DNA from: Oscillospiraceae bacterium
GTDB taxonomy: Bacteria; Bacillota; Clostridia; UBA1381; UMGS1253
Length of the DNA stretch: 64,000 bases
Reading direction: 5' to 3'
Assembly (NCBI GenBank): GCA_015068725.1
Contig: SVKA01000006.1
Span: 11,562 to 75,561, forward strand
Made by a program: the position numbers and the translations under genes. Within the stretch, counting starts at the first letter, position 1; each line of letters starts with the position of its first letter. Positions 1-64,000 of this stretch are shown here, piece by piece. The notes below the pieces were generated by a model. The model saw only the letters and a list, made by a program, of their open reading frames with translations. It searched no databases and was not told where the DNA came from.

Positions 1-208
1 TTGGGAAATATTTGCCGAACTCACCGCGGAGCGGCTGCCGTGAAATTCTTTGAGAGTAGGGGCAGACGGGAACTCCCGTAACAGAGTAAAGATGTGATGG
101 CATCTAAGGGCATCCTTTAAGGATGAAGAAGAGTGGTACCGCGGAAGCATAATAAGGATTTTACGCTTTCGTCTCTTTGAAATCAACGAAGAGACGAGGG
201 CGTTTTTT
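1..208 (+). promoter_or_regulatory. T-box leader (tRNA-sensing transcription attenuator), 5'-truncated by the window edge; probable Leu (CUC) specifier
   Basis: T-box core AAGAGTGGTACCGCGG at 129-144. Stem III-like hairpin CATCCT/AGGATG at 111-125. A 14-15 bp terminator helix (164-177 pairing with 189-202) is followed by TTTTTT at 203-208. GAA-CTC-A at 17-23 fits the specifier-loop pattern. Stem I runs off the window. Confidence 0.8.
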
Positions 209-252
209 GTTGATTGGAAAAGAAAGGGTTAAAACGAAAGGGGTTTTATTAG

Positions 253-1641
253 GTGAAAAAAATCAATGTATCAGACATTACGTTAAAAAAGCTGGCACAG
301 GACAGAGAGGTTTCGCTTTTGTTTCGCGAAAAGACGGCAATTGCCGCTTGTGCAGATGCGCTTGGCGTAGATGCTATTGAGCTTTCGGCAATTAAAAATT
401 TGCGCGAAGATACTATTGTTTATAAAACGATTGCAAAAAATATTCAAAAGAGCATTGTTGCAATTCCTGTTGGTTTTTCATCTGATGATGTAAAAAATGC
501 GTGGGAATGTGTGAAGGAAGCCGCAGCACCGAGATTGCAGGTAGAAGTACCGACATCCACAGTTCAGATGGAGTATATGTATCATCTTAAGGCGGATAAA
601 ATGATAGCAAAAATTGCCGAGCTTGTTACAGAGGCAAAAAAGCTTTGTAATGATGTAGAGTTTGTTGCAACAGACGCTACACGTGCTGATGAGGAGTTTT
701 TGATTGAGGCAGTAAAAACGGCTGAGCAAAATGGTGCCAAGATAATTACAATTTGTGATGATGCAGGTATAGCACTTCCGGAAGAAATTGCAGCGCTTGT
801 TTCTAAGGTAAAGCAGGCTGTAAATGCAGATGTTTATGTGCAGGTATCTGACGCTATCGGTATGGCGGTATCTGCAGCAGTGGCGGCAATCAGTGTAGGC
901 ATTGATGGTCTAAAGTGTGCAATGGCAGGCGAAAATTCGCTTTCTATGGGCGCTTTGTCAAAAGCTATTTCAGCGCGCGGCGATGCGATTGGCGTTTCGG
1001 TAGCGTTAGAAAACACAAAAATTCACGCAAGCATTGATGATATGCTTTCAAAAATTAACCATGAAGCCTACAAAAGCGCAGATGATATAAGTGAGAAAAA
1101 GAAGATTTTGCTCGATGAGGATTCGACGCTTTCTGACGTGGCTTATGCGGCAAAGGTGCTCGGATACGATTTGTCGGATGAAGATAACGGCAAGGTGCAT
1201 AAGGTGCTTATGCAGGTTTGTGAAAAAAAGGGAAGCGTTGGTGCAAAGGAATTTGAGGCTCTTATTGCAAGCAACGCAATGCAGGCACCGTCAACATATC
1301 ATTTTGAAAGTTATTCAACAAGTTGCGGCAATTTGACGACGGCAATGTCACAGGTAACTCTTAGATGCGGTGATGAAATTCTTTGCGGCGTAAGCATAGG
1401 TGATGGTCCGATTGATTCGGTATTTCGTGCGATTGAGCAAAGCATTGGCTATCATTATGAGCTTGATGATTTTCAAATTCAGTCGGTAACAGACGGCAAG
1501 GAAGCACTTGGTTCTGCTTTGGTAAAGCTTCGCGTAGGCGGCAAGCTTTATTCAGGAAACGGCAGCTCTACCGATATTGTAGCGGCAAGCATCAGGGCAT
1601 ATATAAATGCACTCAACAAGATTGTGTTTGAGGAGGCGTAA
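253..1641 (+). CDS. LeuA-like protein: 2-isopropylmalate synthase-family TIM barrel with degenerate catalytic motifs plus a C-terminal LeuA regulatory/dimerisation domain
   Basis: GTG start 9 nt after AAAGGGG. Collinear with IPMS (TSTVQMEY, FVATDATRAD, ICDDAGIALP). The C-terminus (GDGPIDSVFRAIE...STDIVAASIRAYINALNKI) resembles the LeuA_dimer domain. DITLKKLAQ replaces DTTLRDGEQ, and VQVSDAIGMAV replaces HxHNDxGxAV. Confidence 0.85.
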   Translation: MKKINVSDITLKKLAQDREVSLLFREKTAIAACADALGVDAIELSAIKNLREDTIVYKTIAKNIQKSIVAIPVGFSSDDVKNAWECVKEAAAPRLQVEVPTSTVQMEYMYHLKADKMIAKIAELVTEAKKLCNDVEFVATDATRADEEFLIEAVKTAEQNGAKIITICDDAGIALPEEIAALVSKVKQAVNADVYVQVSDAIGMAVSAAVAAISVGIDGLKCAMAGENSLSMGALSKAISARGDAIGVSVALENTKIHASIDDMLSKINHEAYKSADDISEKKKILLDEDSTLSDVAYAAKVLGYDLSDEDNGKVHKVLMQVCEKKGSVGAKEFEALIASNAMQAPSTYHFESYSTSCGNLTTAMSQVTLRCGDEILCGVSIGDGPIDSVFRAIEQSIGYHYELDDFQIQSVTDGKEALGSALVKLRVGGKLYSGNGSSTDIVAASIRAYINALNKIVFEEA

Positions 1642-1643
1642 GG

Positions 1644-4103
1644 ATGAAACTGACCTTTTCTACAAAAAACGTAAACAGAGCATCTTTTTTTGATACCTGT
1701 CGTTATGCGTATGATTACGGATATGCGGGTTTTGAGATTTATGATGCAATAAAAGAGAGAAAACAACACCACGATAGTATTCTTCGAAGTGAACGCACGG
1801 CAGATTCTAAAAGAAAGCTTTTTAATCGTGGACTTAATGTTTCTGCTTTGGTGTATCCGTATCCGATAGAGAGTAGTGATGCGACCGCGGATTCCGTTGT
1901 AAAATATGTAGATATGGCGGCAAATGCGGGAATTGAGCGCATTATTGTGCGCATCGAGGAAAAAACCTCGAATGAGGTGCTTTGTGAAAAGATTGGCGAG
2001 GCTGTTAAAAAGGCAGGGAATGCTGATATTCAGATATTGTTTGAAACATCGGGTTATCTTGCAAAAACAGAGAACGTAATTGATATTATAAACTTTTTCT
2101 CTTCTGCGGCGGTAGGTGTTTCGTGGAATACGCGCGAAACGTACTTTAGAGCAGGTGAGAGCGCAGATACTACAATCAAAACGCTTGGTGCGTATATAAA
2201 ATATGTACGTCTTGGTGATATGAAGGATGGCAAAAGTGTGCTGATAGGAGAGGGCGAGCTTCCCGTAACAAACGTTATTAATGCTCTTTCTTCGCTGAAT
2301 TTTGACGGATATATCTGTGTCGATTGGAACGAAGAAATACAAGACGCCGATATTGTACTTACACATTTTACAAATTATATTGGAGGACTTTCCCGAAAGA
2401 AAAAGGAGAAAGACGGTGCATACTATAACCGCGACAAATCCGGTACGTTTGTGTGGAAAAAATACGACGTTATCGACGCAACTTTTTCCGATGTGCTTGA
2501 TACAATGGTTGAAAAGTATCCTGACCAGTATGCGTTTAAATACACAACGCTTGATTACACAAGAACGTATTCGCAGTTTCGTCGCGATGTAGACGAATGT
2601 GCGGCAGCGCTTATATCGCTTGGTGTAAAGGCGGGCGACCACGTTGCTATATGGGCGACGAATGTGCCTGCATGGTTTATTACCTTCTGGGCAACGACAA
2701 AAATCGGTGCAGTACTTGTTACAGTCAATACAGCATATAAAATTCATGAGATTGAATATCTTTTAAAGCAGTCAGATACACATACGCTTGTGATGATTGA
2801 GGATTGCAAAGATATTAACTATAAAGAAATTATCGAAGAACTTTGTCCCGAGCTTAAAAATATAAATCCGGGAGAGCCACTTTATTCGAAAAATCTTCCG
2901 TTCCTGCGAAATGTTGTTACGGTTGGATTTTCAATGGATGGCTGTCTTACATGGGAGCAGATGCTTGAGCGCTCATCGCTCATACCTCAGGAGGAGGTGC
3001 GCCGCAGAGCATCGCTTGTAAAGCCTGACGATGTTTGTAATATGCAGTATACATCAGGTACGACGGGATTTCCGAAGGGCGTTATGCTTACGCACAGAAA
3101 CATTGTTAATAATGGTAAAACTATTGGCGACAGAATGGATTTATCAACGGCAGATCGCATGATGATTCAGGTACCGATGTTCCATTGTTTTGGTATGGTG
3201 CTATCCATGACATCGATGATGACGCATGGCGGTACGCTCTGTCCAATGCCGTATTTTTCGCCAAAGTCATCGCTTGCATGTGTAAATGATGAGCATATTA
3301 CATGCTTCAACGGCGTGCCGACAATGTTTATAGCAATGTTTAACCACGCAGATTTTGCAAAAACAGACTTTTCGTATATGCGTACGGGAATTATGGCGGG
3401 CGCAAACTGTCCTGCGGATTTGATGCGCCGTGCATCTGTCGAGATGAATATGCGTGAGATTATTTCCGTATACGGTCAGACCGAGGCTTCGCCCGGATGT
3501 ACGATGGGCGAGGTTAATGAGGACCTTGACCACAGAGTTGAAACTGTTGGAAGCGCTTTTCCGGGAGTTGAATGTAAGATTATTGACCCTGAAACAGGCG
3601 AGGAGCTGCCTGATGGTGAAAGCGGCGAATTTGTTGCGCGTGGCTTTAACATTATGAAGGGCTACTATAAAATGCCCGAGGCAACAGCACAGACGATTGA
3701 TGCAGACGGATGGCTTCATTCGGGGGATATTTGCTGCAGAACATCTGACGGATATTACAAGGTTACAGGACGTCTTAAAGATATGATTATCCGTGGCGGT
3801 GAAAATCTTTATCCGCGTGAAATTGAAGAGTTTTATCTTACACATCCGAAGGTGCGCGACGTTCAGGTTGTAGGTGTGCCCGATGAAAAGTACGGTGAAG
3901 AATGTTGTGCGTGGATTATTCTTCATAAAGGGGAAGAGTCGGACGAAAATGAGATGCGTGAGTATGGTAATGCCTCTATTGCCCGCCATAAAGTGCCAAA
4001 GTACTTTGTGTTTGTAAAAGAGTTCCCCATGAATGCAGCAGGTAAAATTCTAAAATATAAGATGCGTGATGAATCGGTAGAAATTTTAGGATTAAAAAAG
4101 TAA
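1644..4103 (+). CDS. Fusion protein: N-terminal xylose-isomerase-like TIM barrel (sugar phosphate isomerase/epimerase family) plus C-terminal AMP-forming acyl-CoA synthetase
   Basis: The ATG lies 2 nt after the upstream stop. Residues 1-250 resemble AP_endonuc_2/TIM. Residues ~260-819 carry adenylation motifs YTSGTTGFPKGV, VYGQTEAS, GDICCRTSDGYYKVTGRLKD and the C-terminal GKILK. Confidence 0.85.
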   Translation: MKLTFSTKNVNRASFFDTCRYAYDYGYAGFEIYDAIKERKQHHDSILRSERTADSKRKLFNRGLNVSALVYPYPIESSDATADSVVKYVDMAANAGIERIIVRIEEKTSNEVLCEKIGEAVKKAGNADIQILFETSGYLAKTENVIDIINFFSSAAVGVSWNTRETYFRAGESADTTIKTLGAYIKYVRLGDMKDGKSVLIGEGELPVTNVINALSSLNFDGYICVDWNEEIQDADIVLTHFTNYIGGLSRKKKEKDGAYYNRDKSGTFVWKKYDVIDATFSDVLDTMVEKYPDQYAFKYTTLDYTRTYSQFRRDVDECAAALISLGVKAGDHVAIWATNVPAWFITFWATTKIGAVLVTVNTAYKIHEIEYLLKQSDTHTLVMIEDCKDINYKEIIEELCPELKNINPGEPLYSKNLPFLRNVVTVGFSMDGCLTWEQMLERSSLIPQEEVRRRASLVKPDDVCNMQYTSGTTGFPKGVMLTHRNIVNNGKTIGDRMDLSTADRMMIQVPMFHCFGMVLSMTSMMTHGGTLCPMPYFSPKSSLACVNDEHITCFNGVPTMFIAMFNHADFAKTDFSYMRTGIMAGANCPADLMRRASVEMNMREIISVYGQTEASPGCTMGEVNEDLDHRVETVGSAFPGVECKIIDPETGEELPDGESGEFVARGFNIMKGYYKMPEATAQTIDADGWLHSGDICCRTSDGYYKVTGRLKDMIIRGGENLYPREIEEFYLTHPKVRDVQVVGVPDEKYGEECCAWIILHKGEESDENEMREYGNASIARHKVPKYFVFVKEFPMNAAGKILKYKMRDESVEILGLKK

Positions 4104-4109
4104 ATTAAG

Positions 4110-4141
4110 AAAAAAATGCACCCCGCAGGGTGCATTTTTTG
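4110..4141. terminator. Bidirectional rho-independent terminator between convergent genes
   Basis: A-run, then TGCACCC-cgca-GGGTGCA, then T-run. Confidence 0.8.
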
Positions 4142-4159
4142 CGTTTAAGTTATAGTGTT

Positions 4160-7100
4160 TTATTTCTTTTCTGTAAATACAATCTCAACAAGTGAGTTCC
4201 ACTTATTTACGCTGTTTCCATAACCCTTGTATTTTACATATCTTGCCTTTGCACCACCAAGGTCAAACGGCTCAAGCTCTCCCGTTTTAAATGTACCACT
4301 TGTTTCCATACCGGTAATCACCGGCGTATAGTTTACGCCATCCTCGGAAACTTCTATGTCGAATTTGTATTTTCTTACATTACCCTGCATAAACGTGAAC
4401 ATAACCTTGTCAAGCGTTTTTACTCTGCCAAAATCATATATACCCCATGCGTCGTGATTATCGCTTGACACACCCCAATATGTGCCATAATTGCCATCAA
4501 AGCTTGCTTCAATTTGTCTTGCAGGATTTGCCTCTGCTCCGCTTTGTTCAGCTTTTACAATCTTGATATAATTTTCTACTCCAAGCTCTTTTTGTCCGTC
4601 CATAGCAGGGATTATTGTTACCTTTTCTGCAAATTCATCCCACGAAACCTTTGCGCCAAGGTTTTCAGCAACAAAACGTACAGGAATTACAAATCTGCCG
4701 TCAATTATCATCGCCGGAACATCAAGTTCAACTGGTTCATCATTTACATAAACCGTATTCTGATTTTCTGTAATTACTATCCTTGTATCACCATTATCAG
4801 CCGTTGCTGTCAAGGTTGCCTCATCCCAAGTTACCTCAGCATCCATAGCCTCTAAAAGCGCACGCATAGGAATAAGCGTTCTGCCATCTCTTATTGTCGG
4901 TGGTACATCTGAATAGAGGAAGTTGTTGTTAAAGAAGATTGTTACGCCTTCAACCTCGGGTGCGCCACCGTCTGTAAACTTTTTGTCTGCATCTGCGCTT
5001 GCATAGGTAAGTGTATACTCACCTGCAGGAGCAGTAAAGTAGATTATACCACCATCTTCTGATGCAATCTGTGTGTCGATTTCGCTACCGTTTACAGATA
5101 TTTTCCACGTACCTGCCTCAAGACCTGCAACGTTAACCTTGAGCGCAGCTTCGCCACCCGGAACTGTGAATGTTACAGCATCCTTTGTGCGAGCCTTGTT
5201 TTTATTAAACATAACAACTCTGTCAAATATCTTTGCACCGGCAAAGCTGTCTGTTTCAATAAGTTCTGCCTTTTCAACAGGTGAATTATCATCAGCATTG
5301 CCAACGTACATTACATTTAACATATAGTCAACCTTGCCCGACTTCTTTGGCATAATTTCAACTCTGCCCCATCCTGCTTCAAGGCTACCACTAACATCTT
5401 CAACTCTGCCCGCATCGGAACCTGTTGCTTTGCCTGATTCTTCCAAAGTAAACCAGTTCTGGTCTTTGTTCCAGAAGCGCTTATCTTTTCCGCCGATTTT
5501 TTCAATCGCTAAATTTTCAGCAGCAGGAAGAAGTGTCTGATTTACAAGTTTGCCGTTATAGTCACGCTCTGTTCTTTTTATTGTAGTAACGTTACCGCTA
5601 ACCTCAGGCTCTTCTTGTGAGTGAAGAAGAAATGCCTTTTTCTTTCCGCCAACCTTTGTATCAACCTTGTCAAACACAACAAACGCAGCAGGATTTTTCT
5701 CGTTACCTGTCGGAAGGAAAATCATATGACGAAGAGCTTCGTTTACGCCATCATCACTGTCAGAAGTGTATGCGTTTGCAATATCACCTGCTATATATGA
5801 ATATTCCGGATACTGCAAATCAGGACCAAACTCGTGGCCAATAACGTCTGCCCAGTGATTTTCCTTATTTTCCTGATAACCCTTCCATGTACTATCAATC
5901 CAGTAGAAGTTCTTTCCGGATCTGCTATCTACACCAATTCCGCCTATACCCTGGTTCTGATTGCCCCATTTATTATAATCAGTTTCTATTACAAGTGTGT
6001 TATGTGCAACAGACTGCACGGTATAGTGTGCATGCTGATCTGAGCTATGTTTTTCATACCAGCCCGAGTCATTTGCCAAAATACCTTTATAGTAAATCAT
6101 AAAGTGTCCGCAGTCATAGTGCGCATGGTTCATACCATTGTACTCACCAATCATCATCGTCGCTACAACGTCGTTTGACTTTGTGCCCATATTCCAGCCT
6201 GTACGTGCAACCATCTCACCAACCGGTGAACCAAAATATTTTGTAAGCGGAAGTGTTTCGGCAGATGCCTTTGTCGCATCAACTGAAATATCATTGAGCA
6301 GAAGCATTTCCGTAGGAAGTACACCCTCTCGGCCAATTCTTGGTTTAAATCCGCCCTGATATAAAAATTCTTTTTTCAAAATTGGATCGCCCTGTAAAAC
6401 CGAGCCCATAAACATACCGTCTGTGCCCTTCATTGCGTATGTATTTTTCGGTATTCCGTTAAATCCTGCAGTATCATCGCCGTCAATCATCAAAAGACCA
6501 TCGGGGCGACGCTTATATATCCACTCATACATAAGGCTTGCAAGCTGGTCTTCATTGAACAGTTCATAACCACTCATACGTTTAACAAGCATATGTGCAT
6601 ATGCCAAAGATGTATAACGATTCATAAGTCCATAGCAGCTTCCCTGTGAATGTTGTCCCGACTGAGTCCACCAGTTTGTATATGCAACAGACTCATCAGA
6701 CAATATCTTGCCCATTACAAGGTTATATGCATCGGGATATTCGTCATAAGCGGCAATCGCCATTACAAGCCAGTCACGATAAAGCTGTGCTTCGGCGCCG
6801 TGACCGCAGATGATAGTCTGTTTGTCCGGTGGGAAGCCAACCTCCATATCGGATGATATCTGCTGTGCAAGAAGCATCAGTTCTGCTTTATCCTTCTCAC
6901 TAAGCAATGGATAACACCAGTCATATACCTGACCAATGGTTTTTAATGCATGTCCTTCATTACGAGTATTATCACCTATCGCCGAAAAATCAATAGATTC
7001 TGCATAAGTTTTCATTGCAGAAATTGCCTGTTTAGCGTTTTCTTCGTTTCCATACAGCGCATAATCAAGCGCTTTTGCCGAAATTATCTCAAGTCCTCTA

Positions 7101-7954
7101 GCATTATAATTCGAAGATGTATTTGCAAGCACGCCATTATATTCTGCATCTTTAAGCGAGTTAAACTCTTTAACAATTTCAGTCATTTCCGGACTTGCTA
7201 TATTTTCCATAATTTTAGGAATATCCTTTTTTGTAAAAAATACTCTCGGATGCTCCGGAGGTGGTGTTATTGTAGGAATAGGATAGCGGTCCTCGGGCAT
7301 TTTGGCCGGTTTGCCAACTTCTGCAGGATCAGGCAACTTACCCGTCCCTTCCGGTTGATAAGCAGTATGTTTAGTTATAATAATCTTATCCAGTATACAT
7401 CCGGGTTCACGGGCTTGTATACGTATTTTTTGTTTATCGCCGGCATTTTCAACCAATATTGAACCCATTCTGTCCCATCTGTAGTCCGTTTCATGTTCAG
7501 ATAACTGTCCTGCAAAGCCATCAGAAAGGTAGCCTGTGTTACCTGTTCTGTATTCAGTAGCACCATAATCAATAAAGATTGTGTCACTGCCACCGGTCAT
7601 TGCCAGAAAGCGAACCCACATATTATATTTGCCCGCCTGATCAAATTCTACCTCAAAGCCTACCATAGCAGGGGTATCCGGTGCAGGTGTCACCAAATTT
7701 GTGGGGATAAACTTTACGTGTTTTCTGCCCGACGCTTCTTTGGCATTTTCTATTTGTACATTCCCCGGGTCAATAACATGTTTTTCAAGCTCGACCGCAA
7801 CCGAGCCTGCCTCCGTAGTATACAGTGCATACTTCGTCGGATCGTCAGCATCTGCCGAACCGGCACTTGTCATAACCGGATACACGGCAAATATACTCAT
7901 AAGCATTGTAAGTATCAAAACAAGTGTAATCGGTTTTACTGTTTGTTTTTTCAC
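4160..7954 (-). CDS. Secreted multidomain polysaccharide lyase (heparinase II/III-like) with an N-terminal CBM-like domain, a copper-amine-oxidase-N-like 'stalk' domain and a C-terminal F5/8 type C (discoidin/CBM32-like) domain
   Basis: Signal peptide MKKQTVKPITLVLILTMLMSIFAVYPVMTSAGSADA. EHPRVFFTKKDIPKI and NHAHYDCGHFMIYYKG are heparinase II/III-type motifs. A stalk-like repeat DGRTLIPMRALLEAM...GRFVIPVRFVAENLGAKVSW is present. The discoidin-like C-terminus contains FDGNYGTYWG. Confidence 0.75.
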   Translation of the reverse strand: MKKQTVKPITLVLILTMLMSIFAVYPVMTSAGSADADDPTKYALYTTEAGSVAVELEKHVIDPGNVQIENAKEASGRKHVKFIPTNLVTPAPDTPAMVGFEVEFDQAGKYNMWVRFLAMTGGSDTIFIDYGATEYRTGNTGYLSDGFAGQLSEHETDYRWDRMGSILVENAGDKQKIRIQAREPGCILDKIIITKHTAYQPEGTGKLPDPAEVGKPAKMPEDRYPIPTITPPPEHPRVFFTKKDIPKIMENIASPEMTEIVKEFNSLKDAEYNGVLANTSSNYNARGLEIISAKALDYALYGNEENAKQAISAMKTYAESIDFSAIGDNTRNEGHALKTIGQVYDWCYPLLSEKDKAELMLLAQQISSDMEVGFPPDKQTIICGHGAEAQLYRDWLVMAIAAYDEYPDAYNLVMGKILSDESVAYTNWWTQSGQHSQGSCYGLMNRYTSLAYAHMLVKRMSGYELFNEDQLASLMYEWIYKRRPDGLLMIDGDDTAGFNGIPKNTYAMKGTDGMFMGSVLQGDPILKKEFLYQGGFKPRIGREGVLPTEMLLLNDISVDATKASAETLPLTKYFGSPVGEMVARTGWNMGTKSNDVVATMMIGEYNGMNHAHYDCGHFMIYYKGILANDSGWYEKHSSDQHAHYTVQSVAHNTLVIETDYNKWGNQNQGIGGIGVDSRSGKNFYWIDSTWKGYQENKENHWADVIGHEFGPDLQYPEYSYIAGDIANAYTSDSDDGVNEALRHMIFLPTGNEKNPAAFVVFDKVDTKVGGKKKAFLLHSQEEPEVSGNVTTIKRTERDYNGKLVNQTLLPAAENLAIEKIGGKDKRFWNKDQNWFTLEESGKATGSDAGRVEDVSGSLEAGWGRVEIMPKKSGKVDYMLNVMYVGNADDNSPVEKAELIETDSFAGAKIFDRVVMFNKNKARTKDAVTFTVPGGEAALKVNVAGLEAGTWKISVNGSEIDTQIASEDGGIIYFTAPAGEYTLTYASADADKKFTDGGAPEVEGVTIFFNNNFLYSDVPPTIRDGRTLIPMRALLEAMDAEVTWDEATLTATADNGDTRIVITENQNTVYVNDEPVELDVPAMIIDGRFVIPVRFVAENLGAKVSWDEFAEKVTIIPAMDGQKELGVENYIKIVKAEQSGAEANPARQIEASFDGNYGTYWGVSSDNHDAWGIYDFGRVKTLDKVMFTFMQGNVRKYKFDIEVSEDGVNYTPVITGMETSGTFKTGELEPFDLGGAKARYVKYKGYGNSVNKWNSLVEIVFTEKK

Positions 7955-8095
7955 TTTTTATTCCTCCTTCGGATATTATTTGTGTAAGTGTTTACAACAC
8001 TTCTAATATTAATGTACGATATTTTTTTATAAGTTTCAAGACACTTTGCCGTTTTGTGTGAAATAGGAAATAAAATGTGTGATAATGGAAATATA

Positions 8096-8119
8096 AAAAG
8101 GACGCTTGTGCGTCCTTTT
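8096..8119 (-). terminator. rnj terminator
   Basis: AAAAGGACGC-ttgt-GCGTCCTTTT hairpin with a T-run on the minus strand, 12 nt after the rnj stop. Confidence 0.75.
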
Positions 8120-8130
8120 ATCTTAAAAAA

Positions 8131-9813
8131 TCAAACCTCCATAATAACGGGAAGTATCATTGGTGAGCGTTTTGTTTTTTCATACATATAGTCGCTCAGT
8201 GTATTTTTCATCGCAAGCTTTAATGCATTCCAGTCAGTTGCGCCCTTTAAAACGCACGCATCAAGTGCTTCTTTTGTAACCTGACGCGCTTCTTCCATCA
8301 ATTCTTCGGCTTCTCTTACATATACAAAGCCCCTTGATATAATGTCAGGTCCTGCGACGATTTCGCCATTATCTGCACTTATCGAAACGACGCAAACAAT
8401 AAGTCCGTCGTTTGAAAGGTGCTTTCTGTCGCGAAGGACAATGTTTCCAACGTCGCCAACGCCAAGACCATCTACCAAAAGCTTGCCCGATGGTACGGTG
8501 GTGGTCATTTTTGCGCCCTTTTCATCAAGCTCAAGCACACGGCCGTTTTCCATAATAAATACGTTTTTTTCTTCCACGCCCATGAGCGTACCAAGCTGCG
8601 AATGACGGTGCAAATGGCGGTATTCGCCGTGTACGGGCATAAAATATTTTGGTTTTGTAAGAGCAAGCATAAGCTTTAATTCTTCCTGACAAGCGTGCCC
8701 CGAAACGTGCACCTCGGCAAGTGATTCGTATATAACCTCTGTTCCTTGCTTGAAAAGCTCGTTTATAACGCGCGAAATTGTTTTTTCATTACCGGGAATA
8801 GGGCTTGCAGAAACTATGATAAGGTCATTTCTTGTAAGCTCTACCTTGCGGTGGTCAGAATATGCCATTCTGAAAAGCGCGCTCATCGCCTCGCCCTGCG
8901 AGCCTGTGGTTACTATGACAAGCTGATTGTCATTATAGCGGTTTATATCATCAATGCTGATGAGTGTTTTTTCAGGAATTGTCATATAACCAAGAAGTAT
9001 TGCAACCTCAATGATATTTTCCATGCTTCTGCCTGAAACGGCAACTTTTCTTCCATATTTTGCGGCGGTATTTATGATTTGCTGAACTCTGTGAACGTTC
9101 GATGCAAAGGTAGCTACAATAATACGTTTTTCACAGTTTTTGAAGATTTCATCAAAGGTTGAGCCGACGCTTCTCTCGCTCATTGTATAGCCTGCGCGCT
9201 CGACGTTGGTCGAATCACTCATTAAAAGAAGTACACCCTCGCGGCCAAGCTCGCCGAGTCTTGTAAGGTCAATCATTTCACCGTCTATGGGAGTTGAGTC
9301 GATTTTAAAGTCGCCTGTATGAACAACTGTACCGACGGGTGTTTTGATTGCAAGAGCAACCGAGCCTGCAATCGAGTGATTTGAGTGAATAAACTCAACC
9401 ATAAAGGAGCGCCCAATTTTGATACTGTCGCCGGGTTTTACACGATTTAGCTTGGCGCTTGACAATATGTTGTGCTCTTTAAGCTTTGTTTCGATAAGTC
9501 CTATCGTAAGCTTTGTTGCGTACACAGGCACGTTTACTTTCTTTAAAAAGAAGGGCAGGGCACCGATGTGATCTTCGTGTCCGTGTGTAATTACTACGCC
9601 ACGTACCCTTTCAATGTTTTTTTCAAGATACGACGTATCAGGTATGACAAGGTCGATACCGGGCATATCATCGTCGGGGAAAGCAATTCCACAGTCAACA
9701 ACAAAGATGTCGTCGCCGTACTCGAATACCGTCATATTTTTGCCAATTTCGTTCAGGCCGCCTAACGGTATAATTTTAAGTTTTTGTTTTTTTGGCACTA
9801 AAATATCCTCCAT
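8131..9813 (-). CDS. rnj: Ribonuclease J
   Basis: Beta-lactamase/beta-CASP layout, HGHEDHIGA motif, ~560 aa length and a typical N-terminus KIIPLGGLNEIGKNM. Confidence 0.92.
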   Translation of the reverse strand: MEDILVPKKQKLKIIPLGGLNEIGKNMTVFEYGDDIFVVDCGIAFPDDDMPGIDLVIPDTSYLEKNIERVRGVVITHGHEDHIGALPFFLKKVNVPVYATKLTIGLIETKLKEHNILSSAKLNRVKPGDSIKIGRSFMVEFIHSNHSIAGSVALAIKTPVGTVVHTGDFKIDSTPIDGEMIDLTRLGELGREGVLLLMSDSTNVERAGYTMSERSVGSTFDEIFKNCEKRIIVATFASNVHRVQQIINTAAKYGRKVAVSGRSMENIIEVAILLGYMTIPEKTLISIDDINRYNDNQLVIVTTGSQGEAMSALFRMAYSDHRKVELTRNDLIIVSASPIPGNEKTISRVINELFKQGTEVIYESLAEVHVSGHACQEELKLMLALTKPKYFMPVHGEYRHLHRHSQLGTLMGVEEKNVFIMENGRVLELDEKGAKMTTTVPSGKLLVDGLGVGDVGNIVLRDRKHLSNDGLIVCVVSISADNGEIVAGPDIISRGFVYVREAEELMEEARQVTKEALDACVLKGATDWNALKLAMKNTLSDYMYEKTKRSPMILPVIMEV

Positions 9814-10050
9814 TTCATTTAATTTTTCCGCTCATTAATAATAAAAAATAAGTTTATTTAATTTGATATAATATAAATACTGTATTTTCCGAACACAACA
9901 TATTATAATATTTTACCATAAAATTGAACAATAGTCAATCAATGCAATAAAAAAATGCCGCAAAATATGTGTTATATGTTATTTTTTACATACATAACAA
10001 TATTTATACATAAATCTGCGGCAAAAGAACTTATATTAAATTTTTATCAA

Positions 10051-10866
10051 TCAAAATTGTGAGCAAAGCTTGTCATAGCAGGCCTTGATTTGTGGTATTG
10101 TATAACCCTTTTTATCGGTTAGCTCAAAAAGCACGGGGCCTGTGTAGCCCGACTTTAAAAGAAGTGAAAAAATCATTTTCCAGTCATTTACACCCTCATA
10201 AGGCAACAAATGTCTTTCGTTAATGCGGTCATAGTCGCTTACGTGTATGGTGATGATTTTGTCGCCGAATGCCTTTATAAAATCTTCGTTTGTATCCGTA
10301 AGAAGATGGTTTGTATCAAAGCATACGCGAAGTCTGAAATCGGCTGAAACAATTTTTGCCGTATCTTCAATAGTGTTTGCAAGGCATGTGCGCGGCAGAC
10401 ATTCCACCGCAAGCTCAGCTCCGAGTCTTTCAGCTTCATCTGCAAGAATTCTTATCGATGCCTTTGCATTTTCTGTGTGAATAAATCTTTTGTCGGGCTC
10501 AATCGGCTCATACGAGGGGTGAATTACAAATATTTTTATATCTGTATTTTCGCGCACAAAACGCATCATATCAAGCTGACGCTCGATTGCCTTTTTACGA
10601 ACTTCCTTATCAAGCGAGGCAATATCGTATGGGTCCCAAAACGAAAGATGTGCCGACCAGAGCTTGATATCCGCTTTTTTACAAGAATCAATAAGCTTTA
10701 ACCAATGACTTTGAATTACCTCATTTTCCATTCCGGGACATACTCCACCGATTGAAAGCTCTAACATATCAATTCCATTATCCTTGCACTCTTTTAGCAC
10801 TTCATAATCAGCCGAGGGCAAAAATGAGCTTGAAATTGCAAGTGGATTATTTGAAAGTTTTATCAT
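10051..10866 (-). CDS. Sugar phosphate isomerase/epimerase (xylose-isomerase-like TIM barrel)
   Basis: 271 aa with AP_endonuc_2-type pattern (VECLPR, FDTNHL, IHVSD, LFEL). Starts 40 nt after the polC stop on the same strand. Confidence 0.7.
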   Translation of the reverse strand: MIKLSNNPLAISSSFLPSADYEVLKECKDNGIDMLELSIGGVCPGMENEVIQSHWLKLIDSCKKADIKLWSAHLSFWDPYDIASLDKEVRKKAIERQLDMMRFVRENTDIKIFVIHPSYEPIEPDKRFIHTENAKASIRILADEAERLGAELAVECLPRTCLANTIEDTAKIVSADFRLRVCFDTNHLLTDTNEDFIKAFGDKIITIHVSDYDRINERHLLPYEGVNDWKMIFSLLLKSGYTGPVLFELTDKKGYTIPQIKACYDKLCSQF

Positions 10867-10906
10867 AAGTTAACACGCCTTTCTGTTTTGTATATGTAAG
10901 ATAAAT

Positions 10907-13900
10907 TTAACCAAGTAAATCTTCAAGAGACATCTGCGAGCTTGCCTGCATTCCGTTAAAGCAGCCGCTTTGTTCGAGTGAATCAAGGGCAGTTTTACTG
11001 ATTTTTGTTCGCATATGAAGGTCCTCGATTGAGTGGAATATTCCCTTCTCACGCTCTTCGCATATTGTAGTGGCCTGCGCAATGCTCACGTTTGGCAGAC
11101 TCGAAAGAGGGGGAAGAATTTTGTCGCCCTTTGGCAAAAAGTTTTTAGCATCCGACTCATACAAATCAACCGGTAAAAAGTCAAATCCGCGCGCATACAT
11201 TTCGCGGCAAAGCTCAAGTGTAGTGTATAAATCCTTATCCTTTTGTGTCGGGAGCGGAATGTTTTTTATATTTTTCATTGCCGCAAGAACCGTTTCAGCT
11301 CCATGGCACATAATGCTTGCATCAAATGCACCGAGCGCACGTATCGTAAAGTACGCACAGTAATATGCAATAGGGTAGTGCACCTTGCAGTAAGCAATAC
11401 GAAACGCCATCATTACGTATGCAACCGCATGCGCTTTCGGGAACATATACTTGATTTTGTTACATGAGTCTATATACCACTGCGGAACTTCGTGCGCCTT
11501 CATTTCGATTTCATCATCGCTGCTGAGGCCTTTTCCCTTACGCACCTTTTCCATTATTGTAAATGCCAGTTTTGGTTCAAGCCCCATATGTATAAGATAA
11601 ATCATTATATCATCACGCGTACAGATAGCTTCTGAAAGAACGATTTCGCCGCTTTGGATATAATCCTGCGCGTTGTTTGTCCAAACGTCTGTACCATGCG
11701 AAAGCCCCGATATACGAAGAAGCTCTGAAAACTTGGTCGGCTTTGTATCGACAAGCATCTGACGCACAAAATTTGTACCAAATTCAGGTACACCAAAGGT
11801 TCCGACCTCGCTTCCGATATCTTCACTTGTAACGTTAAGAGCTTCAGTATTCAGGAAAAGCGACAATGTCGGCTTGTCATCGAGCGGAATTTTCTTTGCG
11901 TCAATTCCCGTCAAATCCTCAAGCATTCTTATAACTGTCGGGTCATCGTGTCCGAGTATATCAAGCTTTAAAAGATTATCGTGGATGGAATGATAATCAA
12001 AATGCGTTGTTATAATTGTACTGTCCGCATCGTCGGCGGGGTGTTGTACGGGACAGAACTGATGTATATCGTTTGCCTTTGGCAAAATTATTACACCGCC
12101 CGGATGCTGACCGGTTGTGCGCTTTACGCCCGTACAGCCGAGCGAAATACGCTTGATTTCTGCATTATGAGCGACGATTGAGCGCTCATCAAAATATTTT
12201 TTAGCGTAGCCAAAGGCGGTTTTTTCGGCGATTGTGCCGATTGTTCCTGCACGAAAGACGTGCCCTTCGCCAAAAAGCTCCTCTGTATATTTATGTGCAA
12301 CGCTCTGATATTCGCCCGAAAAGTTAAGGTCGATATCAGGCTCTTTGTCGCCCTCGAAGCCCAAAAATGTTTCGAACGGAATGTCGTGTCCGTCTTTGGC
12401 ATAATTTTCGCCGCAAACAGGGCATACCTTATCTGGAAGGTCGCACCCAGATAAACCCGAGCCATCTGTGATAAACTCGCTGTGCTTGCAATTTTTGCAA
12501 ATATAATGCGCGGGAAGAGCGTTAACCTCTGTAATGCCCGACAAAAATGCGACAAATGACGAGCCGACAGAGCCACGCGAGCCGACCAGATATCCGTCGG
12601 AGAGCGACTTGCTTACAAGCTGCTGGGCGATTTTATACATAACCGAAAAGCCGTATGTGGTAATTGATTTTAGCTCTTTGTCCATACGCTGCTTTACAAT
12701 ATCGGGAAGTGGCTCGCCATAGATTTGTTTTGCCTTTTCGTTTGACATATTGATTATATCCTCCTGCGCGCCTTCAATGCTCGGCGGATACGTTCCTGAG
12801 CGTACGGGTGCAAGCACCTCGGTCATTTCACTTATGATATTTGGATTTTTTACTACAACCTCATATGCCGTTTCTTCGCCAAGATAGTCAAATTCATCGA
12901 GCATTTCCTGCGTTGTGCGAAGATATAACGGCGCCTGAAAATCAGCATCGTCAAAGCCTTTTCCTGCCATCAGCACACGGCGAAAAACCTCGTCCTCGGG
13001 GTCTAAAAAGTGAACGTCGCCCGTAGCAACGGTGAGCTTTCCGTGTTTTTTTCCAAGGGCAATAATTTTTTTGTTAATCTCCTGCAGATCCTCTTTTGAG
13101 CCAACCTGACCGTTTCTGAGCATAAATTCGTTGTTTCCGAGAGGCTGAATTTCAAAATAGTCATAAAATGCAGCGATATTGTCGATTTCCTGGGCGCTGC
13201 GACCTGAAAAAATTGCCTGATAAAGCTCGCCCGATTCACACGCAGAGCCGATGATAAGTCCTTCGCGATGCTTGTTTATAAGGCTTTTTGGCATACGCGG
13301 TGTACGGTAAAAATAGTCAAGATGCGACGCAGAGATAAGCCTGTACAAATTTTCGAGTCCGACAGGATTTTTTGCAAGTATGATTATATGATGCGACGGT
13401 ATGCCGCGCACATCAATTTTATCTCCAAAACAGGTGTTTAGCTCACATACATCGGTTACATTCATTTTTGAAAGCGCTTCTAGCATTTTTCTAAATATAT
13501 GAGCCGTTGCAAGAGCGTCATCGACAGCTCTGTGATGATTTTCAAGCGTTACTTTCAAATGCTTTGTAAGATTGTTTAATTTGTGGTTTTTAAGCTCGGG
13601 ATAAAGCTTTCGTGCAAGAGAGAGTGTATCGACATAGCACATAGAAAAGCTTTTGCCCATTCTTTCAAGGCTTGTACGAATAAAGCCTGTGTCAAAGTTT
13701 GCATTATGTGCTACAAGAACGCATCCCTCGCAAAAGCTTATAAAATCGGTTACTGCTTTTTCCTCCTTAGGTGCGCCCTTTACCATCGCATCATTAATCC
13801 CCGTAAGCTCGGTGATTTTTTGCGGTATCGCTACGGGCGGCTCGACAAAGGTGGAAAATGAATCTACAATTTCGCCTTCCCTGATTTTTACTGCGCCGAT

Positions 13901-14926
13901 TTCTATAATAAAGTTTGTTTCGGCGGAAAGCCCCGTCGTTTCAAGGTCGAAAACGACAAATGTATCGTTTAATTTGTGTGGTTTTTCATTATATGCAATA
14001 AGCGAGCGGTCGTCTACAACATAACCCTCTACGCCATATATTACTTTTATATTATTGTCCTTTGCGGCTTTTGCCGCCTCTGGAAATGCCTGCACAACGC
14101 CGTGGTCAGTTATAGCGATAGCTTTGTGCCCCCACGATGCCGCGCGCGCTATAAGGTCTGTTGCGCTCGACACTCCGTCCATAGTCGACATTTGCGTATG
14201 CATATGAAGCTCTACGCGCTTTTCTTTTGCATCATCTGTTTTTAATGGCGGAGCTTCAAGCTCATTTATATCATAAGCGGTGATAACAGTGTCGCGCGAA
14301 TATTTATCGTAAGCAACATCACCGTATACAGACACCCATTTGCCTTTTTTTAGACGCTTTTCAACTTTTTCTTTTTGCGCGCTGTCGCGCGTATGACCAA
14401 AAGAGCCATCTGCATTTTTCCTTGGCTGAAGATTGCAAAACAGCTTTACTGTTCGTGAATCCTTTTTATCTGTGATATCAAATGTTACAATCCACGAATG
14501 GTCTTTTCTTTCAAGCCATTCAACACAGAATATTTCGCCGCTTGTACGAACTCGTCCTGCTTCGGGGGTTACCTCGTCAAGGGCTAAAAGCTTGCCTTTG
14601 ATTTTTTTGCCTGCTATCACCTCGCTCGGCTTATTTGTGCCAAGCTGCGACTCAAACTGCTTTATAAGAGCCTCTTGTTCCGCCTGTTGGCGCAGCATTA
14701 TTTCGCTAACCACGTTTGATGATGGAATTTGTATATTTATATCATCAAGTCTATATTTAGTTATAAAAGTGTTTTTGAGCATCAAAAGCTGAGCTTCGGT
14801 AAGTGTAGACGTTTCAGAAAGCTCAATTGACATTGTGCGCTGCTTTTTATTTACACTGATTTTTGAAAGCTCGACTCCGGCAAGTGTATCGTCGCAGTCA
14901 GCAATCAAATCCTTGATTCTTGTCAT
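10907..14926 (-). CDS. polC: DNA polymerase III PolC-type
   Basis: PHP motif VELHMHTQMSTMDG, inserted 3'-5' exonuclease FVVFDLETTGLS...HRAVDDA, Zn module CKNCKHSEF...CPVCG, and polymerase core. Confidence 0.95.
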   Translation of the reverse strand: MTRIKDLIADCDDTLAGVELSKISVNKKQRTMSIELSETSTLTEAQLLMLKNTFITKYRLDDINIQIPSSNVVSEIMLRQQAEQEALIKQFESQLGTNKPSEVIAGKKIKGKLLALDEVTPEAGRVRTSGEIFCVEWLERKDHSWIVTFDITDKKDSRTVKLFCNLQPRKNADGSFGHTRDSAQKEKVEKRLKKGKWVSVYGDVAYDKYSRDTVITAYDINELEAPPLKTDDAKEKRVELHMHTQMSTMDGVSSATDLIARAASWGHKAIAITDHGVVQAFPEAAKAAKDNNIKVIYGVEGYVVDDRSLIAYNEKPHKLNDTFVVFDLETTGLSAETNFIIEIGAVKIREGEIVDSFSTFVEPPVAIPQKITELTGINDAMVKGAPKEEKAVTDFISFCEGCVLVAHNANFDTGFIRTSLERMGKSFSMCYVDTLSLARKLYPELKNHKLNNLTKHLKVTLENHHRAVDDALATAHIFRKMLEALSKMNVTDVCELNTCFGDKIDVRGIPSHHIIILAKNPVGLENLYRLISASHLDYFYRTPRMPKSLINKHREGLIIGSACESGELYQAIFSGRSAQEIDNIAAFYDYFEIQPLGNNEFMLRNGQVGSKEDLQEINKKIIALGKKHGKLTVATGDVHFLDPEDEVFRRVLMAGKGFDDADFQAPLYLRTTQEMLDEFDYLGEETAYEVVVKNPNIISEMTEVLAPVRSGTYPPSIEGAQEDIINMSNEKAKQIYGEPLPDIVKQRMDKELKSITTYGFSVMYKIAQQLVSKSLSDGYLVGSRGSVGSSFVAFLSGITEVNALPAHYICKNCKHSEFITDGSGLSGCDLPDKVCPVCGENYAKDGHDIPFETFLGFEGDKEPDIDLNFSGEYQSVAHKYTEELFGEGHVFRAGTIGTIAEKTAFGYAKKYFDERSIVAHNAEIKRISLGCTGVKRTTGQHPGGVIILPKANDIHQFCPVQHPADDADSTIITTHFDYHSIHDNLLKLDILGHDDPTVIRMLEDLTGIDAKKIPLDDKPTLSLFLNTEALNVTSEDIGSEVGTFGVPEFGTNFVRQMLVDTKPTKFSELLRISGLSHGTDVWTNNAQDYIQSGEIVLSEAICTRDDIMIYLIHMGLEPKLAFTIMEKVRKGKGLSSDDEIEMKAHEVPQWYIDSCNKIKYMFPKAHAVAYVMMAFRIAYCKVHYPIAYYCAYFTIRALGAFDASIMCHGAETVLAAMKNIKNIPLPTQKDKDLYTTLELCREMYARGFDFLPVDLYESDAKNFLPKGDKILPPLSSLPNVSIAQATTICEEREKGIFHSIEDLHMRTKISKTALDSLEQSGCFNGMQASSQMSLEDLLG

Positions 14927-14955
14927 GGTTTTCTCCTTTTAAGTATAAGGTGAGT

Positions 14956-16017
14956 TTACATTTTCTCAATTTCCTGCATAAGCGTCTTTACTATATTTTC
15001 CTGAGGCACTTTTTTTACAATTTCGCCCTTTTTGAAAATAAGTCCTACGCCATCTCCACCCGCAATTCCAATGTCGGCATCGCGTGCTTCGCCAGGGCCG
15101 TTTACAGCGCAGCCCATAACGGCAACCTTAATATCTTTATCAACATTTTTTGTAAGCTCATATACTTTATTTGCGATTTCAATAAGATTGATGCGGCATC
15201 TTCCGCAAGTAGGGCAGGACACAAAAGTAACACCGCTCTTTCTAAGACCGAGAGCTTTTAAAATTTCAATTCCCGCATAAACCTCTTTTACGGGGTTATC
15301 GGATAAGGACACACGAATTGTATCACCGATGCCTTCAGCAAGAAGTGTGCCTATTCCGACAGATGATTTTACAATGCCGCTCTCGTATGTACCGGCTTCG
15401 GTAACGCCAAGGTGCAAAGGATAGTCGCATTTTTCACTTGCAAGTCGATATGCCTTAATCATAGTAGGCACGTCCGAGGCTTTAAGCGAAAGCGCAATAT
15501 CATAAAAATCGCACTCCTCTAAAAGCTTTGCGTGCCCAAGCGCACTTTCAACAAGAGCTTCGGCAGTAGGCGAGCCATATTTTTGCAAAATGGATTTTTC
15601 GAGTGAACCACCATTCACGCCTATGCGTATGGGTATGTTTTTGCTTTTCGCCATATCGCATACGGCGCGAATTTTGTCTTTATCACCGATGTTGCCGGGA
15701 TTTATGCGTACCTTATCTACGCCGCCCTCCATACAAAGAAGTGCAAGCCGGTAATCAAAATGTATATCACATACAAGTGGTATGCTTATTTGCTTTTTTA
15801 TTTTGCCGACTGCTATTGCCGCCGCCTCGTCAGGTACGGCTACACGCACAATGTCGCAGCCTGCCTTTGTAAGCTCATTTATCTGGGCAACGGTTTTTTC
15901 TACGTCGCGCGTGTCGGTGTTTGTCATTGACTGCACGCTGACAGGGTTTTGGCCACCTATTTTTAAAGAGCCGACAGTTATTTCTTTTGTAATTTTTCTA
16001 TTGTTCATGAAAATCAA
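14956..16017 (-). CDS. ispG: 4-hydroxy-3-methylbut-2-en-1-yl diphosphate synthase
   Basis: [19 protein letters not shown] and the C-terminal SCPTCGR...GCAVNGPGE cluster motifs. Confidence 0.93.
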
Positions 16018-16029
16018 ATCCTTTTTGTT

Positions 16030-17178
16030 TTATGAAAATATCCTGATAATATCGTTATACGTTGCAAAAAGCATTAAAGCAATCAAAAGTGCAAAGCCTG
16101 CAAGTTGAATTATTCCTTCATGCTCGGGCTTTAATTTTCTATGTGTAATTGCTTCTGCCAGAATTATCCAAAGCTTGCAGCCGTCAAGGGCGGGAATTGG
16201 CAAAAGGTTCATAACACCAAGGTTTACAGTCAGTAGTGCAATAAGATTAAAAAGCGCTTCGAGGTTAATTCTTGATGCCTGACCTATGACGTTTATTATA
16301 CCGATGGGACCGCTTATCTGTGAGGCGGGAACTGCGCCGCGTATAAGCTCGTAAAGTGAAACATATACGATTTTAATATTATAAAGCGTAAGATAAAATG
16401 CATTTTTTATCACGCCTGTAAATGTTTGCTTTTGCACCTCGGGAACAAAGCCGAGGATATAGCGCGACTGCGTCTGCGTCGTGCCAACGAGCGCTCTGTA
16501 TTCATCAGAATCGGGAGCATCAACGCTCTGACGCTCATCTTCAACTCCGTTAATGGTTGATATAGCGATAAATTCATCCTCGCCATAGATATATGTTACC
16601 TCCTGAAGAGAGGGAGTAACAATTTGCGTAATTATTTCACCGTTTCGTTCTGCTTTGACCTCGACAGGATTTTCGCTTACACGGCTAAGCTCAAAGGATA
16701 GGTCTTCAAATATATTTACTCTTGAACCTCCAACAGATATAATTCTGTCGCCCTTTTGAAAAGAAGAATTTACAAGATTGGTATTTGCGGTAAAATCGGA
16801 AATTGTCGTTGTTGTTAGCGTATTTGTTGATGCTTGTATACACAAAAATATGATAAATCCTAAAACAATATTAAGCGTCGCACCTGCAATTACAACAACA
16901 AAGCGTTTATACCACGCTGCTTTGTTAAATGAGCGCTCATCATCGCTGTCTTCTGTTTCGCCCTCCATCTGACAAAAGCCTCCCATAGGGATAGCGCGCA
17001 GTGAATACAGCGTTTCACCCCGGCGCTTTTTCCATATTGCAGGGCCCATGCCTATTGCAAATTCATTTACACGTATTTTAAAAAGCTTTGCTGCGCCAAA
17101 ATGTCCGAATTCATGGATTGCCACCATAAGAGCAAAAACTAAAATAGCTGTAACAATTGTGCCAATACTGCCTAACAA
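16030..17178 (-). CDS. rseP: RIP metalloprotease RseP/RasP (site-2 protease)
   Basis: HEFGHF zinc motif, central PDZ-like region and NLLPIPALDG motif. Confidence 0.9.
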   Translation of the reverse strand: MLGSIGTIVTAILVFALMVAIHEFGHFGAAKLFKIRVNEFAIGMGPAIWKKRRGETLYSLRAIPMGGFCQMEGETEDSDDERSFNKAAWYKRFVVVIAGATLNIVLGFIIFLCIQASTNTLTTTTISDFTANTNLVNSSFQKGDRIISVGGSRVNIFEDLSFELSRVSENPVEVKAERNGEIITQIVTPSLQEVTYIYGEDEFIAISTINGVEDERQSVDAPDSDEYRALVGTTQTQSRYILGFVPEVQKQTFTGVIKNAFYLTLYNIKIVYVSLYELIRGAVPASQISGPIGIINVIGQASRINLEALFNLIALLTVNLGVMNLLPIPALDGCKLWIILAEAITHRKLKPEHEGIIQLAGFALLIALMLFATYNDIIRIFS

Positions 17179-17200
17179 AAAATCACGTCCTTAAATACTT

Positions 17201-18352
17201 TTATAAAAATTTGCGATATACATACTCGCGTGCCCAGGCGTCTGCGGCGCATATGTTTTCAAGACTGTCTGCATCAGTGTTAGTATATGCGCTCATTGCC
17301 TCACCTATAACATCCGCAATTTCAAGATAGCGTATTTTTTCTTTAAAGAACATATCCACACACGCCTCATCAGCGGCGTTATATACCGCGCTCATTGTGC
17401 CGCCTTCTTTTAATGCTTTATACGCAAGTGGCAGAGCGGGGAAGGTATCCGTATCGGGCTTATCAAAGGTAAGCGTCGATATTTTTGCAAGGTCAAGCGG
17501 CTCGCCACCTATATCTGTTCTGTCAGGATAGGTAAGAGCGTATGCAATTGGAAGATGCATATCAGGCTGACCAAGCTGGGCAATAACGGAGCCGTCTATA
17601 TACTCAACCATCGAGTGTATAATGCTTTGAGGATGCACTAACACGTCTATGTTATCAGGCTCTATGTCAAAAAGCCATTTTGCCTCAATTACCTCAAGTC
17701 CCTTGTTAACAAGTGTAGACGAATCGATGGTTATTTTTGCGCCCATGCTCCAGTTTGGATGTTTTAGTGCCATTTCGGGCGTTATATTTTCAAGCTCGGC
17801 GCGTTTTTTCTTATAAAAAGGACCGCCCGATGCGGTAAGTATGATTTTTCTTACCTGTTTTTTATCCTGCATCCCGGATAGCGACTGAAAAATTGCGCTA
17901 TGCTCACTGTCAACGGGAAGGATTGATATATTGTGCTTTTTTGCAAGATTTGTAACAAGTAGTCCCGCCGCAACCATCGTTTCCTTGTTTGCAAGTGCAA
18001 TATTTTTTCCACTCTCTATTGCGGCAATAGTAGGACGAAGTCCTGCAAAGCCCATAACGGCGGTTAAAACGGTGTCAATTTCATCAATGGTTGCCACCTG
18101 ACACATACCGTCTGTGCCGCTTACTACCTTTACAGAGGTGTCTGCAAGCCTTGTTTTAAGCTCGTCGGCCTTTTTTTCATCATAAGCACACACAAGCTTT
18201 GGTTTAAACTTTCTTGCCTGCGCTTCGAGTAATTCTATATTATTATTTGCACAAAGCCCCAATACATTTATATCGGGGCTTTTTGAAACAATGTCAAGAC
18301 TCTGTGTACCGATTGAACCGGTAGAGCCTAAAATTGATATATTGTGTGCCAT
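17201..18352 (-). CDS. dxr: 1-deoxy-D-xylulose 5-phosphate reductoisomerase
   Basis: ILGSTGSIGTQ NADPH loop and LANKE, SEH, NKGLE motifs. Start taken at the ATG (MAHNISILG) 9 nt after AGAAGG; the ORF-track start is a TTG 9 nt upstream. Confidence 0.93.
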   Translation of the reverse strand: MAHNISILGSTGSIGTQSLDIVSKSPDINVLGLCANNNIELLEAQARKFKPKLVCAYDEKKADELKTRLADTSVKVVSGTDGMCQVATIDEIDTVLTAVMGFAGLRPTIAAIESGKNIALANKETMVAAGLLVTNLAKKHNISILPVDSEHSAIFQSLSGMQDKKQVRKIILTASGGPFYKKKRAELENITPEMALKHPNWSMGAKITIDSSTLVNKGLEVIEAKWLFDIEPDNIDVLVHPQSIIHSMVEYIDGSVIAQLGQPDMHLPIAYALTYPDRTDIGGEPLDLAKISTLTFDKPDTDTFPALPLAYKALKEGGTMSAVYNAADEACVDMFFKEKIRYLEIADVIGEAMSAYTNTDADSLENICAADAWAREYVYRKFL

Positions 18353-18384
18353 TTTACACAACCTTCTTTTTTATTTATCTTAAA

Positions 18385-19212
18385 TTAAAATACACTTATA
18401 CCTGCAAAACGCAACAACGCGCATACGCAAAATACAAACGGTGCAATCATAATCACACTGTCAAAACGGTCAAGCATACCGCCGTGGCCGGGCATTATAT
18501 TGCCAAAATCCTTTACGCCGCAATTTCTTTTAATAAGCGATGCCGTCAAATCGCCAAGCTGGGAAAGAACGGAGCCTATTATACCGATTATAGCAAGCGC
18601 AATATAGTTTGCATTTGTTTTTGATACAAGCACCGAAACAATACCAAGTATGATACAACCGACAGACGAAAAAATTACGCCGCCTATACTGCCTGCAACT
18701 GTTTTTTTTGGACTTATTTCGGGTGCAAGCTTTTTGTGCCCGAAAAGACATCCAATAAAATATGCGCCCGTATCGCTCATCCATGCACATGTGAAAATAA
18801 GGCAAAGATAGTATATGCCAAAGTCAAACGTGCTTCTCATAAGACCGATAAATGAAGAAAACATACTTATATACAAGGTGGCAAAAAGCACCTTGGAAAT
18901 ATCTTCAAAGCTTACTTTCTTATAGCACAAAACGGACTCTATTGCAAGTACACCTATATATGCAATTATTGAAAAGCTAAGCAAAGCATAATCAGATATC
19001 AAGGTTGTATATATAATTGGCAGTGAGCCTATAAGGGCGGTTACAATAAGGGTTTTAGAGAATTTAAATGCACTTAAAAACTCAAAAAGCATAAATAATA
19101 TAACTACCCCAAGAGCGATTTCGAACACAAGTGCATCAGACAGTGCTATTACAAAAAATACCACAAGTCCGATTAGTGCTGAAATGACTCTTGTCATTGT
19201 ACTTTTAGGCAT
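18385..19212 (-). CDS. cdsA: Phosphatidate cytidylyltransferase
   Basis: Polytopic membrane protein with the CDS signature SLIKRNCGVKDFGNIMPGHGGMLDRFDS. Confidence 0.9.
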   Translation of the reverse strand: MPKSTMTRVISALIGLVVFFVIALSDALVFEIALGVVILFMLFEFLSAFKFSKTLIVTALIGSLPIIYTTLISDYALLSFSIIAYIGVLAIESVLCYKKVSFEDISKVLFATLYISMFSSFIGLMRSTFDFGIYYLCLIFTCAWMSDTGAYFIGCLFGHKKLAPEISPKKTVAGSIGGVIFSSVGCIILGIVSVLVSKTNANYIALAIIGIIGSVLSQLGDLTASLIKRNCGVKDFGNIMPGHGGMLDRFDSVIMIAPFVFCVCALLRFAGISVF

Positions 19213-19254
19213 AAAAACTCCTCCGATGCCGATAAATATTCTATGTGCGGCGCT

Positions 19255-19992
19255 TTATCGTCCGCCAAAACGTCTGTTTCTTGATAAGTATTCGTCAATG
19301 GCTTGTGTAAATTCCTTTTCGCCAAAGTCGGGCCAAAGTACAGGCGTAAAATAAAATTCGCTGTAAGAGCTTTGCCACAAAAGGTAATTACTAAGACGCA
19401 TTTCGCCGCTTGTGCGAATCACAAGGTCGGGGTCGGGCATATAGTCTGTATAAAGCTTTGATGAAAAAAGCTTTTCATCAATATCGTTTATATCTACAAG
19501 GCCGCTTTTTACATCAAGTGCAATATTTTTTGCTGCGCGAAGAATTTCGTCGCGTCCGCCATAGTTGAGCGCAAGAGTAACCGTAACAGAGGTGTTATTT
19601 TGCGTAAGCTTTTCAACACGCACAATCTGCTCTTTGATTTCATCGGAAAAGCGTGATGTATCGCCGATTACGCGTATGCGAACATCATCTGCGCCAAGCT
19701 CTTTTTCGGCGTTTTTCAAATACTCCAAAAGCAGCGACATAAGACCGCTTACCTCTTCGTCCGAGCGTTTCCAGTTTTCAGTCGAAAAAGCATATACGGT
19801 TATATATTCAATGCCCATGTTACCTGCAAAACGGCTCACCTTGCGAAGTGCATCGGCGCCTGCTCGGTGTCCCATCATGCGTGGAAGCGAACGCTTTTTT
19901 GCCCATCTGCCGTTGCCGTCCATTATTATTGCCACATGCTTTGGCAAAGATGATTTGTCATACTCTTTTGGTTTCTTTTTAAAAAGTGCCAT
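19255..19992 (-). CDS. uppS: Isoprenyl transferase (undecaprenyl diphosphate synthase)
   Basis: HVAIIMDGNGRWAKKR, FSTENWKR and RTSGEMRLSNYLLWQ motifs. Confidence 0.93.
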   Translation of the reverse strand: MALFKKKPKEYDKSSLPKHVAIIMDGNGRWAKKRSLPRMMGHRAGADALRKVSRFAGNMGIEYITVYAFSTENWKRSDEEVSGLMSLLLEYLKNAEKELGADDVRIRVIGDTSRFSDEIKEQIVRVEKLTQNNTSVTVTLALNYGGRDEILRAAKNIALDVKSGLVDINDIDEKLFSSKLYTDYMPDPDLVIRTSGEMRLSNYLLWQSSYSEFYFTPVLWPDFGEKEFTQAIDEYLSRNRRFGGR

Positions 19993-20025
19993 AACAACCT
20001 CCGCACATAAGCTTTATACAGGTTA

Positions 20026-20580
20026 TCATACCTCTAAGATTTCTTTTTCTTTCTTAGCAAGCATTGTGTCAATCTCTTTTACATATTCATCTGTAAGAGA
20101 CTGAATGTTTTTCTCAATTTCCTTAAGGTCATCTTCGGTAATTTCGCCTGCTTTTTTCTGTGCCTTAAAGCCTTCGATAGCATCACGGCGTATTGAACGT
20201 ATTGCAACCTTTGCCTCCTCGGCGCGCTTGTGGATATCCTTTACGAGCTCCTTTCTGCGCTCCTCTGTAAGAGGCGGGAAGGAAAGACGAATTGACTTGC
20301 CGTCATTGTTGGGGTTGATGCCAAGCTCTGATTTCAAAATTGCTTTTTCAACCTCTTTTACAGCACTTACATCCCACGGCTGAATAAGAAGAGTGCGCGC
20401 TTCGGGAACAGAAACGCTTCCAAGCTGGGGAATAGGTGTAGGCGTGCCATAATAATCTACCATAATTTTGTCAAGAATTGCAGGGTTTGCACGACCTGCA
20501 CGAATTGATTGCAAATCTGCGCCGTAAACGCTGATAGTTTTATCCATTTTTGTTGAAATTTCGGGGTATTTTGATGCCAT
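20026..20580 (-). CDS. frr: Ribosome recycling factor
   Basis: 184 aa with SIRAGRANPAILD...PPLTEERRKELVK. Confidence 0.95.
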   Translation of the reverse strand: MASKYPEISTKMDKTISVYGADLQSIRAGRANPAILDKIMVDYYGTPTPIPQLGSVSVPEARTLLIQPWDVSAVKEVEKAILKSELGINPNNDGKSIRLSFPPLTEERRKELVKDIHKRAEEAKVAIRSIRRDAIEGFKAQKKAGEITEDDLKEIEKNIQSLTDEYVKEIDTMLAKKEKEILEV

Positions 20581-20637
20581 GATAATTTCCTCCTTGAATG
20601 TTTGTTTTATTATAATTTTATGTGTATATTTTCTAAT

Positions 20638-21411
<774 letters not shown>

Positions 21412-21464
21412 CTAAAAAATCCTGATAAAACGGGAACAAAATATTTGTCCCTTATATTTTACCA

Positions 21465-22352
21465 TTATTTTATCATGTTTGCAACCTCATCTGCAAAATT
21501 ATCTTCTCTTTTTTCTATTCCTTCACCTTTTTCGAAGCGAACGAAGTTTACAAGCTTAACGCCCTTTGATGCAAGATACTTTTCAACCTTGAATTCGCTA
21601 TCCTTAACGAACTCCTGCTGAAGCAAGCAGTTTTGCTCATAGAACTTATTGATTCTGCCGACAACCATTTTTTCGATGATTGCATCGGGTTTGCTTGAAT
21701 TTTTTGGATCTTCCTTGATTTGAGCAATAATGATGTTCTTTTCTTTTTCAAGCTCATTTGCAGGAATAACTTCAGAAGAAAGATATAAAGGATTGATAGC
21801 TGCAATCTGCATTGCAACATCTCTTGCAGCTTCGTAAGCAACTTCGTCTGCAAGACTTCCTTCAGCTTCAACAAGAACACCAATTCTGCCGCCACCATGG
21901 ATATATGTGCATACGTTACCTTCGATTCTTGCAAATCTTCTGATATTCATATTCTCGCCGATTTTTGCGATTTTTTCTGTAAGAGCATCACGAACGTTCT
22001 GGTCGCCATAGAGCTTTACGTCCATAAGTGCTTCAACATCAGCCGGTGCTGCTTCAGCAATCTTTTTCGCTACGTCAGCTACGAATGTACGGAATTCGTC
22101 GTTCTTTGCAACGAAGTCTGTCTCAGCATTAACCTCGACCAAAACGCCTACATTGCCGTCAACATAAGATTCAACAATACCTTCAGCAGCAATTCTGCCT
22201 GATTTTTTAGCAGCAGTAGCAAGACCCTTTTCTCTCAAAAATTCAATAGCTTTTTCCATATCGCCATTCGATTCTGTCAAAGCCTTTTTGCAGTCCATCA
22301 TACCGCAGCCTGTTTTTTCTCTCAAATTTTTAACGTCCATTGCGCTAAACAT
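21465..22352 (-). CDS. tsf: Elongation factor Ts
   Basis: LREKTGCGMMDCKKAL UBA-like N-terminus and EF-Ts core. Confidence 0.95.
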   Translation of the reverse strand: MFSAMDVKNLREKTGCGMMDCKKALTESNGDMEKAIEFLREKGLATAAKKSGRIAAEGIVESYVDGNVGVLVEVNAETDFVAKNDEFRTFVADVAKKIAEAAPADVEALMDVKLYGDQNVRDALTEKIAKIGENMNIRRFARIEGNVCTYIHGGGRIGVLVEAEGSLADEVAYEAARDVAMQIAAINPLYLSSEVIPANELEKEKNIIIAQIKEDPKNSSKPDAIIEKMVVGRINKFYEQNCLLQQEFVKDSEFKVEKYLASKGVKLVNFVRFEKGEGIEKREDNFADEVANMIK

Positions 22353-22472
22353 TTGTCATCAATCCTTTCGATATATAAATTGTTTTTTATCTCTACAATA
22401 AAGCGGCCTTTGCGTCTTTTCGCAAAAGACTTAAAAGACCGCCGTAATACTGTTTTAGTAAAAAATTAAATT

Positions 22473-23210
22473 TTACTCTTCTGTGCTCTCTTCAGCATCA
22501 TCTTCTACAACAGTTTCAATCTGCTCACCCTGTCTGCCTTCGATGATAGCGTTTGCCATAGCAGCAGCAATAAGCTTAACTGCACGGATAGCATCGTCGT
22601 TGCCGGGGATTACATAATCAACCTCTTCCGGATCACAGTTTGTATCAACGATTGCAACAACCGGAATACCAAGCTTCTTAGCTTCTGCGATAGCGATTTT
22701 CTCTTTGCGTGGGTCAACGATAAAGAGTGCTCCGGGGAGCTTTTTCATCTCTTTGATACCGCCAAGATACTTCTCGAGCTTTTCGCGCTCTGCCAAAAGG
22801 TTGCTTACTTCCTTTTTTGGAAGAAGATCAAATGTACCGTTTTCTTCCATCTGATTAAGCTGACTGAGTCTGTCGATACGCTTTTTGATTGTCTTAAAGT
22901 TTGTGAGCATACCGCCGAGCCATCTTGCGTTTACGTAGTACATACCAACACGAAGAGCCTCTTCTTTAATAGAATCCTGTGCCTGCTTCTTTGTACCAAC
23001 GAACAAAATGTCGTCGCCGTTAGCAGCAACTTCACGGATGAAGTTGTATGCTTCTTCTACTTTCTTTACAGTTTTCTGAAGGTCGATAATGTAGATACCG
23101 TTTCTCTCTGTAAAGATGTACTCTGCCATTTTTGGGTTCCAGCGTCTTGTCTGATGTCCGAAGTGAACACCTGCTTCAAGAAGCTGTTTCATTGAAATTA
23201 CGTTTGCCAT
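22473..23210 (-). CDS. rpsB: 30S ribosomal protein S2
   Basis: [31 protein letters not shown] 9 nt after GGAGGTG; the ORF-track start is 12 nt further upstream. Confidence 0.95.
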
Positions 23211-23420
23211 TTTAAATAGCACCTCCGGTTTTAATTTTTTTCGTCAAGGCTATGCCTTGTCCGATAATACCTCCGCTTTGTTCATCGCTTTCGGGAGCCG
23301 AAAAAACGGCACCGCCCTTAAGCTTACAAAGCGTGTGTATTTTTTACGCCATAATAGAATAACATATTATGAAACAAAAAGCAAGCATTTTTTTGAAATT
23401 ATGCAAATTTTTTGTTTTAA

Positions 23421-25754
23421 TCATACCCCAATGATATTTTTAACATTCTCTTCTGTAAGAGATATACCCATAAATTCATCTATAAATGCTTCAAACGAGC
23501 CTGATTCATTTTTATCAGAGCAACGAACAACCCATGCGCAAGTGTCGCCATAAGCACGGTAATCGCAATCCATTACGGCGTCATCATTGTTAAGCTCGAG
23601 CGGCTTAGAACACCACATACCCATATAGCTGTCGCCGACGCGCGCAAACATAAAGCCATCGCGCTTTACTTCTTCCTCCATCGCAAATGATGGCCAGTAC
23701 ATATGAGTGAATTTTGTCGGGTGATCATCGGGGATATTGTAATAACAATAAAGCGTATTATTATCTTGCATTAAAGCGGGGAATACGCCGTTTCCATACC
23801 AATAGTCAGGACGCATACCTCCAAAATCTTTTTCAGTACCCGGATGATTTACGAATGTATAACAACGGTTTGAAATAGCTGCATACCAAAGATGTTGCTG
23901 ATAGCCGTATTCACCGGGAACAAACAACGATGTTCCATGGAACCATTCGTTCATAACCTTTGTAGCATAATATTCGGTGTCTGTATATTTTTCCTCCGGA
24001 AGCGGTGTGCGCCTTGGAGAAGCAACCGATGTAAGCATATAGTTTTTCGTTTTTTTTGTAGTAATGCTTGCTCTTCCTGAATCAAATGTAACATTGGCAT
24101 TATTGCGCATAAGGTCCGTCAAATCATCAGGCATTTTATATGAGCTGTAATAGAAGTATATAAGCCAACCACTGTATGCTTGGGCGCAGTTTTCGTCAAT
24201 CGCATACAAAAGACTTTGCAGAGCTGAATCGTAAGGTGTGAGAGCTCCTCTGTATATTCTTCCCATAGGTGCCATATGTATACCATCAAAGCATTGAAGT
24301 GCCGCTTCGCGCATAATTCTGTCAAGAGTGTTTTTTGCGCGTGCTTTTATAACCTCGTCGGTTGAAAAATCATAAAGAACAAAAAGCGGCGCTGTTGTTA
24401 CAAGCAGATATCCGCCTGCCAAAAATTCTTCGAAACCTTCGTGTTCAATTACATCAAACCACTGGTTTATACGATTCATACCCTTTTTATATAGGTCTAT
24501 ACCACGCTTGCCTGAACGATGGAAAAATTCTTCGGGCCATATACTTCCGGCGAGCGTCTGACATACAAAAAATGTAAGTGCATGATTTTCGCTCCAGAAG
24601 CACATTGCATCTGCGCCTTCTTCGTCCATCCAATATCTGTAATCGAGAGCAACATCGTGTATCTTTTTTTTGTATTCGTCGCTTATGGGAAGCAGTTTGT
24701 AGATATACAACAAGCCCATAAGAGCAAAGTCGGAACAGTCTTTTCGAATTGCAACATATTCAAGTGCGTTGTCAATAAGCTTGTAATCTTCATCGCTGAT
24801 TGTTTGGTTGATGTAGTACTTGGAAAGAAAAGCAAAAAGTATTGACCAATCCGGGGTGAAGGGAGTGTTAGCAATTTTAGTTAATACTGCGTTTTTGCGT
24901 GATTGACTGGAATTGTCCTTGTTAAATACGAGCTTTTCATTCTGAAGAATGTCAAAACGACGCATAAATTGCTGTGAACATACGTCGAAAGATACTGCGA
25001 CATTTCTTTTGCCCGCTACACCATAAGAGCAGCCTTCATTCCAAACGTATTCGTCCTCGTCTAATTTAACTGTTACGGGGAAGGAAGGTTGTTTTTTTGA
25101 AACAAGCTTTGTTTTATCACAACGCAAATCACAAAGCCAGTTTTCAGCTTCTTTGAGCTTTGTGAGCGTATCGCTTTCTATGGGAAGCGTTACACATACT
25201 CCGTCTGTGTCAAAAAGCTGAAGCGAGAACATATTTCTTGTATCACGTACGCCAAAGTTCTGAAGAGATACAAAAATATCGTTTATGCCTTCTCTTAGCT
25301 CAAGAGTAATATCAAGATGACTTATCGGTTTATATACGGGGTCTTTGATGTTTGCACAGTGAGTACCATTAAGCCACATATCAACTGTGCAGTACGACCA
25401 GATTCTTGCGCGGACAGCTTTTGCCCTGTCGCTTACAAGCTGAGTTATAGCATGGATATTAACACTCGTAAGGGTGAAATAGAAAGTTGAAAAATCTATA
25501 TATGTATTGCGGTTTTTTGCATAAAACTTCCACTCGGCACCAAGTGAACTTTTCTCGCCAATAGTTCCCGATGGAGGAACCTGCGAGATGGGTTTTGCAA
25601 AAATTTTTCGCATATCAGCTTCAAATTTTAATTGGTTTTTGTCTGTATGAGGAGCAATAAATGGTTCTGTAACAGCCTCAGTTGTAAGATAATTTAGTAC
25701 ATACCCCTCTTTTGACAAAGAAAAACATACTTTTGAATCAGTCAATGTAAGCAC
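23421..25754 (-). CDS. Large cytoplasmic protein of unknown function; possibly a beta-sandwich plus alpha/alpha-toroid glycan-active enzyme
   Basis: Long ORF in good coding context with no signal peptide. The true start is probably GTG 25754 or TTG 25745, after the GAAAGG RBS and a TTGCTT-17-TATAAT promoter. The first ~50 codons of the ORF-track model (FSVCYFC x3) are translated tandem repeat plus promoter. The functional guess rests only on weak motif resemblance (ARIWSYCTVDMWLNG, CFWSENHALTFF). Confidence 0.6.
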   Translation of the reverse strand: MLTLTDSKVCFSLSKEGYVLNYLTTEAVTEPFIAPHTDKNQLKFEADMRKIFAKPISQVPPSGTIGEKSSLGAEWKFYAKNRNTYIDFSTFYFTLTSVNIHAITQLVSDRAKAVRARIWSYCTVDMWLNGTHCANIKDPVYKPISHLDITLELREGINDIFVSLQNFGVRDTRNMFSLQLFDTDGVCVTLPIESDTLTKLKEAENWLCDLRCDKTKLVSKKQPSFPVTVKLDEDEYVWNEGCSYGVAGKRNVAVSFDVCSQQFMRRFDILQNEKLVFNKDNSSQSRKNAVLTKIANTPFTPDWSILFAFLSKYYINQTISDEDYKLIDNALEYVAIRKDCSDFALMGLLYIYKLLPISDEYKKKIHDVALDYRYWMDEEGADAMCFWSENHALTFFVCQTLAGSIWPEEFFHRSGKRGIDLYKKGMNRINQWFDVIEHEGFEEFLAGGYLLVTTAPLFVLYDFSTDEVIKARAKNTLDRIMREAALQCFDGIHMAPMGRIYRGALTPYDSALQSLLYAIDENCAQAYSGWLIYFYYSSYKMPDDLTDLMRNNANVTFDSGRASITTKKTKNYMLTSVASPRRTPLPEEKYTDTEYYATKVMNEWFHGTSLFVPGEYGYQQHLWYAAISNRCYTFVNHPGTEKDFGGMRPDYWYGNGVFPALMQDNNTLYCYYNIPDDHPTKFTHMYWPSFAMEEEVKRDGFMFARVGDSYMGMWCSKPLELNNDDAVMDCDYRAYGDTCAWVVRCSDKNESGSFEAFIDEFMGISLTEENVKNIIGV

Positions 25755-25784
25755 GACCTTTCTTTTTTGATAAAATTCAGCTAT

Positions 25785-25813
25785 ATTATATTTTATATTG
25801 TCCGCAAAAGCAA
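25785..25813 (-). promoter_or_regulatory. SigA-type promoter of the orphan gene
   Basis: On the minus strand, TTGCTT, a 17-nt spacer, then TATAAT, about 30 nt upstream of the RBS. Confidence 0.6.
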
Positions 25814-25829
25814 TAAAAAAATCAAAAAA

Positions 25830-25896
25830 ACAAAAATAACAAACAGAAAAACAAAAATAACAAACAGAAAAACAAAAATAACAAACAGAAAAACAA
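25830..25896. repeat. Perfect 21-bp tandem repeat, ~3.2 copies (ACAAAAATAACAAACAGAAAA)
   Basis: Read directly. Units at 25830-25850, 25851-25871 and 25872-25892, plus a partial unit. It lies between the ATPase terminator and the downstream promoter. Confidence 0.95.
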
Positions 25897-25917
25897 GCCG
25901 TGGTCAAAACACGGCTT
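25895..25917 (-). terminator. Terminator of the P-type ATPase gene
   Basis: AAGCCGTG-ttttgac-CACGGCTT followed by a T-rich run on the minus strand, 9 nt after the stop. Confidence 0.75.
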
Positions 25918-25925
25918 ATTCGTTA

Positions 25926-28400
25926 TTAAGATTTTTCAGGCTTTGACACAAAAATCCGACGTGTAGCCTTGACTGTAATATTGTGCAGCTTGTACAGCGC
26001 AAAGAAAAGCTTTGTCATATATCTTAGCACAGGCTCGGTTGCAATTATAAATATGACTAAAAGCATACTTGCTTTAAGCGAAAGCGGTGTGATGCCGAAT
26101 AAGTCATTTAAGAATATGCTCGATAAAACAAGTCCTGCGAGCATTGCACCCCATATACACCACCTGAGCACATTCATGGGCCTGCTCATGCGGTACAAAA
26201 ACAACATACCAACCGTTGATAAAAGAAGAGCAGAAACAGTTGACATATCAGCTTCGCCCACACCAAAAATTTCGGTAAAAAGCATAAGTGATGCAACTAT
26301 AACAAATCCCGTAAGTCCTGCGGGCAGCGCTTCGCCAAGCACATTTGGCAAAAACTTTCCTTTTATAATATTGTGATTTGGTTCAAGAGCCAAAAAGAAT
26401 GCAGGCATGCCAATTGTAAACATACTTACAAGAGAAATCTGTGATGGAAGGAGAGGATAATTCACGACAAAAATCATCGAGAAAAGCGCCATCATCATAG
26501 AAAAAATATTTTTAACCAAAAACAGTGATGCCGAGCGTTCGATGTTGTTTACTACGCGCCTTCCTTCGAGCACGACAGAGGGCATATACGCAAAATCCGA
26601 GTCGAGCAGTACAAGCTGAGAAACATGTGTGGCGGCCTCGCTTCCTGATGCCATAGCTATACTGCAATCAGCTTTTTTGAGTGCGAGCACGTCATTTACA
26701 CCATCGCCAGTCATCGCAACGGTTTTTCCCGCTTTTTTGAGTGCGAGTACAAACTGTTTTTTCTGCTTGGGTGTTACTCTGCCAAATACCGTGTATTTCA
26801 TAATCGCTTCGCCGATTTGCTCATCTGTAACAAGCGTGCTTGCGTCAATGTAATTATCAGAATTTTTAATGCCTGCACGCTCTGCAACTGCTGATACGGT
26901 GAGCGGGTTGTCGCCCGAAATTACCTTTATCTCAACGCCTTGCTCATCAAAATATTCAAAGGTTTGCTTTGCGTCTTTTCTTATAGGATTTGATGCAACA
27001 ATAAGACACAACGCAGTTACGTCTTCTGCAAGAGCGTTGCCGTCGGGGACGCCATCGTATTTTGCAAACACAAGCACTCTTTGTCCGTTTTTTGAATAGC
27101 CTTCAATTTGCTCTTTGTACTCCTCATAGCGCTCACGCAGTATAAATTCGGGCGCGCCGAGAACGTACGCATCCTCGCCAAAAACTGCGGATGAATATTT
27201 ATATGCAGATGAAAACGAAATCACCTTATCTGCAAGTGTGCCGCTGTTTTGGGTAAAACGCTCCTTTATGGCAGCCATAGTTATATTGTCTTCGCTCATA
27301 TTTGCCGCAAAATCGCCGACAAGAATTTCGAGCGAAGGCTCGTTTTCGCCAAAAATATATTCATCAAGCTCTACAAGCTCGTCAACTTTTATGTTGTTCT
27401 CCGTAATAGTTCCTGTTTTATCGACACACAAAACATTTACGCGTGCAAGTGTTTCTATGCACGAAAGCTCATGCACAAGAACTCTTTTTTTCGCAAGGCG
27501 CATTACACTTAAAACCATTGCAACGCTTGCCAAAAGATAAAGCCCTTCGGGAATCATACCGATAAGCGCCGCTACCATTGATACAACGCTTTGCGAAAGC
27601 GTTTCTCCAAGCTTAATATAATGCTGCCAGAACATTATAACTCCAATCGGTATTATGGCTATACCAACAATGGCAATAAGGCGGTTTAAAGAGCGAATCA
27701 TTTCCGAGCGCTCGCCCTTTTTTTCAGCCTTTGCTTCAAGCATAAGCCTTGATATATACGAGTTCTCACCGACGGTAGTAAGCTGTGCCATACAATGTCC
27801 CGATACAACAAAGCTGCCCGACATAAGCTTATCGCCGCTGTTTTTTGAAACCTCGTCTGCCTCTCCCGTAAGGAGTGATTCGTTTACATTTATCTGTCCG
27901 TCAACAACTACTGCGTCTGCGCAAATCTGATTACCTGCGTCGAATATGACAATATCATCTACAACGAGATTTTCGCAAGCTATTGTGCTTATCTGACCAT
28001 CGCGCAGCACGCGTGCCGTTGGAGCGTTCATAATTGAAAGCTTGTCCAAAACGCGTTTTGAACGTATTTCCTGCACTATACCGATTAAGGTATTTAAAAT
28101 GATTACGGGAAGAAAAGTAAGCTCGCGAAATGAGCCGACCAAAATCAAAAGAAGGGCCAGAAACGCAAACACAAAATTAAAATATGTAAAAACATTGCTT
28201 GCGATAATCTGGGGTATTGTCTTTGATGGGGCATCTATGCTTTCGTTTATCAAGCCTGCATTTTCGCGCTCGGCAACCTCACCACGCAAAAGTCCCGTAT
28301 TTATGTCGGTGTAAATTATTTGATTTTCATATTCTGAGCTTATAGCTTCGTTTGTTTTTCTCATCATTTCCTCCGAAAAATTCAGAATAGTTATCATCAA
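25926..28400 (-). CDS. Cation-transporting P-type ATPase (P2-like, HAD-IC family)
   Basis: DKTGTITEN phosphorylation site, MTGDGVNDVLALKKAD hinge, IPEGL in TM4 and ~10 predicted TM segments. Confidence 0.88.
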   Translation of the reverse strand: MMITILNFSEEMMRKTNEAISSEYENQIIYTDINTGLLRGEVAERENAGLINESIDAPSKTIPQIIASNVFTYFNFVFAFLALLLILVGSFRELTFLPVIILNTLIGIVQEIRSKRVLDKLSIMNAPTARVLRDGQISTIACENLVVDDIVIFDAGNQICADAVVVDGQINVNESLLTGEADEVSKNSGDKLMSGSFVVSGHCMAQLTTVGENSYISRLMLEAKAEKKGERSEMIRSLNRLIAIVGIAIIPIGVIMFWQHYIKLGETLSQSVVSMVAALIGMIPEGLYLLASVAMVLSVMRLAKKRVLVHELSCIETLARVNVLCVDKTGTITENNIKVDELVELDEYIFGENEPSLEILVGDFAANMSEDNITMAAIKERFTQNSGTLADKVISFSSAYKYSSAVFGEDAYVLGAPEFILRERYEEYKEQIEGYSKNGQRVLVFAKYDGVPDGNALAEDVTALCLIVASNPIRKDAKQTFEYFDEQGVEIKVISGDNPLTVSAVAERAGIKNSDNYIDASTLVTDEQIGEAIMKYTVFGRVTPKQKKQFVLALKKAGKTVAMTGDGVNDVLALKKADCSIAMASGSEAATHVSQLVLLDSDFAYMPSVVLEGRRVVNNIERSASLFLVKNIFSMMMALFSMIFVVNYPLLPSQISLVSMFTIGMPAFFLALEPNHNIIKGKFLPNVLGEALPAGLTGFVIVASLMLFTEIFGVGEADMSTVSALLLSTVGMLFLYRMSRPMNVLRWCIWGAMLAGLVLSSIFLNDLFGITPLSLKASMLLVIFIIATEPVLRYMTKLFFALYKLHNITVKATRRIFVSKPEKS

Positions 28401-28490
28401 TATTGATTATTCTCAAAAATGCTATATTATATTACCATATAATAAATTGTTCTTCAACAAAAAATATAAAAAGTTAATGTAATATTAAAA

Positions 28491-28514
28491 AAGCAGTGTA
28501 GATGTCTACACTGC
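28491..28514 (-). terminator. Terminator of the small membrane protein gene
   Basis: AGCAGTGTAG...CTACACTGCT stem with a T-run on the minus strand. Confidence 0.75.
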
Positions 28515-28526
28515 TGATTTAACAAA

Positions 28527-29051
28527 TTATCTTGTTTTTTTTGCCTTCTTTGCTTTCTTTGTAAACTTTTTAATAAGAATGCCGTAGTACACAAAAGTAA
28601 ATACAAGATATGCAAGCATAAGATATGCAACTACAAAATACTCATAACGTGTGTTTTTAAGAAAAACAACTATTGAGCGAAAAGCGGCGGGAACCGTTTC
28701 AACAGGCATCCATTTTGTGTAGAATGGAAGATTCAGATAGAACACTACAAGACAGATTGCAAGTGTCATATGAGCATAGTTTTTAAATGTTGATGAATAT
28801 GTCTCAAGTTTTGGCAATTTTGTGTATGAAAGCGTATACAAAGCTACAGTGCCAAGTGCAAGAAGCACAAATACTGCGCACATTACATAGCGATATGTTA
28901 AAATATTTCCTATACGTCCCATTGCATAAAGATAAAATGCATACAAAAGAACATAACCTAAAATAGTGTAACCGAAATTTATAAGCATTCGGTTAGTAAG
29001 CTTTTCTTCAATCTGCTTTGCGCTAAGATTTGCCATATCCTTAATTTTCAT
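28527..29051 (-). CDS. Hypothetical integral membrane protein with a polybasic C-terminus
   Basis: 174 aa with ~4 hydrophobic segments and a KKFTKKAKKAKKTR tail. No family recognised. Confidence 0.55.
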   Translation of the reverse strand: MKIKDMANLSAKQIEEKLTNRMLINFGYTILGYVLLYAFYLYAMGRIGNILTYRYVMCAVFVLLALGTVALYTLSYTKLPKLETYSSTFKNYAHMTLAICLVVFYLNLPFYTKWMPVETVPAAFRSIVVFLKNTRYEYFVVAYLMLAYLVFTFVYYGILIKKFTKKAKKAKKTR

Positions 29052-29090
29052 GTAAAAAATCCCCCTTGTATCCTTATCCTGTGTTTATAA

Positions 29091-29828
29091 TTAAAGCAAA
29101 AATTCGTAATTTATCATAGAAAGCACAGCCGCTCCTGCTGTTTCTGTCCGCAGTATCCGCTTGCCAAGACTGACGGTTGCAATTTCCGAGGCTTTTATTT
29201 TTTCAAGCTCGCTATCGGAAATACCACCCTCGGGACCTATAACATAAGCTATACTTTTTATGTCTTTGGTTTTTTTGAAAGCATCTTTAATTGTTGTACC
29301 GTCTTCGTTTTCGTATGCTGTAAAGCTTAAATCATACTCTTTTATCAAGCCGAGCATATCATTAAAAGTAACGGGCATTTCAACTTTCGGAACAATTCCG
29401 CGCCCCGATTGCTTTGACGCTGCAAGAGCAATGCTCTGATAGCGCTCGGTTTTCCTTTTTGCATCAGCCTCACTATTTAATTTTACAACACATCTGTCCA
29501 TAATGCAAGGAATAATTTTATTAATTCCAAGCTCGGTGCATTTTTGAATTATATATTCCATTTTTCCCGACTTTGGAAGCGCCTGAAAAAGTGTTATTTC
29601 GATATCAGGCTCTGACTCACTCTTTTTTTGAGAAATGATAGATGCACTGACCGAGTCTTTATCAGATTTTTCTATCTTTGCCTCGTAATCGCTGCCACAG
29701 CCGTCGCAAAGTGTAATCATATCGCCCGCTTTCATACGAAGAACCTTTGATATGTGCTTTGCATCTTCGCCGCATATTGTTATATGAGCATCCAAAATGT
29801 CGTTTTTATCTATAAAAAATCGCGGCAT
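29091..29828 (-). CDS. rsmE: 16S rRNA (uracil1498-N3)-methyltransferase
   Basis: MPRFFI...H.KVLR N-terminal PUA-like region, and a C-terminal SPOUT region with IGPEGG and LGKRILRTETA. Confidence 0.88.
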   Translation of the reverse strand: MPRFFIDKNDILDAHITICGEDAKHISKVLRMKAGDMITLCDGCGSDYEAKIEKSDKDSVSASIISQKKSESEPDIEITLFQALPKSGKMEYIIQKCTELGINKIIPCIMDRCVVKLNSEADAKRKTERYQSIALAASKQSGRGIVPKVEMPVTFNDMLGLIKEYDLSFTAYENEDGTTIKDAFKKTKDIKSIAYVIGPEGGISDSELEKIKASEIATVSLGKRILRTETAGAAVLSMINYEFLL

Positions 29829-29974
29829 AATTCACCTCGTAAACGTATAGGCAGTAATTTTTTTACAAAGTTGTTTTAAACTCTACATAATATATTATCA
29901 AATTCAAACAAAAAAATCAATACAAAAATAAAAAATCGAATATAAATTTTGTATCCGATTTTTTAAACCAATCT

Positions 29975-30940
29975 TTATTTTGCAACTATCGATGCCCATT
30001 CGCCCTTTTCGTGAACGTGTAAAATTTCAAAATCTGCTTTTTTAAGAGCGCTTTTTACATCGTTAATTCTTTCAAGTATTATTCCCGAGCAGATAAATAC
30101 GCCATCTGTTTTCATAACGGATTTTGCAAATGGCGCAAGAGCGATTATTACGTCTGCGACGATATTTGCAAGCACTATATCATATTTTTGCGAAGAAATT
30201 TTCTCTCTTGCATCGGTATCGGACAAAACATCTGCAGCAAGAGTAATGTACTCAGGCTCACCAAAACCGTTTTTCTGGGCATTTTCCATCGCTATTTTCG
30301 CGGCGTTGGGGTCGATGTCAACAGCCAAAGCATTTTTCGCCTTCAGAAGCAGAGCGATAATTGACAAAATACCGCTTCCGCATCCAAGGTCGAGTACGTT
30401 GTCGCCCTCTTTTATGTAGTTTTCAAGGCTTTCTATGCAAAGCTGTGTGCTCTGATGCGTGCCCGTGCCAAAGCTCATTCCGGGGTTTATGTTAAACACT
30501 GTGCGGCCTTCATCATCGTCAAGAATTTCCCATTCGGGCTTTACAAGAATGTGCTTGCCGACTTTGAGCGGTTTATAGTACTGTTTCCAATTTTCTGCCC
30601 AGTCCTGCTCGGACATATCCGTAAGAGAAATATCGAGTGTGCCGAAAATGCCCTCGCTGTCAAAAGCTTTCAGCGCAGCCATTGCTTCTTTTACTGCGAG
30701 TAGTTGTTCATGGCCGCTTTCGTTTTCAGTTACATAGATTTTTACAAGTGTAGGTGCACTTTTTTTATACATAAGTGATTCATCTACATAATCCCAGTAT
30801 TTTGTTTCGTTTTCTAAAAAGTCGTTAAAGTCAGCGGCGTCCTCAATTTCTGTCCCCGTAATGCCTATCGAATAAAGTCGTCCGCATACCGGCTCTATTC
30901 CTTGTGTTGTTGTTTGTATCGAAACCTGAATCCAATTCAT
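29975..30940 (-). CDS. prmA: Ribosomal protein L11 methyltransferase
   Basis: WAENWKQYYKP, FGTGTHQST and VLDLGCGSGILSI motifs. Confidence 0.9.
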   Translation of the reverse strand: MNWIQVSIQTTTQGIEPVCGRLYSIGITGTEIEDAADFNDFLENETKYWDYVDESLMYKKSAPTLVKIYVTENESGHEQLLAVKEAMAALKAFDSEGIFGTLDISLTDMSEQDWAENWKQYYKPLKVGKHILVKPEWEILDDDEGRTVFNINPGMSFGTGTHQSTQLCIESLENYIKEGDNVLDLGCGSGILSIIALLLKAKNALAVDIDPNAAKIAMENAQKNGFGEPEYITLAADVLSDTDAREKISSQKYDIVLANIVADVIIALAPFAKSVMKTDGVFICSGIILERINDVKSALKKADFEILHVHEKGEWASIVAK

Positions 30941-31139
30941 ATCGGCATACCTCTTTGTTTTTAAAATTATACGTCTTGTATAATCATTATAATTAGTATT
31001 TATGTTTTCTGCAAGTGTTTTTTTAAAACAATAACTTATAATGAGTAAACAAATTATGAATATATTTCTAAAATAATTGATTTTTTTCGGAAAAAGAGGT
31101 AAAATTTTAAATAAGAAACTGATAAAGGAGTGCGAATGT

Positions 31140-32870
31140 GTGTCGACAGTAGCAAAATATTTAAAACCATATATACCATATATGTTTTTAGTGCTTATAT
31201 TTGTATTTACAAGAGTGCTTTGCGACCTTGCTCTTCCGGGATATATGTCCGAAATTGTGGATAATGGAATTGCAAAAGGTGATATTTCTTACATTATATC
31301 AACGGGTGTTACGATGCTACTCGTATCACTTTTGGGTATTGGTGCGGCGGCGGCAAACAGCTTTACCGCTTCGTATATAGGTGCAAATACTGCAAAGCAT
31401 CTTCGTGATGATGTGTTTAAGAAAACAGAGGCGTTCTCGCTTGCAGAGTTTGACAAGTTTTCAACAGCATCGCTTATTACAAGAACGACAAACGATATTG
31501 TTCAGCTGCAAAATATTATAATAATGTTTATGCGCTTTATGATAACGGCGCCGATAATGGGTATAGGCGGAATTGTGCTTGCACTTCGCAAAAGCGTTTC
31601 AATGTCATGGACGATAGCGCTTGGCGTTATTATAATACTCGGCATGGTTTCAGTGCTGTTTTCGCTTACAATGCCGCGCTTTAAAATAATACAAAAGCTT
31701 ATTGACAGATTAAATCTTGTCAGCCGCGAAGGACTCAGCGGCGTAATGGTAATACGTGCATTTAAAAATCAGCCGTTATGGCAACAGCGCTTTGAAGATT
31801 CCAACAGCGCACTTACGAAAAACAACCTTTTTACGAGCAGAGTAATGAGCCTTATGCATCCGGCGATGATGCTCGTTATGAATATTATTACTGTGGTAAT
31901 TGTATATATAAGTGCCCGCTACATTGATATAGGTGCTCTTGACGTGGGCGATATGATGGCATTTATACAGTACGCATCACAGATTATGCATTCGTTTTTG
32001 ATGATGTCTATGATGTCAACGCATTTTCCGCGTGCGCTTGTTTCAGCAAACAGAGTAAAAGAAGTGCTTGAAACCGAGCCTGATATACAAGACCCCAAGG
32101 AGCCTGTTTGTTTTGATGAGAGCAAGCGTGGTGAGGTCAGATTTGAAAACGTAAGCTTTTATTACCCCGACGCAGACGAGGCGGCGCTTAAGGATATTTC
32201 ATTTGTTGCAGAGTCTGGAAAAACTACGGCAATAATCGGAAGTACCGGTTCGGGCAAATCGACGCTTGTAAATCTTATAATGCGTTTTTATGATGCAACC
32301 GATGGCGAGGTAATAGTTGACGGAGCAAACGTAAAAAATGTGTGTCAGAAAGCTTTGAGAGAGCGCATTGGCTATGTGCCGCAAAAGGGCATACTGTTTT
32401 CGGGCACAATAGAGTCGAATTTACGCTATGGCGATGAGAATGCTGACTGGCAGACTGTTTTGTCGGCAAGCCAGACTGCTCAGGCATCAGACTTTATAGA
32501 AGAAAAAGAAAAGGGCTATGAGAGCGAAATTTCTCAGGGTGGTACAAATGTGTCGGGTGGACAACGTCAAAGACTATCTATCGCCCGCGCACTTGTAAAA
32601 AAGAGCGAAATATATATCTTTGATGACAGCTTTTCGGCACTTGACTTTAAAACCGATGCCGCACTTAGAAGTGCGCTTAAAGAAAAGATGCAGGGAGCGA
32701 CACTTATAATTGTTGCGCAAAGAATTAATACAATTATGAATGCTGACCGGATAGTTGTCATGGACGAAGGAAAAGTGGTGGGCGTTGGCACACACCGCGA
32801 ACTTTTAAACAGCTGTGATGTATACAGACAGATTGCGTATACACAGCTTTCAGAGGAGGAATTAGCATGA
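31140..32870 (+). CDS. ABC transporter permease/ATPase, half of a heterodimeric exporter (degenerate-site subunit)
   Basis: 6-TM domain plus NBD. Walker A GSTGSGKST, signature VSGGQRQR, Walker B IYIFDDS (Asp in place of the catalytic Glu). GTG start 9 nt after AAAGGAG; the ORF-track TTG at 31077 is possible but less likely. Confidence 0.85.
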   Translation: MSTVAKYLKPYIPYMFLVLIFVFTRVLCDLALPGYMSEIVDNGIAKGDISYIISTGVTMLLVSLLGIGAAAANSFTASYIGANTAKHLRDDVFKKTEAFSLAEFDKFSTASLITRTTNDIVQLQNIIIMFMRFMITAPIMGIGGIVLALRKSVSMSWTIALGVIIILGMVSVLFSLTMPRFKIIQKLIDRLNLVSREGLSGVMVIRAFKNQPLWQQRFEDSNSALTKNNLFTSRVMSLMHPAMMLVMNIITVVIVYISARYIDIGALDVGDMMAFIQYASQIMHSFLMMSMMSTHFPRALVSANRVKEVLETEPDIQDPKEPVCFDESKRGEVRFENVSFYYPDADEAALKDISFVAESGKTTAIIGSTGSGKSTLVNLIMRFYDATDGEVIVDGANVKNVCQKALRERIGYVPQKGILFSGTIESNLRYGDENADWQTVLSASQTAQASDFIEEKEKGYESEISQGGTNVSGGQRQRLSIARALVKKSEIYIFDDSFSALDFKTDAALRSALKEKMQGATLIIVAQRINTIMNADRIVVMDEGKVVGVGTHRELLNSCDVYRQIAYTQLSEEELA

Positions 32871-34714
32871 GCCCGCCGCCAATGATGGGACCAAAGGGAA
32901 AGCCGGGTAATGGTGCAGGGGTTGCAGGCCCTATGGCACGTATGATGCCTGGTGTAAAAGCAAAAAACTTTAAACAAACAGTATCAAGACTTTTTAAGTA
33001 TATGGGACCTTATAAGGTTGCACTTTTGATGACGGTTATTTTTGCCGTGCTCTCAACAGTGTTTGATATTTTTGCACCGCTTGTGCTTGGCGAGGCTACA
33101 ACACTTATTTTCAATGGCGTCGTGCGCGACAAAACGGGTGTTGATTTTGTAGCTATAGGCTATATTATTATGAAGCTTTTAGCGGTGTACTTTGCGTGCA
33201 CATTCTTTACGTTTTTTCAAAGCTATCTTACAGCGGGAATATCGCAAAAAATTTCATACAAGATTCGTTATGATATTGCAAAGAAAATTGACCGTCTTCC
33301 CGTAAGCATGTTTGAATCGACCACGCACGGCGAGATACTCAGCCGTATAACAAATGATGTTGATACTGTGGCACAGACGCTTAATCAGGGTATTTCGCAG
33401 TCGATAACCTCTGTGATTACTATCAGTGGTATTATCGCGGTTATGTTTTCGATTAACGTATGGATGAGTCTTGTAACGCTTATAATATTGCCCGTAGTGC
33501 TTATATTTGTGCGTCTTATAGTAAAGGCGTCCAGCAAGTTTTACCGCGCTCAGCAAAAAACACTTGGCCAGATTAACGGCCATGTTGAAGAAATGTATTC
33601 AGGGCACAATGTCGTAAAGGCGTTTAACGGTGAAGAGTCATCAGTGAAAACCTTTACAGAGTATAGTGATATTTTGTGCAAAACCGCATGGAAATCGCAG
33701 GCACTTTCAGGTCTTATGATGCCTATGGTAAATTTTATAGGAAATGTCGGCTACGTTGTGATATGTATAATGGGTGGTGCTTTTGTTCTTGCGGGCACAC
33801 TTGAGGTAGGAAATATACAGTCCTTTATCCACTATATGCGCCACTTTACAAGGCCTATAAGCGAGGTTTCAAATATCGCAAACGTATTTCAGTCTACTGC
33901 AGCTGCGGCGGAAAGAGTGTTTGAGTTTTTGGACAGCGAGGAAGAGTGCGAGGAAACAAAAACGCCTGCAAGCACCGAAAATATAAAAGGCTTTGTAACA
34001 TTTGAGCATGTACGCTTTGGATATTTAAAGGACAAAATCGTAATCAAGGATTTTTCCTGCGAGGTACAAAGTGGTATGCAAGTGGCAATTGTTGGGCCGA
34101 CGGGTTCGGGCAAGACCACACTTGTAAAGCTTTTGATGCGTTATTACGATGTAAATGACGGAAGCATTAAAATTGACGGCGTTGATATACGCGATTTTAC
34201 AAGAGACGATTTGCGTTCGCAATTCGCAATGGTGCTTCAGGATACATGGCTGTTTAATGATACCGTAATGGAAAACATCAGATACGGAAAGCCCGATGCA
34301 ACCGATGAAGAGGTTATTGCAGCCGCAAAAACGGCGTGCGTTGACCGCTTTATACATCAGCTTGCGGGCGGATATAATATGGTGATAAACGAAGAGGCAA
34401 ATAATATATCCCAGGGACAAAAACAGCTTATCACAATTGCAAGAGCAGTTTTGGCAAATCCGCCGATGCTTATTTTGGACGAGGCGACAAGCTCTGTCGA
34501 TACAAGAACAGAGTCGCTTATACAAACGGCGATGAAAAATCTTATGAAGGACAGAACGAGCTTTGTGATTGCACACCGTCTTTCTACTATACGCGATGCA
34601 GATATGATATTGGTTGTAAATGACGGCGATGTTGTTGAAAGAGGTAACCATAGTGAGCTTATGGCGAAAAACGGATTTTATGCCGAGCTTTATAACAGTC
34701 AGTTTAAAAAATAA
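32867..34714 (+). CDS. ABC transporter permease/ATPase, half of a heterodimeric exporter (consensus-site subunit)
   Basis: Overlaps the upstream stop by 4 nt. Walker A GPTGSGKTT, Walker B LILDEATS, atypical signature ISQGQKQ. Confidence 0.88.
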   Translation: MSPPPMMGPKGKPGNGAGVAGPMARMMPGVKAKNFKQTVSRLFKYMGPYKVALLMTVIFAVLSTVFDIFAPLVLGEATTLIFNGVVRDKTGVDFVAIGYIIMKLLAVYFACTFFTFFQSYLTAGISQKISYKIRYDIAKKIDRLPVSMFESTTHGEILSRITNDVDTVAQTLNQGISQSITSVITISGIIAVMFSINVWMSLVTLIILPVVLIFVRLIVKASSKFYRAQQKTLGQINGHVEEMYSGHNVVKAFNGEESSVKTFTEYSDILCKTAWKSQALSGLMMPMVNFIGNVGYVVICIMGGAFVLAGTLEVGNIQSFIHYMRHFTRPISEVSNIANVFQSTAAAAERVFEFLDSEEECEETKTPASTENIKGFVTFEHVRFGYLKDKIVIKDFSCEVQSGMQVAIVGPTGSGKTTLVKLLMRYYDVNDGSIKIDGVDIRDFTRDDLRSQFAMVLQDTWLFNDTVMENIRYGKPDATDEEVIAAAKTACVDRFIHQLAGGYNMVINEEANNISQGQKQLITIARAVLANPPMLILDEATSSVDTRTESLIQTAMKNLMKDRTSFVIAHRLSTIRDADMILVVNDGDVVERGNHSELMAKNGFYAELYNSQFKK

Positions 34715-34723
34715 AAAAGTTGC

Positions 34724-34756
34724 CGCAGGGCTTTGCAAATACAGCGAAGTCCTGCG
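34724..34756 (+). terminator. Terminator after the ABC pair
   Basis: CGCAGGGCTT...AAGTCCTGCG stem (one mismatch) followed by a T-rich tail. Confidence 0.55.
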
Positions 34757-34888
34757 TTAAATTTTGTATAAAAAAATAATTTAAGAAAAAAATCTTTGAC
34801 AAACGGATAATTTTGTAGTAATGTATTAAATCGTAGAGTATATTAAAATGAAGTTTTTAAATTTTGGGGAAAAATCGGGAGGGAGAGT

Positions 34889-36106
34889 ATGTCAAAAGAG
34901 CAGTATTGGCTATGGCTTGTAAATTTGCCGTCTATAAGCTCGACAAAAATCACCCTTCTGTTAGAAAGATTTGAAACTGTAGAAAAAATATATCAGGCAC
35001 AGAAAAGTGATTTTGAGGGTATTGACAAAATAGGTAAGCGTGAGATAGATGCACTTTGCAACAAAGACCTTGCAAAAGCAAACGAAATTATAAAAAAGCT
35101 TGATGAGGTAGGAGCTTATACGCTATGTTTTGATGACAAGCATTATCCTGATATGTTAAGATATTGTTATGAGCCACCGTATGTTTTGTATGCCATGGGC
35201 GAAAAGCTTGATTTTGACAAGATGCTTTTTATTTCGGTGGTGGGCTCGCGCGAGTGCAGTGATTATGGAATTGATGCAACTGACGAAATATGCACCGAAC
35301 TTGCACAAAACGGTGTCGTAATTGTGAGCGGAATGGCCAGAGGTATTGACTCTGCAGCGCACAGAAGTGCACTTAAAGCAGGTGCTAAGACTGTGGCGTT
35401 TTTAGGATGCGGAATTGATGTGGTTTATCCACCTGAAAATGACGAGCTTATGCAAGCGATTGCTAAAAATGGTATGCTTATAACCGAGTTTGCACCGGGA
35501 ACAGCGCCGTATTCTAAAAATTTTCCGATACGAAACAGGCTTATCGGAGCGTTTTCACGTGGGGTTTTGCTTGTCGAAGCAAGAGAGAAAAGCGGAACGC
35601 TTATTACGGCAAATTGGGCGCTTGAAAATGGCAGGGATGTTTTCGCTTTGCCGGGAGATTATAACCGCGAAGGCTCGGCAGGCTGCAACGAGCTTATAAA
35701 AAGCGGCGGGGCAAAGCTTGTAATGTGCGCAGAGGATATACTTGAAGAATATGTCTACGAGCTTGAAAATATGGATATGGGAAAATACGGCAGAGCTGAG
35801 CCTGTGTTTGTAGAGGTTGCTGCAAGAAAGCAAAGCAAAAAAGCGCATAACGAAAATAATAGTGTAAATAATGAAAGTAATAAGGATAATAAGAAAAATA
35901 TTGATGTAAACAATCCGCGTTATGACGTGCTTGATGAAAAGCAAAAGCATATAATTGAGCTTTTGGCAAATGGCGATATGCATATTGACCGGATATGCAG
36001 AGCCGTTGATATGAGCGCGTCAGAGGCAGCAGCGGCACTTACAATAATGGAGCTTTACGGCTTTGTTGTTGCGCTTGCAGGTAAAATGTTTACATTAAAC
36101 ATATAA
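34889..36106 (+). CDS. dprA: DNA-processing protein DprA
   Basis: Rossmann core with SGMARGIDSAAHRSAL and an FPIRNR motif. An N/K-rich linker precedes the C-terminal winged-helix-like domain. Confidence 0.88.
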   Translation: MSKEQYWLWLVNLPSISSTKITLLLERFETVEKIYQAQKSDFEGIDKIGKREIDALCNKDLAKANEIIKKLDEVGAYTLCFDDKHYPDMLRYCYEPPYVLYAMGEKLDFDKMLFISVVGSRECSDYGIDATDEICTELAQNGVVIVSGMARGIDSAAHRSALKAGAKTVAFLGCGIDVVYPPENDELMQAIAKNGMLITEFAPGTAPYSKNFPIRNRLIGAFSRGVLLVEAREKSGTLITANWALENGRDVFALPGDYNREGSAGCNELIKSGGAKLVMCAEDILEEYVYELENMDMGKYGRAEPVFVEVAARKQSKKAHNENNSVNNESNKDNKKNIDVNNPRYDVLDEKQKHIIELLANGDMHIDRICRAVDMSASEAAAALTIMELYGFVVALAGKMFTLNI

Positions 36107-36188
36107 AATTCAGAGCGTATCCCACTTTTGCAGATGGGATATGTGAGCCTGATAAAGTTTTAATGAAAGAAAGGCTGTGAAAAATAAA

Positions 36189-38282
36189 ATGTCAAAAAAG
36201 CTTGTTATAGTTGAGTCGCCGTCAAAGGCGAAAACAATAAAAAAATACCTTGGCTCGACGTATAGTGTCGAGGCTTCGATGGGACATATTATAGACCTTC
36301 CGAAAAGTCAGATGGGTGTTGATATTGACAAGGATTTCGAGCCGCACTATATCACAATAAGGGGAAAGGGAGAGCTTCTTTCAAAGCTTAAAAAAGAAGC
36401 AAAAGCAGCAGATAAGGTTTATCTTGCAACTGACCCTGACCGCGAGGGTGAGGCTATAAGCTGGCATCTGGCGCATGCGCTTGAGCTTGATGAGAATGTA
36501 GCTTGCCGTGTTACATTTAATGAGATTACAAAGGCTGCGGTGCAAAAGGCTATAAAGGAGCCAAGAAGCATTGACCAAAGCCTTGTTGATGCACAGCAGG
36601 CAAGAAGAGTGCTTGACAGAATTGTTGGTTATAAAATAAGCCCTATTTTGTGGAAAAAGGTTAAAAAGGGTCTCAGCGCAGGCCGTGTGCAATCTGTTGC
36701 AACGCGTCTTATTTGCGACCGCGAAGAAGAAATTGAGGCATTTGTACCACAGGAATACTGGACAATTGTGGCAGAGCTTACAGAGCCAAATTCCAAAAAA
36801 AGCTTTAAGGCGACATATCATGGTAAGGGCAAAAACAAGGTTGAGATAAAAAATGAAAAGGAAGCACTTTCGATATATAATGAGGTAAAGGATGCCGATT
36901 TTATTGTATCGAGCGTAAAAACAAGCGACGTAAAGCGTTCACCTGCGCCGCCGTTTACTACATCAACTATGCAGCAGGAGGCGTCAAGAAAAATAAACTT
37001 CCAGTCAAGAAAAACAATGCAGACGGCGCAGACTCTGTACGAAGGTGTCGATATAAAAGGAATTGGTACTGTCGGACTTATTACGTATATGCGTACCGAC
37101 TCGACACGTATAGCGACAGAGGCACAGTACGCTGCACGTGATTATATTAATGCAAATTATGGCGAAAATTATGCGCCGAAAAGCTTTCGTTACTATAAGA
37201 GCCGTAAAAACGCTCAGGATGCTCACGAGGCAATCAGACCGACAGATGTATCGCTTACACCTGCTCGCATAAAAGAATCGCTTACAAATGACCAATACAA
37301 GCTTTATAAGCTTATCTGGGAGCGTTTTGTGGCAAGTCAGATGAAAGATGCCATTATAGAGTCTACTGCGTGTGATATCGAGGCGAACGGACATATATTT
37401 AAGGCAGCTGGTACAAAAGTAAAGTTTGATGGCTTTATGAAGGTATATATAGAAGGTACAGATACAGAAAAGCAGAAGGAAACAGCACTTCCGTTGCTTA
37501 CAGAAAAAGAAACACTTAAACTGAAAAATATAGAACAAAAACAGCACTTTACACAGCCGCCGGCTCGCTATACAGAGGCAAGCCTTGTAAAGATGCTTGA
37601 AGAAGAGGGCATTGGAAGACCGTCTACGTTTGCACCGACAATTACGACAATTCTTGCACGTGGATATGTTACGCGTGATAAAAAGTCGCTTATACCAACA
37701 GAGCTTGGACGCGTAACCACGCAGCTTTTAAAAGAGAATTTTAAAGATATTGTTGATGTGGATTTTACAGCAAGCATGGAAAGTCAGCTTGACAGCGTTG
37801 AAAGCGGCGATGCAAAGTGGAAGGAAATTATAAAAGAGTTTTATTACCCATTTGCCGAAAGCGTAAAAACCGCAGAAGAAAGCGTAAACCGCATTAAGAT
37901 TGCAGATGAGGTAAGCGACGTTGTGTGTGAAAAGTGCGGACGAATGATGGTTTATAAAATGGGCCGATATGGAAAGTTTTTGGCATGTCCGGGATTTCCA
38001 GAGTGTCGAAATGCAAAGCCTATTGTTATAGAGGCGGGTGTTGATTGCCCGAAATGCGGAAAGAAAGTGCTTGTAAAGAAGAGTAAATCAGGAAGAACAT
38101 ATTACGGCTGCGAGGATAATCCGAAGTGTGATTTTATGACGTGGGATACACCGGTCAAGGACAAACAATGTCCAAAATGCGGCTCGCTGCTTCTTAAGAA
38201 AAATATGCGCGGACCGAAAAAGACAGTTTGTGCAAACGAAAATTGTGATTATGAAACGGGCGGTAAAAAAAGTGAGAGTTAA
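36189..38282 (+). CDS. topA: DNA topoisomerase I
   Basis: [19 protein letters not shown], active-site region YMRTDST and three C-terminal CxxC...CxxC zinc ribbons. The start could instead be GTG 36177. Confidence 0.93.
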
Positions 38283-39576
38283 TGTAATCGGCGCCGGTCT
38301 TGCCGGATGCGAGGCTGCGTGGCAGCTTGCAAACAGAAATGTGCAGGTGCGCCTTTATGAGATGAAACCAAAAAAACATTCACCTGCGCATCACAGCGAC
38401 AATTTTGCCGAGCTTGTGTGCAGTAATTCGCTTCGTTCGGACCAGATTTTTAATGCGGTAGGCCTTTTGAAAGAAGAAATGCGCCATCTTAGCTCTGTTA
38501 TTATAGAGTGTGCTGACAAAACCCGTGTGCCCGCAGGAGGCGCTCTTGCGGTTGACCGCGAGGGCTTTTCGGCTATGATTACCGAAAAAATCAAAGGGCA
38601 TGAAAACATTGAGGTAATAAATGAAGAGGTTAGCCACATAAATGAGGATGAGTATACAATAGTTGCCTCGGGGCCGCTTACGAGCGATGCGCTATCAAAT
38701 GAAATTGCGCGCATTACGGGCACAGAATATCTGCATTTTTTTGATGCTGCGGCGCCACTTGTTACGCGCGAAAGCATTGATATGGAAAATGCGTTTTTTG
38801 CTGCGCGCTATGACAGGGGCGAGGCGGACTATATAAACTGCCCTATGAATAAAGAAGAGTATGAGGCGTTTTACAGAGAGATTATAAATGCAGATACAGC
38901 AGAGCTTAAAGAATTTGAAAATGGCAAGGTGTTTGAAGGATGTATGCCCGTCGAGGTTATGGCATCGCGTGGTATACAGACGCTTCTTTTCGGGCCGTTA
39001 AAGCCCGTTGGAATTACAAATCCAAAGACGGGCAAGGACGATTTTTATGCTGTGATACAGCTTCGTCAGGACAATGCCGATGCAACGCTTTATAATATCG
39101 TAGGCTTTCAGACGCATTTAAAATTTGGCGAGCAAAAACGTGTATTTTCAATGATACCTGCGCTAAAAAATGCAGAGTTTGTGCGTTATGGTGTTATGCA
39201 CAGAAACACATTTTTGAATTCGCCTGACCTTTTAGATAAATATTATCGTTTAAAATCAAATGAGAAAATATATTTTGCAGGTCAGATTACGGGCGTGGAA
39301 GGCTATGTCGAATCAGCCTCATCGGGACTTTTGGCGGGAATAAATTTGTCGCGTGTACTAAGCGGGGATGAGCCGATAGATTTTACGACTAAAACGGCGA
39401 TAGGTGCGCTTTCTAATTACGTTTCAAATCCTACTGTAAATGATTTTCAGCCGATGAATGTAAACTTTGGCATAATAGCTTCGCTTGATGAAAGAATAAA
39501 AAACAAGCGTGAAAGATACGAAAAAATATCTGAGCGCGCACTTTTGACGCTTGATGAAATTGCAAAGAACTTATAA
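38251..39576 (+). CDS. trmFO: Methylenetetrahydrofolate--tRNA-(uracil54-C5)-methyltransferase
   Basis: [21 protein letters not shown] loop and the dprA-topA-trmFO synteny typical of Firmicutes. Overlaps the topA 3' end; the exact start (38230, 38251 or 38272) is uncertain. Confidence 0.9.
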
Positions 39577-39587
39577 GGAGTATGGGT

Positions 39588-40574
39588 ATGCTTGAACCGT
39601 TAAAGATGGCCCCTGTGTTTAAAGAAGCGATATGGGGCGGCACTACACTTAAAACAAAATACCAAAAGCCAATTGTTTCTGACAAAACGAGCGAATCGTG
39701 GGAAATTGCGGCTCATAAAAACGGGCAAAGTCGTGTGTGTGGCGGAAAATATGATGGTTATACTTTAAATGAAATTTCGGATAAGCTTAAAGAAAAGCTG
39801 CTTGGAGATTATGTATTAAAAACATCTCCTGACAAATTTCCGCTGCTTGTAAAGCTCTTAGATTGCAACGACAAGCTGAGCGTGCAGGTGCATCCTGATG
39901 ATGAGTATGCGTTTTTAAATGAAAACGGCGAGCTTGGAAAAACGGAGATGTGGTACATACTTGATGCAAAACCGGGCGCAAAGCTTATTTACGGATTTAA
40001 TAAGGATGTAAGCCGCGAGGAGTTTAAAAGTGCTGTTGAAAACGGCACTCTTGAAAAAATATTAAATTATGTGCCCGCACAGACGGGAGACTGCTTTTTT
40101 ATCCCGTCGCGCACACTTCACGCACTTTTAGACGGACTTTTAGTGGCAGAAATTCAGCAAAATTCTGATACTACATATCGTGTGTATGATCATGGACGAG
40201 TTGATAAAAATGGAAAAAGCCGTGAACTTCATATAGATAAGTCGGTAGACGTTACTGATTTATCGTGTGGTGTCGGAAACGAAAAAGTTATACAAAAAGC
40301 ATATGAGCTTGATGGCGGAGTAAGGTATGACTTGTGTAAATGCAAATATTTTTGCACACAAAAATATGTTGTAGAGGAAAGTATAGAACTTGAAACTGGC
40401 AACCAAAGCTTTGAAACGATTATTGTATGCGCGGGGAGCGGCGAAATCACCTATGATGGCGGCAGTATGGATATAAACGAGGGTGAGAGTATTGTTTTAC
40501 CGGCGTATCTTGGAAAATATAAAATTTGCGGAGAGTGTGAGCTTTTAAAAAGCTACGTTCCGCACGAAGAGTAA
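39588..40574 (+). CDS. manA: Class I mannose-6-phosphate isomerase
   Basis: Cupin motifs SESWEI, LSVQVHPDD, KTEMWYIL and LHAL. The second ATG has better RBS spacing (AAGGAG, 7 nt). Confidence 0.8.
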   Translation: MLEPLKMAPVFKEAIWGGTTLKTKYQKPIVSDKTSESWEIAAHKNGQSRVCGGKYDGYTLNEISDKLKEKLLGDYVLKTSPDKFPLLVKLLDCNDKLSVQVHPDDEYAFLNENGELGKTEMWYILDAKPGAKLIYGFNKDVSREEFKSAVENGTLEKILNYVPAQTGDCFFIPSRTLHALLDGLLVAEIQQNSDTTYRVYDHGRVDKNGKSRELHIDKSVDVTDLSCGVGNEKVIQKAYELDGGVRYDLCKCKYFCTQKYVVEESIELETGNQSFETIIVCAGSGEITYDGGSMDINEGESIVLPAYLGKYKICGECELLKSYVPHEE

Positions 40575-40585
40575 AATAGTATAAA

Positions 40586-40610
40586 AAAGCCTGCTTATTA
40601 AGCAGGCTTT
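40586..40610. terminator. Bidirectional terminator between manA and cassette A
   Basis: AAAGCCTGCT-tatta-AGCAGGCTTT flanked by A and T runs. Confidence 0.8.
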
Positions 40611-40614
40611 CAAT

Positions 40615-41457
40615 TTATAAAATTTCGTTAAGCTTTTTTATTGCATCAAGGAACGCAACTTGCTGATTTTCGTATTTATACGGATTGTCAAAGGTTTTGT
40701 CGGTAAGAGAGCTTAAATTATCAAATGTGAGAAGATGCGGCTCGAGTGTGATGATAACATCGCGCTCGTATTCGCTTCTGTATGCCTTTAATATCTCACC
40801 AAGCTTTGCCTCGCCTTTTCCGGGAGGAACGATTGCGCCTGTGCTGAAGCTATCTTTTATATGGAAATACTCGATGTGGTCTTTTAAAAGGTTATATGCA
40901 TGAGGATAAGTTTCGTAGTTATCCAATACAAAGTTTCCTGCATCGAAAACACATTTTAATTTTCCGCCAAATTCATTAAACAAATCAAGGCAACGCTCGG
41001 GGCTTTCGCCGTATATGCCTGCTTCGTTTTCGTGGCAAAGCACAACGTCAAAGTTGCTGGCAGTATCTAAAAGTGCGCCAACCCAATCCATAACCTGCGC
41101 TCTGCAATCATCACGTGTTTTTCCCTTTGGAATATAAAAGCTGAACATTCTTATATTTTTTGTATTTAGCTTTTCGGCAATTGAAAACGTTCTCTTTGCT
41201 TTTTCAAGATGCGCAGCCAAATCGTCTTCAAGGCTTATCTTTCCGAGTGGTGAGCCAAGTGCGGAAAGCGTGATGCCTGTTTTTTCAAGCTTGCTTTTTA
41301 TTTCTGATACATGCTCATCTGTCAAATCCGAAACATTTACTCCGTCTGCAAAGCGAAGCTCGAGCTTTTCAAAATCATTTTGACAAAGCACCTCAAGTTG
41401 TTTATCGATTGATGCATCATATTCGTCTGCAAAACCTGAAAGTATTATTCTGCCCAT
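40615..41457 (-). CDS. Xylose-isomerase-like TIM barrel protein (sugar phosphate isomerase/epimerase family), cassette A gene 3
   Basis: 280 aa with LCHENEAGIYG, VFDAGNF, FHIKD and ITLEPHL patterns. The start is 2 nt from the upstream stop. Confidence 0.75.
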   Translation of the reverse strand: MGRIILSGFADEYDASIDKQLEVLCQNDFEKLELRFADGVNVSDLTDEHVSEIKSKLEKTGITLSALGSPLGKISLEDDLAAHLEKAKRTFSIAEKLNTKNIRMFSFYIPKGKTRDDCRAQVMDWVGALLDTASNFDVVLCHENEAGIYGESPERCLDLFNEFGGKLKCVFDAGNFVLDNYETYPHAYNLLKDHIEYFHIKDSFSTGAIVPPGKGEAKLGEILKAYRSEYERDVIITLEPHLLTFDNLSSLTDKTFDNPYKYENQQVAFLDAIKKLNEIL

Positions 41458-41459
41458 TA

Positions 41460-42329
41460 TCAGTTCACCTCGTATGTATTTACTTTTTCTTCTTTGCCGC
41501 TTATAAGGGCACGATCAAGTGCGTTTAAGATGAATACAGGCTTAATAAAGTCGTATGCACTGCATTCTGACTCGCCACCTGTAAGTACGCTGTAAAATGT
41601 TTGGAATTCACCGTCAAAGCATCCGTCAAGCTTGATTACGCCGCCTTCATTTCCTTTTTCAAAGGCTACTGCACCAAAGTATGCATAGCAGTTGTCTGTA
41701 AACTGTGCGGTTATATCAAACTTTTCATAGCGGAAAACAACGCTTACCGTTCTGTCATTTTTTGTAGCAAGCACAGATTTTATATCATTACCGAAGATTT
41801 GAGTAACCATCTGTACCAAATGCTGTGAGTAAAAATAAAATCCGCCGTATTCATTTTCGAGAGAGATAGGTGCGCGAACATATCCGCCGACAACCTCGCC
41901 AAATTCTTTTTTCTCGATTGCGGCTTTCAATTCTTGAACCTTTTCGGCATATATACACATTGAACCGCCACAAAATCTTACGCCGTTTTCTTTGAATTCG
42001 CGCATCATTTCAATTGCGTCGCTCTCCGATACGGTAATCGGCTTGTCAATAAACATCGGCACGCCCGATTTGATGTATGGCTTTGCGTATTTATAGTGAT
42101 TATCACCGTGTCTTGCGGTTACAACAACGCCGTCAACGTTGCCGATAAGCTCATCATAGCTTTTCATTTTGTAAACGCCAAACTCGCCGCAAAGCTTGTC
42201 AGCGGCTGTGTCATCGTCGCTGTAAATACCTATAACCTGTACGTCTTTGTATGCCTCGTTTTCTTTGATAGTTTTTAAAAACTTGTCTGCGTGTGAATTT
42301 TCACAACCTAATATAACGATTTTATACAT
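41460..42329 (-). CDS. Short Gfo/Idh/MocA-like protein with a degenerate dinucleotide loop, cassette A gene 2
   Basis: 289 aa. ILGCENSHADKF instead of GxGxxG, and FIDKP instead of EKP. Confidence 0.7.
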   Translation of the reverse strand: MYKIVILGCENSHADKFLKTIKENEAYKDVQVIGIYSDDDTAADKLCGEFGVYKMKSYDELIGNVDGVVVTARHGDNHYKYAKPYIKSGVPMFIDKPITVSESDAIEMMREFKENGVRFCGGSMCIYAEKVQELKAAIEKKEFGEVVGGYVRAPISLENEYGGFYFYSQHLVQMVTQIFGNDIKSVLATKNDRTVSVVFRYEKFDITAQFTDNCYAYFGAVAFEKGNEGGVIKLDGCFDGEFQTFYSVLTGGESECSAYDFIKPVFILNALDRALISGKEEKVNTYEVN

Positions 42330-42347
42330 ATTATAGCCTCCTTGTGA

Positions 42348-43430
42348 TTAATAAATTAGCGGCAACGGATTTTCTGCGTGCAGCTGCTCGATTGCACCGA
42401 CAATCATCGTTGCATTTTCAGGCTCGATATACATCTTTTTGCCCTCGGTCAATTTAAAGTATAGCTCTTTGTAAAGTGTAGCAGTTCCGACATCAAACGC
42501 TGTGCCCGTAAACTCCGTGCTTTCTTCGTGGATAATCAGATTATCCTTGCAGTAAGCCGGTACACCGTTTTCATCCTTCATACTTTCAAAAATTACGCTG
42601 CGCTCGGTGTTTTCACCATCTTTGATATATTTTACTTCGCATTTTTCGGCAGTTGCTTTAAGGCCGCCCTTTGAGCCCTGAATCTTTACATTATAATTGG
42701 AAAATGCATCGGCAGAGCTTATCTCGATATCAACAAGAGGTTTGTTTGGTGCGCTGATAAGCATTTTGACATAATCTTCGGCGTCGCCGCTCGAAAGCTC
42801 TGTCTTTGCAAGACGTGAATATACAACCTTTGCAGCTTTATCAAAATCAAGAAGACCATATGCAATACCGATTGGATGCGGACCTGTGTTGTATGCGTTT
42901 CCGGCAAGCTTTTTTTGAAGCGTCTGCCAGTCCCAGCGACGTGCAAAGCCACTAAAACGGATGCTGATTTGCTCGATTTTTCCAAATATGCCCGATTCAA
43001 TCTTTTCTTTTATATACTGATAATATGGGGCATAAAATGTCTGCTGAAATACCGACAAAACTACGTCGTTATCCTTTGCGGTTTTTATCAAATCCTTGCA
43101 CTCATATCTGTTGCGTGCCATAGGCTTTTCAACGAGAACGTTGAATTTGTGCTCCAAAAATTCTTTTGTAATGTTGTAATGAGTTTCGCTGTATGTAGAA
43201 TTTACAACCAAATCGATGTCCTTTTTGTCAAACAATCCCTTGTAGTCAGAAAGCACCTCGCAGCCCGGATAACGAGTGAGCGCCTCCTCTCTTAATGCCG
43301 CATCATTTTCTACAACATAGCGCACGTTGTAATAAATGTTGTCGTCGCTGATATAATATTTACCGTGAATGTTGCGTCCGCTTCTGCCCTGACCAATTAT
43401 GGCGAGGTTAAGCTTTTTTATTTCTGCCAT
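42348..43430 (-). CDS. Gfo/Idh/MocA family oxidoreductase, cassette A gene 1
   Basis: 360 aa with LAIIGQGRSGRNIH Rossmann loop and VLVEKPMARN motif. Confidence 0.82.
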   Translation of the reverse strand: MAEIKKLNLAIIGQGRSGRNIHGKYYISDDNIYYNVRYVVENDAALREEALTRYPGCEVLSDYKGLFDKKDIDLVVNSTYSETHYNITKEFLEHKFNVLVEKPMARNRYECKDLIKTAKDNDVVLSVFQQTFYAPYYQYIKEKIESGIFGKIEQISIRFSGFARRWDWQTLQKKLAGNAYNTGPHPIGIAYGLLDFDKAAKVVYSRLAKTELSSGDAEDYVKMLISAPNKPLVDIEISSADAFSNYNVKIQGSKGGLKATAEKCEVKYIKDGENTERSVIFESMKDENGVPAYCKDNLIIHEESTEFTGTAFDVGTATLYKELYFKLTEGKKMYIEPENATMIVGAIEQLHAENPLPLIY

Positions 43431-43471
43431 TTTAACTCCTCCTTATTTTGCAAAACTTTCTTATCACTTGT

Positions 43472-43500
43472 ATTATAATCCTTTAAAATGTATAATGCAA
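43472..43500 (-). promoter_or_regulatory. SigA-type promoter for cassette A
   Basis: On the minus strand, TTGCAT, a 17-nt spacer, then TATAAT. Confidence 0.6.
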
Positions 43501-43528
43501 TAATATTTCTTTTGTAAAAAGATATCAT

Positions 43529-43559
43529 TTTTTAATATTTTTTATAAAAATATTAAAAA
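43529..43559. repeat. Perfect 14-bp inverted repeat with a 3-bp spacer (TTTTTAATATTTTT-tat-AAAAATATTAAAAA) in the divergent promoter region
   Basis: Read directly. It lies 5 bp upstream of a TTGACG(-35)-17-TATTTT candidate promoter for the AraC gene. Confidence 0.9.
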
Positions 43560-43623
43560 CAGCCTTGACGTGAGGTTTTGTTTGTGTTATTTTAAAAGAA
43601 AATTGTGTGGGGGGGATAATGTG

Positions 43624-44502
43624 ATGGAAAAATTTAATGCCAGGATGCCGGGTATTATAAAAAATAAATACAGAATAACTAAAAACTGGTTCAAAACACC
43701 ACTTGAGCTCAACGAAAACGCCCTTTTGCAGATAGGGGCAACATATTTTAATGAATATACCCACATTACGCCTCACAGTCATACGAATTTTTACGAGCTG
43801 ACATACATAAAGGATGGCGAGGGAAGCGTTATAATAAACAACGTTGAGGTGAAAGTGAAAAAAGATGATATATGTCTTACGATGCCGTATGACAAGCACG
43901 AAATCGTTTCGTCAAAGGACAATCTTTTAGAAATTTTCAACCTTGCATTTATTGTGTCAAATACAGACTTTGTGCGTCAGTTAAATCAGATTTGCCATAG
44001 CTTTCATGCGCCTGAAAAACGTATATTTTCAGACAACAATATTGTTTATTTGATAGGACTTATGCTAAATGAGGTGCATAGTGATGAAGAAAATCAACGG
44101 TTGATGCTTTCTTCTTTGCTTGATAGTATAATTCTTTATCTTATGCGTAATTTTAGACCGAAAAGCGATAAAAAAAGCCTTGGTAACATAACCGAGCACG
44201 AAATTTTGTGCTATCAGATTATGAATTATATTGATACAAATATTTTAAATCTTAAAAATTTAAATGAGCTTGCCGAGCTTACGAATTACAGTTATCCGTA
44301 TCTGTCGCTTGTGTTCAAAAATACGACCAATATGACGCTTAAAGAATATTTTATGAATGCAAAATTTGAAAAAGCACGCAAGCTGCTATTTGAGGAGCAT
44401 ATCAGTGTGAATAAGGTTTCGCAGATGCTTAATTATTCATCTGCCAATGCTTTTACAAAGGCATATAAAAACAAATTTGGCACTTCGCCAACGAAAAACT
44501 GA
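43624..44502 (+). CDS. AraC family transcriptional regulator (cupin-like N-domain plus HTH)
   Basis: C-terminal AraC HTH (LNELAELTNYSYPYLSLVFK...FTKAYKNKFGTSP). ATG 8 nt after GGGGGGG. Confidence 0.85.
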   Translation: MEKFNARMPGIIKNKYRITKNWFKTPLELNENALLQIGATYFNEYTHITPHSHTNFYELTYIKDGEGSVIINNVEVKVKKDDICLTMPYDKHEIVSSKDNLLEIFNLAFIVSNTDFVRQLNQICHSFHAPEKRIFSDNNIVYLIGLMLNEVHSDEENQRLMLSSLLDSIILYLMRNFRPKSDKKSLGNITEHEILCYQIMNYIDTNILNLKNLNELAELTNYSYPYLSLVFKNTTNMTLKEYFMNAKFEKARKLLFEEHISVNKVSQMLNYSSANAFTKAYKNKFGTSPTKN

Positions 44503-44513
44503 TTTGCAATATA

Positions 44514-44545
44514 AAAAATCCCTGTCCATAGAACAGGGATTTTTG
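44514..44545. terminator. Bidirectional terminator
   Basis: AAAAATCCCTGT...ACAGGGATTTTT. Confidence 0.8.
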
Positions 44546-44555
44546 AGTTTTAATA

Positions 44556-45503
44556 TTAGTTACACTCTGCAACGAGCGGTCCTTCAAGGTCTTTAAGATA
44601 GAAAAGCTTGCCCGGAAGAGTCGGGATAAAGCTTGATGTAATCCACTTATCAGGACCATAACGAAGTGTCATCCAGAAGCTCATACCTTGCCATTGCATA
44701 CCTCTGTTAAACGCACCATCTGCACCGCCGATTGCATAATCAGCCTGCAAGAACAAGCCAGGTCCGATTGTGTTAGCACGGCACGGAACGAGTGTTGTAC
44801 GAGATTTGAAGCTTGTGATAGCGTTCTGCTCGATTGTAAGCGGATGAAGCTTTGCGCCGATTCTGTAGCATTCCTTCTTCCAGTCCTCTACGCTGTTGTA
44901 CTCACCTGCAAACTGCGGCTCCCAGAAAGCGATATGGCACATTCTGCCTATTCCGTAAACGAGGATAAGCTTTACGCCTTCTGCTTTAAGCTTTGCAATC
45001 TTTTCAGGATATGTAGGAAGGTTTTCTTTTGTTGCAAAGTTTCTCTGTGATGGAGGAACTGTCAACTCGCCGAGAGGATTAAAGAGTGCATCGCACATTG
45101 CATTCTGAAATGCAGCCGGGTCATTTGACGGAAGTGTGTTACCATCAGCATCTGACCACTCGTCCATATTGAATGTGTAAACGTGGTCGCACTTTACATT
45201 CCACTGCTTAAGGAAATAAACAGCCCACTTATACATACCCATAGGACCAACAGGCAAAATGAAAGCAATCTTTTCGCCGTTATCGCGTGCGTTCTTTATT
45301 GCAAGCGCGATTTCGTGGCCCATATATGTATCAAATTCTCCAAGAGTATCACATTTTATAGGTGTGAAATCCTTGTGCCAGAAGCTCTGTCTGTCCTCTA
45401 CCTTGTTTTCGGGATTGCAGCATGCATCAATTTTCTCCATATCCCAACCTGCGGGATAAAAGCCTTCAAGAAGTGAACCTTTTACTGTACTGTTAAAATC
45501 CAT
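44556..45503 (-). CDS. NagB/6-phosphogluconolactonase-fold sugar-phosphate isomerase/deaminase-like protein
   Basis: FNMDEW and [13 protein letters not shown] correspond to NagB FNLDEY and GIGxDGHIAFNEP. It has a ~60-aa N-terminal extension. Confidence 0.7.
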
Positions 45504-45516
45504 TTTTTATTCCTCC

Positions 45517-46461
45517 TTATTTGTTTAACGATTTACGAACCTCTTTAACTACGAGGTCAACGATAGCCTGCATTTTGCTGTCGTCAAGAGTGCTCTGTGA
45601 AAGCGAACCCTTATCAACACTTGAGAAAAGTTCCATCTTTGCGATTGTTTCTTGCTTTACAGCCTCAACTGCTGCGGGAATAAGGTCGATAATACCCTTG
45701 TTCATATCAGTAAACTTGCTAAACTCAGCCTTTACTGCGGCAATGTTGATATCGGTAAAGATGTTAACCTTGCTGATACCTTCTTTTATAGCACGTCTGA
45801 AATCGTCATCAGTAAGACCTGAACCACCGTGCAAAACGAGCGGAACATTTACTGTGTTTGCGATTGTCTTGATTCTCTCAAAATCGAGTTTTGGCGGAAG
45901 CTTGTATGCACCGTGAGCATTACCTACTGCGATTGCAAGAGCATCCACCTTTGTCTTTTCAACATAATCTTTTGCAAGCTTGGGGTCTGTGAAGAATTTG
46001 CTCGGGTCTTCAAGATGGCTGCTGCCTTCTGCCGAACCCTCGTTATCACCTACATGACCAAGCTCGCCCTCGATTGTTGCGCCGTATGAATGGGCAATCT
46101 CTGCCATTTCTTTTACTTTCTTTACGTTTGTGTCATAGTCATCTGTTGAGCAGTCATACATAATTGATGTAAAACCAAGCTCAAGTGCTTTAAGACAGGT
46201 TTCCTTTCGAAGACCATGGTCAAGATGAATAACTACCGGAACTCTTGCTTTTTTAGCCATCGGAAGAAGATAATACGATACCTCTTCAAGCGGACCGTAC
46301 GGGAAAAGCACTTCTGCTGTACCCATAATTACGGGAGAATTTGTTTTCTCTGCCGCAGCGATTATACCCCTTGCAAGCTCCATATTTACAGCGTTGAAAA
46401 GACCAACTGCGTATTTACCTTGCTTTGCCGGGATAAGTACTTGATTTAGATTTACTAACAT
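45517..46461 (-). CDS. Class II ketose-bisphosphate aldolase (FBA / tagatose-bisphosphate aldolase family)
   Basis: HLDHG, EGELGHVG, VGNAHG and LVLHGGSG motifs. Confidence 0.85.
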   Translation of the reverse strand: MLVNLNQVLIPAKQGKYAVGLFNAVNMELARGIIAAAEKTNSPVIMGTAEVLFPYGPLEEVSYYLLPMAKKARVPVVIHLDHGLRKETCLKALELGFTSIMYDCSTDDYDTNVKKVKEMAEIAHSYGATIEGELGHVGDNEGSAEGSSHLEDPSKFFTDPKLAKDYVEKTKVDALAIAVGNAHGAYKLPPKLDFERIKTIANTVNVPLVLHGGSGLTDDDFRRAIKEGISKVNIFTDINIAAVKAEFSKFTDMNKGIIDLIPAAVEAVKQETIAKMELFSSVDKGSLSQSTLDDSKMQAIVDLVVKEVRKSLNK

Positions 46462-46534
46462 ATAACATCACCTTTCTGCTTTTGTGATTTTTGTGTCAAG
46501 TATTTTGTATACTTATTCATATTATACGGATTCT

Positions 46535-46563
46535 ATTATACAATAACTGACAGAATATGTCAA
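46535..46563 (-). promoter_or_regulatory. Consensus SigA promoter of the aldolase operon
   Basis: On the minus strand, TTGACA, a 17-nt spacer, then TATAAT. Confidence 0.7.
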
Positions 46564-46590
46564 GAGAAGAATAAGCAAAAATAGATTAAA

Positions 46591-46617
46591 AACACACCCT
46601 CGCGGAGTGTGTTTTTT
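46591..46617. terminator. Hairpin terminator (second terminator downstream of the tRNA operon)
   Basis: AACACAC...GTGTGTT stem flanked by A and T runs. Confidence 0.6.
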
Positions 46618-46688
46618 GCTTGTTATCTATTACTTTCCAAAAATCCTTGTTTCTTAGTAAAGAACGAATAGGGAATAGGTAAAAAGTG

Positions 46689-46718
46689 AAAATCCCCGTA
46701 CTGTTGTACGAGGATTTT
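46689..46718 (-). terminator. tRNA operon terminator
   Basis: AAAATCCCCGTAC...GTACGAGGATTTT immediately 3' of tRNA-Lys. Confidence 0.75.
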
Positions 46719-46794
46719 TGGTGAGCCATCCGCGATTCGAACGCGGGACACCTTGATTAAAAGTCAAGTGCTCTGCCGACTGAGCTAATGGCCC
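46719..46794 (-). tRNA. tRNA-Lys(UUU)
   Basis: Cloverleaf folded by hand: acceptor GGGCCAT/ATGGCTC, anticodon loop CTTTTAA, T-loop TTCGAAT, encoded CCA. Confidence 0.9.
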
Positions 46795-46799
46795 GTATG

Positions 46800-46876
46800 T
46801 GGTTGGGATGGCAGGACTCGAACCTACGAAATGCCAGAGTCAAAGTCTGGTGCCTTACCGACTTGGCTACATCCCA
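46800..46876 (-). tRNA. tRNA-Gln(UUG)
   Basis: Acceptor TGGGATG/CATCCCA, anticodon loop CTTTGAC, T-loop TTCGAGT, encoded CCA. The 5' end may be off by 2 nt. Confidence 0.85.
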
Positions 46877-46904
46877 GCATCACCAAAATAAATATATAAT
46901 AAAG

Positions 46905-46982
46905 TGGGGTGGATAGTGAGAGTCGAACTCACGACCTCCAGAGCCACAATCTGGCGCTCTAACCAACTGAGCTATACCCACC
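46905..46982 (-). tRNA. tRNA-His(GUG)
   Basis: Extra G-1, anticodon loop TTGTGGC, T-loop TTCGACT, encoded CCA. Confidence 0.9.
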
Positions 46983-46998
46983 ATATTTTGTAAAAAAA

Positions 46999-47075
<77 letters not shown>

Positions 47076-47079
47076 ATTT

Positions 47080-47154
47080 TGGAGCGGGTGATGGGAATCG
47101 AACCCACACAATCAGCTTGGAAGGCTGAGATTCTAGCCATTGAACTACACCCGC
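47080..47154 (-). tRNA. tRNA-Gly(UCC)
   Basis: Acceptor GCGGGTG, anticodon loop CTTCCAA, T-loop TTCGATT, encoded CCA. Confidence 0.9.
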
Positions 47155-47189
47155 AAATATGTGCGTCTTATTGACAGCTGACTTATAAA

Positions 47190-47219
47190 ATTATAACAGT
47201 ACTCATCGTGTTTGTCAAC
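47190..47219 (-). promoter_or_regulatory. Consensus SigA promoter of the tRNA operon
   Basis: On the minus strand, TTGACA, a 17-nt spacer, then TATAAT, about 35 nt upstream of tRNA-Gly. Confidence 0.75.
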
Positions 47220-47302
47220 ACTTTTTTTCAAAAAGACGCAAATTTTTTCTTGAAAACCATATTTTGTGCCTTTAATAGTTGTTTTGATTTGGAAAATTCA
47301 AA

Positions 47303-47333
47303 TAATTGCCACTCCGAAGGGGGTGGCAATTAT
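47303..47333 (-). terminator. clpE terminator
   Basis: ATAATTGCCAC...GTGGCAATTAT stem with a T-rich tail on the minus strand. Confidence 0.7.
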
Positions 47334-47358
47334 TCCGGTTATTAATTATTTTTAACAA

Positions 47359-49683
47359 TTATTCTTTTATTATACTGATTTTGTTGTCATCTGCGATTAC
47401 TTTCGCACACTCTCCTGCGCAAAGCTCGGATTTTATTATCATATACGCAATTTCATCCTCGATTTTGCGTGCGATTACACGTCTTAGCGGTCTTGCACCG
47501 TATTTGGGGTCGTAGCCTTCTTTTAGGATAAGCTCTTTTGCATCGTCTGAAACAATGAGGGTAATTCCTTTTTCTGAAAGCTCACTAATCATATCTGCAA
47601 GCATCAAATCAATAATCTTTAGAAGCTCATCGTGCTTAAGCTGCTTAAACACAACAGTTTCATCAATTCTGTTTAAAAATTCAGGTCTAAAAATTGATTT
47701 GAGCGCTGTGCTTACCTTTGATTCAATAGCGCTGTCCTCGTCATTTATAAAGCCGAGATTGCCTGTTTTTAAGTCACTTCCGGCGTTTGATGTCATTACA
47801 ATAACAGTGTTTTCAAAGCTTACGACCTTGCCGTGACTGTCTGTGATGCGACCATCGTCAAGTATCTGTAAAAGTATATTAAATATTTCAGGGTGAGCCT
47901 TCTCGATTTCGTCGAGTAGTATAATAGAGTACGGCTTGCGACGCACTTTTTCCGTAAGCTGACCTGCATCGTCGTATCCAACATATCCGGGAGGCGCTCC
48001 GATAAGCTTTGCCACGGAATGCTTTTCAGAAAATTCGCTCATATCAAAGCGGATAATTGATTCTTCGTTATCAAAAAGTGCCTCTGCCATAGCCTTTACA
48101 AGCTCGGTTTTACCAACGCCCGTAGGACCGACAAAAACAAATGAAACAGGACGTACTTTTTTTGTTATGCCTGCGCGGCGGCGTCTTATTGCTCTGCATA
48201 CTGCCTCTACGGCGGTATCCTGACCGATTATGCGTTTGTGTATGCGGTCTTCAAGCTCTAAAAGCTTTTCGGATTCAAGCTCTGTAATACGTTGTACGGG
48301 AATTTTTGTCCACGCCTCAATTACGCTTGCAATATCGTCAACAGTAATTTCGGGGCTTTTGCTCTCGAGCTTCTTTTTCTCAATATCCTCACGAAGCTTT
48401 GACTCGGCAAATTTAAGCTCTGCCGCCTTTTGATAATCGTCAATAGAATCTGCGCGCGCGGCGTCTTCTTTTTGAGCGAGCACCTGCGCAAGCTCATTTT
48501 CAAGCACTGCAAGCTCGACAAGAGCCATATTTTTGAGGTTTGCACGCGAGCCAGCCTCGTCGATAACATCTATTGCTTTGTCGGGCAAAAATCTGTCGGT
48601 GATGTATCTTTCTGAAAGCTTTACCGCAGCCTCGATAAGCTTATCCGATATTTTTACGCTGTGATAATTTTCATAGTACTCACGAATGCCTTTTAAAATT
48701 TCTATGCTGTCCTCAATTGACGGTTCATCAACGATAACCGTCTGAAAACGACGCTCAAGCGCAGTATCTTTTTCAATGTGCTTGCGATATTCGTTCAGCG
48801 TTGTCGCACCAAGCACCTGTATTTCACCGCGTGCGAGGGCAGGCTTTAATATATTTGCTGCGCTCATTGCACCTTCGGCATCGCCTGCGCCCACGATATT
48901 GTGCAGCTCGTCTATTACAAGAATTATGTTTCCAAGGCTTTTAACCTCTTCGATTACATTTTTGAGTCTTGCCTCGAACTGTCCGCGAAATTGTGTGCCG
49001 GCAACAAGCGCAGTAAAGTCTAAAAGATATACCTCGCGGTCAAACAGCTTTGGCGGAACGTTTTTTTCGTATATGCGAACAGCAAGACCTTCTGCAATAG
49101 CAGTTTTTCCAACGCCCGGCTCGCCGAGAAGGACGGGATTGTTTTTTGTGCGTCTGTTTAAAATCTGTACTACTCTGTCAATTTCCGCATTTCTTCCGAT
49201 TACGCGGTCAACAAGACCTGCAGCCGCTTTTGCGCTAAGGTTTGTGCCATACGTTTCGAGCATTTTTTTCTTTTTCTTTTTAGGCTTTTGAGTAGCTGTT
49301 TTTACAGACGATTTTTCCTCGCTATTATTTTCATCAGCGTTTTTGTTTTCATTTTTAGGCATATTCGTCATACCAAACGAGCCAAACATTTTGCCAAGAA
49401 GATTCATAGTTGGTGCATTAGCTTCATCGCCTTCTTCAAAACCGGCGAGCATAGACTCGTCAATTTCTCCGCTTTCAATTCCCTGCATCATAGAAGTAAG
49501 CTCGCTGCTTAGCGCATCTATATCGGCATCTTCGATGCCCATTTGTCCAACAAACTGATCTATTGGAGCTATGCCAAGCGCCTTTGCACACGAAAGGCAA
49601 AGTCCTTCGTTTGTCTGTTTATCTCCTTCAAGCTTTGTTATAAAAACTACTGCGACATTTTTTTTACATTTGCTGCACAGCAT
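47359..49683 (-). CDS. clpE: ATP-dependent Clp protease ATP-binding subunit, ClpE type (N-terminal zinc ribbon, two AAA+ modules)
   Basis: N-terminal CSKC-X22-CLSC. D1 Walker A GEPGVGKTA, D2 Walker A GPTGVGKTE, short UVR-like middle region, and a GNLGF ClpP-loop tripeptide. No Clp_N repeats. Confidence 0.85.
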   Translation of the reverse strand: MLCSKCKKNVAVVFITKLEGDKQTNEGLCLSCAKALGIAPIDQFVGQMGIEDADIDALSSELTSMMQGIESGEIDESMLAGFEEGDEANAPTMNLLGKMFGSFGMTNMPKNENKNADENNSEEKSSVKTATQKPKKKKKKMLETYGTNLSAKAAAGLVDRVIGRNAEIDRVVQILNRRTKNNPVLLGEPGVGKTAIAEGLAVRIYEKNVPPKLFDREVYLLDFTALVAGTQFRGQFEARLKNVIEEVKSLGNIILVIDELHNIVGAGDAEGAMSAANILKPALARGEIQVLGATTLNEYRKHIEKDTALERRFQTVIVDEPSIEDSIEILKGIREYYENYHSVKISDKLIEAAVKLSERYITDRFLPDKAIDVIDEAGSRANLKNMALVELAVLENELAQVLAQKEDAARADSIDDYQKAAELKFAESKLREDIEKKKLESKSPEITVDDIASVIEAWTKIPVQRITELESEKLLELEDRIHKRIIGQDTAVEAVCRAIRRRRAGITKKVRPVSFVFVGPTGVGKTELVKAMAEALFDNEESIIRFDMSEFSEKHSVAKLIGAPPGYVGYDDAGQLTEKVRRKPYSIILLDEIEKAHPEIFNILLQILDDGRITDSHGKVVSFENTVIVMTSNAGSDLKTGNLGFINDEDSAIESKVSTALKSIFRPEFLNRIDETVVFKQLKHDELLKIIDLMLADMISELSEKGITLIVSDDAKELILKEGYDPKYGARPLRRVIARKIEDEIAYMIIKSELCAGECAKVIADDNKISIIKE

Positions 49684-49867
49684 ATTAACTACCTTCTTTC
49701 TGTCTTTGCGTATATATAAAGTGTGATATAAATCAAAATCAATTATATATTAAAATGCTATAATACACTATTATAAAGTATAACATATCTGCAGCTACTA
49801 TGCAAAGCTTTTTATGTTTTAATTCACAGAAAATTAATATTGTAGGAGGGGATAACTGTAAAAGCGG

Positions 49868-49895
49868 TTGCAAAATTTGTATTTTTTGATATAAT
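49868..49895 (+). promoter_or_regulatory. SigA-type promoter with extended -10 for the nuclease gene
   Basis: TTGCAA, a 16-nt spacer, then TGaTATAAT. Confidence 0.6.
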
Positions 49896-49933
49896 ATAAA
49901 CTGATACGTAATGATAACAAGGGGGGAGATATA

Positions 49934-51031
49934 TTGTTAAAAATAAAAAGGTTATCAGCAGTACTTACGATGATTTGTATAATTCTTATTTGCTCGGTTT
50001 CTATCTGCGCTCACAGTGCAAGTCCTGCTGATGTTGTTGTCAGTATGCAAATCAATAATTCGATAATGAAAATAAATGGCGAAAGCACTCAAATTGATAC
50101 TGGACGCGCAACTACACCTGTTATAATAAACGACAGAACTCTTGTACCTATAAGAGCGATTATTGAGGCATTTGGTGGAAGTGTTGGTTGGGACGATAAT
50201 ACAAAAACCGTAACACTTACAATGAATGATGATAAAATAAAGCTTGTTATAAACAGCAAGACAGCATATTTAAACAACCGCGCACATACGCTTGACGTTT
50301 CGCCTGCAATAATCAATGAAAGAACAATGCTGCCGATACGCTTTATTGCCGAAGGGTTTAATCTTGGGGTTGCATGGGAAGGCGACACTAAAACAGTTTA
50401 CATAATACGAAACTTGTTTGAAGATGATGAATATCAGACTATAATGAGCATGCTTCCTGCTTATAGTGGGGAAGCGTATGCCAAGCTTAATGGCAATATT
50501 CCATTTTTTGAAGAATATGAAATAATTGATGCTTCTTTTGAATATTATAGCACGCTCGATTATCTTGGCAGATGTGATGTATGTATGGCGTCTGTATCGA
50601 GCGAGCTTATGCCGACGCAGAAAAGAGAAAGCATCAGTTCTGTAAAGCCTACGGGCTGGATAAACAAGGCATATGATGTTGTTGATGGAAGGTATTTATA
50701 TAACAGATGTCATCTGATTGGCTTTCAGTTGACGGGCGAGAATGCAAACAAAAGGAATCTTATTACCGGAACGAGATATATGAATGTCGAAGGCATGCTT
50801 CCGTTTGAAAATAAAATAGATGACTATATTGACCGGACAGGCAATAACGTTATGTATCGTGTAACGCCCGTTTTTACAGGGAAAAATCTTGTAGCAGACG
50901 GGGTATTACTCGAAGCATATTCAGTAGAAGACAATGGAAAGGGTATTTGCTTTTGTGTATATTGCTACAATGTTCAGCCACAGATAACAATAGATTATGC
51001 GACGGGCGAGAGTTGGTATGTGGGACAATAA
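49934..51031 (+). CDS. Secreted DNA/RNA non-specific endonuclease (EndA/NucA 'DNA-entry nuclease'-like) with an N-terminal copper-amine-oxidase-N-like stalk domain
   Basis: TTG start after GGGGGGA. Signal peptide present. Stalk repeats NDRTLVPIRAIIEAFGGSVGW and NERTMLPIRFIAEGFNLGVAW. Nuclease core YNRCHLIGFQLTGENANKRNLITGTRYMN. Confidence 0.8.
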   Translation: MLKIKRLSAVLTMICIILICSVSICAHSASPADVVVSMQINNSIMKINGESTQIDTGRATTPVIINDRTLVPIRAIIEAFGGSVGWDDNTKTVTLTMNDDKIKLVINSKTAYLNNRAHTLDVSPAIINERTMLPIRFIAEGFNLGVAWEGDTKTVYIIRNLFEDDEYQTIMSMLPAYSGEAYAKLNGNIPFFEEYEIIDASFEYYSTLDYLGRCDVCMASVSSELMPTQKRESISSVKPTGWINKAYDVVDGRYLYNRCHLIGFQLTGENANKRNLITGTRYMNVEGMLPFENKIDDYIDRTGNNVMYRVTPVFTGKNLVADGVLLEAYSVEDNGKGICFCVYCYNVQPQITIDYATGESWYVGQ

Positions 51032-51054
51032 TTGATTTTTCGTAAAAATAAAGG

Positions 51055-51089
51055 AAAGCTGTGATAAAAATATAATTTATCACAGCTTT
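51055..51089. terminator. Bidirectional terminator between the nuclease gene and mntP
   Basis: AAAGCTGTGATAA...TTATCACAGCTTT with flanking A and T runs. Confidence 0.8.
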
Positions 51090-51094
51090 ATTTT

Positions 51095-51682
51095 TTAAAA
51101 TATTCCTGATATAAATATCTCTATTCCAATGCCTATAAGAATAATTCCACCAAGGATACCGGCTTTGCCCGCAAGCTTTGTGCCTGCACTTCTTCCAATG
51201 AGTACACCGGGCAGACATATACAAAACGTAACAAGGGCGATAATAAGAGCAGCAAAAAGCGCCGAAACCAGATTGTAGCTTGCGATTGCAAAGCCGACAG
51301 AGAGTGCATCGATAGAGGTTGCGATGCCCTGCATTATTAAGGCAGTCAGACCAAGGCGTTTGCTTAAGCAAGGGTCATCTGTTTCGTTTTTTATACCTTC
51401 GATGAGCATTTTGCCACCAATAAATCCAAGTAAAATAAGAGCAATCCATGGGATAAACATTTCAAATGTTTTAAAATGCTGTGCGATAGTATGCACGCAT
51501 ATCCATCCAAGCATTGGCATAAGTGCCTGGAAAAATGCAAATGTGCCTGCAATAGCGAACACCTTTATTTTTCTCATACACGGCTCGTTTAGTCCGTTTG
51601 CAAGCGAAACCGAAAAGGCGTCCATGGCAAGACCTACACCGAGCATAATATTGGTTACAAAAAAGCTCCATCCAAAATTCAT
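51095..51682 (-). CDS. mntP: Manganese efflux pump MntP
   Basis: 195 aa, 6 TM, duplicated DAFSV/DALSVG motifs (DUF204 type), preceded by a Mn2+ riboswitch. Confidence 0.88.
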   Translation of the reverse strand: MNFGWSFFVTNIMLGVGLAMDAFSVSLANGLNEPCMRKIKVFAIAGTFAFFQALMPMLGWICVHTIAQHFKTFEMFIPWIALILLGFIGGKMLIEGIKNETDDPCLSKRLGLTALIMQGIATSIDALSVGFAIASYNLVSALFAALIIALVTFCICLPGVLIGRSAGTKLAGKAGILGGIILIGIGIEIFISGIF

Positions 51683-51700
51683 ATTAAAATCCTCCGCAAT

Positions 51701-51875
51701 AAAAAAATACTAAGTATGGCAAAACCATACTTAGTAATCAAATCTTAAATGAACAGACTACACGTATAGCTTTGCAGATATACGTGAGTCTCGCATATTA
51801 AAGCAAGCCAGACCATTTTGGTCAGCATGTTGACTTGCTGCGTTTTATAAAAACGCTTGCTACTCCCTCACAGCA
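51701..51875 (-). ncRNA. yybP-ykoY (Mn2+) riboswitch with terminator expression platform
   Basis: The minus strand reads CTTGCTGTGAGGGAGTAGCAAGC...AGTCAACATG...GCGAGAC, which are conserved yybP-ykoY elements. An extra hairpin lies at 51761-51786, followed by a terminator ACTAAGTATGG-ttttg-CCATACTTAGT plus T7 at 51701-51735. Confidence 0.8.
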
Positions 51876-51881
51876 AGAAGT

Positions 51882-51910
51882 AATATATCACAAACGCATA
51901 AATTTGTCAA
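51882..51910 (-). promoter_or_regulatory. SigA promoter of the riboswitch-mntP unit
   Basis: On the minus strand, TTGACA, a 17-nt spacer, then TATATT. Confidence 0.7.
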
Positions 51911-51942
51911 TACACTTTTTTCTTATGCGAGGCTGAATGATT

Positions 51943-53043
51943 TTATTCTATCTCATTAGTCATATTTGTGGTCTTAAAAAGCTCGCGCCATACATCTGTA
52001 TGAGCCTGACAGTCGAGATGGTGAGCAAAACGATGGTTGTCAAAGTCGGTCGAGGCTTCGTTTGCGGCATCACGTATCGATTTATAATATGTATCCTTCA
52101 TACTGATGCAAAAATCGTGCCAACCCTGTTTCCACTCGTCTGTTTTAAGCTGCTCGTTTCTTTTGTAAAAGTCATCCATTATCTCTTTTGCGATATCGCC
52201 TTTTGCAATATTTATGCCGGGCGCATTCGCAACAAGCGGAATAAAATCTATTTTGCCGCTTGTTGTGTCATATTTTGCGACAAGAGAGGTTTTAAAGCAC
52301 TCTTTTCTCGTTTCGTTTGTAAATTCTGTTTTCACAAAGTGGAAGTTACCCTGACCGTAGAGTATATGACAATCGTCGTAAAGCTCATAGCAGCCGATGC
52401 AGTGGCTGTGCTGACAAAGAACAACATCGGCACCGTTTCTTGCCATCGCTCTGCAAGCATTTCTAAGACGCGGAGAAGGGTAGCGGCAATACTCTTTTCC
52501 ACCATGATATGTAACAATAACTCTGTCGTACATTTCCTTTGCGTGTCTTATATCATCTATGGTTTCAAACTCGTCAAAAGGTCTTGCTCCCATACGGTTT
52601 TCAAGTGCGTATGAATATTCGCGCTCACATACGGCTATGATACAAACCTTTTCGCCGTCTTTTTCTATAACAAGATTTTTTCTCGAATCCTCATAGTTTT
52701 CGCCAAAGCCTGTGTGTAAAATTCCTTCCGCCTCGAGAGCTTTGATTGTGTCCATAGCACCTTTTTTGCCAAAATCAAATATGTGATTGTTGCTAAGACC
52801 ACAGCAGTTAACGCCGAGCTGTTTTAAAACCTTGGCGGTATTATAGCACGCCTTGAGAGCAGGACCGAATTTGATTATATCTTTATCGTGCTCTGTAAGT
52901 GCACACTCAAGATTTACAAGATTTATGTCGTTATTTTCAAATAGCGTTGTTGTATCGCCAAAGAGAGTGTCGATATCCATTTTGTCAAATAACGGATTTG
53001 TTAAACCGGTAGGGCATACGTCTCCTAAAAGTAAAGTTTTCAT
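51943..53043 (-). CDS. CapA/PGA_cap family metallophosphoesterase-like protein
   Basis: LLLGDVCPTG, NLECALT, GLSNNHIFDFG and HGGKEY...CQHSH motifs. Starts 17 nt after the GH4 stop. Confidence 0.75.
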   Translation of the reverse strand: MKTLLLGDVCPTGLTNPLFDKMDIDTLFGDTTTLFENNDINLVNLECALTEHDKDIIKFGPALKACYNTAKVLKQLGVNCCGLSNNHIFDFGKKGAMDTIKALEAEGILHTGFGENYEDSRKNLVIEKDGEKVCIIAVCEREYSYALENRMGARPFDEFETIDDIRHAKEMYDRVIVTYHGGKEYCRYPSPRLRNACRAMARNGADVVLCQHSHCIGCYELYDDCHILYGQGNFHFVKTEFTNETRKECFKTSLVAKYDTTSGKIDFIPLVANAPGINIAKGDIAKEIMDDFYKRNEQLKTDEWKQGWHDFCISMKDTYYKSIRDAANEASTDFDNHRFAHHLDCQAHTDVWRELFKTTNMTNEIE

Positions 53044-53060
53044 AAAAACTCCTCCATCAA

Positions 53061-54446
53061 TTAAATGCTGTAGTCTTTAAGATACTCCTTTGTATTTTCT
53101 ACCATTTCATCAAAAAGCGTGCGTGCTTGGTCAATCGGAATGTCAACCTGCTGTATAAATGCGTTGAAAATTACATCAAGATTTCTTTCGGCAACGCCTT
53201 TATCAATCATTTCCTGAACGCCGACAACTTTTGAAATAAGCGGGTAAATACTCTCTGGGAGATTTCCTGCCAAAACAGGTACTACCGAGTCATCCGAGAA
53301 AACAGCGTTTGTTTCTACCACCGCTCCGTAGGGAAGGTTTGGAATCTGACCAACGTTTGGGATATTTACATTAGTAACCAAGTCTTCAAGTCCCAAAAGT
53401 GCACGAATCTGCTTTACGCCATCTTCGCCTGTTTCCTGAAATTCGAATTTTTCCTCGCCCGAAACAAGTCTTTGGCTTTTTTCAATTCTGCCTGCAAGCT
53501 TTTCTTTTCGAAATGATACGGGTGTAAGAGCAAAGAGCCAGCTTGTTGCACACTCGGGGCTTGCGAGATACCACTTTGGCGGGCAAAATTCTGCCAAATG
53601 TCTGTCACCTGCGGCAGCGATAAAGCCGAAACGCTTAAACAAATCAAACTTGATTTTGTGTCCTGTATAGAAGAAGCTGTTTAGCCAGTTATCATCTCTG
53701 CCATCGTTAAAACCATTTTCGTAATATTTTTCTATAAATTGAGCGTAAACAGGCATAACGTCAATATCTTTATACTTTGCCTCTGTAAGCCATGTAAAGT
53801 GGTTTACGCCCGTAACATTTACCTTGATTTCTTCTCTTGACGGTTTTTCGATTCCCAATATATCTTCAAGAGCCTGAGCGAGAAGCTTTTGTGTGCCGAA
53901 AACCTCGTGGCAGCAGCCAAATGCTTTGATTTCAGGGAATACTCTGTAAAGAGTTTTGATGCAAAGCGTCATAGGGTTTGTATAGTTGATAATCCACGCC
54001 TTTGGGCAGTATTCTTTGATTGCTTCGCCGATAACTTCGTACATAGGAATAGTACGCATCGCACGGATTGTGCCGCCCGGGCCGTATGTATCGCCTACGG
54101 ACTGATAAATGCCGTATTTTTCAGGTGCGTGAACATCAGAGTCCATTTCGTCAAATGTTCCTGGAAGAATAGAGATGATGACAAAGTTTGCTCCATCAAG
54201 AGCTTCGCCGATAGTTTCAACTGCTTTGTAATTCCAAACGGATTTGCAACCTTCTACATCTTTGATTTTGTTTCCAATAATTTCGTTTGCCTTTGCTGCA
54301 TCATAATTGATGTCGTAAAGGTATACATCGCCCGATATATCGTCAGCTGTACTAAGGTCTGACATAAGTCCCCATGCCCATCCTTGTGAGCCGCCGCCAA
54401 TATAGGCAATTTTAATGTCTTCGACTTTGTTGTTTACATATTTCAT
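53061..54446 (-). CDS. Glycoside hydrolase family 4 (NAD+/Mn2+-dependent; LplD/alpha-galacturonidase-like by N-terminus and context)
   Basis: IKIAYIGGGSQGWAWGLMSDL Rossmann N-terminus, INYTNPM and GCCHEV motifs. Confidence 0.8.
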   Translation of the reverse strand: MKYVNNKVEDIKIAYIGGGSQGWAWGLMSDLSTADDISGDVYLYDINYDAAKANEIIGNKIKDVEGCKSVWNYKAVETIGEALDGANFVIISILPGTFDEMDSDVHAPEKYGIYQSVGDTYGPGGTIRAMRTIPMYEVIGEAIKEYCPKAWIINYTNPMTLCIKTLYRVFPEIKAFGCCHEVFGTQKLLAQALEDILGIEKPSREEIKVNVTGVNHFTWLTEAKYKDIDVMPVYAQFIEKYYENGFNDGRDDNWLNSFFYTGHKIKFDLFKRFGFIAAAGDRHLAEFCPPKWYLASPECATSWLFALTPVSFRKEKLAGRIEKSQRLVSGEEKFEFQETGEDGVKQIRALLGLEDLVTNVNIPNVGQIPNLPYGAVVETNAVFSDDSVVPVLAGNLPESIYPLISKVVGVQEMIDKGVAERNLDVIFNAFIQQVDIPIDQARTLFDEMVENTKEYLKDYSI

Positions 54447-54463
54447 AAATAATCCCTCTTTTT

Positions 54464-55831
54464 TTATAATGTAACCCCATCTTTGAAGATGGAAATTTCT
54501 TCGTATCCGTTTTCCTCGTTTTTGGCTTTTTTGCCGTTTGCTACTTCGATGACGTACTCGAAAAGCTCATCTGTCAAATCATTTCCTTCTATTGCACTAC
54601 CTGCATCAAAATCAATCCAGTTTTGTTTCTTTTGAGCCAGTGCGCTGTTGGTTGAAATTTTTACCGTGGGAACTGCCGTTCCAAGAGGTGTTCCGCGCCC
54701 CGTTGTAAAGAGTATCATATGCACTCCTGCCGCCATAAGATTTGTAACGGCTACGATATCATTTCCGGGTCCGGTAAGAAGTGAAAGCCCTTGTTTTGTT
54801 ACCTTATCGCCATATGATAAAACATCAGTAATTGTCGAGCTGCCGCCTTTTTGTATGCAGCCGAGCGATTTTTCTTCAAGAGTTGTTATGCCACCGGCTT
54901 TATTTCCGGGAGAAGGATTTTCGTATATAACCTGATTATGTCTTTCGTAATAATCCTTAAAATCGTTTATAAGGGCAACCGTTTTGTCAAACATTTCCCT
55001 GCTTTCGCATCTGTTCATAAGCAGATGCTCGGCGCCAAACATTTCTGGCACTTCCGTAAGCACACAGCTGCCGCCAAAGCCTGTGAGCATATCGCAAAAG
55101 CGTCCGACCAAAGGGTTTGCGGTTATTCCCGAAAAGCCATCACTTCCGCCGCATTTAAGACCGATTTTAAGCTTTGATACGTGAACAGGCTCGCGTTTTG
55201 CCTTTTTAGCATGCTCTTTAAGCTCGTTTATAAGGCGCACGCCCTCTTCAAGTTCGTCTTCTACATCCTGGGTATTTAAAAATTTTACATGCTCCTCATC
55301 ATAAGAGCCTAAAACCTTTTTAAACTCCTCAATATTGTTGTTTTCGCAGCCAAGTCCCAGCACCAAAACTCCACCACAGTTTGGATGAAAAACCATACCC
55401 GAAAGAATTTGTTGGGTTGTTTTCTGGTCATCGCCAAGCTGTGAACAACCAAACGGGTGAGGAAAGGACTTTGCCCCCGTTTTTGAGGCGAGCTTTTCGG
55501 CAATTTTGTTGACACATCCAACGGTATTGATAATCCATATATCGTTTCTTATGCCGACCGAGCCGTCCTTGCGAACATATCCCATAAATGTTTTGTCGGT
55601 TTTGGCTGTGTTGTCAGTAAGTTCGGGAGCGTATGTATATTCGATTTTTCCCGAAAGGTTAGTTTTCAGGTTGTGAGTGTGAACATGCTCGCCTTTTTTG
55701 ATATCACAAGTAGCGTGGCCAATGGGATTTCCGTATTTTATAACGTTCTGCCCGCATTTTATATCACAAATTGCATATTTGTGTCCTGTTTCTATGTTGA
55801 CTTCTACGTTATCCTTTTTATTTATTAACAT
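54464..55831 (-). CDS. uxaA: Altronate dehydratase
   Basis: SAF N-domain (DNVEV...GHKYAICDIKCGQNVIKYG.PIG.A...I.KGEHVHTHN) plus a large UxaA/GarD C-domain. Start taken at ATG 55831, overlapping the uxaB stop by 14 nt; the ORF-track start at 55906 lies inside uxaB. Confidence 0.88.
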   Translation of the reverse strand: MLINKKDNVEVNIETGHKYAICDIKCGQNVIKYGNPIGHATCDIKKGEHVHTHNLKTNLSGKIEYTYAPELTDNTAKTDKTFMGYVRKDGSVGIRNDIWIINTVGCVNKIAEKLASKTGAKSFPHPFGCSQLGDDQKTTQQILSGMVFHPNCGGVLVLGLGCENNNIEEFKKVLGSYDEEHVKFLNTQDVEDELEEGVRLINELKEHAKKAKREPVHVSKLKIGLKCGGSDGFSGITANPLVGRFCDMLTGFGGSCVLTEVPEMFGAEHLLMNRCESREMFDKTVALINDFKDYYERHNQVIYENPSPGNKAGGITTLEEKSLGCIQKGGSSTITDVLSYGDKVTKQGLSLLTGPGNDIVAVTNLMAAGVHMILFTTGRGTPLGTAVPTVKISTNSALAQKKQNWIDFDAGSAIEGNDLTDELFEYVIEVANGKKAKNEENGYEEISIFKDGVTL

Positions 55832-57083
55832 ATTTTTCAATCTCGCTTTCAAGCCATGAAAGGTCTTCGTCCCATAGCTGTGTATTTTTAAGTATCTCCG
55901 AAACACTTGCCGTTTTCATAAACGCACAGATTTTTTCATCGTCGTTTGCCATATCTGTTCTGTAAAAATCGATCAGCTTTGCAAAAGAGAAGATCAAAGC
56001 TTCGGGCATTTTGTTAAAGCGTTTTACATACTCGCTTATTGACGGAAGAACACGCACCTTGAATTTGCTTACCGAATTGAGTGCGATAGATGACCAATAA
56101 TGCTTAATATGAGGATTTTCAAAACGTGTTATAACATTATTTGCATACTCTATAAGCTCGTCCTTTGGCAAATCGAGTGTTGGGATTATTTCGTCAAATA
56201 TACATTTTTCCAAATGCTCGCGCATTTTTTTGTCATCGACGCACGATTTTACCGTATCAAAGCCGGACAAAAGTGCGTAACCTACAAGAGATGTGTGTGC
56301 ACCGTTTAGTATGCGCACCTTTCTTGTGCGATACATTTCAAGATTGTCTGTTACGATTACGTTAAGACCACACTTGTCAAACGGAATTTCGTCGCACAAA
56401 CCAAGATAACCCTCAATAACCCACAAATGAAAATACTCGGATGTATTTATAAGATTATCCCATGAAGAAAACTCGAAGGTTTCACCCTTTGGAAAGCCCG
56501 GGTTTATGCGGTCAACAAGAGTGTTTGTGAAAATGTTTTCCTCTTCAATCCATTTTTTGAAGTCAGCGCTAAGGTTCCAAAGATCTGCATATTTGAGAAC
56601 GCAGCTTTTTAAAAGTGCTCCGTTTTTGTCTGTAAGCTCGCACGGCAAAAATACAAAGCCGTCAAGTCCTTTTTCAAAACGCTTTACCAAAAGCTGTGTA
56701 AGCTTGCCGGGAAAAGTGCTTGCCGGACGGTCTGTTATTTTGTCATTTTCATCAAAGCAAATGCCTGCCTCAGTAGTATTTGAAACGATAAAACGAAAAT
56801 CGGGATTGTTTGCCAAATCAAGATATGATTCGAAGTCGTCATATGGCTTTACGCACCTTGAAATTACATCAATTTTTTTAATATCTACGCCTTCTTTACC
56901 GCGGCAGATATGAGTGTACTCGCAATTCTGACTTGTGAGCATATCGCACATTCCGTTCTTTATGGGCTGAACCACGCAAACCTTTCCGTCAAAATCGGTT
57001 TTTTCATTTACGGTTTGCAGCATCCAGTCAACAAAGCCTCTTAAAAAACCACCTTCGCCAAACTGTATAATTTTTTCTGCCAT
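55818..57083 (-). CDS. uxaB: Tagaturonate reductase (altronate oxidoreductase), mannitol dehydrogenase family
   Basis: IIQFGEGGFLRGFVDWM N-terminus and NGAHTSL motif. ATG 8 nt after GCGAGG. Confidence 0.85.
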   Translation of the reverse strand: MAEKIIQFGEGGFLRGFVDWMLQTVNEKTDFDGKVCVVQPIKNGMCDMLTSQNCEYTHICRGKEGVDIKKIDVISRCVKPYDDFESYLDLANNPDFRFIVSNTTEAGICFDENDKITDRPASTFPGKLTQLLVKRFEKGLDGFVFLPCELTDKNGALLKSCVLKYADLWNLSADFKKWIEEENIFTNTLVDRINPGFPKGETFEFSSWDNLINTSEYFHLWVIEGYLGLCDEIPFDKCGLNVIVTDNLEMYRTRKVRILNGAHTSLVGYALLSGFDTVKSCVDDKKMREHLEKCIFDEIIPTLDLPKDELIEYANNVITRFENPHIKHYWSSIALNSVSKFKVRVLPSISEYVKRFNKMPEALIFSFAKLIDFYRTDMANDDEKICAFMKTASVSEILKNTQLWDEDLSWLESEIEKYVNK

Positions 57084-57182
57084 TTTTATTGCCTCGCTTT
57101 CAAAATATTTATTCACAGTTTAATTATATATCAAAAAATTAGTGTATACCTTAAAATTTTTGACTAATTAATCGAAAAAATC

Positions 57183-57211
57183 TTGATTTTTTTGATATGC
57201 TGTGGTATGAT
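57183..57211 (+). promoter_or_regulatory. SigA-type promoter with extended -10 for the island B leading genes
   Basis: TTGATT, a 17-nt spacer ending in TGg, then TATGAT. Confidence 0.6.
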
Positions 57212-57265
57212 GAGATGGAGCAAAATACATAAATTTTTTGGCTTAAAATCAGGAGGTAAAATAAA

Positions 57266-58090
57266 GTGCAAAAATACAAAATCGTAGCAAGCGACCTTGA
57301 CGGGACACTTTTTAACAATAGTTCTCAAATAAGTGAGGAAAATATGAGGGCAATAGCTGAGCTTGCAAAAAGAGATGTTTGTTTTGTGCCTTCCACAGGC
57401 AGAGGCTTTTCAGAATTACCGGAGGAGTTAAAGAATAATCCAAATATTCGTTATTTGATTTGCTCTAACGGAGCGGTTGTTTTTGACAAAAAGACTTCAA
57501 ACAGCATAAAGGCTTGCATATCACAAGAACTTAGCAATCAGGTTCTTGGTTTGCTAAATTCCTATGAAACACATCTTTCGATACGTCATAACGGAGGGCT
57601 TTTTGTAGATTCTGGGATTTACACTGACGAGCAATTTACTTACTACAATTTTCCATTGGTGCACAGCAAGGTTTTACGTGAATACGGTCAATTTATAGAT
57701 GATTTTAAAAATGTCATCTATTCTTTTGATGATATAGAAGTCATTTCTGCGTTTTTCAAAAGTAATGACGATAGAATGGAGTGCAAAAAGGTTCTTGAGA
57801 AAAATAAATCCCTTATAGTTGTTGAAGGGTGTGATTATAATCTTGAGATTTTTAGTGCTTCCGCGGGCAAAGGAAGCGCCTTGCACGCTCTTGCCGACAT
57901 GCTTGGAGTTGATTATGCTGATACTATAAGCATTGGTGACAGTGATAACGATACAAGCAGTATAAAAGCTGCAGGGCTTGGACTTGCGGTGTCAAATGCG
58001 TGTGATTCATTAAAAGAGATTGCAGATGAGGTTATCTGTTCAAACGATGAACACGCAGTAGAATACGTTTTAAATAATTATATAAAATAA
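57266..58090 (+). CDS. Cof-type HAD-IIB family phosphatase
   Basis: GTG start 9 nt after AGGAGG. Motifs DLDGTL, PSTGRG and GDSDND. Confidence 0.85.
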   Translation: MQKYKIVASDLDGTLFNNSSQISEENMRAIAELAKRDVCFVPSTGRGFSELPEELKNNPNIRYLICSNGAVVFDKKTSNSIKACISQELSNQVLGLLNSYETHLSIRHNGGLFVDSGIYTDEQFTYYNFPLVHSKVLREYGQFIDDFKNVIYSFDDIEVISAFFKSNDDRMECKKVLEKNKSLIVVEGCDYNLEIFSASAGKGSALHALADMLGVDYADTISIGDSDNDTSSIKAAGLGLAVSNACDSLKEIADEVICSNDEHAVEYVLNNYIK

Positions 58091-58107
58091 AAGAGAGGAT
58101 TTTGATT

Positions 58108-58854
58108 ATGAAACTTTATACTTTGGGAACAAGCCATGGAGCAACAGAAAAGGGACGTTCTTGTTCTGTGAACTTACTTGAGGTGGGCGATGCGTATTAT
58201 TTGTTTGATTGCGGTGGTTGTGTCGAGGAGAGAATGACTGACCTTGATTTGCCGATGCAGAACATAAAAGGCGTTTTTATATCACATATGCACTCGGATC
58301 ATGTGACTAATTTGCCGTCGGTAATAAAAAGACTTGTAAGATATAACAAAAGTAAAAATGAGGAACTGACGCAGAAGATATTTATGCCTGAACAACGTGG
58401 CATAGATGCTATTAATATATGGATGGACGCAACTCACAGAAACGAGAACGACAATAGATTTTATTCTTTTGAGCTTACTTTGCCGGGAGTGGTTTATTCT
58501 GATGAAAATATAACCGTTACGGCAATAGAAACACACCACGTTGAAAACGGAAAATATCCGAGCTATGCCTATATGGTTGAGGCAGAGGGTAAGAGCTTTT
58601 TCTATACAGGCGATTTGGCATACGATTTTCATGATTATCCAAAAATTCTTTCGGAAAAAGAATTTGATGCGGTGCTTTGCGAGCTTGTGCATTTTGATAT
58701 TGATGCCAATTTTGAAACGCTTAAAAATACAAAAACAAAGCATCTTATATTTACTCACGGCTATCCGAAGAAAATCGCGCAAATGGAGCCACGTCTTAGC
58801 GAATTTCCTTTCCCGGTTACGATTACAAATGAATGTGATGTTTACGAGATATGA
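58108..58854 (+). CDS. MBL-fold metallo-hydrolase
   Basis: HMHSDH motif and later His/Asp ligands. ATG 9 nt after AGAGAGGA. Confidence 0.75.
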   Translation: MKLYTLGTSHGATEKGRSCSVNLLEVGDAYYLFDCGGCVEERMTDLDLPMQNIKGVFISHMHSDHVTNLPSVIKRLVRYNKSKNEELTQKIFMPEQRGIDAINIWMDATHRNENDNRFYSFELTLPGVVYSDENITVTAIETHHVENGKYPSYAYMVEAEGKSFFYTGDLAYDFHDYPKILSEKEFDAVLCELVHFDIDANFETLKNTKTKHLIFTHGYPKKIAQMEPRLSEFPFPVTITNECDVYEI

Positions 58855-58894
58855 TGTAAAATTTTGTGTGTGAAAATCTTTGGAGGAGGGCGCT

Positions 58895-59707
58895 ATGCGA
58901 TATAACAAATTCCCTGAAAGTGATCCGTTTTATTTTGACCGGCGCAGCTATTTGAAAAAGCGTGGCTCTGCTCCGGGCCCAAGGCACTATCATAACTTTT
59001 TTGAGGTATATTATATCGAAAATGGTTATTGTAATTATTTTATCGACAATAAAGCGTACAAGCTTGAAGAGGGCGATCTGGTGCTTATTCCCGAGGGTAT
59101 TATACATAATACTCTGTACTGGGAAAACAGTGAATCAACAAGACTTCTTATCAACTGCACAAGAAAATATATTCCAAAGTCGGCAGAGTTTATATTTGCA
59201 AAAAAGAATTACTTTTATCGAAACAGGGGTATAAAAGAAAAGCTTTATGAGCTATTATTAAAAATTGAGGCAGAATATAATAATCCTGACGAATTTTCTG
59301 ACGATTTAATAAAGAGCTATATGACAACTTTCTTTATGCTGATGGCACGAAACGAAAATGAATACAGCGAGAAAAATTCCAAGACGGGATATATACAAAG
59401 TGCCATTGATTATATTCAGGAAAATCTGTCCGAGGAAATATCACTTCAGGATATGGCAAACCGTTTTTCTGTAAGCAGAGAGCATTTTTCGAGAAGGTTT
59501 AAAAAGGAAACGGGCTTTGGATTTTGTGATTATGTAAACCTGTTGCGTATGAAAAAAGCAGAAACTCTGTTAAAGCAGATGGATAACATATCAGTGGCAA
59601 AGGTTGCGACACAGTGTGGTTTTTCGGATAGCAACTACTTTTCGGTAAAATTTAAAAAGATGTATAATATTTCTCCGAAAGCCGTTCAAAAAATGTCAAG
59701 AGAATAA
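58895..59707 (+). CDS. AraC family transcriptional regulator (cupin plus HTH), first of a tandem pair
   Basis: ATG after GGAGGAGGG. The C-terminus LQDMANRFSVSREHFSRRFKK...FSDSNYFSVKFKKMYNISP is an AraC HTH. Confidence 0.85.
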   Translation: MRYNKFPESDPFYFDRRSYLKKRGSAPGPRHYHNFFEVYYIENGYCNYFIDNKAYKLEEGDLVLIPEGIIHNTLYWENSESTRLLINCTRKYIPKSAEFIFAKKNYFYRNRGIKEKLYELLLKIEAEYNNPDEFSDDLIKSYMTTFFMLMARNENEYSEKNSKTGYIQSAIDYIQENLSEEISLQDMANRFSVSREHFSRRFKKETGFGFCDYVNLLRMKKAETLLKQMDNISVAKVATQCGFSDSNYFSVKFKKMYNISPKAVQKMSRE

Positions 59708-59722
59708 AAAAGGAGGCGTGGC

Positions 59723-60580
59723 ATGGAATTTTCGAGCAGAGTATTTTTGTATGACTATCTTGTGTCTGACAATAAAATAGTTATTCCTGCAGGTGAGCTT
59801 TTCCAGGTGTCTGAGCTTTCGGTTATTCGCGGAGGTGAAATAGCGGAGCATGTGCAGCAGTGCGACGAAATTACATATGCTGTGTCGGGAAGTGCAAAGT
59901 TTTATTCGGATGACCATGTAGAGGATGTGTCGGGCGGACAGATACACTTTATAAAAAAAGGCATGAAACATAAAATTGTTGCGTCCGAGAACTCGAATTT
60001 TCGTTATATATGTATAGGTTTTAACGCAAATCAGGACTGTGCGGATATAAAAGCTTTTTTTAAGATGAGAGATAAGACCGATTGGTTTGTTAAAAACGAT
60101 GACGGAAGCATAAAGCGCCTTACAGAACTTCTTTTAAATGAATTCTATATGGAGGATGAGCAAAAAAATATAATGATAAATCTGTATCTTTCACAGATTT
60201 TAATTTCTGTTGCCCGTATTTACAGAGGAAATATAAGTTATATTGACAAAAAAAGTACGTCAACCTCCAACTATGCTGTTTATAAAGCGCTAAGGTATAT
60301 TGACAGAGAATATATGTATATAACAAGCGTTAAAAATGTGGCAAAGGAGCTTTCGTACAGTGAGTATTATCTTTCTCATGCTTTTTCCGAGAAGGTGGGT
60401 ATGAGTATAAAAGAGTACATAACCAAAAAGAAGCTTCAGGCTGCAGCAGGTATGCTTAAAACAACAAATCTTGGCATAAATGAAATATCGGATTATCTCA
60501 ATTTCAGCACACAGCATACTTTCAGGCAGGCATTTAAAAGAATGTATATGATGAGCCCGAGCGAGTATCGCACGAAATGA
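59723..60580 (+). CDS. AraC family transcriptional regulator (cupin plus HTH), second of a tandem pair
   Basis: ATG after AGGAGG. The C-terminus VAKELSYSEYYLSHAFSEKVG...FSTQHTFRQAFKRMYMMSPSEY is an AraC HTH. Confidence 0.85.
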   Translation: MEFSSRVFLYDYLVSDNKIVIPAGELFQVSELSVIRGGEIAEHVQQCDEITYAVSGSAKFYSDDHVEDVSGGQIHFIKKGMKHKIVASENSNFRYICIGFNANQDCADIKAFFKMRDKTDWFVKNDDGSIKRLTELLLNEFYMEDEQKNIMINLYLSQILISVARIYRGNISYIDKKSTSTSNYAVYKALRYIDREYMYITSVKNVAKELSYSEYYLSHAFSEKVGMSIKEYITKKKLQAAAGMLKTTNLGINEISDYLNFSTQHTFRQAFKRMYMMSPSEYRTK

Positions 60581-60676
60581 GAGCAAATTTTAGACGCTTG
60601 AAAGACAAGTTTTAATATTGTAATTCCTCCTTATTTTTGGTATGTTTAAGGTACAAAAAATGAGGAGGTTTTTATT

Positions 60677-61738
60677 ATGAAAATAGCTGTTATTGGATGC
60701 GGTACGATTGCAAACAAGCGTCATATACCATCATATTTGCAAAATGACAAGGTAGAGATTAAGTATTTTTGCGACATTATACTAGAAAGAGCGCAAAAAG
60801 CGGTCGAGGATTATGGATGCGGCACAGCAGTTGCCGATTATAAAGAGGTGCTTGCTGACAAAGAAATCGAGGCGATTTCTGTTTGTACTCCCAATCACAT
60901 GCACTCGGTTATTACAATAGATGCTCTTAAAGCCGGCAAGAACGTTCTTTGTGAAAAGCCTGCTGCAAGAACATATGCTGAGGCGCTTGAAATGCAAAAA
61001 GCGCAGCATGAAACAGGTAAAGTGTTAAATATCGGCGTGGTTAACCGCTTTAATGCAGGTATCAGACAAATCAAAAAGCTTATTGATGAGGGAGAGCTTG
61101 GCGAGGTTTATCAGGTTTATGTAAGCTTCAGAGCACACAGAAGCATCCCCGGCCTTGGCGGTGATTTTACAAATATAGCTGTTGCGGGCGGCGGTGTTAC
61201 AATCGACTGGGGCGTACACTTTTTTGATATAGTTATGTATTGCTGTGGCGATCCTGAGGTAAAAACAGTTTCGGCAGAAAAATTCTGCAAGCTTGGCAAT
61301 CCTATGGAAGAGTACGTTTATACATCAATGTGGGCAGGACCGCCGACATTTGATGGTGTGTGCGATGTTGAAGAGGGTGTAACAGGTATGATAAGAACAA
61401 ATGGCCCTGTTATTACATTTAATGGTGCATGGGCACAAAACATTGGTGAGGATGAAATGTTTATTGACTTTATCGGAACCAAAGGTGGCATAAGACTCCA
61501 TTACACAAAGGATTTTGTTTTCTATTCAACAAAGAATGGTATGCTTACAAAAACAACCTTTAAGATGAATGAAGGAATGGATATGGAGGCTATGTTTAAA
61601 AACGAGATAAATGCTTTTGTAGATTGTATTGAAAGCAAAGAAAAGCTTCCATCACACATTGACATAAACATCCTTACATCAAAGATGATGGATGCGATTT
61701 ATCGCTCGGCAGAAACGCATAAGGAAATTGAGTTTTAA
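60677..61738 (+). CDS. Gfo/Idh/MocA family oxidoreductase, cassette B gene 1
   Basis: 353 aa with KIAVIGCGTIANKRH Rossmann loop and VLCEKPAART motif. Confidence 0.85.
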   Translation: MKIAVIGCGTIANKRHIPSYLQNDKVEIKYFCDIILERAQKAVEDYGCGTAVADYKEVLADKEIEAISVCTPNHMHSVITIDALKAGKNVLCEKPAARTYAEALEMQKAQHETGKVLNIGVVNRFNAGIRQIKKLIDEGELGEVYQVYVSFRAHRSIPGLGGDFTNIAVAGGGVTIDWGVHFFDIVMYCCGDPEVKTVSAEKFCKLGNPMEEYVYTSMWAGPPTFDGVCDVEEGVTGMIRTNGPVITFNGAWAQNIGEDEMFIDFIGTKGGIRLHYTKDFVFYSTKNGMLTKTTFKMNEGMDMEAMFKNEINAFVDCIESKEKLPSHIDINILTSKMMDAIYRSAETHKEIEF

Positions 61739-61833
61739 GTCAAAATTGTGCTAATGGAAATCAAATGCGTTATTGACCGGAGCGAAAAGGTATAATATAC
61801 TGATTAATATAATAGGAAGAGGATTTACCCGAT

Positions 61834-62676
61834 ATGAAAAAAATTGGTTTTATAGATTATTATCTTGATGAGTTTCATGCAAACAACTATCCCGAAATGA
61901 TAAAAAAGCAGTCAAACGGACGATATGAGGTTTGTTATGCTTATGCAAAAATTGACAGTCCTATCGGAGGAATGACAAGCAAAGAGTGGTCTGAAAAATA
62001 CAAAGTTGAGCTTCTTGACACTATTGAAGAGGTTATTGAAAAGAGTGATTTGCTCATAGTTTTGTCGCCTGATAATCCTGAGATGCATTTGGAGCTTACA
62101 GACCTTGCATTAAAGTCGGGCAAGCTTGTTTATGTAGACAAAACATTTGCGCCTGATAAAGAAACTGCAATCAAAATATTTGAAAATGCAGATAAGCATG
62201 GTACAAAATGCTTTTCAAGCTCGGCACTCAGATTTGTAACAGAACTTAAAAAGATTGATACAGACAAAATTTATAAGGTATACACCGAGGGTCCGGGAAG
62301 CTATGACATTTATTCGATACATCAGTTAGAGCCTATAATGAGCCTTATGAAATGCAGAGCAAAAAGAGTTATGGCGCTTTCGGATAAAGAGCATCCGTCG
62401 CTTGTGATTGAGTTTGAGGACGGAAGATATGCTCAAATGTATCAGCGCATTGCAGAAGGTCCGAGAAGCTTTCGTATTACTGCTTGTTATGATGATAATA
62501 CAGCGGATATACATAAAATCGAGTCTGATTATTTCTCGCTCTTTATCGATGCTATGATAGAGTTTTTTGATACGGGAGTTGTTCCTGTGCCGCATGAGCA
62601 GACCATTGATGTTATTGCCGTAAGGGAAGCGGGCTTTAAAGCGTTTGAAAATCCATTTACATGGATAAATATTTAA
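61834..62676 (+). CDS. Short Gfo/Idh/MocA-like protein with a degenerate dinucleotide loop, cassette B gene 2
   Basis: 280 aa. IGFIDYYLDEFHANNY instead of GxGxxG, and VYVDKT instead of EKP. Alignable by eye with the 289-aa protein of cassette A. Confidence 0.7.
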   Translation: MKKIGFIDYYLDEFHANNYPEMIKKQSNGRYEVCYAYAKIDSPIGGMTSKEWSEKYKVELLDTIEEVIEKSDLLIVLSPDNPEMHLELTDLALKSGKLVYVDKTFAPDKETAIKIFENADKHGTKCFSSSALRFVTELKKIDTDKIYKVYTEGPGSYDIYSIHQLEPIMSLMKCRAKRVMALSDKEHPSLVIEFEDGRYAQMYQRIAEGPRSFRITACYDDNTADIHKIESDYFSLFIDAMIEFFDTGVVPVPHEQTIDVIAVREAGFKAFENPFTWINI

Positions 62677-62696
62677 TAAAGTCAGGAGAGATTTGA

Positions 62697-63554
62697 ATGT
62701 ATAATTTTCCAATAGGTGTAATTCTGGAATCCTTCAAGCTTGGTCGCAGCGAAGCGATAAAAAAAGCTGCCGAGCTTGGTGCAAATGGTATACAGATGTA
62801 TGCTACAAAGGGGGATAACGCACCTGAAAATTTGAGTGCGTCTGACAGAACCATGCTCAAAAAGGAAGTTAATGATGCGGGCTTGGTATTTTCTGCGCTT
62901 TGCGGTGACCTTGGCATGGGATTTGGAAATAAAGAGAAAAACCCTGAACTGATTGAAAAATCAAAGAGGATTGTGGAGCTTGCAAAGGACCTTGGAACAG
63001 ATATCATCACAACACACATCGGTGTTGTGCCAAATGACAAAAATCACGAAAGATATAAGATTATGCAGGAGGCTTGCTTTGAGCTTTCGAAGTTTGCAGA
63101 CAGTATGGATGCTCATTTTGCCATTGAAACGGGCCCTGAAACTGCGGATGTTTTAAAGAGCTTTTTGGATGATTTACATTCAACAGGTGTTGCGGTAAAT
63201 CTTGACCCCGCAAACTTTAAAATGGTTACGGGCGATGACCCTGTCAAAGCGGTACATACGCTCAAGGATTATATCGTTCATACCCATGCAAAAGACGGAA
63301 ACCGCTTAAATATCGGAAATCCTGAGTTTATATACAAGGCGGTTCATCCTGTACCGCAGGGCTTTAATGATATCAAGTATTTTGAAGAGGTTCCGCTCGG
63401 AACGGGAAGCGTCGATTTCCCGAATTATTTAAAAGCACTTGAAGAAATTGGATATAAAGGCTTTTTGACAATTGAGCGCGAGGTTGGAGATACTCCCGCA
63501 AAGGATATAAAAACGGCGTATGACTTTTTAAAGAAGGTTATTTCGGACAATTAA
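62697..63554 (+). CDS. Xylose-isomerase-like TIM barrel protein, cassette B gene 3
   Basis: 285 aa with [21 protein letters not shown] and LTIEREV patterns. Confidence 0.78.
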
Positions 63555-63561
63555 AAACAAG

Positions 63562-63596
63562 CACCTGTATACGATATTTGTATACAGGTGTTTTTT
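63562..63596 (+). terminator. Terminator after cassette B
   Basis: CACCTGTATA...TATACAGGTG followed by TTTTTT. Confidence 0.8.
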
Positions 63597-63720
63597 ATAT
63601 GGTACATCAAAAAAATCAAGAAAATTCGCATAAAATAATCAAAAAAATCAAGGCATACACAAAAAAGTTGGTATATAATTAAAATAAGTTTTACTTTGAT
63701 TGCAAAGGGAGCGATTATTT

Positions 63721-64000
63721 ATGGAAAAAAACTATAATGCTTTAAATCATATACACAGCATTTTAAAAGAACCTACCATGAAATATGATAGCGGTGTCGA
63801 TTTTAAAAAGTGGCAGGCGGAGGGCAAAGCGAAGCTTACAGAGCTTTTGGGACTGCCTTTTGAAATGTGCGATGATATGTTCTGCGTAACAAATACCGAG
63901 AAAAAAGATGGTTATACACAAATTAATTTTGAATTTCAAAGTGAAGAGGGATATTTTGTGCCGTGCAGCATGCTTGTCCCTGACAATATGACAAAGCCAC
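63721..64000 (+). CDS. Partial ORF (3'-truncated by window end), possibly an alpha/beta hydrolase (acetyl-esterase/dienelactone-hydrolase-like N-terminus)
   Basis: My own translation from ATG 63721: MEKNYNALNHIHSILKEPTMKYDSGVDFKKWQAEGKAKLTELLGLPFEMCDD...GYFVPCSMLVPDNMTKP, with no stop to the window end. RBS AAAGGGAG upstream. The family call rests on weak resemblance only. Confidence 0.45.
   Translation, partial: MEKNYNALNHIHSILKEPTMKYDSGVDFKKWQAEGKAKLTELLGLPFEMCDDMFCVTNTEKKDGYTQINFEFQSEEGYFVPCSMLVPDNMTKP

Follow-up and report, generated by a model that had tools for sequence, protein, structure and literature searches.

Organization of the locus

The window, that is the whole stretch of 64,000 nucleotides analysed here, opens with a T-box leader followed by two genes, ORF1 and ORF2, and a terminator:

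1 to 208, forward strand: T-box leader, 3' two-thirds (Rfam RF00230 match, cut at the 5' end)
20 to 22, forward strand: specifier codon CUC (Leu) (sequence, aligned to the Rfam specifier position)
131 to 148, forward strand: conserved T-box sequence AGAGUGGUACCGCGGAAG, antiterminator bulge (sequence, Rfam)
163 to 208, forward strand: leader terminator of the intrinsic type, with a U-run after a 17-bp stem (hairpin found in the sequence)
253 to 1641, forward strand: ORF1, 462 amino acids, GTG start, LeuA-derived pseudoenzyme (domain matches, alignments, structure comparison)
1644 to 4103, forward strand: ORF2, 819 amino acids, xylose-isomerase-like TIM barrel fused to an AMP-forming acyl-CoA synthetase (domain matches)
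4111 to 4140, no strand assigned: bidirectional terminator hairpin that ends the operon (hairpin in the sequence)

Only 3 nt separate the ORF1 stop from the ORF2 start. The next gene (4160-7954) is convergent and, together with the terminator hairpin, limits the operon to two genes. As the first-pass annotation had stated, no canonical leucine enzyme is encoded in the operon; ORF1 scores at most 255 bits against the LeuA equivalog models, whose cut-offs of 532–748 are in each case more than twice as high.

The RF00230 model matches positions 1-179 of the window with 58.8 bits (E 1.9e-12, model positions 71-219), its 5' end missing. It falls short of the gathering score (93) solely because Stem I is cut by the start of the window; the 5' half of Stem I is located upstream together with the promoter. 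Complete T-boxes at orthologous loci reach 103–135 bits, and a 93%-identical locus carries the missing half and the promoter. What remains in the window comprises the Stem I 3' strand, which includes the specifier loop, as well as Stem II/III, the T-box/antiterminator and the terminator. Immediately 5' of the helix CCGCG, at 17-23, is the motif GAA CUC A: GAA stands before the codon, and the codon is followed by A23, a conserved purine, and then by the helix. Since this is the canonical specifier position, the specifier is read as CUC (Leu), and it aligns identically in three related leaders (L001, L013 and L054). The UGGU of the T-box is expected to pair with the ACCA 3' end of the tRNA. The leucine T-box previously noted before this operon is thus borne out and, as far as sequence can establish it, is a transcription-attenuating element controlling two translationally coupled genes.

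ORF1, a LeuA descendant without the catalytic residues

In ORF1, a linker joins a degenerate DRE-TIM barrel to a LeuA allosteric domain; the Pfam matches are to HMGL-like and LeuA_dimer:

262 to 930, forward strand: HMGL-like barrel (alignment to the IPMS structures 3ewb and 3rmj)
1243 to 1623, forward strand: LeuA_dimer (allosteric/dimerisation) domain (Pfam PF08502)

LeuA (2-isopropylmalate synthase, IPMS) is a metallolyase of the DRE-TIM type whose C-terminal allosteric domain binds leucine. ORF1 shares with it the domain order, the barrel fold (rmsd 1.9 Å to 3ewb and 1.9–2.3 Å across 3ewb, 3rmj and 3eeg), a LeuA_dimer domain with the GDGPID motif and the upstream Leu T-box, but differs in the loss of the Asp, His and His metal ligands and the catalytic Arg. 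When aligned to 3ewb and 3rmj, the RDG motif of LeuA corresponds to K12-K13-L14 (nt 286-294) and the HxH motif to Q197-V-S199 (nt 841-849). The substitutions are family-wide (K12 99%, K13 84%, Q197 86%, S199 96%; n=79 sequences), so that all three ligands and the Arg are replaced. A function as a Claisen condensing enzyme of known type is ruled out by these replacements together with LeuA scores below half the cut-offs. Invariant polar residues of the barrel include D8, R25, E43, E52-D53, E107 and R144.

The LeuA_dimer domain aligns to 127 of the 131 positions of PF08502 (100.6 bits) and contains GDGPIDSVF (nt 1399-1425). It is the best-conserved part of the protein, with 46% invariant columns in the family versus 18% in the barrel, and is almost unaltered in relatives at ~50% identity. 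Judged from these alignments, ORF1 descends from 2-isopropylmalate synthase and has lost the metal ligands and catalytic Arg, with strong conservation of the allosteric domain. The earlier view that it is LeuA-derived therefore stands, but not that only the Leu-binding domain is retained, as the barrel fold is kept and the catalytic residues are gone. ORF1 probably senses leucine, a property that is inferred and not demonstrated.

ORF2, a ligase behind a divergent barrel

The Pfam domains of ORF2 (AP_endonuc_2, AMP-binding and AMP-binding_C) agree with its first description as an acyl-CoA synthetase fused to a TIM barrel:

1644 to 2408, forward strand: N-terminal TIM barrel (Pfam AP_endonuc_2, 53 bits)
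2505 to 4046, forward strand: AMP-binding and AMP-binding_C, the ligase proper (Pfam; motif check)
3048 to 3080, forward strand: ligase motif YTSGTTGFPKG
3471 to 3485, forward strand: ligase motif YGQTE
3720 to 3728, forward strand: ligase motif SGD
3768 to 3815, forward strand: ligase motif GRLKDMIIRGGENLYP
4035 to 4055, forward strand: ligase motif AAGKILK

The AF2 model of the barrel has a pLDDT of 91 and comes closest in structure to ketose 3-epimerases and UlaE (13–17% identity, TM ~0.7). The fold and the AP_endonuc_2 match are shared with the xylose-isomerase-like barrels (ketose 3-epimerases, UlaE, AsbF), from which the ORF2 barrel differs in its low identity, in a mostly unrecognisable metal tetrad (only E134 of the usual E-D-H-E is clearly retained) and in being fused to an acyl-CoA synthetase. 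Its invariant polar residues include E134, N162, R164, D192 and H241. No close functional relative of the barrel was found, and every homologue found is the whole or a fragment of the same kind of fusion. Both the conserved ORF2 barrel and the conserved, non-catalytic ORF1 barrel lack an assigned role in a simple ligase step.

All core motifs of the ligase are intact, and the domain is, judged from sequence, a catalytically complete, AMP-forming acyl-CoA synthetase. Its median identity across loci is 93%, versus 73–74% in the other domains. The best NCBIfam family is NF009233/PRK12583 (675 bits, under the cut-off of 832), a PRK12583/FadD-like family for which medium- or long-chain substrates are the usual annotation.

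Conservation of the pair and its leucine-sensing leaders

We compared 81 fetched orthologous loci, drawn from at least 587 species-level genomes, and two relatives at ~50% identity. ORF1 and ORF2 are adjacent in all 83 loci where the contig allows this to be seen. A Leu-sensing leader precedes the pair in 77 of the 81 loci (53 with a CUC T-box, one with an unreadable T-box and 23 with a leader peptide); two of the remaining loci are truncated and two carry a CCC specifier rather than CUC. CUC is found in 53 of the 56 T-box loci, and the Leu specifier is also kept in a relative at ~50% identity.

In the 23 leader-peptide loci, the region before ORF1 holds a promoter and a short ORF encoding a run such as ILLLIAIIIL, with a terminator fewer than 60 nt upstream of ORF1; a Leu-codon leader peptide here stands in the place of the T-box. 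In two loci (L013 and L043) the pair is driven by a Leu T-box, and a separate, Ile-rich leader peptide without Leu drives the genes for a branched-chain aminotransferase (IlvE) and a 2-oxoacid:ferredoxin oxidoreductase (VOR), so that the leader peptide contains Leu codons only where ORF1-ORF2 is under its control. The minimum-energy structures of the leader-peptide variant retain the terminator, and the only antiterminator found for it is weak (about -10 kcal/mol).

The same sensing of uncharged tRNA-Leu, or of stalling at Leu/Ile codons, operates in the T-box-controlled ilv-leu operons of Firmicutes and the leu/ilv attenuators of enterobacteria. The E. coli leu leader, with its run of Leu codons, resembles the Leu/Ile-rich leader ORF and terminator of the 23 loci. 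In contrast to the ilv-leu operons, the genes controlled here would constitute a salvage route and not the isopropylmalate pathway, and leader-peptide attenuation, which is uncommon in Firmicutes, alternates with the T-box at the same position.

Linked enzymes and parallel T-boxes

IlvE is encoded within 10 kb of the pair in 22 of the 81 orthologous loci, and in 19 of these a four-subunit VorB-type VOR is encoded beside it; the remaining three run out of contig or fetched flank before VOR could appear. The genes lie directly downstream of the pair on the same strand in 18 of the 22 loci and, where the sequence continues, a P-loop NTPase and VOR delta/alpha/beta/gamma are encoded along with IlvE. 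The assignments rest on 504 bits for IlvE on NCBIfam PRK13357 (cut-off 307) and 546 bits for the VorB-type alpha subunit on NF005507 (cut-off 399). Both enzymes, which the first-pass annotation had proposed to look for, were thus found in relatives, and neither gene lies within this 64-kb window.

Other ligases in these clusters have T-boxes of their own. One locus, L054, carries three consecutive T-boxes and then IlvE: a Leu (CUC) T-box before ORF1/ORF2, and Ile (AUC, 97.5 bits) and Val (GUA, 85 bits) T-boxes each before an MbcS-like ligase. An Ile T-box precedes MbcS-like ligases in at least 10 loci and a Val T-box in four; Phe (UUC) T-boxes precede PaaK-like ligases, and ACT-domain proteins are encoded after the Phe and Ile ligase genes. 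For the MbcS-like ligases of these clusters, a score of 625 bits against 3ETC was obtained and MbcS is the best NCBIfam family; ORF2 is only 23% identical to the neighbouring MbcS-like protein. These MbcS-like ligases could in principle also serve leucine.

A probable leucine arm of acid salvage

We consider it likely that ORF2 is the leucine arm of a salvage regulon through which fermentation acids are turned back into amino acids, with both its substrate and the direction of the route inferred from comparative context. Uncharged tRNA-Leu would cause readthrough of the leader, and ORF2 would convert isovalerate, ATP and CoA to isovaleryl-CoA, a substrate deduced from regulation and neighbourhood only. 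Reductive carboxylation by a VorB-type oxidoreductase, presumed to be encoded elsewhere in this genome and found in the same operon as the pair in many relatives, would then yield 4-methyl-2-oxopentanoate, which IlvE would transaminate to leucine. The isovalerate salvage first suggested from the window alone gains support from the IlvE/VOR linkage in relatives, the conserved Leu specifier, the Leu-codon leader swap and the parallel Ile, Val and Phe T-boxes. Weighing against it are the usual annotation of the PRK12583/FadD-like family for longer chains, the absence of VOR and IlvE from the window, the two barrels without an assigned role, the possibility that MbcS-like ligases serve leucine, the weak antiterminator of the leader-peptide variant and the two CCC specifiers. 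More speculatively, ORF1 may be a leucine-binding regulatory partner exerting feedback control on the ligase, by analogy with the ACT-domain proteins beside the Ile and Phe ligases; this idea derives from the position of those proteins and from the allosteric domain being the most conserved part of ORF1.

It is established for the rumen that isovalerate is carboxylated to leucine (Allison 1962, 1966, cited in PMC7356843). The rumen process involves the same inferred chemistry (activation, ferredoxin-dependent reductive carboxylation and transamination) in the same habitat, gut and rumen Clostridia, and its four acid/amino-acid pairs mirror the Leu, Ile, Val and Phe T-boxes seen here (references in PMC7356843); it was worked out by labelling and physiology without genes, whereas the present loci offer a defined, regulated gene set. 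Neither the ligase type nor its LeuA-derived partner is described in the literature searched, and no description of the ORF1-ORF2 system was found in the searchable literature. If the reading is correct, an uncharged-tRNA-Leu riboswitch links a dead LeuA copy and a ligase to the isovalerate-to-leucine route known from labelling in the 1960s.

The closest characterized ligases, MbcS of S. aureus and MacsMa of Methanosarcina acetivorans (PDB 3ETC), are AMP-forming enzymes that salvage external branched short-chain acids, and their direct homologues occur in the same clusters as the pair, under Ile and Val T-boxes. ORF2, in contrast, falls in a different subfamily of ANL enzymes (PRK12583/FadD-like), has a TIM barrel and comes paired with ORF1. 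As a purified enzyme, MbcS acts on 2-methylbutyrate and isobutyrate but only poorly on isovalerate, and its products go into lipid synthesis (PMC10026030); the poor use of isovalerate is consistent with the leucine arm having a ligase type of its own.

Alternative explanations

It remains possible, though we think it unlikely, that ORF1 and ORF2 catalyse a new leucine-related reaction, the two barrels forming a new active site and the ligase using an acid other than isovalerate (3-hydroxyisovalerate, 3-methylcrotonate or a 2-oxo/2-hydroxy acid), with a product that feeds isovaleryl-CoA or 2-oxoisocaproate. The many invariant polar residues in both barrels, the unusually constrained ligase domain and the lack of a close functional relative of the ORF2 barrel would suit such a reaction. 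However, ORF1 has other residues at all three metal-ligand positions of LeuA and at the Arg, the R80K exchange alone inactivates the M. tuberculosis IPMS (table in PMC10464499), the metal tetrad of the ORF2 barrel is mostly replaced, and a plain ligase with VOR and IlvE already makes a complete route.

A slimmer chance is given to the proposal that isovaleryl-CoA or another branched acyl-CoA mainly primes iso-branched membrane fatty acids, leucine not being the main product. MbcS provides a precedent in Staphylococcus aureus (PMC10026030, PMC11167679), MbcS-like ligases occupy the same clusters, and priming and leucine synthesis are not mutually exclusive. Control by tRNA-Leu charging or Leu codons, however, reports the leucine supply for translation and not the state of the membrane, and the linked IlvE and VOR are both unneeded for priming. 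Lipid priming is hence not excluded but less favoured than leucine synthesis.

Many Clostridia run VOR and IlvE oxidatively to branched-chain fatty acids, and in Firmicutes a Leu T-box is commonly found before leuA, the gene from which ORF1 clearly derives. Even so, a catabolic operon (leucine to 2-oxoisocaproate, isovaleryl-CoA and isovalerate) or a T-box that is a mere relic of a T-box-leuA operon, without a current link to leucine supply, is very improbable, because T-boxes and leader-peptide attenuators turn genes on in starvation, contrary to what catabolism would call for, the reaction of AMP-forming ligases is in effect irreversible and would squander ATP if the route were catabolic, 23 loci have swapped the Leu-sensing device for a different Leu-codon device, and the retention of CUC in relatives at ~50% to 93% identity argues for selection.

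Architecture of the leucine T-box operon

The first two genes of the window, ORF1 (462 aa) and ORF2 (819 aa), lie between a T-box leader and a bidirectional terminator, beyond which a convergent gene is found. The features of this unit are as follows:

17-28, specifier region, GAA-CUC-A (17-23), with a purine after the CUC (Leu) specifier, abutting the helix strand CCGCG
131-148, + strand, T-box core, AGAGUGGUACCGCGGAAG, of which the 131-144 portion, AGAGUGGUACCGCG, fits UGGNACC
163-208, + strand, leader terminator, 17-bp stem and U-run
253-1641, + strand, ORF1, GTG start, followed after 3 nt by ORF2
1644-4103, + strand, ORF2
4111-4140, both strands, bidirectional terminator ending the ORF1-ORF2 unit

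In Rfam, the leader (1-208) matches RF00230 with 58.8 bits (E 1.9e-12) from model position 71 to the end and with the 5'-cut flag. The gathering threshold of RF00230 is 93 bits, and a scan of the whole window at gathering thresholds did not recover the leader T-box; both the low score and the miss arise because the window edge cuts off the 5' end of the leader. Full-length orthologous T-boxes score 103-135 bits, and seven were confirmed with Rfam. In the related loci L001, L003 and L013, the other strand of the basal helix (CGCGG) is found along with the K-turn UGA. L003, a 93% identical locus from the MAG 'Candidatus Aphodoplasma sp.', also carries the promoter as well as the Stem I 5' strand, both of which fall outside the window. 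The window leader satisfies the T-box criterion, that is, UGGNACC together with a mutually exclusive antiterminator and terminator. As judged by sequence, a Leu T-box architecture is established upstream of ORF1, and read-through on uncharged tRNA is inferred from it. The Leu T-box operon described in the first-pass annotation is confirmed.

The LeuA-derived protein ORF1

ORF1 consists of an HMGL-like barrel (112 bits, Pfam) and an essentially complete LeuA_dimer domain (PF08502, 100.6 bits, profile positions 4-130 of 131). Against the NCBIfam LeuA equivalogs it scores at best 254.6 bits (cut-off 532) and otherwise 190-236 bits (cut-offs 598-748), so that every cut-off is more than twice its score. 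In an alignment to the 2-isopropylmalate synthases (IPMS) 3ewb and 3rmj, the RDG motif of LeuA is replaced by K12-K13-L14 and HxH by Q197-V-S199, with loss of the catalytic Arg (R to K12) and of the metal ligands (D to K13, H to Q197 and H to S199). These replacements are held in 84-99% of 79 homologues. In the Mycobacterium tuberculosis IPMS, the single change R80K abolishes activity (table in PMC10464499). With the metal ligands gone, we rejected the reading of ORF1 as a diverged LeuA that is still active. The protein had been described as retaining only the Leu-binding-type domain of LeuA; that domain is indeed kept, but the word 'only' does not hold, as the barrel retains an IPMS-like fold (rmsd 1.9 A to 3ewb).

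Within ORF1, 46% of the columns of the allosteric domain are invariant versus 18% of those of the barrel, and the allosteric domain is nearly identical even in relatives of about 50% identity. Searched by itself against PDB sequences, the C-terminal domain had chance matches only, and its AF2 model is of low confidence (pLDDT < 50). It is speculative that ORF1 senses leucine and thereby acts on the ligase, an idea based on the conservation pattern and on the ACT-domain proteins encoded right after the Phe and Ile ligases of related loci. ORF1 may possibly exemplify a biosynthetic enzyme that was converted to a regulatory pseudoenzyme.

The TIM-barrel/acyl-CoA synthetase fusion ORF2

The synthetase part of ORF2 matches AMP-binding (318.8 bits) and AMP-binding_C (62 bits) in Pfam, and the ANL core motifs A3, A5, A7 and A8 as well as the A10 lysine are all intact. 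Its closest NCBIfam family is NF009233/PRK12583 (674.9 bits, residues 277-817), the cut-off of which (832) is unmet, and by the NCBI criterion ORF2 falls outside this family. Nor does ORF2 belong by sequence to the MbcS/MacsMa family of branched short-chain acyl-CoA synthetases: NF047394 (MbcS) is absent from the 25 best families listed for ORF2, the MacsMa structure 3ETC is absent from the 60 best PDB matches listed, and ORF2 is only 23% identical to the neighbouring MbcS-like protein. Purified MbcS is active on 2-methylbutyrate and isobutyrate and poor with isovalerate (PMC10026030), which provides a rationale for a separate ligase in the leucine arm.

The N-terminal barrel of ORF2 matches PF01261 (53.2 bits versus a gathering threshold of 31.1) and is modelled with a pLDDT of 91; Foldseek links it to ketose epimerases and UlaE with E 1e-13, and identity to solved relatives is just 13-17%. 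In an alignment to MJ1311, the first residue of the metal tetrad E-D-H-E is kept (E134), the Asp is replaced by N162, the His position is occupied by E or G at 165, and the fourth Glu, in W228-N229-E230, is uncertain. The usual tetrad thus appears to be mostly replaced, a weakly supported conclusion given the uncertain fourth Glu and a geometry that was left unchecked. The idea of close functional relatives of the ORF2 barrel was dropped after the structure and sequence comparisons. Two further genes of the window seem to encode common sugar-metabolism barrels with no relation to that of ORF2, namely a stand-alone xylose-isomerase-like gene at 62697-63554 (+ strand, 115 bits) and a 271-aa ORF at 10051-10866 (- strand), which is probably a second such barrel, judged solely by synteny with an AP_endonuc_2 gene of the related locus L002.

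Across L001-L082, the ligase domain (2505-4046) has a median identity to the window of about 93%, compared with 74% for ORF1 and 73% for the ORF2 barrel, and 68% of the columns of the ligase N-domain are invariant. The constraint on the ligase domain is extreme, and its cause is unexplained.

Conservation of the gene pair and its leaders

When each species was represented by a single genome, relatives of ORF1 were found in at least 587 of the genomes scanned. The 80 loci that were fetched come without exception from uncultured Clostridia of the gut or rumen (Oscillospiraceae, Acutalibacteraceae, Ructibacterium and others). ORF2 directly follows ORF1 in the surveyed loci wherever the contig continues, and the same order is seen in two relatives of about 50% identity, L083 and L084, one of which is a Lachnospiraceae MAG. 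The leaders were surveyed in 81 distinct loci (L001 and L003-L082, with L002 excluded as a duplicate of L003).

Leader types upstream of ORF1 in 81 distinct loci
T-box, CUC specifier: 53/81
T-box, CCC specifier: 2/81
T-box, specifier not readable: 1/81
Leader peptide and terminator, without T-box: 23/81
Contig truncated upstream of ORF1: 2/81

The CCC (Pro codon) specifiers occur in L055 (~2775) and L077 (~1905), in T-boxes that are otherwise normal (109 and 129 bits). L073, which is 98% identical to L077, carries CUC, and the CCC of L077 hence reflects a recent single-base mutation, a polymorphism or an error in the assembly. In L083, where Rfam at the gathering threshold reports no T-box, inspection by eye shows one that has CUC-G in the specifier position. 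A leader of any kind is absent from L084.

A leader-peptide variant

The 23 loci without a T-box (L009, L011, L012, L014-L023, L025, L028, L030, L032, L034, L036, L037, L045, L060 and L075) encode a leader ORF of 33-36 codons with a run of Leu and Ile residues such as ILLLIAIIIL (example sequence, MNMQSFFTANILLLIAIIILAITKPDKNSAVCRVFK; reference example of the whole attenuator, L017 9690-10000). A sigma-70-type promoter precedes the leader ORF, as read in L009, L014 and L017, and a strong terminator between the leader ORF and ORF1 ends 30-60 nt 5' of ORF1. This gap is too short for a second promoter and hence read-through must be regulated. Leader-peptide attenuation is uncommon in Firmicutes. 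The arrangement looks like a classical leader-peptide attenuator, with the mechanism inferred from the layout. In minimum-energy folds with the ribosome 'stalled' on the Ile/Leu run, the terminator was still retained, and the sole alternative pairing, in which the invariant UUUGUCGUG binds the terminator's 5' arm, is G-U-rich with about -10 kcal/mol. The predicted antiterminator is weak in silico. As the terminator is retained and only this weak pairing is available, attenuation remains undemonstrated.

Two loci, L013 and L043, combine a Leu T-box upstream of ORF1-ORF2 with a separate promoter and leader ORF upstream of genes for a branched-chain aminotransferase (IlvE) and a VorB-type 2-oxoacid:ferredoxin oxidoreductase (VOR), forming a second attenuator between ORF2 and IlvE (L013 12910-13170; L043 ~4440-4690). 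This leader ORF (MNFMTIINIITVISIIIIGGIIINIGNKNNAVCHV; opening MNFMTIINIITVISIIIIGGIIINIG) is Ile-rich with zero Leu, and it shares the C-terminal motif NAVC(R/H)V with the Leu/Ile leaders. L013 and L043 serve as a natural control, from which it follows that Leu codons are present in the leader only if the leader controls ORF1-ORF2.

Linkage to IlvE and VOR

With about 20 kb of sequence covered per genome, IlvE (504 bits on PRK13357, cut-off 307) is encoded within 10 kb of ORF1-ORF2 in 22 of the 81 loci. A four-subunit VOR, the alpha subunit of which scores 546 bits on the VorB model (cut-off 399), accompanies it in 19 of these, and the remaining three end at the edge of the contig or of the fetched flank. 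The IlvE-VOR genes lie directly 3' of the pair and on the same strand in 18/22 loci, while most leader-type loci without IlvE/VOR run off the contig. The first-pass annotation had proposed an operon for isovalerate salvage to leucine and a search for these two enzymes as a test; the test is met in the relatives, with neither VOR nor IlvE found within the 64-kb window, and the salvage hypothesis gains support from this linkage, with its description of ORF1 corrected.

A P-loop NTPase is also part of the IlvE-VOR neighbourhood. In L017 (14933-15830), it is a 229-aa protein with weak ParA/NUBPL-like matches, its gene being flanked by those for IlvE and for the delta subunit of VOR, itself a 67-aa 2x[4Fe-4S] protein. 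The NTPase is conserved in the extended operons and may be an Fe-S maturation factor.

Ligase units under Ile, Val and Phe T-boxes

The clearest case is L054 (9683-20856), in which three T-boxes follow one another, each upstream of a different acyl-CoA ligase gene:

Leu T-box (CUC), followed by ORF1-ORF2
Ile T-box (AUC, 97.5 bits), followed by an HTH-cupin-ligase fusion
Val T-box (GUA, 85 bits), followed by a second HTH-cupin-ligase fusion
No leader, IlvE and then the P-loop NTPase

The extra ligases are MbcS/MacsMa homologues (625 bits with 3ETC; MbcS is their best NCBIfam family), and such ligases are found under Ile T-boxes in at least 10 loci and under Val T-boxes in four. The N-terminal HTH (XRE) and cupin module is fused to the ligases of L054 (14198-16465 and 16802-19108), and in L017 (18282-20566) it is a separate gene immediately 5' of the ligase. 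That a ligase should carry a DNA-binding domain suggests autoregulation. Next to the Ile-T-box ligase, on its 3' side, is encoded a protein of ~480-500 aa and unknown function that joins an ACT domain like that of the AHAS small subunit to a metallo-beta-lactamase fold (L053 16582-18027; L079 14621-16135, - strand).

A Phe (UUC) T-box lies upstream of a PaaK-like phenylacetate-CoA ligase in L079 (7352-9085; T-box 120.6 bits) and L053 (~7550-9596, followed there by an ACT-pair protein), the unit being located about 2.2 kb upstream of ORF1. In L076 (~7340-8818), the specifier of the T-box before a PaaK-like ligase is unreadable. By the same logic, the Phe units suggest salvage of phenylacetate to phenylalanine. 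Other T-boxes in the flanks (L046 ~15418, L061 ~9385, L048 ~18200 and L069 ~15557) precede trpB (two loci), thrS and a sodium/solute symporter, for which the specifier looks like UAC (Tyr).

A proposed route for acid salvage

That branched-chain volatile fatty acids promote the growth of fibre-degrading bacteria in the gut and rumen, as growth factors, has been established since the 1960s, and ruminants receive them in their feed. Alongside the T-box architecture, domain content, LeuA catalytic-residue loss, ligase motifs and genomic associations, which are observed, we hypothesize a route whose steps are all inferred: ORF2 would convert isovalerate to isovaleryl-CoA, VOR would reductively carboxylate it, and IlvE would complete leucine, so that ligase activity on isovalerate and the flux of isovalerate carbon into leucine are both presumed. 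Starvation-induced control together with an AMP-forming ligase points to the anabolic direction.

Tentatively, and without regarding it as the probable outcome, we further propose that ORF1 is an exapted allosteric subunit inhibiting an isovalerate-CoA ligase within a two-gate Leu/Ile/Val/Phe regulon. A Leu-binding domain taken from the enzyme that opens the de novo pathway would then exert feedback inhibition on the enzyme that opens the salvage pathway, and ORF1 could possibly dock on the degenerate TIM barrel of ORF2. In such uncultured gut Clostridia, Leu, Ile, Val and Phe would each have their own acid-CoA ligase, gated at the RNA level by the cognate T-box and at the protein level by a borrowed end-product-binding domain, which would be LeuA_dimer in the case of Leu and ACT in the cases of Ile and Phe.

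The rumen labelling studies of Allison concern the same four acid/amino-acid pairs as the T-boxes of these loci (references in PMC7356843). The chemistry of the route is old; what appears undescribed is the gene system with its modular T-box logic, along with the LeuA-derived partner. A literature search of incomplete coverage found neither a description of the operon, an earlier one not being excluded, nor one of Firmicutes genes that activate branched-chain volatile fatty acids for amino-acid synthesis. ORF1-ORF2 is a concrete and widespread candidate, present in at least 587 species-level genomes, through which an old pathway becomes directly testable with two cloned genes. In its Leu, Ile, Val or Phe T-box, each ligase has a built-in regulatory label from which its substrate is predicted, and the ORF1-ORF2 pair could be a marker for gut taxa dependent on cross-fed isovalerate.

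Other features of the window

Beyond ORF1-ORF2, the window contains housekeeping and sugar-utilisation genes, and no branched-chain amino-acid genes were found there. No tRNA-Leu is encoded in the window; five tRNA genes (Lys-UUU, Gln-UUG, His-GUG, Arg-UCU and Gly-UCC) lie at 46719-47154 (- strand). An 828-aa ORF without a Pfam match (23421-25907, - strand) adjoins an 824-aa P-type ATPase (25926-28400). The gene convergent to ORF2 (4160-7954, - strand) encodes a 1264-aa secreted protein with DUF4962, heparinase II/III, Cu-amine-oxidase-N1 and F5/8 type C domains; it is missing at the syntenic site of L002/L003, where RNase J directly follows ORF2.

Follow-up and report, generated by a model that had tools for sequence, protein, structure and literature searches.

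The stretch of DNA analysed here (64,000 nt of an Oscillospiraceae contig; hereafter the window) raises the question of what function is left to a homologue of 2-isopropylmalate synthase (LeuA) in which every catalytic motif has been lost. The gene lies on the forward strand at positions 253..1641, starts with GTG and encodes 462 aa in three parts, all on the same strand: a degenerate DRE-TIM (HMGL-like) barrel (253..930; residues 1-226), a linker (931..1242; residues 227-330), and a LeuA allosteric and dimerisation (R) domain (1243..1638; residues 331-462). Pfam matched residues 4-226 to positions 2-222 of the HMGL-like profile with almost no indels (PF00682, E 5e-32) and residues 331-457 to LeuA_dimer (PF08502, E 7.9e-29). 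The order of barrel, subdomain II and C-terminal allosteric domain is that of short-form LeuA (TIGR00973 / PRK00915; 3ewb, 3rmj, 3eeg); the barrels share around 30% identity and the R domains 35%. All R-domain residues that canonical LeuAs conserve are also kept in this protein, in agreement with the initial annotation, which had likened the C-terminal part to an intact LeuA regulatory domain. The AF2 model of the barrel was confident (pLDDT mostly >90) and superposed on 3ewb and 3rmj with an rmsd of 1.7-1.8 A over 261-266 columns (Foldseek). The R domain was modelled with low confidence (pLDDT <50), probably because few sequences could be aligned and the fold depends on dimerisation, and a sequence search of this domain against solved structures returned no match.

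The motif columns were read from three independent alignments: phmmer against the solved LeuA barrels 3ewb, 3rmj and 3eeg, MAFFT with canonical LeuAs (P0246, P0260, P0261, P0265), and the Foldseek superposition of the AF2 model. All three put the four strings singled out by the initial annotation in the place of the canonical motifs. In the DTTLRDGEQ column (D8-I-T-L-K12-K13-L-A-Q16) the substrate Arg and metal Asp have become K12 and K13; the His of SPIH is Q105 in the TSxxH column (T101-S-T-V-Q105); the catalytic Glu is T140 in the E-D-A-x-R column (T140-D-A-T-R144); and both metal His residues are gone from the HxHxD column in strand 7 (Q197-V-S199-D). Two further losses had escaped the initial annotation, and both lie in the linker, where subdomain II is kept. 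In the MAFFT alignment the stretch after strand 8 no longer reads GERAGNA and is 4 residues shorter, and subdomain I (vGxnaFaHeSGIHqdG..., with the catalytic His of HxSGIHQDG) is deleted over about 40 residues, a loss that appears as a coordinate gap in the NCBIfam matches (query 271-281 vs model 276-324). In LeuA, subdomain I closes over the active site as a cap and contributes this His. In the Mycobacterium tuberculosis enzyme, the substitutions R80K, R80A and E218A each destroy activity (PMC10464499). The LeuA-like protein differs from short-form LeuA in lacking the substrate Arg, the metal Asp, the two metal His, the SPIH His, GERAGNA and subdomain I, and in being some 40-50 residues shorter; the catalytic Glu is also missing from it, at a position that varies across the family. 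The gene is a catalytically dead 2-isopropylmalate synthase paralogue that has kept the barrel fold and the allosteric domain.

The JGI annotation of family members as "2-isopropylmalate synthase" would imply instead that the protein has diverged yet still works as a 2-isopropylmalate, citramalate or homocitrate synthase, with its catalytic residues at shifted positions. The LeuA domain architecture, the overall collinearity, the use of this name by some sources, and control by a leucine T-box, which is also typical of genuine leuA genes, are in favour of this explanation, which is nonetheless close to refuted. The barrel follows its Pfam profile essentially without indels, the three solved LeuA barrels align with it residue by residue across the motifs, and the superposition on 3ewb and 3rmj agrees with the sequence alignments. 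Shifted catalytic motifs were ruled out by the Pfam and NCBIfam coordinates together with these structural comparisons, and the Arg, Asp and HxH constellation, whose presence elsewhere in the protein would have spoken for an active enzyme, is absent rather than displaced. Nor is the loss peculiar to the window: R-D, HxH, GERAGNA and subdomain I are missing from every one of the ~105 full-length representatives of the family, and none has HxH or R-D at or near the expected strands. Scores against every curated 2-isopropylmalate synthase model were less than half of the cut-off (NCBIfam; NF002086, 254.6 vs 532; TIGR00973, 236.3 vs 598.7), and the citramalate (TIGR00977, 67 bits vs 450) and homocitrate models were also far below theirs. 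CimA and homocitrate synthases with regulatory domains (Leptospira LiCMS; TIGR00977) similarly join an HMGL-like barrel to a LeuA_dimer-type domain, but they are active enzymes in which R-D, HxH and Glu are all in place.

The breadth of the family bears on whether the protein has any function at all. At least 533 GTDB species-level genomes encode a relative, as found by a locus search with a 10-sequence alignment (A3); the family forms about 105 clusters at 50% identity, and more than 7000 clusters at 90% identity match the protein. Short proteins carrying LeuA_dimer on unrelated N-termini (MFS, TGT, receiver domain) were also seen; they are probable assembly chimeras and were left out. The gene could in principle be a non-functional relic, a decaying leuA duplicate carried along in the operon, as the loss of every catalytic motif might suggest, but the conservation data refute this explanation. 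Against the 93%-identical orthologue in locus L088 (dS ~0.76), dN/dS was 0.063 overall, 0.071 in the barrel and 0.026 in the R domain; hundreds of species have intact, full-length frames (453-497 aa), with identities as low as 31%; and the position next to the partner gene described below is conserved across loci, with a tight spacing of a few bases. Catalytic loss coupled with purifying selection, as expected of a pseudoenzyme retained as a regulatory subunit, is thus what the LeuA-like protein displays. The R domain is its best-conserved part, with 55% identity within the family against 36% for the barrel.

A leucine T-box precedes the gene, as the initial annotation had proposed. The leader (1..179, + strand; RF00230, 58.8 bits, E 1.9e-12) has its 5' part cut by the window start and matches Rfam model positions 71-219. 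Its specifier loop, GAA-CUC-A (17-23, + strand), presents the leucine codon CUC at 20-22, and the conserved T-box sequence AGAGUGGUACCGCGG follows at 130-144 (+ strand). A terminator hairpin read from the sequence (169..208, + strand; stem 169-177 / 189-197, T-run 203-208) is the T-box attenuator, its 5' arm overlapping the 3' end of the RF00230 match. Full-length T-boxes were found at orthologous loci (L001, 128 bits; L046, 127.8 bits), the leader of L088 is likewise a full-length equivalent, and matches exceeded the gathering score in L001, L046, L055 and L089. With nhmmer, a T-box was detected in 79 of 88 leaders; 77 of these 79 covered the specifier column when aligned, and almost all read CUC (CUG in two, CCC in one). 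The Rfam alignment confirmed CUC in L001, L046, L055 and the distant L089. Five loci (L003-L007) have a leader ORF rich in Ile and Leu in place of the T-box.

Directly downstream, only 2 nt past the LeuA-like stop codon, starts a fusion gene (1644..4103, + strand) that joins an N-terminal xylose-isomerase-like TIM barrel (1644-2438, + strand; residues 1-265; Pfam AP_endonuc_2; AF2 pLDDT 93) to an AMP-forming acyl-CoA ligase on the same strand (approximately residues 271-819; Pfam AMP-binding, AMP-binding_C). The translation contains the adenylation motifs TSGTTGFPKG, YGQTE, SGD, GRLKDMIIRGGENLYP and GKILK. In place of leuBCD, the neighbours of short-form leuA, the LeuA-like gene is therefore paired with an acyl-CoA ligase, and this pairing is near-obligate, answering the question of co-occurrence raised by the initial annotation. 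Context was taken from the best 80 of the 533 loci. The fusion came immediately after the LeuA-like gene in each of the 80 GTDB loci with sequence beyond that gene, and also in relatives at 31-43% identity from distant loci sampled one at a time beyond these 80; a single locus (L086) was the exception among those with enough sequence. The two genes are probably translationally coupled. The ligase domain is far slower evolving than either barrel (85-95% identity; dN/dS 0.012 against the L088 locus), and the barrel and linker of the LeuA-like protein outpace its R domain and, by a wide margin, the ligase. To judge from sequence, this is the pattern that would be expected of one catalytic and two non-catalytic modules.

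The conservation of the LeuA-like barrel would also be consistent with a module that still binds a substrate or catalyses a reaction, through chemistry that is metal-independent or completed in trans. Such a barrel might share a composite active site with the partner TIM barrel, or channel a bound intermediate, an acyl-CoA or a 2-oxo acid, to an oxidoreductase. The low dN/dS of the barrel and its confident AF2 fold favour this possibility, as do the retained residues D8, S102, D141, R144 and D169 and four family-specific, near-invariant residues (F24, E107, Y108, K113) that the AF2 model places in the beta1-alpha1 and beta4-alpha4 regions, on the former active-site face. In distant lineages (e.g., L084) all the E-D-H-H-E ligands of the partner TIM barrel are present, leaving room for real chemistry in the module, and 23 loci have an Amidohydro_2 gene after the pair. 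However, the former catalytic positions differ between members: the R-D positions (K12-K13 in the window protein) are variable among the ~105 representatives, and the catalytic-Glu column holds A, L, T or, in a minority, E, implying that no conserved replacement chemistry has taken over. The active-site cap with its catalytic His is deleted with subdomain I, the partner TIM barrel of the window clade has itself lost its metal ligands (N162, R164, R189, D227), and the barrel and linker are the fast-evolving parts noted above. We therefore consider new chemistry in the LeuA-like barrel unlikely. For the partner TIM domain, the only neighbours recovered by homologue and fold searches were generic sugar-epimerase-like proteins (12-17% identity); stand-alone annotated relatives did not turn up.

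The pathway in which the pair might act is suggested by genes that the initial annotation did not see, and this context points to the likely meaning of the LeuA-like finding. Genes for alpha, beta or gamma subunits of a 2-oxoacid:ferredoxin oxidoreductase and/or a class-IV aminotransferase were within 6 kb of the pair at 11 of 87 loci, with both present at 8 of 87; in L003-L007 they follow the pair contiguously on the same strand. At the same loci, a Phe (UUC) T-box precedes genes for a PaaK-like ligase and an ACT-pair protein, and Ile (AUC) T-boxes precede HTH-cupin-ligase fusions. These separate Ile- and Phe-controlled modules suggest an arrangement of one ligase per amino acid. Carboxylation of isovalerate to leucine, phenylacetate to phenylalanine and isobutyrate to valine is established in rumen bacteria (Allison 1962-1971, as cited in PMC7356843); in our literature searches, no genetic description of the ligase (entry) step of the isovalerate route was found. 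The route from isovalerate to leucine is, from this genomic context, probably the one to which the pair belongs.

This assignment allows a mechanism to be proposed. The LeuA-like gene and the ligase fusion would be co-transcribed behind the leucine-specific T-box and so made when tRNA-Leu is uncharged. The fusion ligase would most likely convert isovalerate to isovaleryl-CoA, which a 2-oxoacid:ferredoxin oxidoreductase would reductively carboxylate to 2-oxoisocaproate, and a branched-chain aminotransferase would then yield leucine. The LeuA-like protein would most likely be a further subunit of the ligase that binds leucine and has a regulatory or scaffolding role, and leucine binding could exert a fast end-product feedback on the ligase in addition to the T-box control. 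We give a probability of roughly one half to this reading, in which the pseudoenzyme senses leucine and acts as regulator or scaffold for an isovalerate-CoA ligase that serves leucine synthesis by isovalerate carboxylation. Gene adjacency and the 2-nt spacing are the support for a stable complex and effector-dependent control of the ligase, and we infer these, like leucine sensing, the direction of regulation and the ligase substrate. The initial suggestion of a pseudoenzyme or re-purposed sensor or scaffold fits the purifying selection, the variable catalytic positions and the coupling to the partner, with the sensor or scaffold role itself a candidate function.

Several observations weigh against this reading. 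The oxidoreductase or aminotransferase is nearby in only 11 of the 87 loci, and the window contains neither, nor an Amidohydro_2 gene or a canonical leuA. The reading assigns no role to the N-terminal TIM barrel of the partner, and the invariant F24, E107, Y108 and K113 might belong to a new ligand site and not to an interface. The pair might also serve leucine supply through another ligase substrate (a different precursor or a leucine derivative), or sense a ligand such as 2-oxoisocaproate or isovaleryl-CoA. Ligase specificity is not readable from sequence, the best NCBIfam match of the partner is to a generic 'fatty acid CoA ligase family' model and falls below its cut-off (PRK12583; 675 bits vs 832), and the Ile- and Leu-rich leader ORF of L003-L007 hints at a broader branched-chain response. 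However, the CUC specifier is kept in close and distant family members alike, Ile and Phe have their own controlled ligase modules at the same loci, and an oxidoreductase and a branched-chain aminotransferase next to the pair are in keeping with the isovalerate route; another substrate or ligand thus appears improbable to us.

A regulatory subunit derived from a dead enzyme would have precedents. HisZ, a histidyl-tRNA synthetase paralogue without catalytic activity, regulates the short form of ATP phosphoribosyltransferase as one of its subunits. The HisG_S/HisZ system is hetero-octameric (PMC10795190). By analogy, the LeuA-like protein may be a dead paralogue of an amino-acid-recognising enzyme kept as the allosteric partner of another catalytic protein. 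The two have no kinship in sequence or fold, and for the LeuA-like protein the complex and the binding of an effector are put forward only as proposals. The ACT-pair protein beside the PaaK-like ligase in the same genomes offers a closer parallel, a ligase accompanied by a separate protein with an amino-acid-binding domain. Such ACT-type partners accompany enzymes that activate acids or catalyse a committed step, and they also include the small subunit of AHAS (IlvN/IlvH); the sensor here would instead be a LeuA R domain attached to a degenerate TIM barrel.

The initial annotation had not recognised such a protein as characterised, and our literature searches for a dead LeuA paralogue, for T-box-controlled acyl-CoA ligases and for genes of the isovalerate route likewise found no published description of it and nothing relevant. 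In databases, family members are named "hypothetical protein" or, wrongly, "2-isopropylmalate synthase". The latter label would credit the carriers with the entry reaction of de novo leucine synthesis, misleading metabolic reconstructions and predictions of auxotrophy. More tentatively than for the regulatory role, and with rather less than even confidence, we suggest that the LeuA-like protein and the fusion may be the long-missing, leucine-feedback entry enzyme of isovalerate carboxylation, with a sensor recruited, after complete catalytic loss, from LeuA, which catalyses the committed step of the alternative, de novo pathway. The pair would then belong to a set of T-box-controlled salvage modules for Leu, Ile and Phe, with one ligase per amino acid and a ligand-binding accessory domain of its own in each. 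If the proposed function is correct, it would provide a clear bacterial case of an allosteric domain that has outlived catalysis and been re-used to control a different enzyme. It would also supply gene candidates, including a regulatory component, for the carboxylation of isovalerate to leucine in gut and rumen bacteria, the route that underlies the need of fibre-degrading rumen and gut Clostridia for branched-chain volatile fatty acids.

The LeuA-like gene (253-1641, forward strand, GTG start) encodes a 462-aa protein with an HMGL-like barrel at residues 4-226 (Pfam, E 5e-32), almost without indels because the match covers profile positions 2-222, and a LeuA allosteric/dimerisation (R) domain at residues 331-457 (E 7.9e-29). 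NCBIfam isopropylmalate synthase equivalogs matched the protein below half of their curated cut-offs (254.6 vs 532; 236.3 vs 598.7), and citramalate and homocitrate synthase models scored much lower than these. The initial annotation had proposed that four degenerate strings replace LeuA motifs, and both phmmer alignments to the solved LeuA barrels 3ewb, 3rmj and 3eeg and a MAFFT alignment with canonical LeuAs place all four exactly there. DTTLRDGEQ has become D8-I-T-L-K12-K13-L-A-Q, with loss of the substrate Arg and metal Asp; TSxxH is T-S-T-V-Q105, without the His; E-D-A-x-R is T140-D-A-T-R, without the catalytic Glu; and HxHxD is Q197-V-S199-D, without either metal His. Two further losses were absent from that annotation: the GERAGNA motif that follows strand 8 has been replaced and is 4 residues shorter, and subdomain I (vGxnaFaHeSGIHqdG...YE..P..vG) is wholly missing through a ~40-residue deletion in the MAFFT alignment, seen also as a coordinate gap in the NCBIfam match (query 271-281 vs model 276-324). 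In LeuA, subdomain I gives the catalytic His to the active site of the partner subunit.

In the AF2 model most of the barrel has a pLDDT above 90, and its superposition on LeuA barrels gives 1.7-1.8 Å; together with the two alignments this indicates that the motifs are absent, not shifted. The profile alignment and superposition suggested earlier as checks therefore revealed degenerate catalytic columns in a LeuA-type barrel, and an active synthase with shifted motifs is effectively excluded. Activity of Mycobacterium tuberculosis IPMS is destroyed by R80K, R80A or E218A, each singly (review PMC10464499), and the R80K equivalent is present here alongside all the other catalytic losses. The protein is predicted to be incapable of LeuA-type condensation and is very probably a catalytically dead LeuA paralogue. 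Although homologous to LeuA, it fails six LeuA-defining features, so the name isopropylmalate synthase is not appropriate for it; databases name the family "hypothetical protein" or, misleadingly, "2-isopropylmalate synthase". Our literature search found no paper on a dead LeuA paralogue, on its pairing with a ligase fusion, or on T-box-controlled acid-CoA ligases.

Relatives number more than 7000 among 90%-identity clusters; the best 120 of these are 73-100% identical to the query, mostly 461-463 aa long, named "hypothetical protein" at NCBI and derived from Ruminococcaceae and Oscillospiraceae MAGs. When all 50%-identity representatives were searched with HMMER, ~105 full-length clusters (453-497 aa, 31-51% identity) ranked before canonical LeuAs, which enter the list at 497-516 aa and about 31% identity; R-D, HxH, GERAGNA and subdomain I are absent from every one of these ~105. 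Relatives are encoded in at least 533 GTDB species genomes, for the most part those of Clostridia from gut and rumen (Acutalibacteraceae, Oscillospiraceae, Christensenellaceae, Ruminococcus), with further matches labelled Synergistaceae, Spirochaetales and Lachnospiraceae. Compared with the 93%-identical orthologue on the syntenic contig L088, dN/dS is 0.063 for the whole gene (dS 0.76), 0.071 for both barrel and linker, and 0.026 for the R domain. The gene is under strong constraint, and this value and the large conserved family effectively exclude a decaying relic. The R domain is also the best conserved across the family (mean identity to the query 55%; barrel 36%, linker 25%) and keeps the residue at every position that canonical R domains conserve, for example in the G-D-G-P-I-D loop and in the Y-S-G-x-G-x-S-T-D-I ... 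Y-x-N-A-L-N-K segment, in agreement with the earlier description of an intact regulatory domain. Its AF2 model is poor, and a sequence search for homologues of solved structure found none. Five short proteins of the representative library (P0239, P0248, P0249, P0251, P0259) join the family LeuA_dimer to unrelated N-termini (MFS, TGT, response-regulator receiver, 7TMR-HDED) and are probably chimeric assemblies.

The partner gene (1644-4103, 819 aa) starts 2 bases past the LeuA-like stop codon and fuses a xylose-isomerase-like TIM barrel (residues 1-265, window 1644-2438) to an AMP-forming acyl-CoA ligase in which every adenylation motif is intact. A survey of their co-occurrence, as the initial annotation had suggested, placed the fusion directly downstream in all 80 GTDB loci extending past the LeuA-like gene (the best 80 of at least 533), behind relatives that share 43%, 40%, 37% and 31% identity, and on a contig labelled Synergistaceae; the exception is a 32%-identical member with no fusion downstream (L086, 1287-2693). 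The two genes are co-inherited and tightly coupled. Identity across the 80 loci is 57-83% for the LeuA-like protein, 54-81% for the fusion TIM barrel and 79-95% for the ligase domain (at least 85% in 79 loci; 79% in L081), and in distant loci 31-43%, 28-32% and 58-75%, respectively; dN/dS against L088 is 0.040 for the fusion barrel and 0.012 for the ligase domain. Such uneven rates would be expected of a module in which the ligase does the catalysis and both barrels have accessory roles. The ligase domain is unusually conserved, and a role as catalytic core was the sole explanation found.

The fusion TIM domain is confidently modelled (pLDDT 93), and its likeness to sugar epimerases is no more than generic (TM 0.7-0.78, 12-17% identity). 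A distant lineage (L084, 2119-2958) keeps the full canonical E-D-H-H-E set of metal ligands; the window's clade has E134, N162, R164, R189 and D227 at these positions, the former metal site now holding two invariant Arg. Because these ligands are replaced, this second barrel may also be non-catalytic in the window's clade. In a rival reading, the LeuA-like barrel would retain a ligand-binding role or help to form an active site together with the fusion barrel, as would be consistent with the family-specific, near-invariant F24, E107, Y108 and K113 at its former active-site face and with the partner's metal site being intact in some lineages. However, the residues at the former catalytic positions vary within the family, which has thus fixed no alternative catalytic set, and the partner's metal site is lost in the window's own clade.

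Housekeeping genes surround the locus (RNase J, PolC, IspG, Dxr, CdsA, UppS, Frr). Between the ligase gene and RNase J lies a gene (4160-7954, reverse strand) for a secreted-type protein of 1264 aa that carries heparinase II/III, Cu_amine_oxidN1 and F5/8 type C domains; the gene looks like a lineage-specific insertion since the otherwise syntenic L088 lacks it. A stand-alone xylose-isomerase-like TIM-barrel protein (10051-10866, reverse strand; 271 aa, PF01261 E 5.7e-30) is encoded between RNase J and PolC and kept at the same place in L088, and five tRNA genes cluster at 46722-47154 (reverse strand).

Upstream, the window opens within a T-box leader, whose match lacks the 5' end (58.8 bits, E 1.9e-12) but still covers the GAA-CUC-A specifier loop (17-23) and the T-box sequence (130-144); a terminator occupies 169-208. 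The orthologues in L001 (128 bits), in L046 and L055 and in the more remote L089 are preceded by full-length T-boxes that exceed the Rfam threshold, all with a CUC (Leu) specifier, upholding the Leu T-box proposed earlier. By nhmmer, 79 of 88 leaders carry the element, and nearly all that cover the specifier column have CUC (CUG in two, CCC in L014). Five close orthologues (L003-L007) have no T-box and instead a conserved 34-36-codon leader ORF (L003 5780-5955) in which Ile and Leu codons form a run (e.g., ..ANILLLIAIIILAI.., MNMSAFHAANILLLIAIIILAIIKQSKNSAVCRVLR and variants), followed in four of them by a GC-rich hairpin and T-run (not clear in L006); this is probably a leader-peptide attenuator replacing the T-box. 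Judged from these leaders, the whole family is predicted to be expressed in response to a shortage of leucine (or of branched-chain amino acids).

To characterize the neighbourhood, all flank ORFs of 87 loci were clustered and recurrent clusters were scanned against Pfam. A class-IV (branched-chain) aminotransferase occurs in 9 loci, and 2-oxoacid:ferredoxin oxidoreductase alpha, beta and gamma subunits in 9, 9 and 4; one or both enzymes lie within 6 kb of the pair in 11 loci, both in 8. L003-L007 have a contiguous one-strand order of LeuA-like, ligase fusion, aminotransferase, a 229-aa P-loop-like protein, and oxidoreductase alpha and beta. The 229-aa protein (L003 10905-11594 and nine other loci) shows no more than a weak ParA/NUBPL P-loop match; in 9 of its 10 loci its gene comes before that of the alpha subunit, L066 being the one without a detected oxidoreductase gene. 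In 23 loci (e.g., L049 7875-8684) an Amidohydro_2 (PF04909) gene (~269 aa) lies directly 3' of the fusion. The window itself contains neither this gene nor any for the oxidoreductase, the aminotransferase or a canonical LeuA.

A ligase, a reversible oxidoreductase and a branched-chain aminotransferase are the exact steps from a branched-chain acid to its amino acid by reductive carboxylation, and the LeuA-like gene recurrently sits with these enzymes. The Leu T-box points to isovalerate as the acid, and rumen bacteria have long been known from physiological work to use this route (Allison and co-workers 1962, 1966, cited in PMC7356843). The LeuA-like protein is thus probably part of an isovalerate-to-leucine module, although the ligase may use another substrate, or the protein another ligand than leucine. 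Related loci also contain a Phe (UUC) T-box module of a PaaK-like ligase with an ACT-pair protein, and 41 HTH_3-Cupin_2-AMP-binding fusions, spread over 29 of the 87 loci and in some of them arranged as a tandem pair. Most of these fusions have a T-box of their own, with an Ile (AUC) specifier in both aligned cases; such modules adjoin the Leu module at L046 3477-5550 and 9941-12562 and at L055 2940-5531. Each ligase thus has its own small-molecule-binding accessory, that of the Leu module being a LeuA R domain on a dead barrel.

The best overall explanation, to which we assign a probability of about 0.5, is a dead LeuA paralogue regulating an isovalerate-to-leucine ligase module. Pseudoenzyme regulators are already known as a class. 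The initial annotation had proposed a pseudoenzyme or re-purposed sensor/scaffold; the first part stands, with all motifs absent at a dN/dS of 0.063, and the second is a role we infer, a leucine-sensing regulatory subunit being a tentative assignment at slightly under even odds. The protein would bind leucine through its conserved R domain, and its dimer would contact the ligase fusion, perhaps via the barrel face opened by loss of subdomain I. The logic would resemble that of HisZ in histidine synthesis, and the two-layer control by T-box and allostery that LeuA provides for the de novo pathway may apply here as well: once leucine is restored, the LeuA-like protein would switch off the ATP-consuming activation of isovalerate.

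Follow-up and report, generated by a model that had tools for sequence, protein, structure and literature searches.

The first 4,140 nucleotides of the DNA stretch analysed here (64,000 nucleotides in all, hereafter the window) constitute a two-gene operon of a gut or rumen member of the Clostridia (Oscillospiraceae / Ca. Aphodoplasma-like), in which a LeuA paralogue that is catalytically dead by its motifs precedes a fusion gene. The fusion couples a complete AMP-forming acyl-CoA synthetase (ACS), through a flexible linker, to an N-terminal xylose-isomerase-like TIM barrel. We hypothesize, with a probability of roughly 55%, that the fusion is a leucine-starvation-induced isovalerate-CoA ligase serving leucine synthesis by reductive carboxylation, with the dead LeuA as its partner and the TIM barrel as a docking or ligand-binding module. 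In a more detailed version, which we consider rather doubtful, the operon would encode a dedicated entry step, controlled by tRNA-Leu and leucine, to the reductive-carboxylation leucine route in gut anaerobes, and would represent a pseudoenzyme/allosteric-subunit system assembled from two degenerate TIM-barrel enzymes.

That rumen and gut anaerobes can use isovalerate, 2-methylbutyrate, and isobutyrate as precursors of leucine, isoleucine, and valine has been known for sixty years, and these 'isoacids' serve as feed additives. In the classical rumen route, branched-chain volatile fatty acids are converted to branched-chain amino acids; reductive carboxylation of branched-chain acyl-CoA in rumen bacteria was reportedly the work of Allison and Bryant in the 1960s, and VOR-type 2-oxoacid:ferredoxin oxidoreductases (OFOR) carboxylate branched-chain acyl-CoA in rumen bacteria and methanogens. 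Our literature searches on isovaleryl-CoA reductive carboxylation found no gene family assigned to the ligase that activates isovalerate, nor did they find genes assigned to the activation and control of isoacids in the dominant uncultured Clostridia. The present locus is a concrete candidate for the activation step of the leucine branch, and relatives of it are candidates for the isoleucine and valine branches; candidate ligases are present in hundreds of animal-gut species. The analysis was conducted in silico, and what it shows at that level is the fusion with its domain folds, a T-box, genes that have lost catalytic residues while under purifying selection, and a conserved gene pair in a conserved context. 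The features of the operon are as follows.

1..179, + strand: T-box leader, 3' two-thirds (Rfam RF00230, 58.8 bits; the 5' part lies beyond the window edge)
163..209, + strand: T-box terminator hairpin with a 17 bp stem, then a T-run (terminator scan)
253..1641, + strand: 462-aa LeuA paralogue whose catalytic barrel is degenerate (Pfam HMGL-like 111.8 bits, LeuA_dimer 100.6 bits)
1631..1636, + strand: Shine-Dalgarno sequence AGGAGG serving the fusion gene, located within the LeuA-like ORF at its 3' end
1644..4103, + strand: TIM-ACS fusion ORF, ATG start, 819 aa, zero internal stops
1644..2408, + strand: xylose-isomerase-like TIM barrel domain, residues 1-255 (Pfam, AlphaFold2, Foldseek, profile alignment)
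2409..2498, + strand: linker, residues 256-285, Lys/Glu-rich (conservation strings)
2505..4046, + strand: AMP-forming acyl-CoA synthetase, AMP-binding 288-675 and AMP-binding_C 726-801 (Pfam and core motifs)
4111..4140, no strand assigned: bidirectional terminator-like hairpin that closes the two-gene operon (terminator scan)

A genuine fusion in a two-gene operon

The original prediction described one ORF joining an AP_endonuc_2-type TIM barrel to a complete adenylating enzyme and proposed looking for PF01261, PF00501, and PF13193 in one polypeptide. The Pfam domain check finds all three: AP_endonuc_2 matches residues 20-230 (53.2 bits, cut-off 31.1), AMP-binding residues 288-675 (318.8 bits, cut-off 29.9), and AMP-binding_C residues 726-801 (62 bits, cut-off 24.5). 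The linker runs into a conserved YYNR..TGTFVWKKYDVID segment, which is the start of the ACS part. In the full-length AlphaFold2 model (pLDDT 76.9, pTM 0.42), the ACS core is poor, pLDDT drops below 50 at residues 252-257, and no fixed packing or geometry between the TIM and ACS domains is seen.

The concern that a frameshift or missed stop at about 2400-2430 had created the ORF is now settled. The reading frame is continuous through this region, and the three-domain architecture is kept in at least 120 protein clusters at 86-96% identity (all clusters listed). Relatives of the fusion occur in 299 species genomes (tblastn-confirmed stretches); the fusion is present in 80 of the 80 loci fetched from among these 299, and the architecture is found in 80 more distant metagenome loci as well. 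(Hereafter 'close' loci are the 80 species-genome loci and 'distant' loci are those from metagenomes, all found with single-protein queries.) Because the same architecture recurs across protein clusters, species genomes, and metagenome loci, a sequencing frameshift or missed stop is excluded; the idea that sequencing or assembly error fused two genes, for which we found no supporting point, has practically no chance against an identical uninterrupted frame in independent assemblies and a linker dN/dS of 0.046. The fusion was called unusual, which is apt in that it is uncharacterised (literature searches on TIM-ACS fusions found no description), but it is not rare, being abundant in animal-gut Clostridia; the source habitats of its relatives are ruminant and other animal guts.

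The fusion gene is tightly joined to the gene before it: the upstream ORF ends in TAA at 1639-1641, followed by GG and the ATG at 1644. The translational coupling first proposed from this 2-nt gap is supported by conservation of the tight junction across relatives, with gaps of 1-3 nt in 66 of 78 close loci and overlaps of -4 or -1 nt in 52 of 63 distant ones. Directly upstream of the fusion, the LeuA-like gene is found in all close loci whose sequence extends far enough and, among the distant ones, in L098 and L100-L162 apart from two whose upstream sequence is too short. One distant clade has no LeuA-like gene (L084), and its fusion gene stands alone (L088). On the other side, the next gene past the hairpin at 4111..4140 is convergent (ORF map).

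The dead LeuA, the barrel, and the ligase

The upstream gene, previously taken for a LeuA-like enzyme, does not encode an isopropylmalate synthase. Alignment to the isopropylmalate synthase (IPMS) structures 3ewb, 3rmj, and 3eeg places DITLKKLAQ (nt 274-300) where DTTLRDGEQ is expected and QVSDAIG (nt 841-861) where HCHNDLG is expected, so that the protein lacks the Arg, Asp, and Glu of the first motif and both His of HxH; the same losses were found in 133 of 133 neighbours checked. It scores below all NCBIfam LeuA/CimA/NifV cut-offs (best LeuA model 254.6 bits vs a cut-off of 532), and its NCBI name is 'hypothetical protein'. The LeuA allosteric/dimerisation domain is intact (residues 331-457, with the motifs GDGPIDS and GNGSSTDIVAASIRAY (G.G.STDI)), and a dN/dS of 0.088 indicates purifying selection on the gene. 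Judged by its motifs, therefore, the upstream gene encodes a catalytically dead LeuA paralogue, a pseudoenzyme; we infer a non-catalytic partner role for it, possibly that of a leucine-sensing partner of the ligase. A PDB sequence search for a solved relative of its allosteric domain, on which the leucine pocket could be mapped, returned nothing useful, and we found no account of the system in literature searches for inactive LeuA paralogues. We also considered a genuine LeuA making leucine de novo, with the ACS supplying its acetyl-CoA, and rejected it because the LeuA-like protein has lost the catalytic residues. For annotation, the gene should be neither propagated as isopropylmalate synthase nor called LeuA, and the fusion should not be taken for a sugar isomerase.

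That the N-terminal region of the fusion is a TIM barrel is borne out in silico. Its AlphaFold2 model is a (beta/alpha)8 barrel of eight beta-alpha units (pLDDT 92.9), Foldseek matches the model to UlaE and AsbF (TM 0.72-0.78, probability 1.00), and profile alignment to AsbF, Art22, and MJ1311 spans the whole barrel. The keto-sugar or inosose chemistry associated with such barrels in the original prediction fared less well. From the canonical Glu-Asp-His-Glu metal site E134 is retained, Asp is replaced by N162, His by R189, and Glu by D227, a position that is Ala in most of the clade. Three of the four ligands are thus replaced in all 80 close loci (site table), and the non-canonical site comprises E134, N162, R164, R189, D192, and D227, with N162, R164, and R189 invariant in the clade. 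Since three of four metal ligands are lost, keto-sugar chemistry by this domain is unlikely. The domain is under strong purifying selection (dN/dS 0.061) and contains a clade-specific, conserved basic/His-rich segment at residues 34-62; with its metal site gone and the domain still strongly conserved, it is probably a ligand-binding or docking module rather than a sugar isomerase. Distant fusions keep the complete metal site (D/H/E present), for which reason the domain probably began as an enzyme, and it may have an unrecognised catalytic role in this protein. The contexts of the stand-alone relatives P0204 and P0231, which consist of unrelated genes, gave no clue to the ancestral function of the barrel. 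The fused domain was also considered as a recent duplicate of a nearby sugar-cluster AP_endonuc_2 gene, an origin dismissed when it showed no detectable similarity to the genes at 10051-10866 or 40615-41457. Two enzyme domains that have lost catalytic residues and yet are strongly selected make pseudoenzyme-based regulation directly testable.

The C-terminal part is a complete adenylating enzyme, as its quoted core motifs had indicated: YTSGTTGFPKG (469-479), YGQTE (610-614), GDICCRTSDGYYKVTGRLKD (694-713, the GD..DGY....GRLKD hinge), and GKILK (800-804) represent the A3 P-loop, the A5 YGxTE motif, the A7/A8 hinge, and the A10 catalytic Lys, respectively, and both Pfam domains score above cut-off. 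Its dN/dS is 0.029. The ACS falls into no named NCBIfam subfamily among those compared (PRK12583, FadD3, MbcS, and others), all of which score below cut-off, the best being PRK12583 at 674.9 bits against 832; its nearest solved relatives score only about 270 bits. Sequence alone does not reveal which acid it activates; the Leu T-box and the genes around the fusion in relatives make isovalerate the most likely substrate.

Predicted leucine control and the proposed route from isovalerate

The leader of the operon is a T-box of the Leu class, predicted to respond to tRNA-Leu. The complete leader is available on an identical JGI contig (L001, 8287-8536), where it scores 128.5 bits vs a gathering threshold of 93. 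Within the window, the T-box sequence AGTGGTACCGCG (132-143) forms the antiterminator with which the terminator at 163..209 competes, and the specifier codon, read from the alignment, is CUC (Leu) at 20-22, in the context GAA-CUC-A (17-23). CUC stands at the same register in 37 close loci (regex). Nine distant upstream leaders, read from cmscan alignments, have CUC (eight) or CUG (one), although the base after the specifier codon is not always the usual purine; leaders with a Leu specifier include those of the clade that lacks the LeuA-like gene (L084, L088). Approximately 22 close loci have a conserved Leu/Ile-rich leader peptide and a terminator in place of the T-box, and therefore again appear to be controlled by branched-chain amino acids. 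The Leu T-box at the 5' edge of the window had not been mentioned in the original prediction.

The gene neighbourhood in relatives points in the same direction. Downstream of the fusion in L009 come a branched-chain aminotransferase (BCAT; PRK13357, 502.7 bits, with the cut-off at 307), a P-loop gene, and genes for OFOR alpha, beta, and gamma, of which alpha is VorB (546.6 vs 399). Loci in which OFOR and BCAT adjoin the orthologous gene pair are L009, L050, and, among the distant ones, L095, L099, L146, and L157, and the cluster is found, in part or in full, in the distant L095, L099, L110, L142, L146, and L157. The same clusters contain sister HTH-cupin-ACS fusions, which are MbcS-like and have AUC (Ile) and GUC (Val) as their T-box specifiers. 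In purified form, MbcS acts on 2-methylbutyrate and isobutyrate but hardly on isovalerate (PMC10026030), which leaves isovalerate and leucine for the TIM-ACS fusion. In the remainder of the 64-kb window, where the genes are housekeeping or sugar genes, we found neither OFOR nor BCAT nor leuBCD; if the pathway holds, its OFOR and BCAT must be encoded elsewhere in the genome.

Taken together, the Leu T-box and the neighbourhood in relatives provide the rationale for activation of a branched-chain acid for leucine supply. Under the proposed mechanism, uncharged tRNA-Leu would switch the operon on through the T-box with its CUC specifier; the C-terminal 530 residues of the fusion would convert isovalerate (3-methylbutanoate), ATP, and CoA to isovaleryl-CoA; a VorB-type OFOR would form 4-methyl-2-oxopentanoate from it by reductive carboxylation; and a BCAT would yield leucine. 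What we infer is which acid is the substrate, what the TIM domain does, that the dead LeuA is regulatory, and the direction of flux; the last is not fixed by the cluster alone because VOR and BCAT are reversible. For the dead LeuA, the most plausible role would be that of a leucine-sensing regulatory subunit of the ligase, as HisZ is for HisG, and the TIM barrel, with two arginines and an asparagine where the metal site was, may be a ligand-binding or docking module. A more detailed version, which we offer tentatively and consider possible but rather doubtful, has the dead LeuA sensing leucine, docking on the remodelled TIM barrel, and feedback-inhibiting isovalerate activation in a HisZ-like system, with the HTH-cupin-ACS proteins doing the same for isoleucine and valine.

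The strongest competing explanation, itself unlikely, is that the remodelled barrel catalyses a new, metal-independent step on a leucine precursor, for example the enolisation or tautomerisation of a 2-oxoacid, or makes the ligase's acid. In its favour stand the strong purifying selection on the domain, its invariant N162, R164, and R189, and the conserved 34-62 segment, and the full metal site of distant fusions, together with the clade that works without a dead LeuA, suggests an ancestral catalysis tied to leucine. The route from isovalerate to leucine, however, needs no such step, the data name no candidate substrate for it, and the Ile and Val sister ligases have an HTH-cupin module in place of the TIM barrel, which looks like sensing and not catalysis.

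Slightly weaker are two explanations that we regard as comparably improbable. The first holds that the branched acyl-CoA primes the synthesis of branched-chain fatty acids for membrane lipids, as with MbcS in Staphylococcus aureus, and so spares scarce leucine rather than making it. It is established that MbcS-type enzymes salvage short branched acids as lipid primers (PMC10026030), and since isovaleryl-CoA is normally derived from leucine, control by tRNA-Leu would also make sense. Against this, the gene pair in relatives shares a cluster, and probably a transcript, with BCAT and a VorB-type oxidoreductase, which are needed for amino-acid synthesis and not for FabH priming; T-boxes and leader-peptide attenuators typically control genes for amino-acid supply; and the LeuA allosteric domain suggests sensing of leucine as an end product. 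The second keeps the pathway and changes the substrate, with isobutyrate activated and reductively carboxylated to 2-oxoisovalerate and then taken on to leucine by a genuine LeuABCD encoded elsewhere, or with a broad C4-C6 specificity. The VorB annotation does name 3-methyl-2-oxobutanoate, and the ACS sequence leaves room for such a substrate, but an MbcS-like ligase of its own, under a Val (GUC) T-box, is already present in the same clusters, so that a second isobutyrate enzyme under Leu control would be less economical, and the adjoining LeuA is dead.

Far less probable is a reading built on the one first given to this gene, in which the TIM barrel performs xylose-isomerase-family chemistry (isomerisation, epimerisation, or dehydration of a keto-sugar or inosose) and the fused ligase adenylates and thioesterifies its product or substrate, in the manner of AsbF and then AsbC in petrobactin synthesis. 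The domain does pass the Pfam AP_endonuc_2 threshold, AsbF, the 3-dehydroshikimate dehydratase whose product is adenylated by AsbC, is among its best matches in structure and profile, and sugar clusters with stand-alone AP_endonuc_2 genes lie nearby. Yet N162, R189, and A/D227 occupy three of the four ligand positions in all 80 species loci, and the fused barrel shows no detectable similarity to the window's stand-alone paralogues; the adjoining sugar cluster is transcribed divergently, lies on the far side of the T-box, and is not conserved (in L009 replication genes are found there); and every regulatory signal concerns leucine and none concerns sugars.

Comparison with known systems

Each component of the operon has known relatives from which it departs. 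The 2-isopropylmalate synthase LeuA, a DRE-TIM metallolyase, shares the HMGL-like barrel and LeuA_dimer domain with the upstream protein, but LeuA is about 510-520 aa in length rather than 462 and has the RDGEQ and HxH residues, namely the Arg/Asp/Glu and both His, that the upstream protein has lost. Like many genuine leuA genes, such as that of Geobacter (PMC2700814), the upstream gene is preceded by a Leu T-box. The TIM domain shares its fold with the UlaE/SgbU epimerases, AsbF, the Art22 isomerase, and MJ1311 (PF01261; TM 0.72-0.78) and aligns with this family over the whole barrel, including the ET / WD..H / VHxKD / LEW motifs, at only 12-17% identity. In these relatives the metal ligands are Asp, His, and Glu, whereas the fused domain has Asn162, Arg189, and Ala/Asp227, forms part of an ACS fusion, and is unconnected with sugar metabolism. 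A literature search on Art22 gave nothing of relevance.

The PRK12583 'fatty acid CoA ligase family' of the ANL superfamily has, like the fusion, complete AMP-binding and AMP-binding_C domains and the core motifs; the fusion ACS nevertheless lies below the family cut-off given above. We know of no characterised ANL enzyme with an N-terminal TIM barrel, and a literature search found none. MbcS of Staphylococcus aureus is a functional analogue, insofar as the fusion ACS is predicted to activate a short branched acid from the environment with ATP. The fusion differs from MbcS in its 255-residue N-terminal TIM barrel and its Leu T-box control; MbcS barely uses isovalerate, and in these genomes its relatives are the HTH-cupin-ACS fusions, which are separate proteins. 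The classical VOR route is matched by the clustering of the relatives' gene pair with VorB-type OFOR alpha, beta, and gamma and BCAT in organisms from ruminant and other animal guts; its scheme contains neither an accessory TIM barrel nor a dead LeuA, both of which are features of this locus.

The closest conceptual counterpart is the HisZ-HisG(S) pair, in which a dead paralogue is the allosteric subunit of the first enzyme of a pathway (the role of HisZ in ATP phosphoribosyltransferase is summarised in PMC9734150). The dead LeuA and the fusion belong to protein families unrelated to HisZ and HisG, and the likeness is conceptual only: by analogy, a paralogue without catalytic residues but with its putative amino-acid-binding module is encoded beside, and would be translationally coupled with, the ligase it may regulate, the candidate enzyme for the first committed step towards that amino acid.

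Fusion gene and operon

The original prediction, that one 819-aa ORF joins a xylose-isomerase-like TIM barrel to a complete acyl-CoA synthetase (ACS) two nucleotides downstream of a LeuA-like gene, is borne out: three Pfam domains lie in a single stop-free frame, the ACS motifs it named are all found in the protein and can be given residue positions, and the TAA of the LeuA-like gene is followed by two bases and then an ATG. The features are as follows (window positions, or residues of the fusion protein where so marked).

1-179: 3' part of a T-box leader, its 5' end cut by the window edge (RF00230, 58.8 bits)
132-143: T-box sequence AGTGGTACCGCG
163-209: 17-bp terminator hairpin with a T-run
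253..1641 (+): LeuA-like gene, 462 aa, stop codon TAA at 1639-1641; HMGL-like barrel (111.8 bits) and LeuA_dimer allosteric domain (100.6 bits)
1631-1636: Shine-Dalgarno sequence AGGAGG before the fusion gene
1644..4103 (+): fusion ORF, ATG start, 819 aa, internal stops 0
residues 20-230: AP_endonuc_2, the TIM barrel (Pfam 53.2 bits, cut-off 31.1)
residues 288-675: AMP-binding (Pfam 318.8 bits)
residues 726-801: AMP-binding_C (Pfam 62 bits)
residues 469-479, 610-614, 694-713 and 800-804: ACS core motifs YTSGTTGFPKG, YGQTE, GDICCRTSDGYYKVTGRLKD and GKILK
4111-4140: hairpin closing the operon; the next gene is convergent

The same three domains recur throughout the best 120 protein clusters (86-96% identity), which derive from MAGs of Oscillospiraceae and Clostridia. 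When each GTDB species was scanned through a single genome, 299 stretches encoding a relative emerged; the fusion is uninterrupted in 80/80 species loci fetched from these, and is also present in 80 more distant metagenome loci. An assembly artefact is ruled out by these clusters and loci, whose frames run unbroken across the junction where a frameshift or stop had been feared. AlphaFold2 models the N-terminal 270 residues as a (beta/alpha)8 barrel (mean pLDDT 92.9), answering the doubt whether this region has a TIM fold; with the ORF intact and the fusion found in relatives, the observation is confirmed.

On an identical JGI contig (L001) that holds the whole T-box leader, it scores 128.5 bits, above the gathering threshold of 93. 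Its specifier loop reads GAA-CUC-A (window 17-23), CUC being a leucine codon; a leader-based nhmmer search gave matches in 49 fetched loci, and a regular expression placed CUC at the specifier position in 37 close loci. Because this leader lies 5', and the closing hairpin and a convergent gene lie 3', we read the operon as T-box(Leu), LeuA-like gene and fusion gene. Among more distant loci, the specifier upstream of the pair is read as CUC in L084, L100, L104, L105, L108, L144, L149 and L160 and CUG in L121, all leucine codons. The bioreactor clade L083-L097, which includes L084, lacks the LeuA-like gene, and in L088, a clade-mate of L084, a T-box sequence is followed by the fusion gene alone.

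In about 22 close loci (L009 4394-4575; L010-L027 except L021; L041, L050, L060 and L068) the T-box upstream of the leuA-like gene is swapped for a conserved leader ORF of 28-42 codons with the pattern M..F.ANILLLIAIIILAI.K..KNSAVCRV; its Leu codons in L009 are CTT CTT CTC, and a GC hairpin with a T-run (GACCTGCGGCAAGTGGTGCCGCAGGTCTTTTT) follows it in most of these loci. This ORF looks like a ribosome-mediated, Leu/Ile-responsive attenuator in place of the riboswitch.

All close loci having enough sequence carry the LeuA-like gene immediately 5' of the fusion, as do L098 and L100-L162 (apart from L099 and L107, whose upstream sequence is too short). The barrels of these distant loci share only 32-40% identity with that of the query P0245, a distant fusion protein whose barrel is itself 28% identical to the window's. 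The junction is a 1-3 nt gap in 66/78 close loci, and in the distant ones an overlap of 4 nt (30/63) or 1 nt (22/63). The Leu-specific leaders and the conserved coupling are shown in silico, as are the purifying selection and conserved neighbourhood described below.

Convergent with the operon, at 4160-7954 (-), is a 1264-aa protein with heparinase II/III-like lyase, Cu_amine_oxidN1 and F5/8 type C domains, presumably a secreted glycosaminoglycan-type polysaccharide lyase; against the HepB model it scores 461 bits, under the cut-off of 600. No Pfam family at E ≤ 1e-5 was found for the ORFs at 23421-25907 (-), 28527-29051 (-) and 44556-45503 (-), of 828, 174 and 315 aa, respectively. A tRNA cluster for Lys(ttt), Gln(ttg), His(gtg), Arg(tct) and Gly(tcc) lies at 46719-47154 (-), and the window holds no tRNA-Leu.

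Residue losses in two TIM-type domains

The LeuA-like protein falls far under every NCBIfam cut-off for LeuA, CimA and NifV (best 254.6 versus 532), because catalytic motif residues have been lost. Aligned residue by residue with three solved isopropylmalate synthases, it has DITLKKLAQ for DTTLRDGEQ, so that the Glu is gone along with the substrate-binding Arg and the metal-ligand Asp, and QVSDAIG for HCHNDLG, without either His metal ligand; the same losses occur in 133/133 LeuA-like neighbours whose N-terminus is complete. GDGPIDS and GNGSSTDIVAASIRAY, motifs of the allosteric domain, are retained, making this the only domain in recognisable working order, and a dN/dS of 0.088 indicates purifying selection. 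The label "LeuA-like" stands for the domains and fails for the catalytic residues: judged by its sequence, the protein is a pseudo-LeuA rather than a true isopropylmalate synthase. NCBI lists its family as "hypothetical protein".

The model of the fused barrel matches UlaE, AsbF and sugar 3-epimerases (TM 0.72-0.78, 12-17% identity). Among 1.84 billion representative proteins, a search with the N-terminal domain gave 571 relatives at E ≤ 0.001; many are fusions ending at a contig edge, some are distant full-length fusions (P0245, 840 aa; P0251, 776 aa), and true stand-alone barrels are present. Classical motifs, ET / WD.HH / VHxKD / LEW, are present in the family consensus, and we take them to bear the Glu-Asp-His-Glu metal ligands; in profile alignments the first three superpose on AsbF, and LEW is also covered for Art22 and MJ1311.

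A survey of this metal site in 160 fused genes found two states. Distant members (L083-L162) have D162, H164/H165, H189, D192 and E227, with E or K at 134; barrels of the P0245 type retain E/D/H/E. The window's clade (80 species loci) has E134, N162, R164, R189 and D192, with Ala at 227 (Asp in the window only): three of the four canonical ligands are replaced and two nearby positions are arginine, and these replacements are invariant across the clade. Catalytic residues have thus been lost from two TIM-type domains, the fused barrel and the HMGL barrel of the LeuA-like protein; like the fusion and the domain folds, these losses are in silico observations. The barrel of the window's clade is, on these residues, not a canonical enzyme; the intact metal site of distant members suggests that it once was an enzyme, which perhaps it still is. 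Separately, in a large subclade of the distant fusions (L103, L105-L115 and many others in L118-L162) the first canonical ligand, Glu134, is replaced by Lys (LLKTSG) and the Asp/His/His/Glu positions are kept, a second, independent remodelling of the site.

Within the fusion, dN/dS is 0.061 for the barrel, 0.046 for the linker and 0.029 for the ACS part; the fused barrel is under strong constraint. Barrel residues 34-62 form a clade-specific conserved basic/His-rich segment (DA.KER.QHHDSILR..R..D.KRKL.NR). No similarity is detectable between the fused barrel and the window's two stand-alone AP_endonuc_2 proteins, encoded in sugar clusters at 10051-10866 (-) and 40615-41457 (-). The genome has several such stand-alone barrels in sugar clusters, beside GFO_IDH_MocA oxidoreductases; the cluster at L001 1-8170 also carries RhaA, an FGGY kinase and UxuA. 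The full-length AlphaFold2 model (pTM 0.42) has a disordered linker (pLDDT <50 at residues 252-257) and no fixed barrel-ligase packing, a weak result because the ACS core, too, suffered from the shallow alignment.

Genomic context of the ligase

The ACS part is intact yet under the cut-off of every curated NCBIfam subfamily (best PRK12583, 674.9 bits versus 832), and its nearest solved structures score only ~270 bits, so that its function must come from context. The window has no 2-oxoacid:ferredoxin oxidoreductase (OFOR, or VOR) and no branched-chain aminotransferase (BCAT) within its 64 kb. Among close relatives, for instance in L009, the fusion is followed on the same strand by a BCAT (PRK13357, 502.7 bits versus 307), a small P-loop protein without known family and three OFOR subunits, the alpha passing the VorB model (546.6 versus 399); the ORF layout of L050 is the same. 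BCAT, P-loop and OFOR genes also flank the pair in distant L095, L099, L146 and L157, and BCAT alone stands beside it in L110 and L142. The carriers are goat, sheep, roe-deer and buffalo hindgut MAGs and Ca. Aphodoplasma.

The P-loop protein, conserved at ~230 aa and encoded next to the BCAT and VOR genes or between them, has copies at L009 9518-10207, L095 463-1299, L099 3650-4321, L146 2855-3571 and L157 13572-14363. The L009 copy gives a weak, sub-cut-off ParA/NUBPL match (25.7 bits) and no NCBIfam family, and the L146 copy zero Pfam matches; the protein might serve the oxidoreductase as an Fe-S or maturation factor. Directly 3' of the BCAT in L146 (11612-15091) is a single-chain 1159-aa NifJ-type pyruvate:ferredoxin oxidoreductase, so that this high-GC locus combines two different 2-oxoacid oxidoreductases, the pseudo-LeuA/fusion pair and an Ile-T-box ligase.

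That last ligase belongs to a second fusion family in the same clusters, of XRE-type HTH, Cupin_2 and AMP-binding domains (762-787 aa), adjoining the P-loop and VOR genes:

L142: 8213-10498 and 10787-13141
L103: 1211-3565 and 3569-5866 (-)
L146: 88-2451 (-)
L157: 11177-13483
L121: 696-3071 (-)

It is unusual for an acyl-CoA ligase to carry a DNA-binding domain. The best NCBIfam match is MbcS (437 bits, sub-cut-off), and the T-box specifiers, as read, are AUC (Ile) in L146 and L121 and GUC (Val) in L108. The purified MbcS of S. aureus is active on 2-methylbutyrate and isobutyrate, isovalerate being a very poor substrate (PMC10026030). Most simply read, each branched-chain amino acid has a dedicated ligase of its own, and the TIM-ACS fusion would be the leucine enzyme, with isovalerate as substrate.

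Proposed route and known systems

AMP-forming ligases run in the activating direction. The fusion protein would convert isovalerate to isovaleryl-CoA, VOR would carboxylate this to 4-methyl-2-oxopentanoate using reduced ferredoxin and CO2, and BCAT would yield leucine; both isovalerate as the substrate and flux towards leucine are what we infer from context. Isovalerate-to-leucine by reductive carboxylation is reportedly the classical rumen route (Allison and Bryant), which the carrier organisms suit. On evidence that is computational throughout, we give the leucine-salvage ligase reading as a whole a probability of about 0.55. A further proposal, that the proteins form a regulatory complex, is drawn by analogy and is rather unlikely: pseudo-LeuA would be a putative leucine-sensing partner of the ligase. 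The remodelled barrel, with Arg164 and Arg189 at the former metal place, might bind an anionic ligand or serve as a docking surface.

Our literature search found no description of the fusion or of the dead LeuA paralogue, and no gene assignment for isovalerate activation in the leucine route; in databases the fusion appears as "AMP-binding protein" and its partner as "hypothetical protein". With this locus a long-known physiological pathway can be tested genetically, and a new pseudoenzyme regulator may be among its products. The enzyme class is known, both the accessory domain and the pseudoenzyme partner are undescribed, and the physiological context is clear. Compared with ANL enzymes, the ACS part is ordinary on all sequence criteria, whereas the fused barrel and the LeuA-like protein are structurally members of PF01261 and the LeuA family, respectively, but lack the catalytic features that define them. 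HisZ, a dead HisRS paralogue, relays histidine inhibition to HisG (PMC9734150); in this analogy, pseudo-LeuA would correspond to HisZ and the ligase to HisG.
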